This document shows, piece after piece, positions 1-37,740 of a stretch of DNA of 37,740 nucleotides. A program made the position numbers and the translations under genes. Within the stretch, counting starts at the first letter, position 1; every line of letters begins with the position of its first letter. The notes under the pieces were generated by a model. That model did no database searches, was not told the origin of the DNA, and worked only from the letters and a program-made list of their open reading frames with translations. The stretch is taken from IMG/VR virus record IMGVR_UViG_3300042988_000213, positions 1-37,740 of that record; one strand, written 5' to 3'. Origin of the DNA: a virus (taxonomy: Duplodnaviria > Caudoviricetes).

Positions 1-71
1 TGGTGTCTCTGGTGATCCTTGCGATCAAGAACGCTCTGCCACTGGTCATGCAGGCGGCGCGCTCCCTATGA
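1..71 (+). CDS. 3' end of a truncated hydrophobic protein (…VSLVILAIKNALPLVMQAARSL*)
   Basis: Open frame with GC-rich third positions ending TGA at 69-71, just upstream of the next gene. Confidence 0.5.
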   Translation, partial: VSLVILAIKNALPLVMQAARSL

Positions 72-83
72 AGTAGTACCACC

Positions 84-266
84 ATGAGCACCACATTGAC
101 CGAAGCAGAAGCACGACTCAATTCGCACGAGGCCGTATGCGCTCTGCGGTATGAGCAGATCAACGCCAGGCTAAAGCGGCTTGAAGGAATCCTTCTCAAA
201 ACTGCTGGCGTGATGCTGGTCTCAATGAGTGGTGTGATTTGGACTTTCATCTACCACGCAAAATAA
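84..266 (+). CDS. Small membrane protein, XhlA-like/holin-associated
   Basis: N-terminal coiled coil (HEAVCALRYEQINARLKRLE) plus one C-terminal TM helix; in the lysis region. Confidence 0.65.
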   Translation: MSTTLTEAEARLNSHEAVCALRYEQINARLKRLEGILLKTAGVMLVSMSGVIWTFIYHAK

Positions 267-306
267 AGCGGTGAGACGCAATGAGGATGTAGAAACGGAG
301 TAGGTC

Positions 307-786
307 ATGGAACCTATCACGATGGCCTTGACGGCCATGGCCGCTGTTCAAAAGACGGTGTCCATGATCAAGCAGGCATCTAAGACTGTGGATGATGTGC
401 GCAGCCTCGGCCCTTTGCTTGGCCAGTACTTTGACGAAAAGCATGAGGTCACTAAGGCGCTCAACAAAGCGAAGGCGAAGGGTGGCTCCAACATGGGCAA
501 GGCCATCCAGATTGAGTTGGATCTGAAGTCTCAGCGAGACTTTGAAGAGCAAGTGAAGAACCTGTTCTTCCCGAACAACATGGATGTGTGGAACGCCATC
601 ATGTTGCGAGTGGCTGAGATGGACAAGCAAGACAAGATCGCCGCCCAGTTGGCTCGCGACCGTGCGTTGCAAGCCAAGAAAGATCAGGAGGAAATCATCC
701 AAGTTCTGATCATCGGAGGCAGCGTAGTTCTTCTTTTTGTGCTGGTGGGCTTCGGTGCTTACTTGGTCATGCAAGGACTGAAGTGA
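307..786 (+). CDS. Hypothetical helical protein with C-terminal membrane anchor
   Basis: SD (GGAGTAGG) before ATG; C-terminal hydrophobic segment. Confidence 0.75.
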   Translation: MEPITMALTAMAAVQKTVSMIKQASKTVDDVRSLGPLLGQYFDEKHEVTKALNKAKAKGGSNMGKAIQIELDLKSQRDFEEQVKNLFFPNNMDVWNAIMLRVAEMDKQDKIAAQLARDRALQAKKDQEEIIQVLIIGGSVVLLFVLVGFGAYLVMQGLK

Positions 787-1013
787 TGAAACACCTAATT
801 CTGCTGGCACTTGCCCTGTTCACCGGTTGCCAAGACCGATACCGGTACTACTGCCAAGACCCGGAGAACTTCGCGCGCGAGCAGTGCCAAAAGCCTAAGT
901 GCCAGTTCACGCAAACCTGCCCGGAGTATCTGGTCGCGCCAATCCTGGAGAAACACATCAATGCTCAACCTACTGTTCAAGCAGCACCCGAAGCATCCGC
1001 CGCTAACCGCTGA
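783..1013 (+). CDS. Small Cys-rich lipoprotein
   Basis: Signal peptide II with lipobox (LALFTG-C); four further Cys; overlaps the upstream stop. Confidence 0.75.
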   Translation: MMKHLILLALALFTGCQDRYRYYCQDPENFAREQCQKPKCQFTQTCPEYLVAPILEKHINAQPTVQAAPEASAANR

Positions 1014-1476
1014 CGACATCGAGGTCCGCATCTGGGGCTTCGTGGTTGTGGTGGTGACGCTCATCCTGGCGTTCATCGTGGCCGCGATCCTGTACTCGGT
1101 GACCTTCGTGACGCAGCCGATCAAGTCGATGGCCCCCATCGACCAGGCCTACACGAAGATGCTCAACGACATCGTGCTGCTGATCGTGGGTGGCATAGGC
1201 GGCGTGATGAGCAAGCGGGCCACTGGCGCGATCAGCAAGGCAATGACGCGCCCGCCGATGCCTCCGTGCCCGCCCGCAGGTTATCCGCAGGTCGCCCCAA
1301 CTTATCCAGCGGCACCTGTTAACTCACCCATGCCAGACTTCAACTGGATGGGCTACAAGAACCCAGAGCTGGACGAGAGCTGGACGCCTGGCCCACCGCC
1401 CACCACGCCGCCCGAGCACCTCGAGCCGGATGAAGAGCGCGCCGAGATCGCGGCCGCACGCAAGGAGTCCGCATGA
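961..1476 (+). CDS. Two-TM membrane protein, holin candidate, with Pro-rich C-terminus
   Basis: ATG at 961 (MLNLLFK…); two hydrophobic helices; directly upstream of spanin and endolysin. Confidence 0.6.
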   Translation: MLNLLFKQHPKHPPLTADDIEVRIWGFVVVVVTLILAFIVAAILYSVTFVTQPIKSMAPIDQAYTKMLNDIVLLIVGGIGGVMSKRATGAISKAMTRPPMPPCPPAGYPQVAPTYPAAPVNSPMPDFNWMGYKNPELDESWTPGPPPTTPPEHLEPDEERAEIAAARKESA

Positions 1477-1946
1477 ACTCACTCCAACGGCTTGGCCTGG
1501 CAGTGGCGGTGACCATCCTGCTGCTGTTCGGCATCTATCGCTACGGGTATCACAATGGTTGGTATGACCGAGACGTGGACATGCAGGCGGCCATTGCGCA
1601 GAAGAACGAAGAGGCTCGGCAGCAAGAGCACGCAGCCGCCCAGGCCGTTGCGGCCAGAGACGAACAACTCCGAAAGGCAAACGATGAACTCGACAAGAAA
1701 CAGGCTGCTATGCGCCGCCTCGCTGCTGCTGGCCAGTTGCGCCTCCCAGCCACCAGTTGTGCACCAGCCACCACGGATGCCGCCGCTGCCAGCCGGCCTG
1801 TCTCAACCGATGTCTCCGACGTTGAGCGACAGACTGTTGAAGCTCTTATCGACATCGCAGCCGAAGGCGACCGGGCCATCCACCGATACAACGCCTGCAT
1901 CGCCACGTACAACCAAGTGATGGAGCAGATCAATGGTGACCGCTGA
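1473..1946 (+). CDS. rz: Rz-like inner-membrane spanin (i-spanin)
   Basis: N-terminal TM, long coiled coil, C-terminal AAEGD…NACI…Y segment typical of Rz. Confidence 0.85.
   Translation: MNSLQRLGLAVAVTILLLFGIYRYGYHNGWYDRDVDMQAAIAQKNEEARQQEHAAAQAVAARDEQLRKANDELDKKQAAMRRLAAAGQLRLPATSCAPATTDAAAASRPVSTDVSDVERQTVEALIDIAAEGDRAIHRYNACIATYNQVMEQINGDR
1684..1920 (+). CDS. rz1: Rz1-like outer-membrane lipoprotein spanin (o-spanin), embedded in Rz in the +1 frame
   Basis: MNSTRNRLLCAASLLLAS-C lipobox followed by a Pro-rich mature part; fully nested in Rz. Confidence 0.85.
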   Translation: MNSTRNRLLCAASLLLASCASQPPVVHQPPRMPPLPAGLSQPMSPTLSDRLLKLLSTSQPKATGPSTDTTPASPRTTK

Positions 1947-2556
1947 ACAGCTCCAAATGCTGAAGATCGACCCCAGCCTGGTGGACGCCTTCAACGAGAC
2001 CTTCGACCGCTGGGGCATCTCTACCAAGAGGCAGCGCGCCGCGTTCATTGGCCAGTGCGGCCACGAGTGCGGCAACTTCCGCATCCTCGAGGAGAACTTG
2101 AACTACCGGGCCGCCACGCTGCTCAAGCTGTTCCCCCAGACGCCCAAGCGTGCTTGGGGCTTCACGCCAGAGAGCGCGGCCCAGTACGAGCGCCAGCCGC
2201 AGAAGATCGCCAACCGCATCTACGGCAACCGCATGGGCAACCGCGACGAGGCGTCCGGCGACGGGTGGCGATTCCGTGGCTCCGGGTGGCTCCAGTTGAC
2301 CGGGCACGCCAACTTCTTCCACGCGGGCCAGGCGCTTGGCGTGGACTTCGTGATGCAGCCCGAGCTGGTGCGCACCCCGAGGTACGCCGCCCTGACGGCC
2401 GGGTGGTTCTGGGCGACTCACAACTGCAACCGCTTGGCCGAGGCCGAGGACTGGGTCGGGCTGACCAAGAAGATCAACGGCGGCACGATCGGCCTCGAGG
2501 ATCGGATCAAGCACATCAAGCACGCCTTGGCGGTCTTGACTATGGGGGTGGCGTGA
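1933..2556 (+). CDS. Endolysin, glycoside hydrolase family 19
   Basis: AAFIGQCGHECGNF…EENLNY, GDGWRFRGSGWLQLTG, TKKINGG motifs of phage GH19 lysins. Confidence 0.92.
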   Translation: MVTAEQLQMLKIDPSLVDAFNETFDRWGISTKRQRAAFIGQCGHECGNFRILEENLNYRAATLLKLFPQTPKRAWGFTPESAAQYERQPQKIANRIYGNRMGNRDEASGDGWRFRGSGWLQLTGHANFFHAGQALGVDFVMQPELVRTPRYAALTAGWFWATHNCNRLAEAEDWVGLTKKINGGTIGLEDRIKHIKHALAVLTMGVA

Positions 2557-2615
2557 AGTATCACAATGCCTTAGAATTCGTCTCCGGGGAGGTGCGTCTG
2601 CAATTTCCCGGACAT

Positions 2616-2643
2616 GGCTCGCATTGGCGGGCCTTTTTTGTTT
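2616..2643 (+). terminator. Rho-independent terminator after the lysis module
   Basis: GGCTCGC-ATTG-GCGGGCC hairpin followed by TTTTTTGTTT. Confidence 0.8.
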
Positions 2644-2660
2644 CATGAAGAGGCCGTCCA

Positions 2661-5120
2661 ATGGCAACAACCGTCCCCAATAACCCATACGATACGCAGC
2701 CCCCAGCGACTGGCTCCACGGGCATCGTGGGCAGCGCTATGACGGGCGGCGCTACCACCGGCGCAAACGCAGCACAATCGACTGCCACCCCCAGCGCGGC
2801 CAACGCTGCGCCTCAGACATACGCCCCCCAGACTCGCGAAGTCAACCGGTCGACAGAGACGGCCGCCGGCCAAGTCGAGTCGCTGCTGGCCAAAGACAAC
2901 CCGCTCATGCAGCGGGCTCGCACGCTGGCCACCCAGGGCATGAACAAGCGGGGCCTGGTCAACAGCTCCATGTCGCAGGGCGCAGGTGTCGCGGCCATGA
3001 TTGACCGCATCACCCCGATCGCGCAGCAGGACGCCCAGACGTACAGCAACCAGGCGCTGGCCAACCAAAGCACTGTCAATCAGGCCGGGCAGTTCAACGC
3101 CTCCGAGATCAACAAGTTTGGCCTGCAGAAGTCTGACCAGGCGTTCACGGCTGCAGAGAGCGCTACCAACCGCCAGTTCCAGACGGGCGAACGCATCGGC
3201 AGCCAGACGTTTACGTCCGAGCAAAACCAAGCAACTCAGGCCTTCCAGGCCGCGCAGTCTCAGCTTGATCGCGCCCAGCAGACGGCGCTGGCCGACAAGA
3301 GCATTGAGGCCCAGCAGGCGCTTCAGCTCGCGCAGCAGACTTTCCAAGGTGCGCAGAGTGAACTCGACCGCGTCAATCAGAAGGCCTTGCAAGAGAGCCA
3401 GCAGCAGTTCACTGCCGGACAGTCTGCGCTTGACCGTGCGCAGCAAGTGTCCCTTGCCCAGGCCGCTCAGCAGTTCCAGGCCTCACAGGCTGAGCAGGAT
3501 CGAGCCACGCAGATCATGCTGGCCGACAAGCAGATCACTGCAACACAAGCCCTTGAGCAAGCGCGTCAGGCGTTCCAGTCGGAGCAGGCTGGACTGGATC
3601 GCACACAAGCTGCAACGCTGGCCAAAGAGGCACAGACGTTCCAAGCCACTCAGAACGAAATGAGTCGCGCCCAAGACCTGATGCTGGCGGACAAGAACAT
3701 TACAGCGCAGCAGGCTTTGGAGCAGTCGCGCCAGTCGTTCCAGTCAGCCGAGTCGGCCCTTGATCGCACTCAACAAACCAGCTTGGCAAATGCAGCTCAG
3801 ACCTTCCAAGCCTCGCAAGCCGAGAAGGACAGAGCAACTCAGATCATGCTTGCCGACAAGAACATCTCGGCAACGCAAGCGCTGGAGCAGGCAAGACAAT
3901 CGTTCCAAGCGAATCAGTCTGATCTGGATCGCACCCAGCAAGAGCGACTCCAGACCGCGCAGCAATCGTTTGCCTCAGCCCAGTCTGCGCTTGACCGCGC
4001 ACAGCAAGTTGCACTTGCAGACAAGTCTGTTGCTGCGCAGCAGGCATTGCAGGCGGCTCAGCAGACGTTCCAAAGTTCGCAAGCTGAACTTGATCGCGCC
4101 CAACAGACTGGCATCGTCAATCGCCAGATTGAGGCCCAAGAGAAGCAGCAGAGTGCGCAGCAGGCGTTCTCGAGCGCTCAGGCAGCTTTGGACCGTGCGC
4201 AGCAGGTGGCTTTGGCCGACAAGAGTGTGGCGGCACAACAAGCGCTGCAGGCTGCGCAGCAGACCTTCCAATCGGCTCAGGCAGCGCTTGATCGCACGCA
4301 ACAGACAAGCATTGCTGACAAGCAGATTGCTGCGCAAAAGGAACTGCAGACAGCGCAGCAAAACTTCGCGTCTTCGCAAAGCGAACTTGATCGTGCACAG
4401 CAAGTTGCGCTCAGTGACAAGTCCATTGCCGCACAGCAGGCTCTGCAGACTGCGCAGCAGAACTTCGCCAGCGCTCAAAGTGCCTTGGACCGAACCCAGC
4501 AGACTGCGATTGCTCAGGCGCAGATTACCGCCAGCCAGACGCAGCAAGCGGCCCAACAGCAGTTCGCAGCAACGCAGGCAACCCTTGATCGTGCGCAGCA
4601 AGAGTCAATGACTCGTCTTGCAGACGCGCTCAACCAGGCCAACGTCAGCAAGACTTTTGCCGCGAACTTGACGCTGCAGACGTCAAGCGCGGTCAACGCA
4701 ATTCAAGCCGACGGAAACATGACTCCCGAGGCGAAGAAGGCTGCCATCCAGAACGCCATCGACAACGCGAACAACACCATGCAGTGGGGCTCGACGTTCT
4801 ACAACACGGCGCTGCCGACTATCGCCGGGCCAAGCAACGGAGCCGGTGTCGTCAACCCCGGCGCTGGCGCTGGTGCTGGCGCTGCAACGCCACCAGTCAC
4901 GGCGCAAGTCCCAGCGCCTGCTCCAGTCGCAGCTCCTGTGCCCGCACCCGCGCCTGCACCAGCGCCAGTTCCTGTCCCCACTCCTGCTCCTGCGCCAGCC
5001 CCCGCACAGACGGGCATCGTTGCTCGCGCCCAGGTCCAAGACCAATGGGGCCGCTCGCCGGGCGACCCGGAGTACGGGATTGACCCATACGCCTACTACA
5101 ACGGCAACAACACAGCATGA
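2661..5120 (+). CDS. Gln/Ala-rich repeat protein; probable internal virion/DNA ejection (pilot-like) protein
   Basis: SD GAGG; N-terminal RGLVNSSM motif; 16 units of 22 or 33 aa (QxFxxxQxxLDRxQQ); Pro/Ala linker near the C-terminus. Confidence 0.7.
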   Translation: MATTVPNNPYDTQPPATGSTGIVGSAMTGGATTGANAAQSTATPSAANAAPQTYAPQTREVNRSTETAAGQVESLLAKDNPLMQRARTLATQGMNKRGLVNSSMSQGAGVAAMIDRITPIAQQDAQTYSNQALANQSTVNQAGQFNASEINKFGLQKSDQAFTAAESATNRQFQTGERIGSQTFTSEQNQATQAFQAAQSQLDRAQQTALADKSIEAQQALQLAQQTFQGAQSELDRVNQKALQESQQQFTAGQSALDRAQQVSLAQAAQQFQASQAEQDRATQIMLADKQITATQALEQARQAFQSEQAGLDRTQAATLAKEAQTFQATQNEMSRAQDLMLADKNITAQQALEQSRQSFQSAESALDRTQQTSLANAAQTFQASQAEKDRATQIMLADKNISATQALEQARQSFQANQSDLDRTQQERLQTAQQSFASAQSALDRAQQVALADKSVAAQQALQAAQQTFQSSQAELDRAQQTGIVNRQIEAQEKQQSAQQAFSSAQAALDRAQQVALADKSVAAQQALQAAQQTFQSAQAALDRTQQTSIADKQIAAQKELQTAQQNFASSQSELDRAQQVALSDKSIAAQQALQTAQQNFASAQSALDRTQQTAIAQAQITASQTQQAAQQQFAATQATLDRAQQESMTRLADALNQANVSKTFAANLTLQTSSAVNAIQADGNMTPEAKKAAIQNAIDNANNTMQWGSTFYNTALPTIAGPSNGAGVVNPGAGAGAGAATPPVTAQVPAPAPVAAPVPAPAPAPAPVPVPTPAPAPAPAQTGIVARAQVQDQWGRSPGDPEYGIDPYAYYNGNNTA
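3237..4620 (+). repeat. Degenerate coding tandem repeat, 66- and 99-nt units (11-aa base period)
   Basis: 16 recurrences of the F-x3-Q-x2-LDR unit (some degenerate) spaced 22 or 33 aa apart. Confidence 0.9.
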
Positions 5121-5566
5121 CCAAGATCGTCTGCCGCAAGGCCAAACTGGATGACATCCCCGCGATCGTAGACATCGCGGTGGAGTCGGTGTCGCGCGAC
5201 CCGCTGCCGGTGAAGATCAACCGCGAGGCGATGGCCGACACTGCACGCACCTGCCTGAACCCAGCCCACTTCATGTGGGTCGCGGAGCAGGACGGCAAGG
5301 TGGTGGCGTCGGTGGCCGCATGCGTGCAGGAATCGTTCTGGTTCAGCAAGCTGCAGTGCTCGGTGCTGCTGTACTACACCCGGGTGCCGGGTGCTGGAAT
5401 CCTGCTGCTGCGCGAGTTCGCGCGGTGGGTCAAGAGCCGCTCTGCCATCAAAGTGGCGGTGCTTGAGTTGGAACCCGGCGCAGATCCGCGCCTGGTGAAG
5501 TTTTTAAATCGGTTGGGCTTTGCTCGTGAATCGCTCAACGTCACGTATGTCAGGAGTGCAACATGA
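5117..5566 (+). CDS. GNAT-family acetyltransferase
   Basis: RKAKLDDIPAI…WVAEQDGKVV…GAGILLLREF…LNRLGF GNAT pattern; position among virion core genes recalls T7 gp13. Confidence 0.8.
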   Translation: MTKIVCRKAKLDDIPAIVDIAVESVSRDPLPVKINREAMADTARTCLNPAHFMWVAEQDGKVVASVAACVQESFWFSKLQCSVLLYYTRVPGAGILLLREFARWVKSRSAIKVAVLELEPGADPRLVKFLNRLGFARESLNVTYVRSAT

Positions 5567-6264
5567 GTAAGGTCGCGAAGTCGGTGGGCCGTGCGGTCAG
5601 CAAGGTCGTCAAGGGCGTTACCAACGTCGTCAAGAAGGTGGCCAGCTCCAAGCTGGGCAAGGTGCTGATCGCAGCCGCCGCCATCTACTTCGGAGGTGCG
5701 GCTCTGACGGGTGCGATGCAAGGGGCCTCTGCTGGGAGCGGATTTCTAGGCACCATATCCAGCGCGGTCGAGGGGGCGGCAACTGGCATTGGCAATGCTT
5801 GGAGCAGCCTAGGAACCGCCGCATCCCAAGCCGTTGGTGGCAACTTTGCCAATGCAGGGAATGCGCTCTCGACGGGCTTTCAAGGCGGCACCGCTTCAAT
5901 GGTCGATGGCGCAATGGTCTCGCAACCTTTGAGCATTGCGTCTGCGCCAATCACTCCGGCGGCCCCCACCGTGCCTAGCACTGCGCCGACATCCGGGCTG
6001 GATGTGAACTCGCTGATTGGAAAAGCTCCGCCTCAGATGTCGGTTCCAGGCTTGAACGTCCCTGCGGCTCCGCCATCAGGGATGATTGAAAAAATGATGG
6101 CCAGCCAGTACACCGCGCCCGCACTGATCTCTGGCGGCACCCAACTGATTGGCGGTGCCATGCAGGGGTACAGCGCTCAGCAGCAGCAGAAGAAGCAAGA
6201 GCAGATGGCGGCTGACGAGCGCAATCGCTACAACACCAACGTCGGTACACGCCTCTGGGGCTGA
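5563..6264 (+). CDS. Gly/Ala-rich internal virion (ejection) protein with membrane-active segments
   Basis: Basic amphipathic N-terminus, hydrophobic helix, Gly-rich helices, Q-rich tail; ATGA overlap. Confidence 0.65.
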   Translation: MSKVAKSVGRAVSKVVKGVTNVVKKVASSKLGKVLIAAAAIYFGGAALTGAMQGASAGSGFLGTISSAVEGAATGIGNAWSSLGTAASQAVGGNFANAGNALSTGFQGGTASMVDGAMVSQPLSIASAPITPAAPTVPSTAPTSGLDVNSLIGKAPPQMSVPGLNVPAAPPSGMIEKMMASQYTAPALISGGTQLIGGAMQGYSAQQQQKKQEQMAADERNRYNTNVGTRLWG

Positions 6265-6275
6265 AAGGAAAGATC

Positions 6276-6821
6276 ATGGCAGGACTCATTCAACAACAGA
6301 TGGCTGGCGCTCCAGCCACCGAGCAGGCTAAGCCAGCAGCCCCACAGCAGCCGATGCCCGAGCAGCAGATGCCTGCGGGCGAGATGGCCGAGGGCGAGGG
6401 TCCAGACCCTGACGCCGACCCGGGCTACCAGCAGGCCATGGCGTTCTCCATGGAGGCGCTGTACAGCAAGGAAGCTGCCAAGAACGTGGCCAAGTCCCTG
6501 AAGACTGGCGGCGACCCGGTGGAGTCTTTGGCCAACACCGCATACGAGATCGTCTCCATCGTGGACGAGCGCACGGAGGGCGCAATCCCCGACGAGTTGC
6601 TGGTGCTGTTCGCATCCAAGATCCTCGAGGAAGTCGCCGAGATCGGCGAGGCGGCTGGCGTTCAGTACAAACCATCGGACGTTGCGCTTGCACTCAAGCA
6701 GATGATCCTGCGCTTCCTGGGCGAGCAGGGCGTGGACACCACGCAACTGCAGCAGGCCATGGACCAGGTCGACCCTGAAGAGTTCAACAAGGTCGAGGAA
6801 GACGAGGAGGTGCCGGTATGA
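6276..6821 (+). CDS. Hypothetical acidic helical protein, virion module
   Basis: SD AAAGGA; strong codon bias; operon context. Confidence 0.75.
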   Translation: MAGLIQQQMAGAPATEQAKPAAPQQPMPEQQMPAGEMAEGEGPDPDADPGYQQAMAFSMEALYSKEAAKNVAKSLKTGGDPVESLANTAYEIVSIVDERTEGAIPDELLVLFASKILEEVAEIGEAAGVQYKPSDVALALKQMILRFLGEQGVDTTQLQQAMDQVDPEEFNKVEEDEEVPV

Positions 6822-7855
6822 GCGGATTGATCTGGGCCGGTATCGGCAAGGGCATCGCAGACGCGGGCTCCACGTTCGGCAGCTACATGGCCAAGGACAT
6901 TGAGGCCAACCGGCTGGAGGAGCGCGAGGCTCTGCGTGAGGAGCGTCTGCTCAAACGTCAGGAGGCGCTCGACCAGTTGAAGGCTGACCGCGAAGAGGCC
7001 AAGGCCGAGGCGTTGAAGCAACGGGTGATCAGCGAGTCCGAGGCCGTCGGCGTCAAGGCCGCCGCGATTGGCTCGGCTCGCGATGTCGCGCAGGGCGAGA
7101 AGGACGTCAAAGGTCTGATCAACCGTCAGTCGCAGATCGCCGGTGACTCGCCAGCGGCCAGCGAGGAGGAGATCAAGAAGCTGATCGCCGAGAACCCGCA
7201 GTACAAGGAGATCTACCGCGCGGCTGGCTACATTGACAAAGAGCCGACCGCCAACCAAAAGCGGCTGCAGCGTGCGGAGGACGAGGCCCAAGCGGCCAGC
7301 GACATCGGCGCTCATTCCTCGGTGATCGACGCCTATGCCAAGAAGCGCGACAGCGTGCTTGCGCAGATCCGCGAAGAGAACAAGGTGGAGGCTGAAAAGC
7401 GCAGGGATGACCGAGCTGCCGCAGACCGCGCAGCTTCCGACCGTCGCTTTGAAGCGCTGATGCCTATCCGTCAACAGAACGCTGATGCCAACACCACGCG
7501 CGCAGGCGCTGCCGTGACCAGTGCGAACAAGCCTTCGTCTAGCGCTTCCGACCCGAACAAGCCAGCCACCACGGCAGACCTGCAACGGCAGGTCAACGCG
7601 GCAAAAGATGAACTTGCCAAGGCGCTGAGCGTGGAGTCGCGGAATGACATCAACAGGGAACTGGCGTCGCTACGTAAGAAAGCCGCAGCCGGGAACGCTG
7701 CAGCCAAAGCGACACTTGAGCGAGTTCAGCCCCAGATCGACGAGGAAAGCGCTGCAAACCAGCGCCTGTTGAACTTCAAGCGGCCAAGCTCTTCTGCTTC
7801 AAATACAAGGGATAATTCGACAACCCGCCCTCCGCTCAGCAGCTTCGCTCGCTGA
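6818..7855 (+). CDS. Coiled-coil internal virion/ejection protein candidate
   Basis: N-terminal GLIWAGIGKGIADAG glycine-rich helix followed by a long charged coiled coil. Confidence 0.65.
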   Translation: MSGLIWAGIGKGIADAGSTFGSYMAKDIEANRLEEREALREERLLKRQEALDQLKADREEAKAEALKQRVISESEAVGVKAAAIGSARDVAQGEKDVKGLINRQSQIAGDSPAASEEEIKKLIAENPQYKEIYRAAGYIDKEPTANQKRLQRAEDEAQAASDIGAHSSVIDAYAKKRDSVLAQIREENKVEAEKRRDDRAAADRAASDRRFEALMPIRQQNADANTTRAGAAVTSANKPSSSASDPNKPATTADLQRQVNAAKDELAKALSVESRNDINRELASLRKKAAAGNAAAKATLERVQPQIDEESAANQRLLNFKRPSSSASNTRDNSTTRPPLSSFAR

Positions 7856-7890
7856 GCAACTTCCATCAACCTTCGTGACGCTCTATTCCC

Positions 7891-10800
7891 ATGAAGTTCG
7901 ACATCAATGCAGCCCGCAGCTCCGGGTATTCCGACGACGAGATCGCTGAATACCTGGCAACAGAAAACAAGTTTGATCTGAGCGGGGCGTTGAAGTCTGG
8001 CTACAGCGCATCGGAGGTTATCGGCTTCCTGTCCGGGGCCGACGCGGCACCGGTTGAGGCGGTGACCGACACCGGCGACGAGTCTGCTCGCCTTGCCGCC
8101 AGGTACAAGGCACCTGAAAAGCCCGGCCTGATTGAGCGCGCGGCCAGCGCAATCTCTTCGGTGCTGCCAAAGCCCGTGGACCCCATGGGCATTGCCTCCG
8201 GCAAACCGTTGGGTAGCACGCCGATTCGGGCCGAGGAGCCCGTAAAGCAGTCCAAAGCACCTACCCCCTACCGCGACCGCCGCGAGGCGCTGGACGACGC
8301 CGTCAACCTGCTGGAGGAGGGTGCTGATCAAGGTGCTGTGACCGAGGCCTTTGGAAAAGCTGGCATCAAGTTTGACGAGATCGTTGCTCACGGCCAGAAG
8401 CGCGGCAGCGAATACTTCAAGCAGCAGACTGTGCCTCAGGTTGACACCGAGGTTGCGCGCCTTGCTGCCCGCTACCCAGCTCCGCAGACGACCGATGAGA
8501 TCAAACCCTACGAGACGAGCGTTGGCGAGGACATCGCCAACTTCGCCAAGCGGGTGAGCGGCCGCTCAAGCCAGGCCTTTACCGGCTTGCTGGCCAACAC
8601 CGGCGTGATCAATGAGGATCAGGCAGCCGCAGCGCTGGCGCGCGACGAGCGACGCATTCAGGCAGCCCGTGCGCCTGAGTCCATTCAAGCCGGGTTTGAG
8701 GAAATTGGCCAAGCCAAGACCTACGGCGAGGCGGTGACTGCACTGGCCCGCAACCCGGGCGCTACGGCCACCATGCTGGCTGAGTCTGTGCTGATGACGG
8801 CCCCTGTGCTGGCAGCTTCTGCAGCTCGCCTGCCAGCCGTTGGTTTGGCTGCCGCCACCGGCGGCTTCTCCGCATCGCTCGAGTACGGCGGTGCCATGGC
8901 TGACGTGCTGTCTGAGCGCCGCATCGACATGCTCGACGCCAACAAGCTGGCGGCCGCTCTGAAAGACCCAGAGATCATCGCCGAGATCCGTGACAAGGGC
9001 ACGAAGCGCGGCCTGACCATCGGTATCATCGACGGCCTGACCGCAGGCATTGCCGGCAAGTTCCTTGAGCCCGTCCAGAAGACCATTGCAGCAGGCAAGC
9101 TGGCATCCGACGCCGCTCGCCGGGCAACCGTCGGCGCATGGGCCAAGGAGCTTGGCGTGCAGGTCGCAGGCGGCTCTGGCGGCGAGTTCGCCGCGCAGCA
9201 GTTGACCGGCGAAAACAAGCCCGCAGACGTGCTGCTTGAGGGTCTGGGTGAAGGCGTCTCGGCTCCGTTTGAGGCTCGGTCCAACCTGGCCGCATCTCGC
9301 AAGCTGGATCCGCTCCAGCAGATCGCTCAAGAGATTGAGGGCACAAACATTGACGTGGCCGGTGGCGTGGATGGACGTGTCCGCACGCTGCTCAACCCCA
9401 ATGCCTACGACTCAACACTGATCAGCCCCGAGCAAACAACGCGCCAGGCTGGCGACGTCGGGCCATCCGCGCCAGTGCAGACTCAGGACGCCTCTGCTCC
9501 TGCCAACCCGCAGCGCACACGCCTGATTGAGCTGGAGACCGTTGCACGCGGCGGCACCTCGTACACCTACCCAACGGCTGGCGGAGAGTCTGTCACTGTT
9601 GAGATCCCTGAGGGCCGCTCGCTTTCTGAGCAGGAGCGCACAGAGCTTGGCGACCTGCGCATGGGACGGTCTCAGCCTATCAGCTTCACGCCCGCCGACA
9701 GCCCAACCGCCCGGGCTGGACTGGCTCCGATCGTGGTGCCTGTGCCATCTGGCGCGCCCATTACGCAGGAGCAGAAAACCGAGCTGCCTCCTGTCAACCC
9801 AGAGATCGAACAGCAGTTCGGCCTCGACACACTTCGCATGGGGACAACCAATGTCGGCACAACTGGCGGAACTGGAGCCGCGCCTGCAGTGGGCGGTGTC
9901 GCAGGGAGCGATCAGCGTAGCGGAGGCGTGGACCTTCCAGGACTTGATGCTGCTGGCACCGGACAACTCAGTGGTGGAGATGCCGGACTGCCTGCAACCA
10001 ATGCTGGGGCGGATGTTCCTGCTCGAGGTGCAGGCGGACAACCGACTGCCAGCCTGAGCGCAGAAAATAACAATGCTGTAGGCCAGCCGGTCGAGCAGTG
10101 GGTCGGCCGCAAGGGCGGTGGCTACGAGACCGAGGCCGATGCGAAGCAGGCTCTGCCTGGCCGCCAGCGCATGTTCCCCGCCCTTGATTGGACGGTCGAG
10201 CAAATGCCAGGAGGCAAGTTCCGCCTGGCCGGGTATGAGCAACAGAGTTCGCAGCCTGCTCCCACTGTGGGCACCACGGAGGCAGGGGCCGGGGTTACCC
10301 AGCCGACGCAGGCTGCGCCTATCACATCCGAAACCGCCAGCAGCGCTCAGGCCGCGCCAGCACAGGGTCCGGCTATCACATCCGAAACCGCCGCACCCAT
10401 CACTGCCCCCAGCGGCAAGCCTTTCAGCACCGAGAAAACCGCCGCCGTATATGCGCAGCAAAACGGCATCACCGGCTACAGCACCGTCAAGATGGACGGT
10501 GGCTGGGTCATCAAACCAACGGAGACGACCCTTGGCACTCAAGCCCCTCAAGCCATCCAAGCAACGCAAGAAGGACAGCAAGCACCAGCCGTCGGTGGAG
10601 CTGCAACCACTGCCAGTTCAATTCGACAGCCCCAAGCGGGAGTACTGCGCAACGCACCGACTGGCGGAAGCATTGAGTCGCAGCAAATCCGAGACACCTA
10701 CCAAGCAGAGCTAGACGCAGTCAAGGAGCCGATCAAACTCAACGCGCCAACGCCAGAAGCAGAAGCGCAAGTTGAGGGCTTTGGCAACGCACTTGGCAAG

Positions 10801-13800
10801 GTGTTTGGCATTGACCGCCCGGTCGTGGCGTTCAGCGACTCCACAGCCCCCAACGGTTTTGCGTTCAAAGGTCAAGCGTTTGTCAATACAGCCGACGTCG
10901 AGATCGGGGTTCAGCGCACCTCGCTGCATGAATTCACGCACCTGATCGAAGCGATTGCAGAAGCCGACACGCAGTCCGGCAAGACAGGCACTGCCGCACA
11001 GAACTTCATCAAGCAGATCTACAGCGTCTTTGATGACGTGTCGGATGACTTCAAGCGCGTCTATGTCGAGAAATACCTGCACGCTGCTGATCTGAAAGAT
11101 CTCAAGGGCGACGAGCGAGAAGCCGCTATTCAGGGTTACCTGAAGAGCCAGAAGCTGCGCTCGGAGATCACCGCAGACTTCATGGGCAACCGCGCCAACG
11201 ACCGCGCCTTCCTTGAGGACCTGGCAGAAAAGGACCCCAACGGCTTTGAGTCGTTTGTTCAGAAGTGGATCTCGTTGATCGACAACCTGATGCAGAAGCT
11301 GCGCGGCGCTCCCGCTCAGGAGCGCGGCCCACAGGCTGCCGTTGACCGCGCCGTCAAAGACTTGGCCAAGGCTAAGATGGTTGCCCGCGATGCGTTGATT
11401 GCTTACCGCAAAGGCAGCATGAAGGAGCGCCGACAGGCTTCTTCTGCGGGCGTCACGCAGGGTCGGGTGACCCAAGCCACAGCCATGGCAGGCAACTCTC
11501 AGCCGATGGCATCCAACCGCGCCGCTCCTGAGACGCCTGAGTTCAAGAAGTTCTTCGGCAACTCAAAGGTTGTGGATGCCGCTGGCAATCCCATGGTGGT
11601 CTATCACGGAACCAACGCTGATGTCACCGCTTTTGACGACACAGCCTCTGGTGCCAACTCGGGTAATCGAGGCTTCTTGGGTCGCGGTTTCTATTTCAGC
11701 AGCAGCCCGCAATCGGCGTCAATGTATGCAGGCGTGACTCGACCGCAAGGCACAGACACATGGCGTCGCACCGATGGCGGAAACGTCATGCCGGTGTATC
11801 TGTCACTGCAGAACCCGCTCGAGATCAGCGAGAAGGGCCTGTCGAAAAAGGCGGCAGACGCACTCAACTCCGTGCCCGTCACGGGCCTCAAGTTCTTTGA
11901 GGGTGATCGCGGCGTCGACGGCGATCTGGCCCTTGCTGTCGAGCAGAACCCGGAGTTGTCCGACGCGATTCGCAGCGCACTCACCGCACTCGGCTACGAC
12001 GGTGTGATTGTCGATGGTGGCCGAGAGATCGTTGCCTTCCGTCCCGAGCAGATCAAGTCTGCCACCGGCAACGACGGTCAGTTCGATGCGTCGAACCCAG
12101 ACATCCGTCGCAGCAACCGCGCTGCTACTGAGGCCAACAAGACAGTCGACGTCAACGGCGTTGAGCTGCCTCTCAATGATGATGGCACCGTCACGTTGTA
12201 TCACCATACTGATAAAGCGAGCGCCGATCAGATCCGCGCAAGCGGCCAGCTGCGCTCCAAAGGTGAGCCAGATGTCTACCTCACCACGCGCCAGCAGGCG
12301 GACACCGGCTACGGTGACACTGCCGTAGCGGTCCAGGTCGATCCGGCCAAGCTGACGCTGGATGACGAGTTCCCCGATGGGCGCACCGACTTCCGCATGA
12401 GCGTCGGCAAGCCAGGTGGTTCTGTTTCAGTTGTCGCTGAGCAAGGCGACAACGTCATGCCGCCAGAGCAAATCAATGCCGACGGCATCATGTTCTCTCT
12501 GCGCAAGGTCGAGGAGATCAACGACGCGCCAGAGATCACGATGAAGGATTTGGTCGGACAGACGGTGTTCCCGATCCTTGCCGACCTGACCGCCGCTGGC
12601 TACGTCTACATGGGCAAGGAGCTGCGTGGCGGCCCGTACTACACGCTGTTGCCATCGAACTCCAAGGCTGGCCTGATCTGGGCCAACGACGGCAAGGGCG
12701 TGGCCAGCATCAAGAACAAGAAGGCTGCACGCGGTGTGATCGGCTTGATCGTGGCGATGAAGCAAGACTCGCACGCGACCAACAACACCGTTGCCAATAT
12801 CATCTTCCGCGCTGTCGAGGACGAGATCCAGAAGGGCTCTGTCGCCAAGGCAGACATTCCCAAGCTGGACGACATCGTGCGTGGCCTTGCCACCCGCACC
12901 GCCACCAAGACCCGCAAGGTCGACGGCAAGAAGGTCAAGGAAACGAAGCAGGTGTTCCCGAAGTTCGCTGACTTCCCCGGCTTCAGCGACCGCGCTGCGT
13001 CCGAGAAGTTCCTGCGCGCCATGCCATTTGAGGCGCGCGGCCTGTTCTTTGAGGAGATGACCAAGCCCACCGTCGAAGACCTGGGCCTCGGCGTGATCCG
13101 AAAGGTGATCAACGACACGGTCGAGCCAGACCTTCGTGGCCTAAACATGGGCGACGTGGTCATGGCCATCCGCTTCGATCCCAACGCTGACACGATCGAG
13201 CTGGGCGAGAAGACTGGCACACCGGAGCACGACTCCTACCGCTACGGCGTCAAGGGCGAAGTGATCGGCAAGTTCAAGCGTCCGATCTCGTTCGAGAACG
13301 TGTTTGTCGAGCTGATGAAGGAGCGCCGCGCCGCTGGCAAGGATCGCCCTGCAGGCAACTACCGCTCGCTCACGCTGCGCAAGCCCGAGCAACTGATCAC
13401 TGAAGAGATCGCAGGCGGCGTCGGTCAGGAGAAGTACAAGACGTTCAAGACCCCGGCCGAGGCCAAAGCTGCCGTTGCTGTTGCAGCCATGGACTGGAAG
13501 GTCATCGACCGCCCCGCAGCCGCAGGCGTCAAGGAGTTCTTGCGCACGGCCCGCATCTACGGCGAAGGCAAGGTGCCATCGTTCGGTGAAGCCAAGATGC
13601 TGATCAAGGATGGGCGTCTGCGCATCTTCCGCTTGGCCAACACCGAGAGCTGGTTCTCGATCGAGAGCCGTGGCAACAAGCGCGTGATGACTCACGCCAT
13701 GGTTGCGCAGCCGGGCGTTGAGCGCGACATGCTGTTTGGCGACATGGTGTTCCAAGCGCGCGCCAACGGTGCCACGCACATCGAAGAGGGCGGCAAGGTC

Positions 13801-16800
13801 GAGCCGATCACCGAGCAGAAGGCAATGCGCCGCGTTGCTCCGATCGTCAGCGAGTTGTCTGAGATGCCGGATGCCGACATCAAGAACTTGGGCATCGACC
13901 CCAAGGAAGTCGACCGCCTGAACGGGTTGATTGGTGAGGGCGAAGAGGAATTCTCAGCAGAAGCGCTGCCCGTCTACAGCAACCGCGTGACTGATACACC
14001 CGCCTTCAAGCGCTGGTTCGGCGACAGCAAAGTGGTGGACACCGAGGGCAAGCCGCTGATCATGTATCACGGCACCGCACAAGACATTTCGACATTCCGC
14101 GCAAAGCAAGCCAAAGCAATCTTTGTCACAAGCGACCCCGATTTTGCTGAAGGTTTTGCTGGTATGAGCGAGGCGTGGATGCTCAAGAACTATGAGCAGG
14201 TACTGACTCAGGAGCAAATTGAGGCGGCATTTGACGAGGCAGAATCCGCGATTCGTCAAGAACTGAGGTCTGCGGTCGTCGCCGATGTCGAGGTTGCCAA
14301 GCTGCGGGGTGGCAAGCCAACTGGCATTGCGCAAGAGAAGCTGTCCGCCGCGCTTTCTGAGCAGATGCCATCCGGGCCAAACATCATTCCCGTCTACGTC
14401 AGCGCTCAAAACCCGTTTGATTTTGAGAATCCAGATCACATTGAGATGCTGAAAGAGTACGAGCGGGACAATCGCTACACGCCGCGCAGCATCAGCTTCT
14501 CGATCGGTTCGATTGAGACCGGCTACTGGGAAGAGATCGAAAGGCCGACAATTCAAGCAGCCCTTAAAGACTTGGGTTTTGATGGCTTCTACGTGGAAGA
14601 GGATGGCAAGAAAAACCTTGCCGTCTACAAGCCTGAGCAACTGAAATCCGCCATCGGCAACAACGGCGAGTTCGATCCGGCCAACCCTGACATCCGCATG
14701 AGCAACCGGGCTACGTTCCGCGAGGACATTCCCCGCGAAGAGTGGCTTGCTGAAAAGATCGAAGACGCAGAACTGGGCGGCAAGAACGAGTTTGGTGTGC
14801 CTCGCCGGATGGGTCCTGCGACCGGGTACTTCAGCCGGCCATTGAATTTGCCGACCTACCTTCTGGGCACGCTGCGCGGCGAGCGCGGTGAGCAAGAGAA
14901 CGTGCGAGAGTCTTCGCTCGAGTACATCCGCAGCAACTGGGATGAGGTCAAGCAAGAGCCAGCTTATGTTGAGGTCGATCCGTTTGGGCGCGCATGGGTA
15001 AGCGAAGGAAACCACCGAATCATGGTTGCCCGCGAGCTTGGAGAGAAGACATTCCCGACAGAGGTGAAGTACTTCAGCGGCGGACAACGAAAGGCTGGGC
15101 CATGGGCTCCTGATGAGTTGCTGCAACTGGATGAGCGGGTTGACATCCGCGCAAGTAACCGCGTGCTCGAGGACCGCAGCGGCTTGTCGCGGTTGCCTTA
15201 CCAAGGGTATGTCAAAGCTGAAGTCCCTCGCGTGCAGGCGGCCCGCAAGATGGCTGGCATCTTGGCCAAGCTGGATGCTGGCCAGATCACGCAGAATGAG
15301 TTCGAGCTGCAAGTGCGCGAACTCTCCGAGCGCATGGCCTTGGTGTCGGCCACCAAGGACGCCAACAAGATCGTCAGCGAGCGCGCGCGTGGTGCTGACA
15401 TCGTCCGCGAGAAGCTGATTGCTGCCCGTCGTCGCGGGGAGATTGAGTCGGACACTGCAGAGTTCGCCCTGTGGGCGCTGCAGCAGAACCCGGCTATGGC
15501 CGAAGGTCTGGGCATCTCGGTGCGTGAGCAACCGGAGAACCAGCGCGGTGCGGCTGGCGACTACAACCCTGCAGCCGCAATCATGCGGGTGTTCAAGGGC
15601 GCATCCAAAGCCACCACTGCGGTCCACGAGATCCTGCACCACACCGAGCGCATGATGCCCGAGGCAGTGCAGACCGGCATCCGCAAGGAGTGGGCGAAGG
15701 CCTACGCCAAGGCACTGAACAGCGCCAAGCCAGCGCAGCGCGAGGCGCTGGAGAAGATGCTCGCGGCGATGGCTGGTGACCAGAAGGCTCAGGCCGATGT
15801 GCGCGATGCGTTCAACGACGGCACGCTCGATGCAGACGTCCACTACCAACTGGTCAACCCCAGTGAGTTCTGGGCCGTCAACGCGACCGACATCCTGCAG
15901 CGCCGCTACGAGGCGGGCTCTTGGATTGGCAAGGCCAAGCAGTGGCTGCGTGAGATGGTGCAGAAGGCCAAGGGTCTGGTGGGCATGCGCTCAAACGCTC
16001 CCGTGCTGCGTGGCCTGGAGGCTGTGCTCAACAGTGATGGCGAGCGTCAGTCGAAGAAGATGCTGTCTGAGGGCAAGGTGTTTGAGGACATCTCTGCGCC
16101 CGATACCAATGCGTTCAAACGCTGGTTCGGCGACAGCAAGGTGGTGGATGCTGAGGGTAGGCCGCTGGTGGTGTATCACGGCACTGGCTCGGACATTACT
16201 GCGTTTGATGCCAAGAACCCTCGCATGCGAGATGGCAAGCTTGGCAAAGGCATCTATCTGACTCCGTCCACTCAAAAGGCGAACTTCTTTGCGAACTTGC
16301 GCGCAAAAGATGGTAGCCCTAACGTGATGCCGCTGTACGCCGCAATCACCAATCCATTTGAGATTTTTGGAGAGAGCAATAGGCCCGTCTCTGGAGTTGA
16401 CCAAGCTAGCCTGATTGCGAAAGGATACGATGGCGTTGTCCTTTACGGCGACGACGGTGCCATGCAAGAGATCGTCGCCTTCCGTCCCGAGCAGATCAAG
16501 TCCGCCATCGGCAACAACGGTGAGTTCGATCCAGAGAATCCTGACATCCGCAAGAGCAACCGCGTGCAGCCCACCGACTGGCGCGACGAGGCTGGCCGCG
16601 TCCGGTTCATGCCCGGTGCAGTGGCCTACCGCTACGCAGCCGACATCGCCAACAAGCTGCTCGACAAGACCCCGCTGATCGGCTCGCTCAAGCCCATCGA
16701 CAAGGACCTCGCGCTGGCCATGCGCCGCATGAAGACCGAGATCGAGAACGCACAGACCCGCACCGCTGGCGTGGCCTCCAAGTTGGGTGAGCTGCCAGAG

Positions 16801-18969
16801 GACGAGCGCAAGATGATCAGCGACGTGATCGAGGGCGAACTCAAGCGTGGCGTCAAGCCCGCCAAGCGAGTGCTCGAGGTGGCTGCATCCATGCAGTCGA
16901 TCATGTCCGAGCAGAGCGCTGAGCTGGTCCGTCTGGGCATGCTGACCTCCGACGCAGCCAGCCGCTGGGACGGCAAGTACCTGCCACGCTTCTACGAGCA
17001 GACGCTCAAGAACGAAGCCAGCCAGTGGGCCAAGGCAGCCAAGGCATTGCTTGGCCGCAAGAAGACCATGCAAGGCATCAAGGGGTCCAACCTCAAAGGC
17101 CGTGGCATCTTTGAGACGATCCCCGTGGACGAGCTGGAAGCTTGGCTGGCCGAGGGCTGGGAAGAGCGCGATCCGAACTTCGACCCAGCCACCGACACCG
17201 AGATCACCGTCTGGCGCGACTACACCCGTGCTGAGCGGGAGAACATGGGCGAGATCCGCGACGCCATGTTCCGCTTCGTCATGGGCTACATGAAGAGCCA
17301 GCGCGACGTGGCCCTTGGCCGCCTGTACGAAAACCTCGCCGATACGGTGGCCAGCAAGTCCGAGAAGGAAGGCTACGTGCAGGTGCCCAAGACCAACATT
17401 GAGAACACCAAAGCCCCTCGCTACGGCAAGCTGTCTGGCAAGTGGGTGCCACAAGAGGTGCTTGACCACCTGAGCGCTTTCGACGGCAGCATGGAGAATG
17501 AACTGCTCAAGGTCTATCGCAAGGGCCTGTCCATGTGGAAGGAAGGCAAGACCGTGCTGAACCCGGTTGCGCACGCCAACAACGTGCTGTCCAACCTGAC
17601 CATGGCCCACTTCGCTGGCGTGTCCTACTGGGACGCCAACAAGTACCTTGGTGCCGCACGCGACATCGTCAAGGGCGCACCGATGCTGACCGAGGCCCGC
17701 GAGGCTGGCCTGTTCGGCGGCACCGTGTCGCAGGCTGAACTGGTGAGCATGCTGCCTGACCAGCTCAAGGTGCTGGCCGCAAAGACAGAGTCCAATGTGG
17801 GCAAGATTGTCGACACGGCGTGGAACGCCATGTCGTTCTTCCTGCGCAAGCCTCTTGGTGTGGCGTACGAAGCCGAAGACCTGTACTTCCGCTACCTGAT
17901 CTATCGCGACGCACGCGCCAAGGGCATGGACCCAGAGGACGCGGTGACCTACGCTCAGCAGTACATCTTCACCTACGACGACCTGCCCAAGGGCGCACGC
18001 ACGATCCGCGACGCACCGATCGGCATCCCGTTCTTCTCGTGGACCTACAAGGCGATCCCGATGATTGCCCGCACGGCTCTCGAGTACCCCTGGCGCATGG
18101 CTGCCCCTGCGGCTGCCATGTACGCGGCCAACGCGGCCATGTATGCCATCGCTGCTGGCGCTGATGCCGGTGACGACGAGCCATGGTGGGAGGCGCTCAA
18201 GCGCTACGTCATGGATGCTGAGTTCCGCGAGCAGGCCAAGCAGCTCGAGCAGCAGGAGCGCAAGAACCTGCCTGAGTGGCAGAAGGGCTTCAGTTCGATC
18301 GGCACGCCCAAGGCGATCCGTCTGGGCAACGATGACCTGACCAACCTGCCTCTGTTCTTGGACGTCAGCCGGATCTTCCCAGGCGGCGATCTGGGCGACT
18401 TCCACAACAACCTGGGGGGTGTGCCCCTCCCGGCCTGGTTGACGCCAAATAACCCTGTTCTGACGAGCCTGACGGCCTTCCTGCAGAACAAGGACTCGTT
18501 CACCGGCAAGGAGATCGTCAGCGCGAAGCTCGACACCGGCGGCGAGAAGTCAGCCAAGTGGGGCGAGTATGCGTGGCGTCAGTTCGCACCGGCCGTCGCT
18601 CCGTTCAACTACCACTTCGATCGCACGATGAATTCAGTGGCCAACGCCACCGGCTCGACGATTGATCTGGGCGTGAAGGAATACACGGGCGTGGACAAGA
18701 TGGGCCAGCCTGTGCAGCCCAAGTACGCGGCCATGCAGACGTTCGGCCTCAAGGTCCGCCCGACAGACCTCGAGGTCTCCGAGCAGATCGAAGAGTCTCA
18801 GCGCAAGCAGTTGATCCGTGAACTCGACAAGCAGATCCGCCAGATCAAGCGCCTTGAAAACAAGGGCTACTACAGCGAGGAGAAGGCCGAGGCGATCACC
18901 GATCCGATCCGCGAGAAGCGCCAGCGCCTGAAGGAAGGCCTGACGATCGACGGCGAGGAGCGGGAATAA
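7891..18969 (+). CDS. Giant polyvalent (probably virion-ejected) protein, 3692 aa: 2 HExxH zincin domains, 4 ART-like domains, ParB/Srx-like domain, uncharacterised domains, helical C-terminal domain
   Basis: Uninterrupted 11-kb ORF; SLHEFTH and AVHEILHH; three FKxxFGxSKVVD…YHGT…G(Y/F)DG…PEQ(I/L)KSA modules plus LYHHT…VYLTT; VSEGNHR. Confidence 0.9.
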   Translation: MKFDINAARSSGYSDDEIAEYLATENKFDLSGALKSGYSASEVIGFLSGADAAPVEAVTDTGDESARLAARYKAPEKPGLIERAASAISSVLPKPVDPMGIASGKPLGSTPIRAEEPVKQSKAPTPYRDRREALDDAVNLLEEGADQGAVTEAFGKAGIKFDEIVAHGQKRGSEYFKQQTVPQVDTEVARLAARYPAPQTTDEIKPYETSVGEDIANFAKRVSGRSSQAFTGLLANTGVINEDQAAAALARDERRIQAARAPESIQAGFEEIGQAKTYGEAVTALARNPGATATMLAESVLMTAPVLAASAARLPAVGLAAATGGFSASLEYGGAMADVLSERRIDMLDANKLAAALKDPEIIAEIRDKGTKRGLTIGIIDGLTAGIAGKFLEPVQKTIAAGKLASDAARRATVGAWAKELGVQVAGGSGGEFAAQQLTGENKPADVLLEGLGEGVSAPFEARSNLAASRKLDPLQQIAQEIEGTNIDVAGGVDGRVRTLLNPNAYDSTLISPEQTTRQAGDVGPSAPVQTQDASAPANPQRTRLIELETVARGGTSYTYPTAGGESVTVEIPEGRSLSEQERTELGDLRMGRSQPISFTPADSPTARAGLAPIVVPVPSGAPITQEQKTELPPVNPEIEQQFGLDTLRMGTTNVGTTGGTGAAPAVGGVAGSDQRSGGVDLPGLDAAGTGQLSGGDAGLPATNAGADVPARGAGGQPTASLSAENNNAVGQPVEQWVGRKGGGYETEADAKQALPGRQRMFPALDWTVEQMPGGKFRLAGYEQQSSQPAPTVGTTEAGAGVTQPTQAAPITSETASSAQAAPAQGPAITSETAAPITAPSGKPFSTEKTAAVYAQQNGITGYSTVKMDGGWVIKPTETTLGTQAPQAIQATQEGQQAPAVGGAATTASSIRQPQAGVLRNAPTGGSIESQQIRDTYQAELDAVKEPIKLNAPTPEAEAQVEGFGNALGKVFGIDRPVVAFSDSTAPNGFAFKGQAFVNTADVEIGVQRTSLHEFTHLIEAIAEADTQSGKTGTAAQNFIKQIYSVFDDVSDDFKRVYVEKYLHAADLKDLKGDEREAAIQGYLKSQKLRSEITADFMGNRANDRAFLEDLAEKDPNGFESFVQKWISLIDNLMQKLRGAPAQERGPQAAVDRAVKDLAKAKMVARDALIAYRKGSMKERRQASSAGVTQGRVTQATAMAGNSQPMASNRAAPETPEFKKFFGNSKVVDAAGNPMVVYHGTNADVTAFDDTASGANSGNRGFLGRGFYFSSSPQSASMYAGVTRPQGTDTWRRTDGGNVMPVYLSLQNPLEISEKGLSKKAADALNSVPVTGLKFFEGDRGVDGDLALAVEQNPELSDAIRSALTALGYDGVIVDGGREIVAFRPEQIKSATGNDGQFDASNPDIRRSNRAATEANKTVDVNGVELPLNDDGTVTLYHHTDKASADQIRASGQLRSKGEPDVYLTTRQQADTGYGDTAVAVQVDPAKLTLDDEFPDGRTDFRMSVGKPGGSVSVVAEQGDNVMPPEQINADGIMFSLRKVEEINDAPEITMKDLVGQTVFPILADLTAAGYVYMGKELRGGPYYTLLPSNSKAGLIWANDGKGVASIKNKKAARGVIGLIVAMKQDSHATNNTVANIIFRAVEDEIQKGSVAKADIPKLDDIVRGLATRTATKTRKVDGKKVKETKQVFPKFADFPGFSDRAASEKFLRAMPFEARGLFFEEMTKPTVEDLGLGVIRKVINDTVEPDLRGLNMGDVVMAIRFDPNADTIELGEKTGTPEHDSYRYGVKGEVIGKFKRPISFENVFVELMKERRAAGKDRPAGNYRSLTLRKPEQLITEEIAGGVGQEKYKTFKTPAEAKAAVAVAAMDWKVIDRPAAAGVKEFLRTARIYGEGKVPSFGEAKMLIKDGRLRIFRLANTESWFSIESRGNKRVMTHAMVAQPGVERDMLFGDMVFQARANGATHIEEGGKVEPITEQKAMRRVAPIVSELSEMPDADIKNLGIDPKEVDRLNGLIGEGEEEFSAEALPVYSNRVTDTPAFKRWFGDSKVVDTEGKPLIMYHGTAQDISTFRAKQAKAIFVTSDPDFAEGFAGMSEAWMLKNYEQVLTQEQIEAAFDEAESAIRQELRSAVVADVEVAKLRGGKPTGIAQEKLSAALSEQMPSGPNIIPVYVSAQNPFDFENPDHIEMLKEYERDNRYTPRSISFSIGSIETGYWEEIERPTIQAALKDLGFDGFYVEEDGKKNLAVYKPEQLKSAIGNNGEFDPANPDIRMSNRATFREDIPREEWLAEKIEDAELGGKNEFGVPRRMGPATGYFSRPLNLPTYLLGTLRGERGEQENVRESSLEYIRSNWDEVKQEPAYVEVDPFGRAWVSEGNHRIMVARELGEKTFPTEVKYFSGGQRKAGPWAPDELLQLDERVDIRASNRVLEDRSGLSRLPYQGYVKAEVPRVQAARKMAGILAKLDAGQITQNEFELQVRELSERMALVSATKDANKIVSERARGADIVREKLIAARRRGEIESDTAEFALWALQQNPAMAEGLGISVREQPENQRGAAGDYNPAAAIMRVFKGASKATTAVHEILHHTERMMPEAVQTGIRKEWAKAYAKALNSAKPAQREALEKMLAAMAGDQKAQADVRDAFNDGTLDADVHYQLVNPSEFWAVNATDILQRRYEAGSWIGKAKQWLREMVQKAKGLVGMRSNAPVLRGLEAVLNSDGERQSKKMLSEGKVFEDISAPDTNAFKRWFGDSKVVDAEGRPLVVYHGTGSDITAFDAKNPRMRDGKLGKGIYLTPSTQKANFFANLRAKDGSPNVMPLYAAITNPFEIFGESNRPVSGVDQASLIAKGYDGVVLYGDDGAMQEIVAFRPEQIKSAIGNNGEFDPENPDIRKSNRVQPTDWRDEAGRVRFMPGAVAYRYAADIANKLLDKTPLIGSLKPIDKDLALAMRRMKTEIENAQTRTAGVASKLGELPEDERKMISDVIEGELKRGVKPAKRVLEVAASMQSIMSEQSAELVRLGMLTSDAASRWDGKYLPRFYEQTLKNEASQWAKAAKALLGRKKTMQGIKGSNLKGRGIFETIPVDELEAWLAEGWEERDPNFDPATDTEITVWRDYTRAERENMGEIRDAMFRFVMGYMKSQRDVALGRLYENLADTVASKSEKEGYVQVPKTNIENTKAPRYGKLSGKWVPQEVLDHLSAFDGSMENELLKVYRKGLSMWKEGKTVLNPVAHANNVLSNLTMAHFAGVSYWDANKYLGAARDIVKGAPMLTEAREAGLFGGTVSQAELVSMLPDQLKVLAAKTESNVGKIVDTAWNAMSFFLRKPLGVAYEAEDLYFRYLIYRDARAKGMDPEDAVTYAQQYIFTYDDLPKGARTIRDAPIGIPFFSWTYKAIPMIARTALEYPWRMAAPAAAMYAANAAMYAIAAGADAGDDEPWWEALKRYVMDAEFREQAKQLEQQERKNLPEWQKGFSSIGTPKAIRLGNDDLTNLPLFLDVSRIFPGGDLGDFHNNLGGVPLPAWLTPNNPVLTSLTAFLQNKDSFTGKEIVSAKLDTGGEKSAKWGEYAWRQFAPAVAPFNYHFDRTMNSVANATGSTIDLGVKEYTGVDKMGQPVQPKYAAMQTFGLKVRPTDLEVSEQIEESQRKQLIRELDKQIRQIKRLENKGYYSEEKAEAITDPIREKRQRLKEGLTIDGEERE
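9851..10057 (+). CDS. Putative overprinted 68-aa gene nested in the +1 frame of the giant ORF
   Basis: GGGGA SD-like sequence upstream of ATG 9851; GC3-rich codons in this frame while the host frame becomes A/T3-rich, low-complexity Gly/Ala/Thr. Confidence 0.6.
   Translation: MSAQLAELEPRLQWAVSQGAISVAEAWTFQDLMLLAPDNSVVEMPDCLQPMLGRMFLLEVQADNRLPA
10532..10714 (+). CDS. Putative second overprinted 60-aa basic gene nested in the +1 frame of the giant ORF
   Basis: GGAG at 10521-10524, TTG start 7 nt later; codon bias shifts to the +1 frame. Confidence 0.4.
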   Translation: MALKPLKPSKQRKKDSKHQPSVELQPLPVQFDSPKREYCATHRLAEALSRSKSETPTKQS

Positions 18970-18970
18970 G

Positions 18971-18997
18971 AAAGGGGGCCAGTTGGCCCCCGTTCTT
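18971..18997. terminator. Terminator hairpin between convergent transcription units
   Basis: GGGGGCC-AGTT-GGCCCCC flanked by AAGAAA and GTTCTT. Confidence 0.8.
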
Positions 18998-19584
18998 CAG
19001 ACGAACTCTCGAAGGTCCGGCGGCTTCCAGCCGTCTGGTTTACCTATTTTTCCACCCTCAAGGATGACGGGCTTGCCATCCACCAGCTTGGCGTCGTTGG
19101 ATGCAAGCACCGCAACGTCGGCAGCAGGCTTGTTGAAGCCCGCCATGTAGGCCACGCCATTGCCCGTGACCTCGCTGTCGCACAGGGCGTCCAGCGCGTC
19201 CGTGCGCAGGTGAATTGGGATGTAGACCTGCTGCTCCTTGCGCTTGAGCTTGCTGGCAAACCACTCCAGATCCAGCCGGGTGCGATCCAGCAGCTTGGCG
19301 TAGCCCTCGCTGTCGGTGCGCAGGGTCTTGAGGAACTCGCAGAACTCCTCAAGGTGGCAGCCGATCTGGGTGTTCAGGTCAACGGGGTTCGGCTCCTTGC
19401 CGCAGGCCTTGAGCCAGCGGGCGGTGCGGTCGTAGTTGGTCAGGTGCTCGCGCTGCAGGGCATGTACGGCACTGATGGCCATCTGGTGCGCGCCGCTGGT
19501 CTCCTGGCCGCCTTCCATGCCGAAGTCCACGCGGATGCCGACCTCGTCGCCAGCGTCTTCAAATGTCACTGTTGCTTTGCTCAT
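18997..19584 (-). CDS. MazG-like/all-alpha NTP pyrophosphohydrolase
   Basis: HLEEFCEF…DALDALCD…SNDAK…GKIGKPDGWKPPDL motifs; ATG at 19584 overlaps the upstream stop. Confidence 0.8.
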   Translation of the reverse strand: MSKATVTFEDAGDEVGIRVDFGMEGGQETSGAHQMAISAVHALQREHLTNYDRTARWLKACGKEPNPVDLNTQIGCHLEEFCEFLKTLRTDSEGYAKLLDRTRLDLEWFASKLKRKEQQVYIPIHLRTDALDALCDSEVTGNGVAYMAGFNKPAADVAVLASNDAKLVDGKPVILEGGKIGKPDGWKPPDLREFV

Positions 19585-19901
19585 TCCGTGTCTCCTCCCT
19601 CGGTGTCGGCCACTTGCTTGGCCCGCATCCATTTCGGCAAGACCGGGTACATCTTGCCGTCGTGATCGATCAGCATCGGCTCGGTCAGGTGGTCCTGCCG
19701 GGTGACGTGGCAACCATGGATCTCGCCCGGCTCAAAGCCTTCCTCGACGTTGTTCTCCTTGCGGATCTCCTCGAGCCACCAGCCGGGTGCGGCGATGACG
19801 GGCAGAGGGGTTTCGGACCACTTCTCTGGGGGGATCTGCTCTTTGAGTGCCTGCAGTGCATGCTGCACATTGGCGACGCTGTAGACGGTGGTAGTGCTCA
19901 T
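19581..19901 (-). CDS. Hypothetical protein
   Basis: SD GGAGGGG before ATG 19901; coupled to both neighbours. Confidence 0.75.
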   Translation of the reverse strand: MSTTTVYSVANVQHALQALKEQIPPEKWSETPLPVIAAPGWWLEEIRKENNVEEGFEPGEIHGCHVTRQDHLTEPMLIDHDGKMYPVLPKWMRAKQVADTEGGDTE

Positions 19902-19902
19902 T

Positions 19903-20142
19903 TCAACCCCTCCATGTGATGGCCTTGACTGCCCACATCTGGGCGGTCTGGGCTTCAGTGATGGCGACGCTGGCCATGCGCTTGACTTCGGTGTCTTCGG
20001 TCGCGATGCGCAGGTCATTCATTTGATTGATGACGATGGCGAACGCAGCCTTGCAGGCGTTCACGGCAGGGTCGCCGCTGGGGTTGAAGGTGAGACCGAC
20101 AGCTTTTTCGCCGAAGCTCAGCTCTTGTTTTGCGTGTTCCAT
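19903..20142 (-). CDS. Acb2/Tad1-like helical hairpin protein (candidate immune-signal sponge)
   Basis: GEKAVGLTFNPSG…RMASVAITEAQTAQMWAVKAITW resembles the Acb2/Tad1 hairpin; SD GAAAGG. Confidence 0.6.
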   Translation of the reverse strand: MEHAKQELSFGEKAVGLTFNPSGDPAVNACKAAFAIVINQMNDLRIATEDTEVKRMASVAITEAQTAQMWAVKAITWRG

Positions 20143-20164
20143 TTTTGCCTTTCGTGGTTGATGA

Positions 20165-20195
20165 GATATAAGCATTGTGATTATACGGTGTCCAA
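20165..20195 (-). promoter_or_regulatory. Promoter of the 3-gene cassette, overlapped by an ATCACAATGC motif
   Basis: Minus strand reads TTGGACACCGTATAATCACAATGCTTATATC. Confidence 0.65.
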
Positions 20196-20395
20196 TACCT
20201 CGATGTCACAAGTGAAAACGCCGAGGTCCATGGCGGGGTACAAAGTCTTGTGAATTGGACGTGATACTTGAGAAGTGCATTGGGAATCAAGAGGTTGCGA
20301 AACAATGTGGAGAGAATGACCGATTACTTTAACTGCCTGAAGAACCGCATGGTTGCTGAGTCCATCACCCCGTCTTTTTGGACTGTCCAAAACTC
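20186..20395. other. Candidate attP region
   Basis: Non-coding stretch downstream of int; IHF consensus AATCAAGAGGTTG (20285-20297); repeated GTCCA(A)/TGGAC arm-like sites, including palindrome TTTTGGAC-T-GTCCAAAA. Confidence 0.6.
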
Positions 20396-21345
20396 GGGCC
20401 GTCCACCACCGGCACGGTGCGGTCTCGCAAGTAGCGCTGCGTCATCTTGCGATCGGTGTGGCCAAGCAGTGCCTGCGGGTCGTGACCCTGTGCCTGAGCC
20501 TCGGTGCCGGACATGGCGCGCAGGTCGTGGATGTTGGCGTCCTCGACACCGGCGGCGGCGCACGCCTTGGTCCACTGCTTCCAGATCATGTGGTAGGTCG
20601 GGGCCTGCTTGTTGACGCCCTTGAGCAGGTACTTCATGCCGACGATGCCGCCGTGCAGGGCCTTGGCTTGGTCGACAGCAGCGCGCAGCTCGGGCGTCCA
20701 TGCGACCATGAGCCTTGCACCGGTCTTCTGCTGCTCGATGTAGATGCCATCAGCCTGCAGGTCGGTGCGCTTGATGGTGAGCACGTCGCCAATGCGCTGG
20801 CCGGTGAAGTAGCACAGGTCCATGATGACCTGCAGCAGCGGCTTGGCCTTGGCTCGGATGGCTCGGTACTCGGCGGGCAGGATGCGCCGGGTGCGGGTTT
20901 GCTGGGCGAAGCGCTTGATGCCCACGCAGGGGTTGGACTCGATGAGCTGCTCCTCGAGGGCGTAGTCGAACACCATGCGCAGCACGGTCAGCGTGCGGTT
21001 GGCCACCGCATAGGTGTCGGCCATCGAACGGCGGATCTGTGCAATGTGCCGGGGCGTGACTTGATGAGGCGCGAACTCGGCCAAGATCTCGCGCAGCTTT
21101 TTGGCCGCCTGCTTGTACTGCTTGACCGTCGCGTCGGCCTTGCCCTTGAGTATGTGCGGCAGCGCCTCGTCGATCAGCTCCTGCATGCCGCCCTGCTTGA
21201 CGTCGTGGCGGTGCGCGTACTCGGCCAAGGCCTTGGTCAGGTCAGACCCGAGGCGGGTCCACTTTCCTGCTTTGACGAGGTAGTAGGCCCCGTGGCGGTG
21301 GTAGACGCAGGGCGGGAGATGGCGATCCAGTTTGCGTGGGCGCAT
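20365..21345 (-). CDS. int: Tyrosine recombinase (phage integrase)
   Basis: TGQRIGD, QQKTG, HDLRA, LLGH…TQRY catalytic R-K-H-R-H-Y set. Confidence 0.95.
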   Translation of the reverse strand: MRPRKLDRHLPPCVYHRHGAYYLVKAGKWTRLGSDLTKALAEYAHRHDVKQGGMQELIDEALPHILKGKADATVKQYKQAAKKLREILAEFAPHQVTPRHIAQIRRSMADTYAVANRTLTVLRMVFDYALEEQLIESNPCVGIKRFAQQTRTRRILPAEYRAIRAKAKPLLQVIMDLCYFTGQRIGDVLTIKRTDLQADGIYIEQQKTGARLMVAWTPELRAAVDQAKALHGGIVGMKYLLKGVNKQAPTYHMIWKQWTKACAAAGVEDANIHDLRAMSGTEAQAQGHDPQALLGHTDRKMTQRYLRDRTVPVVDGPSFGQSKKTG

Positions 21346-21484
21346 GCAAATCCTTGGTGAAGACGACGACGGAGCCGTCCTGTCGGGTGCGGTAGGGCAC
21401 GCCAAGCGAGTCGAGCGCCCGGCGCTGGGCCGAGGCTCGGGTCCGCTGGGTGAGCTTGCGCAGCTCGTCAGGACTGAGGATCAC
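21242..21484 (-). CDS. xis: Excisionase-like protein (DUF4224-type), overlapping the start of int
   Basis: GTG start; LSPDELRKLT…AQRRALDSLGVPY…DGSVVV pattern; adjacent to int. Confidence 0.7.
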   Translation of the reverse strand: MILSPDELRKLTQRTRASAQRRALDSLGVPYRTRQDGSVVVFTKDLHAPTQTGSPSPALRLPPPRGLLPRQSRKVDPPRV

Positions 21485-21600
21485 AGCATGCCCCACCCGG
21501 CCATGAAAATGGCCCACATGATTCGCATTGTGATACCCATGAGGAACAGGCAGCCGCCCCACAGGGCCACCAACGCGGCGACGTTGACGAGGTTCTTCAC
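21481..21600 (-). CDS. 39-aa hydrophobic membrane peptide
   Basis: MKNLVNVAALVALWGGCLFLMGITMRIMWAIFMAGWGML; GTGA overlaps with both neighbours. Confidence 0.55.
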   Translation of the reverse strand: MKNLVNVAALVALWGGCLFLMGITMRIMWAIFMAGWGML

Positions 21601-21809
21601 TGCTTGGCCTCTTCGGTCTCGATCAGCTTCTGCAGGTAGTGCTGCGCCTTGCGCAGGTCATCCAGGCCGCCCTTGTCTCGCCATCGGCTGACGTACTTGA
21701 TGACGTTACCCTCCATGTACGGGATCTCGTTGGAGATGATGTAGTCCCACGGCTGGATGGCTTGGCTTTTGTAGTGGGTGCCTGCCACTTGGATTTCGTT
21801 CGCGCTCAT
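21597..21809 (-). CDS. DUF3310 (SaV-like) protein
   Basis: QVAGTHY…IQPWDYI…GNVIKYVSRWRDKGGLDDLRKAQHYL. Confidence 0.85.
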   Translation of the reverse strand: MSANEIQVAGTHYKSQAIQPWDYIISNEIPYMEGNVIKYVSRWRDKGGLDDLRKAQHYLQKLIETEEAKQ

Positions 21810-21820
21810 GTTTTCTTTCT

Positions 21821-22015
21821 TCAGAAAGGGATCTCGTCGTATTCGTACTCATCGCACCCCACCGCCTGCACATCTGCTGGCGGCACGGCTTGAAACTTCT
21901 TGCACTGCCCGGCGGCGAAGTGATCGCAGTTGCCGCAGTGGATCTTGATCGCCTCCAGCGTGCGCAGTTCGCGGCGGAACAACTGGATCATCGTTTGGAT
22001 TTCTATGCGCTTCAT
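21821..22015 (-). CDS. Small Cys4 protein with an acidic DEIPF tail
   Basis: CGNC…C…C; ends YEYDEIPF. Confidence 0.75.
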   Translation of the reverse strand: MKRIEIQTMIQLFRRELRTLEAIKIHCGNCDHFAAGQCKKFQAVPPADVQAVGCDEYEYDEIPF

Positions 22016-22755
22016 GCTGCGCTTCTTTCTTCATTAATGTGATACTGCCAGAGCATGCCATAAGCTGTTTTTCGCTTGCCGTTGCAGGCGGCGCATATGT
22101 TCCAGTCTCGCGCATTTGGTTTGCCGTTTGCCTTCAGCCATCTGACTGCATCCCCAATTGAGTCGAATGCGATGGCTGCGTCGATGCACATAACTGGCTT
22201 AGAGCCGTAATGACTCTTTCCCGTCTTGCCGCGCATAGGGTGGTAGCCATTGATGAGTGCATCACTGATCTTCTTGCCGGTCTCGGGAGATGGCTTGTAG
22301 CCAGATGCCATCAATGTCTGAAGTCGCTTCTTCTTTGCTTCTTCCGTAATCTTCCGGCCAAACATTGGGTTGCCAATCCCCTTGCGACTTTCGCTCATAA
22401 TCTTCTTCGTGCTTTCTCCCATCGGACGACCGGGCCTGCCGCGCAACGATTCGGCAATCTTGTCTCTTACCTCTTGCGTTGGGTCGCAAAGTCCATCGCC
22501 CCCGCGCGTCATGTTGCAAAGCGCAATACCCATATCCCGTAAGCACCAGATCAAGAACACTTCATGATCAAGTGCTTCTTTGGAGCTTCTCCAGTTCGCA
22601 ACGATCTCAACAGTCACGCCGTGCTTCTGCACAATGTTGTGCCAGTGCGCGTTGCGCTTGGATGTTGACCATGCTCTTCTCTCCTTGCCTTTGCCGACAT
22701 AGAAGATTTCATTGGTGTCAGCCTTGCGGTGGATGTAGGTGTAATAGTTGATCAT
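22012..22755 (-). mobile_element. Free-standing GIY-YIG homing endonuclease with NUMOD3/NUMOD1-like DNA-binding repeats
   Basis: YYTYIHRK…FYVGKG…R…E…N GIY-YIG core; GNPMFGRK and HPMRGK repeats; ICAACNGKRKTAYG; lower GC. Confidence 0.85.
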
Positions 22756-22757
22756 GG

Positions 22758-24359
22758 TCAGTCCCAATGGTAAGAGACAACGGTCGGGTACTTTGAAGCA
22801 CGACTGACAACGATTGCTTTTGGCGTCCTCAAGATTGTTTGGTCGTACTCAATCCATTCGATTGCCTCTTCAGCATTGCTGGGGATTGCGTCGATCTTTG
22901 ATCTTTGTTGCCACCACTTCTCTGCCTTCTTTCTGGCAAACCCTTCGTGTCCGATGCAGCACCAGTCCGCCGCCCTCTTGAGTAGGCCGTCGTAGTACTC
23001 CACCCGCAGGCTTGGCGGACTGCCGAGCTTCTGGTGTAGCTTGTATCGCACCTCGGTCACTGGAATGGTCTCGAACATCGTCTCCTGCTGGCTGCTCAGG
23101 ACGGCCGCAGCGGAGGCCTGGATTCCGTGCTTGATCCGCTCGGGCTCGGGGAAGAGGAAGCCGCAGTCCAAGCACTCGGTGGCGCTGGCGGCGTTCTGGC
23201 TGCCGCAGTGGGGGCACAGCTTGTGCGGAGCCTCACCCTTGCGGCCACCGGTGGGCAGGCGGCCCTTGACGGCGTCCACAGGCCCCATGATGGCGGTCGT
23301 GTCGGTGAAGTCTGCCCACAGGCAGTTCTCCTTGCCGGGTGCGATGCGCATGCCACGGCCAGCGATCTGCACGTAGAGCACCGGGCTCTTGGTGGCCCGC
23401 AGCAGGGCGATGAAGTCGGTCTCGGGCGCGTCGAACCCGGTGGTCAGCACGCCGACGTTGACCAGGCAGCGCACGCGCCCGGCCTTGAAGTCGCCGATCA
23501 GCTTGGCCCGCTCGACCTTGGGCGTCTCGCCACAGACCATGGCGGCCGTCACGCCCCGGCGCTGCAGGGCCTCGGTGACGTGGTTGGCGTGGCTCACCGT
23601 CACGGCGAACACCAGCCAGCGCTTCCTCTCGGCAGCGAGCTGCACGATCTCGTCGCAGGTTGCCTCGACCAGCTCCTCGGTGTCGGTGACCTTGGCCAAC
23701 TCGCTGACCACGTAGTCGTCGCCGCTGGTCCGCACGCCGTTGGCGTCGATCCTGGTGACCGTGGTGGCCGGGACCAGGGGTGACAGGAAGCCCAGGTCCA
23801 GCAGCTCGCGCATGGTCACGCGGGTGGCAATGTTGGTGAACAGCGGGTCATCGCCTGCGGTCAGCCAGACGCCGTTGCCGCGGAACGGGGTGCCGGTCCA
23901 GCCGATGCAGCGGGTGTGCGGGTTGTACTTGGCCAGGTCGTTGAGGAACGACCGCCACATGCCTGCGTCCTTGGGGTTGATCAGGTGGCACTCGTCGGCC
24001 AGCACGATGTCGATGCGGCCAAGCAGGTGAGCGTCGCGGTAGATCGAGCCGATCGTGGCGTAGGTGATCTGGCAGCCCAAGTCCTTGCGGCCAGCCCCGG
24101 CGCTGTAGATGCCGACGTTGGCCTCGGGCCAGACGGTGACGATCTTCTCGACGTTCTGCTCGAGCAGTTCCTTCTGGTGGACCAAGACCAAGATGCGGGT
24201 GCCGGGGAACTCCATGTCGGCACGCTGCGCCAGCAGGGCGATCATCAGGGACTTGCCAGCCCCCACGCAGGCCTCGACGATGGGGTTGCCGCCGTCGTGC
24301 CTGCTGAACCACGCCCACAGTTCTTCCAGCGTGCGGGACTGATACGGGCGGGGGATCAT
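22758..24359 (-). CDS. SF2 DEAD/DEAH-like helicase (RadD/YejH-like) with Zn ribbon
   Basis: VGAGKS, DECH, TGTP, LTTGFD, QIAGRGMR, CPHC…CLDC. Confidence 0.92.
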   Translation of the reverse strand: MIPRPYQSRTLEELWAWFSRHDGGNPIVEACVGAGKSLMIALLAQRADMEFPGTRILVLVHQKELLEQNVEKIVTVWPEANVGIYSAGAGRKDLGCQITYATIGSIYRDAHLLGRIDIVLADECHLINPKDAGMWRSFLNDLAKYNPHTRCIGWTGTPFRGNGVWLTAGDDPLFTNIATRVTMRELLDLGFLSPLVPATTVTRIDANGVRTSGDDYVVSELAKVTDTEELVEATCDEIVQLAAERKRWLVFAVTVSHANHVTEALQRRGVTAAMVCGETPKVERAKLIGDFKAGRVRCLVNVGVLTTGFDAPETDFIALLRATKSPVLYVQIAGRGMRIAPGKENCLWADFTDTTAIMGPVDAVKGRLPTGGRKGEAPHKLCPHCGSQNAASATECLDCGFLFPEPERIKHGIQASAAAVLSSQQETMFETIPVTEVRYKLHQKLGSPPSLRVEYYDGLLKRAADWCCIGHEGFARKKAEKWWQQRSKIDAIPSNAEEAIEWIEYDQTILRTPKAIVVSRASKYPTVVSYHWD

Positions 24360-24970
24360 GCTTCACTCCAAAGCCGCTCTTGTTGCGGCGACTTAGGCAT
24401 TGTGATGTTTTTGACATGAAGAACAAATTTGTGCTTGTAGTAAGAGCCAACCTTTGTGTGGCCAAGCTCCTCCATTTGCTTTTTTGTTCTGTTCACGGTT
24501 GCTTTTGGTGCCACTTGTCGCCCTGACATGTCAAGCCAACGCGGGTAGGGTCCGGTCCGTCCAACGTAGTTCCAGTTTGCGGCCCTGTAAACGTGCCCAC
24601 TGTGATGCTGCGACTCGTCGGCGTAGGTAACCAGCGAAACAAACCTACCGTCGCGCTCGATCATCTTGACGCTCTTAGACAGTAGAAATGAACACGCATT
24701 TTTTGGCACGCCGGGAAGAACCACCATTCGGGTGAGCGACAGGACTTGCTTCCATCTTTCTTTGTTTACGCTTTCGCAGGCCACGCGGGTGGGGGGGAGC
24801 CACCACGCAACGCCATAGCATTGGCCATCTTCTTTTTTAAATAGGCCGTGCGTATAAACTGCGGTGTTGCTGCCACCGCCCGAATAATGATGTCGACGAA
24901 CCATGTCTTGAGCAACTGCAAGCGGCACATCTGCTACGTACCAGTCGTTCTTTCTAAACTTATCACTCAT
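24356..24970 (-). CDS. Mom-family (GNAT-fold) DNA adenine modification protein
   Basis: RHHYS…LSLTRMV…PKNACSFLLSKS…LVTYADESQHHSGHVYRAANW pattern of Mom-like proteins; lower GC; ATGA overlaps on both sides. Confidence 0.75.
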   Translation of the reverse strand: MSDKFRKNDWYVADVPLAVAQDMVRRHHYSGGGSNTAVYTHGLFKKEDGQCYGVAWWLPPTRVACESVNKERWKQVLSLTRMVVLPGVPKNACSFLLSKSVKMIERDGRFVSLVTYADESQHHSGHVYRAANWNYVGRTGPYPRWLDMSGRQVAPKATVNRTKKQMEELGHTKVGSYYKHKFVLHVKNITMPKSPQQERLWSEA

Positions 24971-26043
24971 GCCACCACCTTGCTGTCGATCCCTTGGGCG
25001 GCGAGCTGCTGCTTCATCGCAGCCACATCACCGAGCATCGTCTTCTGCTCCAGGTCGCGGATCTCCTGGCTTGTCAGCGCACCGGGTCCGTCGCCGTTGG
25101 CGAACGTCGCGCCGGTGCCGTCGGTGTAGATCACATCACCATTGACATAGTCTGCCTGAGTTGCGAAGCGCTCGAGCAGGATGGGAATGTAGCGGTGAGC
25201 CTCGCATCCAACGCGCTGCAGTTGAATCGGAATGTTTGCGGCTCCTCGATACTCCGGGTTTGCTGCAGCAGCGCCGCAGCTCCAGCGGGCGTCGCCATCC
25301 ATCTCTGCGGTGCTGTGCGCGCACGTCCTGCACGTCACCGCAGGCGCGGCCTCGCCGTGGCAGTGCTCGTGGAACGAACACATCTTGCACACGTACCAGC
25401 TCGGGTCGTTGCTGCACCGAAGCGGCGGCTCGTTGGCCTTGATCACCCGCTCGGCACGGGCCTTCAGCTTAGCGAACTCCACCGGGTCGAAGTGGACCCA
25501 CTCGGTGTACAGCTCGCTGGTGTCCTTGTTCTCTGCGATGTACATGGCGCGATCCATCCCGGTCAGGCCACAATAAACGGTCATCTGGGCATAGTGCTGC
25601 GGCTTGGACTTCTGCACGCCATCCTTCAGCAAGGCCGCAAACGACTTGGCATTGTGGGTCTTGAATTCTGTCACCGCCCAAGTCTTCGGGGCCTCGGCAA
25701 AGCCGCGTGCTGCGCCGTCCATGCTGCCACCAAAGTGGCCACCCAGATCCTCGACGCGCCACTGCTTGCCGTCGGGGGTCACGTCGTGGACCTCGACACC
25801 GATGCGCCGCAACTCGGCCACGATGCGCGGCTCAAAGTCTTGGCCAGCCTTGAACAGCCGCAGCATGCGCCCGCTGAACTTCTTGGCGTCGACCCAGCGG
25901 AAGGTCATCCACAGGAAGCGCTCGCAGGCGTGGCCAATCAGGCTGGCCCCCAGGTGCGGCCGGTTACCGTCCTCGGCGTCGTTTTCGTATGCCTGGTAGA
26001 TCTTGTTGACGGTGCTGTGTGCGGGTTCGGGCAGGGTTGCCAT
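24967..26043 (-). CDS. PD-(D/E)xK exonuclease, Cas4/YqaJ-like, with Fe-S/Zn cysteines
   Basis: GASLIGHAC, GSMDG…EFKT, HYAQMTVY, CKMC…C…CRTC. Confidence 0.85.
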   Translation of the reverse strand: MATLPEPAHSTVNKIYQAYENDAEDGNRPHLGASLIGHACERFLWMTFRWVDAKKFSGRMLRLFKAGQDFEPRIVAELRRIGVEVHDVTPDGKQWRVEDLGGHFGGSMDGAARGFAEAPKTWAVTEFKTHNAKSFAALLKDGVQKSKPQHYAQMTVYCGLTGMDRAMYIAENKDTSELYTEWVHFDPVEFAKLKARAERVIKANEPPLRCSNDPSWYVCKMCSFHEHCHGEAAPAVTCRTCAHSTAEMDGDARWSCGAAAANPEYRGAANIPIQLQRVGCEAHRYIPILLERFATQADYVNGDVIYTDGTGATFANGDGPGALTSQEIRDLEQKTMLGDVAAMKQQLAAQGIDSKVVA

Positions 26044-26103
26044 CGGGAGTTCTCCGTGTGTGAGTGATCAATCCATGCCCCCGCACGCGAGGGCACAGGC
26101 TGA

Positions 26104-26301
26104 TTACTCGGCGGTCGCAGGCTCTTCGCCTGCGCGCTCGACCTTCACGCCGTCTTGCATGGCACCGACCAGAGTCTTCTGGGTGGCCACCTCGACGGTG
26201 ATCAGGTCCTTGGCCACGTGGCGCAGGGCTGCGTTCTTGGTCGAGGCTTCGACCAGCTTGAAGATGTCGCCAGCTTGGACGGCGTAGATGCGGGTGCTCA
26301 T
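26104..26301 (-). CDS. Hypothetical protein
   Basis: SD AAGGAG; ATGA overlap. Confidence 0.75.
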   Translation of the reverse strand: MSTRIYAVQAGDIFKLVEASTKNAALRHVAKDLITVEVATQKTLVGAMQDGVKVERAGEEPATAE

Positions 26302-26534
26302 TGAGCGTCTCCTTCGGTTGTTGCGGCCTCTTTGGCCTCGGTTGCGGGTTCTGTTGCAGCTTCCGGTGCGGCCGGTGCTGCAGCGGCCTGTGCAAGCTGC
26401 TGGAGCTGGTAGTTGGCCTGGCCTTCGATCTCTTTGATCAGGCCTGCGCTCTGCTCATAGGGCAGCTTCTGCAGGGCGTTCAAGATGACTTCGACACCGA
26501 GCTTGGTGGCCTTGATGGTTAGGACTGGATTCAC
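26298..26534 (-). CDS. Hypothetical protein
   Basis: GTG start after AAAGGA; ILNALQKLPYEQSAGLIKEI helix. Confidence 0.7.
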   Translation of the reverse strand: MNPVLTIKATKLGVEVILNALQKLPYEQSAGLIKEIEGQANYQLQQLAQAAAAPAAPEAATEPATEAKEAATTEGDAQ

Positions 26535-26584
26535 AGTTTTCCTTTGTTGTGGTTTAGGGGAATGGGTTTGTTGGTCGCGCGCCA

Positions 26585-26941
26585 TCAAGCGGTCCGCAGA
26601 ATTTCAACAGCGGAGTCGTTGATGTTGGTCGTGTAGGTGTCAACGCCCCACTCGCGAGACAGCATGCTGGACACGCCACTGCGGATGTCTTCGGCGGTAA
26701 ATTTACCGATGGCGATCTCTTGCACTTCGCCGATCTCGGCCTGGAGGTTGAGCTGCGGTTTGTAGAACTTGGAGATCTCGCCGTATGGATAGCGCAGCGG
26801 GGCGCGCTTGCGGTCCTTGATCGGCTTGACCTCAAGGGTGCCGAACTCTTCACCTTCAGGGGTGATGATCTTGTAAGTGCAGCCCAGCGCGTCGATGAAC
26901 TTCACGGCACGCTGGAACTCTTTGAGCTGAATGTCTTTCAT
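26585..26941 (-). CDS. Hypothetical protein
   Basis: SD AAGGA; good codon bias. Confidence 0.75.
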   Translation of the reverse strand: MKDIQLKEFQRAVKFIDALGCTYKIITPEGEEFGTLEVKPIKDRKRAPLRYPYGEISKFYKPQLNLQAEIGEVQEIAIGKFTAEDIRSGVSSMLSREWGVDTYTTNINDSAVEILRTA

Positions 26942-26960
26942 GGCTTTATCCTTGTGTAGG

Positions 26961-27050
26961 CGGGGCCTACTCGCTGCGTCTGTGGAGGTACTGGTGGCCC
27001 ACGAAGTCCACTCGCTCCCCTTGATCCATCAGCATCCGCTTTCGGCCCCG
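26961..27050 (-). ncRNA. Candidate structured non-coding RNA
   Basis: Intergenic 90 nt closed by CGGGGCC/GGCCCCG, with a GAA/AGUA loop-E-like internal loop and nested stems. Confidence 0.55.
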
Positions 27051-27054
27051 AATA

Positions 27055-27576
27055 TCAGTACTTGTTGCTCTTGCGCAGGTTGTAAGTTGCGGGAACAACC
27101 CGAAGGTTGTTGTGAACGTGCAGTCCGCTCACCGTCTTCCCTTTAATGGGAATGTGATGATCGACGTGCCAGTCTTGGTTGGTGTCTTGCTGCATATACA
27201 GCCGTGTTGCGTAGAGAAAATCAATAATCTTCTTGTTCGCCCATGTCGGAGTTGCAATCTTCCTCGCGGCCTTGCTTCCGGCACTTAGCGCTGACAGCAG
27301 AGCAGGATTCTCTTGCCTCCAAATGCGCGAGCGTTGGGCCGCCTTCTGCTTCTGCGAGTCTTGCTGGCGGTACTCCGCCATGTACTCACTGACGCTGGCC
27401 TTGTTGTTTCGCTTCCATTCGCTGTGCTTCTCGTAGTACTTGTGCTGAGTCTCTGCTCTGCGCTGCTTATGGCAGGCCTTGCACCAAGTTGAGTAGCCTC
27501 CGGCATGCGTGGAGCTTCTGGAGAAGTCAACCTCCGCCACCTTCTCAACTCCGCACTTGGTGCAAGTCTTAAGCAT
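27055..27576 (-). mobile_element. Free-standing HNH homing endonuclease
   Basis: KTCTKC…WCKAC Zn finger; TPTWAN; WHVDHHIPIKG…GLHVHNNL…NLRKSN. Confidence 0.88.
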
Positions 27577-27577
27577 G

Positions 27578-28102
27578 TCAAGCCGCCTTCTTTGCCCAAG
27601 GAGGAGTTGAGCCACCGGGCGCGGCAGCAGCGGATGGCGCAGATGCCGGGGCGGACTGAGGACGGGCGATGCCACCGGCACTAGGCGCAGAAGCTCCAGC
27701 AGATGCTGGTTTGAAACCAGTGACCTCGTTTTGGTCTTCGTAATTTCCGGTGTCGTCCTTGCGGACCTTGAGCTTCACGGAGAACGGCTTGTTGTGCAGC
27801 TCGACGGTGTCCTGCATGCGGACCACACCGATCGACTCGCACAGCTCGCGGAGCTGCTCCTGAGCGATCTGCTCGGCCTTGGGGCTACCGGAGTGGCGCA
27901 CGTTCAGGCGAGCCCACACCTTGCGGTTGCGGTAGCCGTCGTCGAGCACCTCAATGGTCAGCTTCAGGGCCTGGCCCTGGCCGGACTTGAGGGCGACCAG
28001 ATCGGACTCGGTCACCTGGGCGGTGTACCAGCCTGCGGGCAGCAGCTCGTAGTTGTTCTCGCGCTTGGGAGCGTTGTTGGTGTCGAAGTTGAATTGCGCC
28101 AT
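27578..28102 (-). CDS. DUF669-family phage single-stranded DNA-binding protein
   Basis: YELLPAGWY…NEVTGFK…PPWAK; adjacent to Sak4. Confidence 0.85.
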   Translation of the reverse strand: MAQFNFDTNNAPKRENNYELLPAGWYTAQVTESDLVALKSGQGQALKLTIEVLDDGYRNRKVWARLNVRHSGSPKAEQIAQEQLRELCESIGVVRMQDTVELHNKPFSVKLKVRKDDTGNYEDQNEVTGFKPASAGASAPSAGGIARPQSAPASAPSAAAAPGGSTPPWAKKAA

Positions 28103-28167
28103 GATGGGTGTCCCTTTCAAAGGATAGTAGGCAATGTGATATGCGACGTGATAAAGCCCACGTACGC

Positions 28168-28854
28168 TTAGGCTGAAACTGCTCCGCGAATCTTCGCGGC
28201 GATGGCCCCGATGTCGGGCTGCTCAAACATGTCGAGCGCTCCGCTGCGGTCTTTGCTTTCATAGTTGTAATCGCGCTGCGCTTGGAGCCAACGAGTGGGA
28301 TTCCCTTCGGCATCCTTCTCGACCCGCAAAGCCAGAACCTCGTCAAAGAAGTAAGCCAGCCCATTCTTGAGCTGGTTGCCAGGCATGCTCGGGCCGTACA
28401 GCATCGCGCCGGTTTGCTCGTCCTTGCTCTTTTCCTGCTTGCACAGGAACAGCACGTTGCGGCCGGGCAAGTCGCGGAAGGCGCGGATCAAGTCCGTCAT
28501 CTTCTCCGCCAGAGAGCCATAGGCTTGGCGCGGGTCCTTGGCCGTCTTTTTCTCGTGGTTGAGAACCACTTCGGCGATCTCCGAGATGCTGTCCAAGCAG
28601 ACCCACGAATACTGCGCCCCAGCCTCGCCAGCGACATATGCGTATGCTTCGTACAGCTCGTCCAGCGTCTTGACCTCAATCACCGGGATGTCAAAGCCGC
28701 GCAGCGACAGCAAGCCCGACTCGGCGCTGATGATAATGGTGGGCTCGCCGGTGGTGGAGCAGAGCGTCGTCTTGCCAGCGCCGGACGGGCCGTGCACAAG
28801 GCACTTGATCCCATCCATGGCTGCTTGTTTAGTTGACTTGAGTTGGATAGCCAT
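28168..28854 (-). CDS. sak4: Sak4-like AAA ATPase (single-strand annealing protein)
   Basis: GPSGAGKT, SAESGL, CLDSISE, KDRSG. Confidence 0.88.
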   Translation of the reverse strand: MAIQLKSTKQAAMDGIKCLVHGPSGAGKTTLCSTTGEPTIIISAESGLLSLRGFDIPVIEVKTLDELYEAYAYVAGEAGAQYSWVCLDSISEIAEVVLNHEKKTAKDPRQAYGSLAEKMTDLIRAFRDLPGRNVLFLCKQEKSKDEQTGAMLYGPSMPGNQLKNGLAYFFDEVLALRVEKDAEGNPTRWLQAQRDYNYESKDRSGALDMFEQPDIGAIAAKIRGAVSA

Positions 28855-28889
28855 GATGTTTCCAGTTAAAGCAATGTGATACATGAAGC

Positions 28890-29273
28890 TCAGATGGCTT
28901 CGATGGTGATGGTGGGGGAGGCGGGTTTGCTGGTGATCAGCTTGGAGACGGCGGTCAACGCCTTGTCGTCCAGCTTGCGCAGCGCCGCTGTCGACACGTC
29001 GGCTTTCCACTTGAACGCACCCTGCTGCTCGGCGGTGAGCTTGTCCCAGACCTTCTGCAGGTCTTCGGTGTCGACCGAGCGGGTGAGTTTGTAGACCACG
29101 GAGATTTTGTACTCGCCGGTCTTCTCGCTGACGGTGCCCTCGAGCTTGTCGGTGGGGCGCAGGAGGTTGGTGATCTGCTCGTCGATCTCGCGGCGGGCCT
29201 TGATGGCGGCGTCCTCTGCACGCTTGGCGGCGATGCGGGCGGCGACGAGTTCGGAAATGGTGATGGCTTGCAT
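28890..29273 (-). CDS. Hypothetical coiled-coil protein upstream of Sak4
   Basis: SD AAGGA before ATG 29273; position usually taken by Gp157/Gam-like proteins. Confidence 0.75.
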   Translation of the reverse strand: MQAITISELVAARIAAKRAEDAAIKARREIDEQITNLLRPTDKLEGTVSEKTGEYKISVVYKLTRSVDTEDLQKVWDKLTAEQQGAFKWKADVSTAALRKLDDKALTAVSKLITSKPASPTITIEAI

Positions 29274-29319
29274 GATGTCGTCCTTGAAGGAGTGGTTAAA
29301 AAACGTGTTTGATGTTGTC

Positions 29320-29347
29320 AGTATATCAGCATTGTGAAGGTCGTCAA
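29320..29347 (-). promoter_or_regulatory. Sigma70-type promoter of the recombination operon, with operator-like motif in the spacer
   Basis: TTGACG-N16-TATACT with extended TG; spacer contains TTCACAATGCTGA. Confidence 0.85.
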
Positions 29348-29356
29348 AGACTTTCT

Positions 29357-29698
29357 TCACGCAGCCACTTCGGTGGGCTCGTAGGTCAGGGCCTGCAGGT
29401 TGCGGATCTGGTCCTCGATGATGGCCAGTTTCTCGGCAGACTCCATGCGGATCTTCTCGGCCTTCTTGCGCAGCACGGCCACCTGGTTGGCGGCGACTTC
29501 GCTGCTGTCGTGCAGCTCCACGGTGACGGTGCCTTTGCCGACGACGACGTAGCCTTCGCAGCCAGACATGTCCGTGGTGCAGTACTGGAGTTCATGGCCG
29601 ATGTCGCCAGTGCGCAGGTCCTCGGGGGTGAGGCGGCTGTAGGGGCTGGCGATGGCGAAGACTTTGGTGGTGATGGTGCGTTTCACGGCTTGTTCCAT
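29357..29698 (-). CDS. Hypothetical protein
   Basis: ORF with strong codon bias downstream of a promoter. Confidence 0.7.
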   Translation of the reverse strand: MEQAVKRTITTKVFAIASPYSRLTPEDLRTGDIGHELQYCTTDMSGCEGYVVVGKGTVTVELHDSSEVAANQVAVLRKKAEKIRMESAEKLAIIEDQIRNLQALTYEPTEVAA

Positions 29699-29736
29699 TC
29701 TGGAAGCGCCCGGGATCTGCCGGGTCAGTGGTTGAG

Positions 29737-29766
29737 ATTATATAGGCATTGTGAAGTCTTGAGCAA
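29737..29766 (-). promoter_or_regulatory. Sigma70-type promoter with motif in the spacer
   Basis: TTGCTC-N18-TATAAT; spacer contains TTCACAATGCCTA. Confidence 0.75.
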
Positions 29767-29944
29767 TGGCTTTCGTGAAAAGTTTCTCACTCTGCTCATT
29801 GGCACGGGCCTCTGCGATCGGCAGCCACCCGAAGCGACGCCAGGTGGCTTGCACGTCGGCACCAGTGGTCCAGACATAGTCGGGGTGCCCGACGGGGATG
29901 AAGGGCTCTGTGCGCTTGGAGTAGGGGACGGGTGTGAGTTTCAT
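29738..29944 (-). CDS. Hypothetical protein
   Basis: SD AAGGAG; ATGA overlap. Confidence 0.65.
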   Translation of the reverse strand: MKLTPVPYSKRTEPFIPVGHPDYVWTTGADVQATWRRFGWLPIAEARANEQSEKLFTKAIAQDFTMPI

Positions 29945-30345
29945 TGCATTTGCTCCTTCAGTTGATCTCGGTGTTCCTTGATTGCCTGGTTCAGGCGGAT
30001 GGCATCGCGTGCCCAGTATTTGACGCGCCGGATGGCATCGCGTTCTATCTGCCTGACGCGCTCCCTGGTTACGCCGTAGACGTCGCCGATCTCTTCAAGC
30101 GTCATCTCTTCAACGTAGTGCATGACCAGGACGTCGCGACGCCTGTCGTCGAGTTTGCCCAACAAGGTGCCGACCAGCAATTGCCGGTCCAGAACCCTCT
30201 CGTGCTCGGCCGGGTCTTGCCACTCACGGTCGCACAGGCTGTAGAACTCCACCGGCTTGGGCTCCTCGTGTCGCGAGTACCACAGGCCACGGATCAGGTT
30301 GTTCGCCTTGTGAATCTGTAGCTCGCCGTAGACAGGGGCTCGCAT
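29941..30345 (-). CDS. Sigma-70 region 4-like HTH protein
   Basis: LDDRRRDVL…MTLEEIGDVYGVTRERVRQIE. Confidence 0.85.
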   Translation of the reverse strand: MRAPVYGELQIHKANNLIRGLWYSRHEEPKPVEFYSLCDREWQDPAEHERVLDRQLLVGTLLGKLDDRRRDVLVMHYVEEMTLEEIGDVYGVTRERVRQIERDAIRRVKYWARDAIRLNQAIKEHRDQLKEQMQ

Positions 30346-30470
30346 CACGGCCTCCAAACAAACAGGTCAAGCACCAGCACCGTGATCAGTGCCAGCAGAA
30401 ATGCGATGCGCCAAGCGCGTTGGGCCGGGGTCATACCATCGGCGGTGAAGTCGAATGCGTCGTGCTTCAT
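30345..30470 (-). CDS. Small membrane peptide
   Basis: MKHDAFDF…IAFLLALITVLVLDLFVWRP; coupled to neighbours. Confidence 0.6.
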   Translation of the reverse strand: MKHDAFDFTADGMTPAQRAWRIAFLLALITVLVLDLFVWRP

Positions 30471-30799
30471 GTGGCCACCGTTGCTTTGGCGATTGCGGCG
30501 CGGGCGGCTTCCCACTCCGGCTTTCCGTTGTCCCAATACATGACGTTTTCCAACGCCTCCAGTAGATCAGGCGCTGCGGCGATCAGGCGGGCGTCTGCTT
30601 CTTCAACCGTCAACAAATCACCGCCCCAGTGGCTATTCTCACTACCACAGGGTCCAATGCTGTGCGGTGCTCGCCAGAGTACGTCTCCAACTTTGGCGCT
30701 CAGGTTGCCTTTGCTTTTGGCGTGTTCAACGTCCCCTTGGTCCATGGTGCATTCGTACCAGTTAATGGTCCATGGTCCGGGTGTGTGTTGTGTGCTCAT
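30467..30799 (-). CDS. Hypothetical phage protein (HTPGPW…ARLIAAAPDLLEAL type)
   Basis: Recognisable N- and C-terminal motifs; SD AGGAG. Confidence 0.8.
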   Translation of the reverse strand: MSTQHTPGPWTINWYECTMDQGDVEHAKSKGNLSAKVGDVLWRAPHSIGPCGSENSHWGGDLLTVEEADARLIAAAPDLLEALENVMYWDNGKPEWEAARAAIAKATVAT

Positions 30800-30828
30800 C
30801 TTGTTTCTCCTATGTCAATGCTGATACT

Positions 30829-31119
30829 TCAGGTGCCGTAAGTGCCCCATGCTGGCATGTCGTTGAAGAAGCGGCGAGCGGTGCCAAGTTGGCTGGCATT
30901 GATGTGGCCGTCGCGCAGGTCTTCCAGCTCAACGATCTCGTCTTTGTAGGTTTCGATCGTGCGCAGGTTGTGCTTGATGCGCCACTCAGGCGCTGGCTCG
31001 TTTGGTCGAGCCTCGCTGGCAGCCAGCATCTCGTTGGCTTGCGTGAACTTCTCAATCAATTGGTTGAGATGGTTAATTGTGCTTGCACACTTGTCGTGCA
31101 GTGCGTTCTTGACGTTCAT
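30829..31119 (-). CDS. Hypothetical protein
   Basis: SD AAGGAG before ATG 31119. Confidence 0.7.
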   Translation of the reverse strand: MNVKNALHDKCASTINHLNQLIEKFTQANEMLAASEARPNEPAPEWRIKHNLRTIETYKDEIVELEDLRDGHINASQLGTARRFFNDMPAWGTYGT

Positions 31120-31144
31120 GTCGGTCTCCTTAGGCAATGTGATA

Positions 31145-31402
31145 TCAGGCTTTGATCTTGGCGATCCGCTCGTTGGCGGTTGCGTAGGCCCAGCGGGTGG
31201 CTGCTGCCTGAGAGTCGAAAGACTTGCTGCGCTGTTTGGCGCCAAACTCTGTCCACTCGCCATCGACACGGCGTGCGTTCTGCACATAGGCGCGGAAGTC
31301 GACGCCGTTGTCACAGAAGACGACGATGTAGCCGATCTCGCGGTTCTTGCTGTCAAAGCGGCCAGAGCGGATGTAGCTCTGAGTGATGTCGCCGTATTGC
31401 AT
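31145..31402 (-). CDS. Hypothetical protein, first gene of the leftward early operon
   Basis: SD GGAG; downstream of the PL-like promoter. Confidence 0.75.
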   Translation of the reverse strand: MQYGDITQSYIRSGRFDSKNREIGYIVVFCDNGVDFRAYVQNARRVDGEWTEFGAKQRSKSFDSQAAATRWAYATANERIAKIKA

Positions 31403-31446
31403 GTTGATCTCCAGTCACGTCCCAGGATCTGCTGGGCCAGTGACTG

Positions 31447-31478
31447 AACTATATCACAATTGTGAAGTCGACTGTCAA
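31447..31478 (-). promoter_or_regulatory. PL-like promoter containing the perfect palindrome TCACAATTGTGA
   Basis: Minus strand TTGACA…TTCACAATTGTGA-TATAGT; spacer is long (19 nt). Confidence 0.7.
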
Positions 31479-31500
31479 AAAAGGGGTCTCAAAAGACCCT
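31477..31500 (-). terminator. Terminator of the repressor transcript
   Basis: Minus strand GGGTCT-TTTG-AGACCC followed by CTTTTTT. Confidence 0.75.
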
Positions 31501-31524
31501 ATGGTTTTATCAGGTATGTGAAGT

Positions 31525-31872
31525 TCAGCGGCTGGACATGGCCTTCGCGGCGGCCAGCAGAGCTGCCTTTGCTTGGTCATCCATGGCCCTGAATGCTTCG
31601 ATGAGCTGCTGCTCACCCTTGGCTCCGATGGTGCTCATCTGGAAGGGCTCGCCCTCACCCGTGATGATCCAGTCGGGGTTCGCCTGCAGTGCTGCAGCGA
31701 GCTTGAGCAGCGTCGGTGCGCTGGGCTTGCGCGACGAGTCCGTGACTAGGTTGCTGATCGCCGCCTGTGTGACTCCAACCTTCTGTGCGAGCGCCACTTG
31801 GGTGTACCCCCGTACCTCAATGAGGTAGCGGAGCCTATCCCCTATTGACATGCGCTGGAAGTTCTTGGTCAT
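31525..31872 (-). CDS. cI: CI-like XRE-family repressor (no S24 peptidase domain)
   Basis: IGDRLRYL…TQVALAQKVGVTQAAISNL HTH; WIITGEG; divergent from cro. Confidence 0.88.
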   Translation of the reverse strand: MTKNFQRMSIGDRLRYLIEVRGYTQVALAQKVGVTQAAISNLVTDSSRKPSAPTLLKLAAALQANPDWIITGEGEPFQMSTIGAKGEQQLIEAFRAMDDQAKAALLAAAKAMSSR

Positions 31873-31902
31873 GGCTGTCGTCGGGATAGCTTGACCGCAG
31901 GT

Positions 31903-31931
31903 TTGCGACCTGTTATCACATGGCTTATACT
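31903..31931 (+). promoter_or_regulatory. PR-like promoter for cro
   Basis: TTGCGA-N17-TATACT; spacer contains TATCACATGGCT. Confidence 0.8.
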
Positions 31932-31961
31932 TCGCATCCTCAGACGAACCTCTGGATGAAC

Positions 31962-32159
31962 ATGAAAATCGACAACGTAATCAAACACTTCGGCTCACAG
32001 GCCGCAGCCGCAGCGGCTCTGGGCGTGACACAGCCGACCATCAGCAACTGGAAGACCCGTGGACGTATCCCGAACCTGCAGCAGTTGCGAATTGAACACA
32101 TCTCGCGCGGCAAGCTGCGCGCCGACTCAAAGATCCTGGCCAAGGTATCACGCGCGTGA
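31962..32159 (+). CDS. cro: Cro-like HTH regulator
   Basis: KHFGSQAAAAAALGVTQPTISNW…IP…IE…SRGKL. Confidence 0.88.
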   Translation: MKIDNVIKHFGSQAAAAAALGVTQPTISNWKTRGRIPNLQQLRIEHISRGKLRADSKILAKVSRA

Positions 32160-32205
32160 AGTGCGGGCAACCTCTAAGAGCCCAGGTATCACAATGATGT
32201 ATTTT

Positions 32206-32265
32206 GACCCGGCGGGGCGCGGCCACGCCATCCGGTTTTCCGCTTTCACGGATTTCCGCCGGGTC
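32206..32265 (+). ncRNA. Structured leader upstream of the primase gene
   Basis: 10-bp stem GACCCGGCGG/CCGCCGGGTC enclosing two hairpins (GGCG/CGCC, ATCCG/CGGAT). Confidence 0.45.
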
Positions 32266-32299
32266 TCCTTTATTGCAAAGCGGCGGCAGAAAGCGACGA

Positions 32300-34804
32300 A
32301 TGAGCACACCGAATGAACAGACACAACTGAGCGACCAACAGCGAACCCAGATTGAGCATGCGTTCGCCTACATCCAGCAGGGCTGGAGCCTGGTGATGAT
32401 GCCCATGAAGACCAAGGGGCCCAATCACCCGGGATGGAATGCCCCGAGCGAGTTGATCAACGCACCCGAGAAGGCCGTCAAGAAGCTGGCCCAAGGCCTG
32501 CAGAACATGGGACTTGTGCACCAGCCCAGCGGCACTGGTGCGATCGACGTGGACGACGAGGCATGGGCCCGCCACATCCTCGAGGAGTTTGGCCTCGATT
32601 ACGACGAGGTGATGGATTTCGGTATGCGCATTCGCTCAAAGGCGAACCGCGACAAGGCTGTTTTCGCAGGTGTCCCTGCGGACATGCCGCTGCTCAAAAT
32701 CACCTGGCCCAAGCAGGACGCAAAGAGCCCCGTTGATCGGTTCACCATCATTGAGTTCCGCGCAGGTCCCAACCAGGACGTGCTGCCGCCATCGCAACAC
32801 CCAGACGGCCACCACTACACATGGGCAGAGGGCAAGGCCCCGTGGGACTTCGACGAGTTGCCGCAGATCCCTCCGAAGCTGCTTGAGTTCTGGCGCGCCC
32901 TGGCGGACAAGACGTCCGGCCTGCGCGAGGAGATCGAGAACCTGTGCCCATGGAAGAAGATGCACGTTGGCAAGCGCTACGTGCAGGCAGGGCGCAACGT
33001 CACACCCGACGGCAACGACATCATCGGCAAGTACAACCGAGCGGTCAGCGTTGAGGACTTGCTCAGCCAGGCAGGGTACAGAAAGAAGGGCAAGCGATGG
33101 CTCGCCCCCAGCTCCAGCACCCGCATCCCCGGCGTGGTCGTCTTCAGCGACCAGGACCACCAGAAGTGCTACAGCCACCACGGCTCGGACCCGATCGCTG
33201 ACGGCTTCGCGCACGATGCGTTCGACCTGCTGTGCATGCTCCAGCACAACGGCGACATCAAGCGAGCCCTCGACGAGGCGGCGCAGATCGCAGGCGTCGA
33301 GCGCCACCCACCCAAGCACAAGCCCGACGTGACCCTCGACCTCGACGCGGCGATGGCCAAGCAAGAGGAGCGCAAGAAGGCCAAGACCACGCCCGACGCT
33401 GTTGTCACTCGTGACGACACGCCCGTCAAGGCGGTGCCGGTCAAGGCGTCGGCCTCGGACGAGGTGGTCTACGACGTGCCGGAATACCCCGAGCACCTGC
33501 TCAAGCCCGGCGGGGAGGCCTTCAACGTCGTGCAGAAGCTGACCGAGTGGATCTTGCAGACCGCCCAGAAGCCCCAGCCCATCCTGGCACTGGCGGCAGC
33601 CCTGTCCGTCGTGGGCACCGTGCTCGGCCGCAAAGTGGCCACCAGCACGGGCCTTCGCACCAACTACTACCTCGTGGGTGTGGCAGGCACCAGCGCGGGC
33701 AAGGACCACGCTCGCAAGTGCGTGAAGGTGCTCTTCCAGGCCGCCGGCCTGTCAGACCTGCTCGGCGGCGAGGAGCTGGCCTCCGGCACAGCCTTGCTGG
33801 CCCGCGCCGCGGATCACCCGGTGAGCCTGTTTCAGATCGACGAGCTGGGCCTGATGCTCAAGGCGGTGGCCACCAAGGGCGCAGGCCCACACTTGGCCAG
33901 CATCGTGACCAACCTGATGAAGCTCTTCTCCAGCTCCGGCACGGTCTACCACGGCACCGAGTACGCAGACCGCAAGACCAAGGAGCGCAAGGACATCCCG
34001 TACCCCTGCGTTGGCCTGCATGGCACCACCACCCCAGAGACCCTCTGGCCAGCCCTGGGCAGCCAGGACGTGGTCTCGGGCTACCTCAACCGCATGCTGA
34101 TCATGTTCGTGCCCGACAAGCGCGTGGCCAAGAACTACGTTGGCATCGGCCAGCCTCCGGCGGAGGTCGTCGAGTGGATGAAGGCCGCCCGTGAGCTGCA
34201 GTGCGGCATCCTCGGCCTGGACCCAGCCAGCCCCATTGAGCTGCCCTTCGCGGGCATGACCAACCAGCTCTTTCGCGAGTTCGACGACTGGGTCGAGAAC
34301 CGCATGGAGGAGAACAAGGCCAACGGCTTGGCACCCCTGTGGGGCAGGGCATGGGAGCACGCCGCGAAGCTGGCCCTTGGCATGGCCTGCGCACGCTACG
34401 ACGCAGCCAAACTCAAGGAGGTGGCCTCGGGCGGCGGCCTCGAGATCGACCAGACCAGCGCCCAGTGGGCCATCGACTTCGTCAAGTTCACCCTGTCCAT
34501 CCAGCAGGAGCAGGTGGCCACCCGGATGGGTGACAGCGACTTCGACCGCTGGTGCCAGGACGTCCTGCGGGTCGTCAAGCAAGCAGGCCCGCAGGGCCGC
34601 ACAGAGTCAGAGATGACCAAGTTCAGCCGCATGTACAGAGCCCTGGAGCCACGGCAGCAGGACTCAATCATCGACTCCCTCAAGCGCAGGGAGGCCATCA
34701 CATTGGTTCAATATCGACCACCATCAGGGCGCGGCAAGAGCCGGATGGCCTGGGTGGCCAGCGAGTTTGCTCCAGTGGTTGAGGAGGGCGAGGATGACGA
34801 ATAA
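32300..34804 (+). CDS. Bifunctional primase-polymerase fused to a DUF3987-like helicase/ATPase domain
   Basis: KGP…GW, NMGL, IDVD, VLPPSQHPDGHHYTW Prim-Pol motifs; GTSAGKD Walker A; QIDELG. Confidence 0.88.
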   Translation: MSTPNEQTQLSDQQRTQIEHAFAYIQQGWSLVMMPMKTKGPNHPGWNAPSELINAPEKAVKKLAQGLQNMGLVHQPSGTGAIDVDDEAWARHILEEFGLDYDEVMDFGMRIRSKANRDKAVFAGVPADMPLLKITWPKQDAKSPVDRFTIIEFRAGPNQDVLPPSQHPDGHHYTWAEGKAPWDFDELPQIPPKLLEFWRALADKTSGLREEIENLCPWKKMHVGKRYVQAGRNVTPDGNDIIGKYNRAVSVEDLLSQAGYRKKGKRWLAPSSSTRIPGVVVFSDQDHQKCYSHHGSDPIADGFAHDAFDLLCMLQHNGDIKRALDEAAQIAGVERHPPKHKPDVTLDLDAAMAKQEERKKAKTTPDAVVTRDDTPVKAVPVKASASDEVVYDVPEYPEHLLKPGGEAFNVVQKLTEWILQTAQKPQPILALAAALSVVGTVLGRKVATSTGLRTNYYLVGVAGTSAGKDHARKCVKVLFQAAGLSDLLGGEELASGTALLARAADHPVSLFQIDELGLMLKAVATKGAGPHLASIVTNLMKLFSSSGTVYHGTEYADRKTKERKDIPYPCVGLHGTTTPETLWPALGSQDVVSGYLNRMLIMFVPDKRVAKNYVGIGQPPAEVVEWMKAARELQCGILGLDPASPIELPFAGMTNQLFREFDDWVENRMEENKANGLAPLWGRAWEHAAKLALGMACARYDAAKLKEVASGGGLEIDQTSAQWAIDFVKFTLSIQQEQVATRMGDSDFDRWCQDVLRVVKQAGPQGRTESEMTKFSRMYRALEPRQQDSIIDSLKRREAITLVQYRPPSGRGKSRMAWVASEFAPVVEEGEDDE

Positions 34805-34980
34805 CGCAGCACTGTGGAGACGGCCCCGTCTCCGGCCAAGAGCCGCATGGATAGGGGCTTTGGGTATATATAGATAATAAAAAAAATACTCTGTTACTTA
34901 TATATATTCTCTCTCCCCCCACGTGTAGAGGACCCCGTCGCGTTGTCGCGTTTGTCTCCGTAGATGGGGTTTTGTCACCG
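34805..34980. other. Putative replication origin
   Basis: Intergenic, directly after the primase; AT-rich core (TATATATAGATAATAAAAAAAATA…TATATATA) flanked by a GGAGACG/CGTCTCC hairpin and tandem GTCGCGTT. Confidence 0.5.
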
Positions 34981-35029
34981 CAGAAGAATCACAATGATGT
35001 AGCGCCGGAACCGGCAGAAAGAAGGAGCG

Positions 35030-35470
35030 ATGAGCAATGAATTTCACGATGTGCAAGATGTCACAGTAACACTCCGATGTGAGCAAAGACTAACTTTTAG
35101 TTTTGCACTGCCTTGGCCGAAGGTCACCGGCAACCACGCGGTCAAGCACACGCGAGCTGGCGGCCATTACAAAACGCCCGAGGCGAAGGCCTATGAGGCC
35201 GTGGTGGCCCAGATCGTGGCCAGCATGGGGATGGGCAACCTGCTTGGCAAAAAGCCCCTTGGCGGCCCGCTGAAGGTGCTGTGGCTGCTGTCGCCCCCTG
35301 ATCGGCGGGCCAGAGACGTGGACAACGTGCGCAAGGTGGTGGCCGACGCGCTCACCAAGGCGGGCTTTTGGCTCGACGACAGCAACAAGGTGCTGGTGCG
35401 GGAGACCTTTGAGTGGGCCCCATCCACGCCTGGCGGCGAGGTGAGCATGATGGTGGAGGGGTTGGCATGA
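35030..35470 (+). CDS. rusA: RusA-family Holliday junction resolvase
   Basis: LPWP…PPDRRARDVDNVRKVVADAL…DDS. Confidence 0.9.
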   Translation: MSNEFHDVQDVTVTLRCEQRLTFSFALPWPKVTGNHAVKHTRAGGHYKTPEAKAYEAVVAQIVASMGMGNLLGKKPLGGPLKVLWLLSPPDRRARDVDNVRKVVADALTKAGFWLDDSNKVLVRETFEWAPSTPGGEVSMMVEGLA

Positions 35471-35682
35471 ATACGCACACCGTCGAAGAAGCCAAGGCGC
35501 TGGCCTGCCCGCTGCTCAAAGGCTCATGCCTCGCTGACAAGTGCGCCATGTGGCGTTGGGCGCACGAGAAGGTCAACGTCGAGACCATAAAGACTGCGCC
35601 GGGCGGCAGCAAGTACATCAACTGGGAGCAGAAGACGGTCAAGGTGCATGGCGCTTGCGGTCTGGCTGGGGGTGTGGCATGA
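35467..35682 (+). CDS. Small Cys-rich hypothetical protein
   Basis: CP…C…CAMWRW…GACGLAG; ATGA overlap. Confidence 0.7.
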   Translation: MNTHTVEEAKALACPLLKGSCLADKCAMWRWAHEKVNVETIKTAPGGSKYINWEQKTVKVHGACGLAGGVA

Positions 35683-35957
35683 CCGAAGCACAGTACTGGC
35701 GGCAACGCTACGAGATGGTGATGGCCAACTTCGGCGACGCCATCAAAACGGCCATCGTTTCCAACGCAACGCCACGCATGCTGGCCGACGCCGAGAGCTT
35801 CAACGCTGGCAAGGCCATGGCCTTCAACGAGGCCAAGTATTCGATCGGGATCGACACCAGCGACGGCTTCCACACGGTGACCGTCTTCCGCAACGTGCCC
35901 GGCCAGCCGACCACGCTGGTGGCCACCCAACGTCTGCCGGAGGATGACTGGAAATGA
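35679..35957 (+). CDS. Hypothetical protein
   Basis: ATGA overlaps on both sides. Confidence 0.65.
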   Translation: MTEAQYWRQRYEMVMANFGDAIKTAIVSNATPRMLADAESFNAGKAMAFNEAKYSIGIDTSDGFHTVTVFRNVPGQPTTLVATQRLPEDDWK

Positions 35958-36187
35958 CCCGCGAAGACATCATCCGCATGGCGCGGGAGGCATCGGATAA
36001 ATCGCCAGACACCATCCCCGAGAGAGACGATGACTTGGTGCTGCTGTACCTCGACGAGCTTGAACGCTTCGCCGCCCTTGTCGCCGCAGCCGACCGCGAG
36101 CGCATCGCCGCTCTGGTCGAGCAGATGGGCATCGACGGCTACGGCACGCTGGCCATCGCGGCTGCCATTCGCAAGGCCATCACATGA
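35954..36187 (+). CDS. Hypothetical phage protein (MTREDIIRMAREA…LERFAALV type)
   Basis: Recognisable small phage protein motif; SD GGAGG. Confidence 0.8.
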   Translation: MTREDIIRMAREASDKSPDTIPERDDDLVLLYLDELERFAALVAAADRERIAALVEQMGIDGYGTLAIAAAIRKAIT

Positions 36188-36383
36188 AATCGAACTCGAT
36201 GACCGCGCTGACCTTGTATCCCTTCTTGCGCCAGATCAAGATCCTGCGCTCTACTGCAGCCGGAGTGACCAGCGGGATCGACGCCACCGGTCGACCGTTG
36301 CTTGACCAGCCCAGCAGGACCGTCGCTCGCGGCATGCGTTTGCGTGTGATGGGAGCCTTCAGCTTGCGATGCAAAGGTGGCAT
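36180..36383 (-). CDS. Possible counter-oriented small basic protein
   Basis: MPPLHRKLK…; fills a 300-nt gap; weak SD. Confidence 0.35.
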   Translation of the reverse strand: MPPLHRKLKAPITRKRMPRATVLLGWSSNGRPVASIPLVTPAAVERRILIWRKKGYKVSAVIEFDFM

Positions 36384-36498
36384 AGCGCTTTCTTCTGGAG
36401 GAGTTCGCGCCACTGCAGCGCAGCGTGACCGTATCAATAATGTGAACCCGAGCAGATTGCCGGGTTGTCAATTCCTTAGCGTGTAAAAGGGCAAAGCA

Positions 36499-36852
36499 AT
36501 GATCAGACTGGAGCCGGAGTGGGTCGGCGAACTACTGGGCCAGTGGGCCGCAAAAGACTGGAGCGATGCCCAGCAAGAGTTGGGTTTCGCAAGTGTCTCG
36601 CCCATGTTCGCCAGGGCGGTCGGCACATCCTTTGAGTGCGAGGACGTCACCGGCTACAGCCACGCCGAGGTGCGGGCCATGGTCGCCGGTGTGGACTGGC
36701 TGCAACTGCACCACCCAGACCACTGGCGTGCGCTGTCCAGAGAGTTCCGCACCTGGACCCGCCGCACCCTTGAACGCAAGGACGGCGACGACCAGCTCGT
36801 GCTCGAGGCCGGACGACTGCTTGCAAAATATATTGATGAAACCCTTGGCTAA
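36499..36852 (+). CDS. Antiterminator Q-like/late regulator candidate
   Basis: LLGQWA…LGFASVSPMF resembles Q-type N-termini; lies downstream of rusA. Confidence 0.5.
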   Translation: MIRLEPEWVGELLGQWAAKDWSDAQQELGFASVSPMFARAVGTSFECEDVTGYSHAEVRAMVAGVDWLQLHHPDHWRALSREFRTWTRRTLERKDGDDQLVLEAGRLLAKYIDETLG

Positions 36853-36872
36853 AGGTTCACAATGCTTATAAT
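36845..36872 (+). promoter_or_regulatory. Sigma70-type promoter with motif in the spacer
   Basis: TTGGCT-N16-TATAAT; spacer contains TTCACAATGCT. Confidence 0.75.
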
Positions 36873-36906
36873 CGGGCTCACGCGATTTTGCGTGAAGGAG
36901 ATCAAC

Positions 36907-37092
36907 ATGAAACACAACCGCAAGGTTCACGGCGGACTTCCGCCCGAGCGCACTCTGACTCAGCCAATGAGCCAAGAGAACTACAAGCCAGAGTGGGTGC
37001 CCGTGCGCCCAGGCTCGCAGGACCACGAGAACGTGCCAAGCCGCCGAGCCTCAACCCGCGAGTGGCGCGATGGCCGAGTGGAGGCGGCATGA
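36907..37092 (+). CDS. Hypothetical protein
   Basis: SD AAGGAG; VRPGSQDH…PSR motif. Confidence 0.7.
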   Translation: MKHNRKVHGGLPPERTLTQPMSQENYKPEWVPVRPGSQDHENVPSRRASTREWRDGRVEAA

Positions 37093-37250
37093 GCAACTGG
37101 AACTTTAGAAAAGGTTTTCGCGGGCGCATAGTTCTTCAGCGCCTGATTGAATGGGACGATGACGGCCACGGCATGGCCATGTGGCGAGATGCCACGGTTG
37201 AAGACCTCCGCGATTACTACGCAGAAATGCTGAAAGCGAGGGAGGCATGA
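37089..37250 (+). CDS. Hypothetical protein
   Basis: SD GGAGG; ATGA overlap; WRDATVEDL. Confidence 0.65.
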   Translation: MSNWNFRKGFRGRIVLQRLIEWDDDGHGMAMWRDATVEDLRDYYAEMLKAREA

Positions 37251-37372
37251 GCACCCCACAGCCATGGCCCTTCCCACCCGCCAACGGCCCAACACCCTGG
37301 ACGCTCGGTCAACTGCGCGACTACCAGCGCCAGCAGCGCGAGAAGCTCGAGGAGGCCCCATGGATCGCCTAA
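37247..37372 (+). CDS. 41-aa hypothetical peptide
   Basis: SD GGAGG; MSTPQPWPFPP…; ATGA overlap. Confidence 0.5.
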   Translation: MSTPQPWPFPPANGPTPWTLGQLRDYQRQQREKLEEAPWIA

Positions 37373-37403
37373 TGAGCACCAAGAACAAATGGAGGTCGCT
37401 GTC

Positions 37404-37709
37404 ATGAAGTGCCTGGAGACCCGCACTCGCGCCGACGGTATCAAGGCTCGCAGGTACGAACTTGATGACGGTCGACGCATCACGATGTTTGAGGTGCCAG
37501 CAACCATCATCAAGGCGCTGGGCCAGAAAAAGGTGCAGGAACTGATGGCCATCTGGAAACGTGGCGAACGTCAGCGCACACAGACTCACGCACGACGCAG
37601 GCGCATTGAGGAACTGCTGCGCGAGAAAGTCAAACCAACAGCCATTGCGCACGAGGTGGGATGCACCGATGAGCGCGTAAGGCAGATCAGAAGGGAGATG
37701 GGTCTATGA
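37404..37709 (+). CDS. Hypothetical protein with C-terminal HTH
   Basis: SD GGAGG before ATG 37404; PTAIAHEVGCTDERVRQIR. Confidence 0.7.
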   Translation: MKCLETRTRADGIKARRYELDDGRRITMFEVPATIIKALGQKKVQELMAIWKRGERQRTQTHARRRRIEELLREKVKPTAIAHEVGCTDERVRQIRREMGL

Positions 37710-37740
37710 CCACACAACTGAACGCGATGAAGCAGGCGCT

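Follow-up and report, generated by a model that had tools for sequence, protein, structure and literature searches.

A family of small genes nested out of frame within the giant polyvalent genes of tailed phages

Embedded, out-of-frame genes are already known in phages. In the lambda Rz/Rz1 pair, a small spanin gene is fully embedded, out of frame, in its same-strand partner. A different kind of pairing is found with the T6SS Eag chaperones, the T3SS translocator chaperones and orphan immunity genes, where a small acidic protein is produced next to a large one that is exported and has hydrophobic N-terminal segments.

Two descriptions of large phage proteins are also relevant here. Polyvalent proteins are placed among late virion genes in the main text of Iyer et al. 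(2017; PMC5512222), and the passages on gene order in PMC4819975 describe podovirus internal virion protein (IVP) operons that start with the acetyltransferase IVP-A and have the largest protein, IVP-D, last. The same passages call gp0002 (BA3_0002) of Thalassomonas phage BA3 an IVP-D homolog.

We analysed a 37,740-nt stretch of DNA from a Caudoviricetes virus (IMG/VR record IMGVR_UViG_3300042988_000213), referred to here as the window, in which a 68-aa reading frame lies inside a giant gene. As in Rz/Rz1, the small gene is wholly embedded, out of frame and on the same strand. Unlike the Rz1 o-spanin, however, none of the 73 family members has a lipobox or a transmembrane segment (a 19-residue hydrophobic stretch of 1.6 or more), and, unlike Rz, the host is a virion-type protein of 1400-3900 aa rather than an i-spanin, with binding between the partners only proposed here. 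The host resembles the polyvalent proteins of PMC5512222 in being a giant multidomain protein with ART-PolyVal domains near late genes; the main text of that paper contains no mention of 'overlap', 'alternative reading frame' or 'small protein', and uses 'nested' only of a hairpin. The secretion chaperones and orphan immunity genes provide a working analogy only, since we found no similarity to them in sequence or fold and their genes are adjacent to those of their partners, not nested. Our search of the open-access literature found neither a description of this family nor one of genes nested in polyvalent or ejection proteins. What is new is this protein family and its arrangement inside polyvalent giants.

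The giant gene and its nested frame

The features on which the analysis rests are as follows.

5117 to 7855, + strand: GNAT acetyltransferase gene (IVP-A-like) and three genes at the positions of the smaller ejection proteins (Pfam and PHROG; assignment via synteny)
7891 to 18969, + strand: giant host gene for a 3692-aa polyvalent protein (Pfam: four ART-PolyVal stretches, E 7e-77)
9676 to 9747, + strand: host-frame motif (N/S)FTPxDSPTxxAGLxxI(V/E)VP, 22-58 codons upstream of the nested ATG
9840 to 9844, + strand: Shine-Dalgarno (SD)-like GGGGA, 6 nt 5' of the ATG at 9851
9851 to 10057, + strand: nested 68-aa gene in the +1 frame of 7891-18969, with an ATG start and a TGA ending at 10057
10090 to 10242, + strand: small folded host domain (WxGRxGDGY...), just 3' of the nested stop

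The giant is a polyvalent protein, with several disparate domains encoded near virion genes, and two HExxH motifs are visible in its translation. Its neighbours include an endolysin gene and the GNAT gene (5117-5566), after which come three further genes and then the giant itself as the last and largest gene of the block. By position, and thus by synteny, the giant would be an IVP-D-like ejection protein. It is probably injected, since the IVP-like gene order, the description of BA3 gp0002 as an IVP-D homolog in the passages cited and the late placement of polyvalent proteins in the main text of PMC5512222 all point to an injected virion protein. Elsewhere in the window, positions 24356-24970 (- strand) hold a Mom-family DNA modification gene between a helicase gene and a Cas4-like exonuclease gene.

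The nested ORF spans host codons 654-722 of the 3692-codon gene. An earlier note, made from the letters of the window, had proposed a hidden gene at this place, and the ATG, the stop, the 68-aa peptide and the +1 frame that it gave match exactly, as does the GGGGA sequence, which lies 6 nt before the ATG. The contrast in codon usage that it described between the two frames is borne out by our measurements: GC3 is 0.83 in the nested frame, while in the host frame it falls to 0.38 (interval starting at 9844), the lowest value of the entire giant gene, and the codon log-odds here are 0.34 for the nested frame vs -0.22 for the host frame. Part of the high GC3 of the nested frame follows from the G-starting Gly/Ala/Val/Asp/Glu codons of the host frame; in AT-rich relatives the nested GC3 is 0.60-0.78 where that of the host gene is 0.31-0.33.

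The +1 frame has no stop from 9527 onwards (176 aa), and upon synonymous recoding of the host gene it stayed open in 64% of trials, so the signal from this single genome is, by itself, only suggestive. The ATG, the open frame and the stop were retained together in 3% of those trials, and in 3.2% as the mean of the same test over 44 sequences. No sigma-70 promoter-like site was found between positions 4500 and 11000 of the window. Over the nested gene the host protein has pLDDT values below 50 (residues 58-136 of the flank model) and no secondary structure, so that what had been noted as a featureless linker is indeed predicted to be disordered.

Conservation and selection among relatives

Protein searches matched 8 of 8 and later 33 of 76 candidates. 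When a profile was used, 56 clusters at 50% identity were retrieved: 55 with lengths of 65-88 aa, and one that is a long repeat protein. The first scans yielded 31 virus and metagenome loci, several of them near-duplicates; every one has the small gene in +1 relative to a long open frame, starting with ATG and encoding 66-68 aa. Thirteen further, more distant loci (13 of 13) show the same arrangement with mostly unrelated flanking host sequence, which brings the loci found via the peptide to 44, every one nested in +1 and free of stops. Stops in homologues or a lack of conservation in +1, which the earlier note had named, together with a failure to detect translation, as grounds for giving up the gene, were thus not seen. 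Of 26 non-redundant sequences, 24 have GGAG, GGAGG, AGGAG or GGGGA 5-7 nt 5' of the ATG. In four loci (L009, L028, L029 and L030) an in-frame stop immediately precedes the nested ATG, which counts against the small protein being a frameshift product.

Conservation of the nested protein exceeds that of the host peptide in 252 of 253 pairs. Across 14 pairs with no shared member, dN/dS is 0.22 in the nested frame vs 2.00 in the host frame, and in the adjacent host domain used as a flank control (9 of the 14 pairs alignable) the relation reverses, with 0.13 in the host frame vs 1.67 in the nested-type frame. The small frame is thus under purifying selection, as the earlier note had supposed, and the host frame over the same bases is left to drift. 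Taken together, these sequence comparisons put the nested gene well beyond chance, and we regard 9851-10057 as almost certainly a real gene.

A search in the opposite direction, with the host-frame domain as query, returned 31 loci of which 27 carry the nested gene, including 12 of 16 new contigs; two of the four loci that lack it are cut by contig ends. Since the query was built from carriers, this is only a partial control against ascertainment bias. No copy was detectable in six related giants (L036, L037, L064, L065, L066 and L068, with L065 and L068 cut by contig ends), and the gene is therefore not universally needed. The last viral scan, which used the most distant members, gave no new match, and a screen of 7993 scored candidates turned up no longer or fused form, though this is weak evidence.

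Two cultured phages carry related genes. A tblastn search of cultured phages with the window peptide and P0077 found no real match, and profile comparison identified BA3_0004 (ABV74289.1) of Thalassomonas phage BA3 as a distant homolog (HHalign 96%, E 4e-9, 58 columns, 22% identity). GenBank annotates BA3_0004 as a 'hypothetical protein' CDS within the 2631-aa BA3_0002; the position is host codon 471, the frame is +1, and AGAGG precedes the ATG. It differs from the window gene in that the GenBank product is 110 aa long, with a first 46 residues that resemble a linker shadow, and the conserved part begins at an internal Met. The top Foldseek match to the nested protein, A8HNW3 (probability 1.00, TMq 0.75, rmsd 1.3, E 0.08), appears to be BA3_0004 itself, since the two agree in length, aligned columns and identity. 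An unannotated nested +1 copy, 71% identical to that of BA3, is present in Vibrio phage FGH.

Annotation of the family is otherwise usually absent, in line with the expectation that gene callers would miss the gene: although the family comprises at least 55 clusters at the 50% identity level, its location inside another gene makes it largely invisible. The apparent floppy linker of a polyvalent ejection protein is here the by-product of a second, selected gene, and domain maps and dN/dS values of such giants are therefore misleading.

We considered how the host sequence around the nested gene varies among carriers. Where the upstream frame of a virus locus is complete, the start of the nested gene falls at about host codon 470-780. 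The N-terminal modules upstream of it are linked by homology into a single network and have moderately hydrophobic segments, and the cargo domains downstream vary freely: ART-PolyVal occurs in 5 of 18 scanned carriers, and the giants of relatives carry LPD38, LPD1, MuF_C and InPase. Several divergent types of N-terminal module can be told apart when 7891-9850 of the window is set beside L001, L014 and relatives, and the upstream motif, the nested gene and the small domain after it remain linked as one cassette. The giant of L082 (8440-20019) has an anti-CBASS Acb1 domain together with ART-PolyVal.

The motif at 9676-9747 is conserved at the protein level with synonymous variation and has low pLDDT in its own chain. 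It is found only in giants with the nested gene (in none of the six without) and is absent from the carriers L018, L060-63, L070-79, L081, BA3 and FGH. We consider it a candidate ligand of the nested protein in the clade of the window. The domain at 10090-10242 is modelled with a pLDDT of about 91, has a host-frame dN/dS of 0.13 and bears a weak likeness to half of a SPOR domain (Z 4.8, rmsd 2.3, 48 aligned). In L061 the nested gene sits downstream of this domain instead, and no flanking host motif is common to all carriers.

The small protein and its copies in bacterial genomes

An AlphaFold model of the nested protein (73 sequences) has a pLDDT of 90.9 and three helices at residues 10-17, 23-35 and 46-59. 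The family is acidic, with 72 of 73 members net negative, and its termini are conserved (MSA... and ...NxLP). The 73 members have no meaningful match in PHROGs, Pfam, NCBIfam or PADLOC, apart from weak AbiEi matches in 3, and a PDB sequence search gave no family match. Comparison with solved folds yielded a best Foldseek match of E 2.9 and a best VIA Z of 3.8 (rmsd 3.9, 57 aligned), none clearly above background. We regard the family as new, and its members are likely small folded proteins according to the model.

Two structural leads were dropped. The 'RLG' sequence is the c-di-GMP motif of PilB-N/MshE, and a weak likeness to these domains (Z 3.7 and 3.0) was abandoned on finding that the motif is not in the alignment. 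SnoaL/DUF4440 fragments (Atlas features 0.90-0.92, at most 161 shared) clash with the all-helical model, and a second Atlas query for the nested protein gave no usable match.

Searches of bacterial genomes matched 6 of 401, 3 of 401, 2 of 401, 3 of 61 and 1 of 61 genomes, counts that overlap and include one false match (L089, within a 740-codon frame). They comprise eight distinct copies. Four are nested in +1 of long read-through frames (G369, G325, G790 and G1168, the matches in G325 and G790 being weak), and four are free-standing with no read-through frame (G001, G398, G1169 and G172). Three free-standing members can be placed as follows.

L090 (G398), 9724-9930: preceded by an AGGAG SD, between a metallo-beta-lactamase-fold gene and an ornithine cyclodeaminase gene
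L096 (G1169), 1501-1707: the pair of L090
L083, 527-727: on a 1.5-kb contig of Caldimonas tepidiphila, 80 nt after a phage lysozyme gene

The G398 and G1169 copies are syntenic and differ at 20 nucleotides and at one amino acid, with the -1 frame broken. The small protein is therefore selected even without a giant gene. The G398 copy lies among housekeeping-type genes, and no phage gene was recognised in the 14 neighbours scanned. Protein records identical to these two copies are labelled hypothetical (Curvibacter) or, in UniRef, 'Addiction module protein'. The addiction-module antitoxin family PF09720 was rejected as a relative: Pfam gave no family match to it, and HHalign against 30 PF09720 members gave a probability of 0.4% and a score of 11.3 vs 10.0 +/- 2.4 for shuffled sequences. 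Among the scanned neighbours of the free-standing copies (selected larger ORFs only) there is no RelE/ParE-type toxin gene.

The free-standing copies also bear on the age of the two frames. The earlier note called the small gene overprinted, and the nesting that this implies is correct. The further implication, that the small frame is the younger, would fit the six related giants without a copy, but selection acts on the small frame and free-standing copies exist; the data lean the opposite way or cannot tell. Together the selection and the free-standing copies suggest that the giant frame may have come to read through an independent small gene.

Possible roles, and other nested frames in the giants

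We tentatively propose, while holding it for the moment more doubtful than probable, that the nested product is a chaperone-inhibitor of the giant ejection protein, which it would restrain until packaging. The nested gene would likely be translated from the same late mRNA as the giant gene, to yield a small acidic protein of three predicted helices. This protein would bind the giant, probably injected, protein and could keep it soluble and inactive until it is packaged, and the free-standing bacterial copies may then be read as retained 'orphan' inhibitors. Two points lead us to favour this role: where the gene sits follows the N-terminal module in front of it and not any cargo, and the free-standing copies fit retention as orphan inhibitors. 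The co-occurrence with the motif at 9676-9747 and the nested position after the N-terminal module are circumstantial. On the other side stand the lack of a universal flank, the six giants without a copy and the persistence of free copies, which without a giant gene fit a cellular target at least as well. If the small protein does restrain the giant, it has a bearing on the way in which multi-enzyme ejection proteins stay inactive until they are packaged. The cultured phages BA3 and FGH and the free-standing copies make the function testable, and the nested start could be silenced without altering the giant protein.

An unlikely extension of this proposal is that giant ejection genes carry an out-of-frame inhibitor where the membrane-crossing module meets the cargo, and that bacteria captured it as an orphan that jams the ejection proteins of related phages on their entry, and so serves as anti-phage immunity. 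Should the bacterial copies prove protective in this way, they would represent a new route to such immunity, one that starts from a nested phage gene.

It is possible, and nearly as likely as the chaperone-inhibitor role, that the small protein acts on a target in the host cell, as a regulator, a defence component or otherwise, and that the giant gene reads through an older small gene. The four free-standing bacterial copies are consistent with such a role, above all the G398/G1169 pair with its single amino acid change, as is the absence of any host flank universal among carriers. It accounts less readily for the similar place that the gene keeps in late-operon giants of marine and freshwater phages, whose hosts, where cultured or known at genome level, belong to different classes, and the family has no similarity to known anti-defence or defence families.

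The small protein may, with rather lower probability, be an internal virion or assembly protein, such as a scaffold or adaptor, that helps to load the ejection proteins or is ejected with them, and that binds another virion protein and not the N-terminal part of the giant. Its position in the IVP-like block after the GNAT gene would suit this role, and the conserved termini suggest binding surfaces. However, the gene is absent from six related giants, and the selected free-standing chromosomal copies have no virion to build.

The earlier note suggested a small co-expressed partner, either a chaperone, which is plausible, or a protease inhibitor or antitoxin for the toxic domains. A role of this last kind, directed at a specific cargo domain such as ART or zincin peptidase, we find improbable. 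The four ART-PolyVal stretches and the two HExxH motifs offer potential targets in the window, other nested ORFs follow Zeta-toxin domains in four of five such hosts, and the UniRef label on two free-standing copies names an addiction module. Against this, an antitoxin for ART is unlikely because ART occurs in only 5 of 18 carriers; where present it is more than 500 codons from the nested gene, cargo varies freely, and the PF09720 comparison falls within its shuffled controls. That there is no separate gene, and that the ORF merely reflects the composition of a Gly/Ala linker or is the end of a product made by +1 frameshifting of the giant gene, is very hard to sustain. Long +1 frames are common in this GC-rich giant, and this one mostly stayed open in the recoding trials, but the dN/dS asymmetry with its reversing flank control, the conserved SD, ATG and stop, the in-frame stops before the ATG in four loci, the free-standing copies and the confident predicted fold all argue for a gene.

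The giants contain further candidate nested ORFs, and all those that pass our filter are in +1, none in +2. The more fully described are listed here.

10532 to 10714 of the window, + strand: second +1 nested ORF candidate of 60 aa, with a TTG start, GGAG at 10521-10524 and a basic N-terminus
L004 14960-15142, L014 15443-15625, L015 14903-15085 and L057 12286-12468: ORFs following Zeta-toxin domains
L001 13988-14242, L010 14357-14548 and 15140-15337: +1 ORFs in later linkers, also present in L023, L024, L026, L051 and L054

The start of the second ORF, (M/L/V)ALKPLKPSK, recurs with TTG, GTG or ATG and mostly a GGAG-type SD in 26 of 34 loci, with lengths of 24-83 aa. Past this N-terminus the sequence varies: L001, L002, L003 and L029 share a conserved 76-79-aa version, and the tail in the window differs. 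The ORFs that follow Zeta-toxin domains are 60 aa long, in +1, with an AGAGG SD, and begin about 35-45 codons after the domain in four of the five giants that have one. Zeta-toxin and the following ORF are candidates for a toxin-antitoxin pair that the giant gene has absorbed. In later linkers, recurring +1 nested families begin MGKxTYKGLVP..., MxNDSAxQPNL... and MPVRPMTDEEAER....

Two of the giants in which the family was not detected have small frames of their own. L064 carries a different 49-aa +1 ORF with an ATG and an SD at the same position (2586-2735), whose end faintly resembles the C-terminal half of the family and might represent a replacement or a relic. The cultured Limnohabitans phage DC33 (L036) has two unannotated +1 ORF candidates with an SD at 11268-11483 and 12117-12305, within a gene of 3125 codons.

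Follow-up and report, generated by a model that had tools for sequence, protein, structure and literature searches.

A short tag at the module joints of a giant phage polyvalent protein follows the zincin-1 family and marks candidate self-cleavage sites

Introduction

In prohead-protease maturation of the T4 gp21 type, the protease has a separate head gene and the same sites occur in the capsid, the scaffold and other head proteins. For polyvalent proteins, autoproteolytic release of domains has been proposed (Iyer et al., 2017; PMC5512222). The proteins presented there are giant multidomain chains with several ART-PolyVal domains (PF18760) and interspersed HExxH motifs, encoded in a head/tail gene context, features shared by the protein described here. 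The text of that paper, taken apart from its FTP supplements, gives neither a cleavage site nor a motif for the junctions (“linker” has 0 occurrences), and it describes the HExxH-bearing N4 vRNAP, ArdC and TraC1 as packaged or transferred full length, which counts against a self-cutting reading (PMC5512222). Coliphage N4 gp50 is a comparable protein of ∼3500 aa, ejected, arranged as beads on a string and bearing an HExxH domain; it is a single-chain virion RNA polymerase, reportedly packaged unprocessed (PMC13434306), whereas no polymerase was detected in our protein. Large virion cargo combined with a zincin or metallopeptidase is also found in phi14:2 gp65-gp66-gp67 and fused crAss-like polyproteins (10.1101/2020.03.07.982082) and in phi24B gp47 (10.64898/2026.04.10.717836). 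Cleavage of the fused form was called likely. The cargo differs from that described here, and the passages concerned contain no mapped sites (10.1101/2020.03.07.982082; 10.64898/2026.04.10.717836). Zincin self-cutting of polyvalent proteins was put forward in 2017; counter-examples exist, and the literature searched contains no mapped sites.

Here we analyze a stretch of 37,740 nucleotides (the window), the IMG/VR virus record IMGVR_UViG_3300042988_000213. Unlike the account in the text of PMC5512222, this locus specifies sites, ties them to a zincin family and has two tag types in one chain. Precise candidate sites and a candidate enzyme come together here, and the presence of two zincins with two tag types is a specificity control within the locus. 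In the literature searched, outside subscription journals and bioRxiv supplements, we found no published account of such tags or of the ferritin cassette discussed below.

The giant protein and its gene cluster

The giant protein is encoded by a cysteine-free ORF of 3692 aa at positions 7891–18969; this and all features below lie on the + strand. Its N-terminal region and low-complexity linker (7891–10680) match phrog_9880 and hold no tags in a scan with the relative-trained profile described below, and aa 1–505 match the closest relatives, L001 and L002, at 88%. The conserved C-terminal scaffold (16564–18966, 801 aa) has no Pfam match and is found at 71 loci with 55–98% identity over the matched part. 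Upstream, at 2661–7855, lies a cluster of cysteine-free ORFs of 819, 233, 181 and 345 aa plus a GNAT, all without tags, which are likely the remaining ejection proteins. In the complete relative G002, terminases, portal, capsid, SU10-type adaptor, tail fibre and lysis genes are followed by the same cluster, and this order places the giant-protein gene in the virion morphogenesis region, as in polyvalent proteins. The protein also joins disparate activities in one polypeptide: three ART-PolyVal domains, two HExxH modules, a ParB-like lead and the mobile module M2. The evidence supports this part of the earlier reading: a phage polyvalent protein with two HExxH domains within an ejection-type gene cluster, one that is likely injected into bacteria.

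Cargo modules

The three ART-PolyVal domains (PF18760) lie at 11575–12084 (E 7e-30), 14005–14673 (with an insert; E 1e-21) and 16147–16527 (E 7e-28), with scores of 105, 78 and 99 bits against a curated cut-off of 31.2. Module M2 (12121–12495) matches phrog_6170 and is mobile, with 183 homologues in longer proteins; it is possibly Tpt1/ART-like, as its sequence matches PF01885 at E 0.11 only. Module M3 (12505–13977, 490 aa) is 98–99% identical to its counterparts in L001 and L002, has no match in Pfam, PHROGs or Atlas, and is perhaps two domains with no tag between them. The ParB-like module (14710–15153) is a lead only: it has no Pfam match, and its third match in Atlas is a ParB_N cluster (score 0.93) in which 58% of members carry the Pfam domain.

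Zincin domains

Zincin 1 occupies 10681–11490, with HExxH at aa 1013 (nt 10927) and E1092 as the third ligand, and the zincin 2 module occupies 15163–16077, with HExxH at aa 2579 (nt 15625) and E2659. The proposal of two zincin domains holds at the level of the HExxH motif and the downstream Glu, where H, E, H and E are invariant in both (24/24 for zincin 1, 38/38 for zincin 2). In fold searches neither model has a match at E ≤ 0.001. The zincin 1 model (pLDDT 82) shows a helix, three strands and the HExxH helix, in keeping with the zincin-like topology of a three-stranded sheet flanked by helices, and its best structure match is the putative Zn peptidase 3c37 (E 0.065); the zincin 2 model is without a beta sheet. 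Neither domain has a Pfam peptidase match, PDB sequence searches with alignments A5 and A6 returned nothing below E 0.1, and the VIA search gave helical bundles only (best Z 6.0).

Zincin 2 is mobile (58 loci) and common in lineages with other tags. It is shared, at 44–45% identity, with the “DarB-like” giant protein of Erwinia phages PEp14, Pavtok and Stean, which is cysteine-free like ours (PEp14: NC_016767 YP_005098431, 4914 aa). Cultured phages have nothing beyond 23% identity to zincin 1 or the C-terminal scaffold, and L097, the IMG/VR record that matches the Erwinia phages, has S-type tags (defined below) at chance level.

A short tag at the module joints

The earlier note had described an S-N-R motif recurring where domains change, and its seven sites, like both HExxH motifs, were found where it had placed them. 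Seven of the eight module joints carry the same short tag, with the S residue as given: Tag 1, PMA-SNR (11503–11520; aa 1208, nt 11512; 12.3 bits); Tag 2, IRR-SNR (12103–12120; aa 1408, nt 12112; 14.1 bits); Tag 3, IMF-SLR (12487–12504; aa 1536, nt 12496; 14.7 bits); Tag 4, PVY-SNR (13969–13986; aa 2030, nt 13978; 12.3 bits); Tag 5, IRM-SNR (14692–14709; aa 2271, nt 14701; 10.9 bits); Tag 6, IRA-SNR (15145–15162; aa 2422, nt 15154; 13.2 bits); and Tag 7, IRK-SNR (16546–16563; aa 2889, nt 16555; 10.9 bits). SNR is the top tripeptide of the protein, with seven occurrences where 0.46 would be expected (Poisson 6e-7). The junction tag is real, but the exact tripeptide is the variant of the window's lineage only; family-wide, the motif is hydrophobic-x-x-[S/A/Q]-x-[R/K] (S-type), kept whichever module precedes it. 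By eye, a similar motif follows zincin 1 in most homologues and a tag stands at or near the Tag 7 column in 57/57 relative rows; the Tag 3 joint is also tagged in L002 and L005.

The bit scores come from a profile built on 33 relatives' proteins, using the final junction of each (27 distinct 8-mers); the window was excluded, close relatives were included, and the training sites had been picked by a permissive motif pattern. The seven sites rank 1–7 (10.9–14.7 bits, the next at 8.9), compared with a mean of 0.22 such sites and a maximum of 2 in 300 shuffles of the protein. In homologues, too, the motif is kept at joints. Among 65 non-redundant proteins, tag density per 1000 aa is 2.77 in the cargo region and 0.036 elsewhere (162 versus 2 sites, training sites counted in). 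With the training joint excluded, a tag is found no more than 10 aa away from 64/224 alignment breakpoints, where random placement gives 6.9 ± 2.7; the other 160 lie away from tags. The length filters left 114 of 150 cluster representatives. Among these, HExxH is present in 113, and 184 tags occur versus 37 in shuffles; 28 of the 114 are without any tag at 9 bits. An unbiased test of the sequences up- and downstream of M2, in which 108 rows came down to 39 independent ones, gave a weak signal (p 0.009), with just 6/39 rows above the 95th percentile and the window not among them.

When domain boundaries are set against the tags, each Pfam ART-PolyVal domain is bounded by them. One further exact SNR, absent from the earlier list, falls inside the third (aa 2829, nt 16375); it scores low, outside the profile's top 25. 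The tags are located in low-confidence coil of the predicted models (where alignments are shallow), and a consensus site in linkers between modules is what a self-processing polyprotein would have. Duplication accounts for the relation of two of the three SNR copies at ART ends. As a general explanation, a by-product of ART duplication is rejected, as the earlier note had argued: four of the seven tags follow non-homologous, non-ART modules, and one and the same ART end bears different tags in different host chains.

Exchange of modules at the tags

Near-identical DNA blocks are shared with L001, L002, L005 and L074, and tags mark where they start or end (11514, 12122, 13985, 16555 and 16091). 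The block common to L001 ends at 13985 (Tag 4), those common to L001, L002 and L005 start at 16555 (Tag 7), and that common to L074 ends at 16091, in the second-type tag VFEDIS. Tag serines use AGY codons in 114/127 cases versus a 42% background, and identical codons number 379 versus 316 expected, 20% over expectation. The serine bias, the codon identity and the crossovers fit spread by recombination. They also favor an account in which the tags are uncut, a common junction sequence for in-frame swaps by microhomology, spread by descent through what stays one beads-on-a-string chain, as the single-chain N4 vRNAP does despite its HExxH domain (PMC13434306). We consider this rather unlikely. 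Third positions are otherwise at background (F, I, K, N and R follow background usage), position 0 of the tag can be S (in both codon classes), A or Q, and a change from AGC S to A or Q takes two or three base changes. Fixed joints are tagged too (after zincin 1 and after the cysteine leader), and tag type goes with zincin family. A strict DNA recombination site as sole cause is rejected because of the background third positions.

Tag type and zincin family

The tag goes with the zincin-1 family; it does not track the C-terminal scaffold. S-type tags occur at 1.2–1.8 per 1000 aa in proteins with zincin-1-type domains. Among relatives, L072, L075–77, L144 and L172 combine zincin 1 with S-type tags in the absence of the window's scaffold, and L079 and L082–84, which do have it, are without zincin 1 and give one S-type match each, about chance; the tag as part of the scaffold is rejected since the two occur apart. 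The ART domain itself ends in an S/A/Q-type tag in 43/46 zincin-1-lineage cases and in a D/N-type tag in 6/8 cases with zincin 2 and without zincin 1, with a D/N tag at both ART ends in L108 and L129. Zincin 1 is the likely reader of S-type tags. Zincin 2 is an unlikely one and was rejected as reader of SNR: 55 zincin-2-only proteins have 0.21 S-type tags per 1000 aa, the shuffle rate being ∼0.20.

The coupling of site type to the embedded putative protease holds at the family level and not one-to-one, because L001 and L002 keep the same SNR tags although their zincin belongs to another clade (a homologue by hhalign, 97%, at 18% identity). This persistence, together with the possibility of a divergent protease escaping detection and the ∼2.1 kb of G002 (35882–37999) that lay outside the scan, speaks for cutting by a host protease or an unrecognized phage head protease. 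Such cutting appears very improbable, as tag type shifts with zincin family and no peptidase family was found in G002, where Pfam covered 47 ORFs and PHROGs 26, outside 35882–37999. Unlike in prohead-protease maturation of the T4 gp21 type, its capsid, portal and scaffold-like ORFs have no tag at 9 bits.

Because tag type matches zincin type across relatives, the tags are likely self-cutting sites. We give moderate credence to an ejected podovirus polyvalent protein whose joint tags are zincin-read cleavage sites, a prediction made from sequence and models. Zincin 1 would recognize and cut the joint tags of its own chain, which would turn the ART domains and other modules into individual proteins. 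The protein would be packaged as one chain, threaded through the tail, refolded, and cut inside the host cell. The most probable place for the cut would be immediately N-terminal to the S (or D) at position 0, chosen because conservation in both tag types is highest there and zincins show a P1′ preference. Swaps of modules between phages cross over at the tags, so that each swap would retain a cuttable joint. If true, this would be a bacteriophage counterpart to RNA-virus polyprotein processing and a source of new sequence-specific proteases, and the module boundaries of unknown phage effectors could be read straight from sequence.

The tag and zincin 1 are inseparable from the N-terminal half with which they travel, and the tags might instead remain uncut and serve as docking peptides, with the zincin-1 domain or that half as their binding partner. 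Binding could pack, order or unfold modules for ejection, or silence the enzymes, and the zincin's catalytic target could be a host protein or the cell wall; a peptidoglycan role has been proposed for the phi24B gp47 metallopeptidase (10.64898/2026.04.10.717836). Docking accounts equally well for the protein-level selection and the zincin-1-half link. Most relatives, moreover, are split by a ferritin/cysteine cassette, and each of the two ends that face each other has a single terminal cysteine, a pattern suggestive of selection to keep the chain continuous; frameshift or readthrough across their 500-bp gap is rejected, since it contains the ferritin gene. We nevertheless hold docking in each of these forms to be unlikely: one tag at nearly every joint, low-confidence coil and an invariant catalytic Glu form the pattern expected of processing sites.

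A second tag type at the remaining joint

The joint between zincin 2 and the third ART lacks SNR, as had been noted, and has VFEDIS (16078–16095), a second, D-type tag. The D-type pattern, picked after the data had been seen, occurs in 20/45 rows versus a 16.5% background, and the rows are not independent. VFEDIS and zincin 2 were likely imported together, in a single block, from a lineage whose tags are D-type. Tentatively, self-cutting by zincins may extend to both types, each zincin family reading its own tag; the window protein could then be a two-protease, two-code chimera whose tags double as crossover points in a natural plug-in system for injected enzymes. Within this picture, and with similar reserve, the ferritin/cysteine unit would be a split-and-relink cassette slotted between two tags. 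Possible recoding steps, equally doubtful, are seen in four relatives: L075 has the D-type tag only, L076 and L077 have the D-type and then the host tag in tandem, and L074 has a host tag added downstream.

Module architecture of the giant protein

The giant polyvalent protein of the window is encoded by an ORF at 7891-18969, in a record of 66% completeness, and comprises 3692 aa with no cysteine. Its modules run in the order zincin 1, ART1, M2, M3, ART2, ParB-like, zincin 2, ART3 and C-terminal scaffold, the three ART copies being ART-PolyVal domains (Pfam), and a short peptide tag is present at 7 of the 8 joints. The seven tag sites and two HExxH motifs listed in an earlier note match this ORF in their coordinates. 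SNR, the window's form of the tag, is counted 7 times against 0.46 expected; one of these copies, absent from that list, lies at aa 2829 within ART3.

Polyvalent proteins were defined by Iyer et al. (2017), where zincin autoproteolysis was also proposed; the parts of that paper used here (PMC5512222) cite processed P1 DdrB, and N4 vRNAP, ArdC and TraC1 as remaining full length. Its outline, sections 8 and 9 and the passages covered mention no junction motif. A DarB-like protein of JC1 was detected in virions, according to the portion of PMC9144972 covered. No description of such tags was found in the literature searched, and parts of the work on N4 vRNAP (PMC13434306), phi14:2 (10.1101/2020.03.07.982082), crAss001 (PMC10172136), Atu_ph08 (PMC6630229), PMC9503650 and phi24B were also covered.

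Conservation of the junction tag

The C-terminal scaffold, used as a query, matched 71 viral loci. When the last 900 aa of 57 distinct relatives of at least 800 aa were aligned and inspected by eye, every row carried a tag no further than ~12 columns from the last SNR of the window, and the upstream module varies, yet this last-joint tag stays. The proteins were reduced at 90% identity from 119 to 65, and a profile was trained on the last joint only, with the window left out (33 sites chosen by a loose pattern, close relatives among them). This relatives-only profile ranks the seven sites 1-7 in the giant protein and places the internal SNR outside its top 25, while shuffled copies hold at most 2 such sites each across 300 shuffles.

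The earlier note had proposed enrichment at boundaries of homologues as a check. Of 224 alignment breakpoints, called independently of the motif, 64 have a tag no more than 10 aa away, when 6.9 would be expected at random, and 160 are not near one. A second profile, which adds leader-joint sites to the first, finds 162 sites within cargo regions against 2 elsewhere at a 9-bit threshold set by the analyst. For the family as a whole the consensus reads hydrophobic-x-[F/L/Y/M]-[S/A/Q]-x-[R/K], of which SNR is the variant of the window's lineage; tags are modestly more similar inside one phage than among phages (0.555 vs 0.491, p 0.0005). The junction code is real and conserved, and the polyvalent protein that carries it is of a kind already known.

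Other lineages appear by eye to flank M2 with tags of their own (proteins P0002-P0121), including F[QL]QQ, R[FY]MP, L[FL]SRRQ (P0007, likewise at both ART ends), YARG (P0061) and LYQ (P0047); a formal test of the M2 flanks was weak.

Selection on the tags

Third positions of the tag codons for F, I, K, N and R match background usage, and position 0 tolerates S, A and Q. At the DNA level, 114 of 127 tags use AGY for serine, vs a 42% background, and identical codons number 379 vs 316 expected (775 pairs). Near-identical DNA blocks shared with loci L001, L002, L005 and L074 often have their edges inside tags (11514, 12122, 13985, 16091, 16555), and others outside, e.g., 12452 and 14016. Taken together, these patterns therefore argue that selection operates on the tags at the protein level, and that they also act as, or survive as, crossover points; that they are recombination junctions only is unlikely.

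Coupling of tag type to zincin family

Tags with S, A or Q at position 0 (S-type) occur at 1.2-1.8 per 1000 aa in 40 phages whose zincin belongs to the zincin-1 family, which comprises two homologous clades, and at 1.56 in 14 further partial phages with no detected zincin. Zincin 2 was found in 58 more distant loci, and 55 proteins with zincin 2 only have 0.21 per 1000 aa. Six loci (L072, L075-77, L144, L172) combine zincin 1 and S-type tags but do not have the window's scaffold; in L079 and L082-84 that scaffold is present (E 1e-148 or better), zincin 1 is absent, and the joints have D or N at position 0 (D-type). After the ART C-terminal end, position 0 is S/A/Q in 43 of 46 cases of the zincin-1 lineage; among the 8 cases from proteins that have zincin 2 but no zincin 1, it is D/N in 6.

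Searching 1.84 billion representatives with a zincin profile produced 353 matches. Among the 150 listed, 114 were kept (at least 1200 aa, at least 400 aa after the zincin, domain match), a few of them identical to proteins of our own loci. These filtered representatives hold 184 tags vs 37 in shuffles, with at least one tag in 86, HExxH in 113 and the scaffold in 5.

By these counts the junction code is coupled to one of the protein's zincins at the level of the family, not one-to-one, because L001 and L002 pair the other clade with identical SNR tags. Zincin 1 travels together with the N-terminal half. The most probable mechanism is that zincin 1 cleaves the tags, with a chance somewhat better than even, and the self-processing proposal can now be tested at specified residues, with a control for specificity built in. 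Cutting by an outside protease is very improbable: the complete relative G002, which encodes terminases, portal, capsid, SU10-type adaptor and integrase, yielded no peptidase family in 47 ORFs (Pfam) or 26 ORFs (PHROGs), with 2.1 kb outside the search. Its head proteins and other cysteine-free cluster genes contain no tags.

Zincin-1 relatives of 42-46% also occur in a Pseudomonadota MAG (L176) and a Rhodoferax MAG (L177), a weak hint of betaproteobacterial hosts.

The joint after zincin 2

The earlier note was right that the zincin 2/ART3 boundary lacks SNR. The window there reads VFEDIS (16078-16095), in the register of D-type tags, with a hydrophobic residue at -3 and D at 0. Among distant rows, 20 of 45 show a similar pattern after zincin 2, vs a 16.5% background, the pattern having been picked post hoc, with some anchors mis-called and rows related. 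L075 has the same D-type joint as the window, L076 and L077 have D-type then host tag (the recipient phage's S-type tag) in tandem, and L074 has a host tag added downstream, an apparent recoding series at one joint. Zincin 2 would have been imported along with its own D-type tag.

Zincin models

Across 24 zincin 1 and 38 zincin 2 sequences, HExxH and a Glu downstream of it do not vary; the two zincins are distantly related (hhalign 80%). In the zincin 1 model (pLDDT 82) the expected elements are present, namely a helix, three strands and the helix with HExxH, and the model of zincin 2 lacks the sheet. Neither reached a significant fold match; the top zincin 1 match was 3c37, a putative Zn-dependent peptidase (E 0.065, non-significant), with BepA at rank 4. 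Tags in both models fall in segments of pLDDT <50, where alignments are shallow too. It is improbable that the tags serve instead as docking peptides.

The ferritin/cysteine cassette

In 51 of 71 loci (L005:8755-9550 and 50 others among L004-L071) a ferritin gene (PF00210, E 8.5e-19) interrupts the giant gene. The split halves have exactly one cysteine each, at facing ends: the upstream ORF ends INC[KD] or INC (47/47), and ferritin lies immediately upstream of all 51 downstream ORFs starting M..C. The cassette is bordered by tags, which in L005 read DVMASNR at both borders. Neither end domain is present in the fused forms (window, L001, L002, L062), and the complete relatives G001 and G002 lack ferritin. 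The facing cysteines suggest that the giant chain must be continuous at packaging or ejection, in which case any cutting would come after entry.

Further giant zincin-2 proteins have just one cysteine, placed at an end or close to it (L073, L103-L105, L110, L113-L115, L117, L129); these loci gave no match to the L005 ferritin.

Cargo and neighboring genes

Cargo of relatives includes an Acb1 anti-CBASS domain (E 1e-26; L062:395-11962), zeta-toxin-like kinases (L059, L008, L023, L071) and weak RelA/SpoT matches (L009, L010). In the closest complete relative, a Tad2-like anti-Thoeris domain and an integrase lie directly downstream of the giant gene (L002:13135-13710). A GNAT acetyltransferase is found within the cysteine-free ejection-type cluster of the window (5117-5566), and likewise in G002. 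At 24356-26043, a Mom-like DNA modification gene adjoins a Cas4-domain exonuclease and a helicase.
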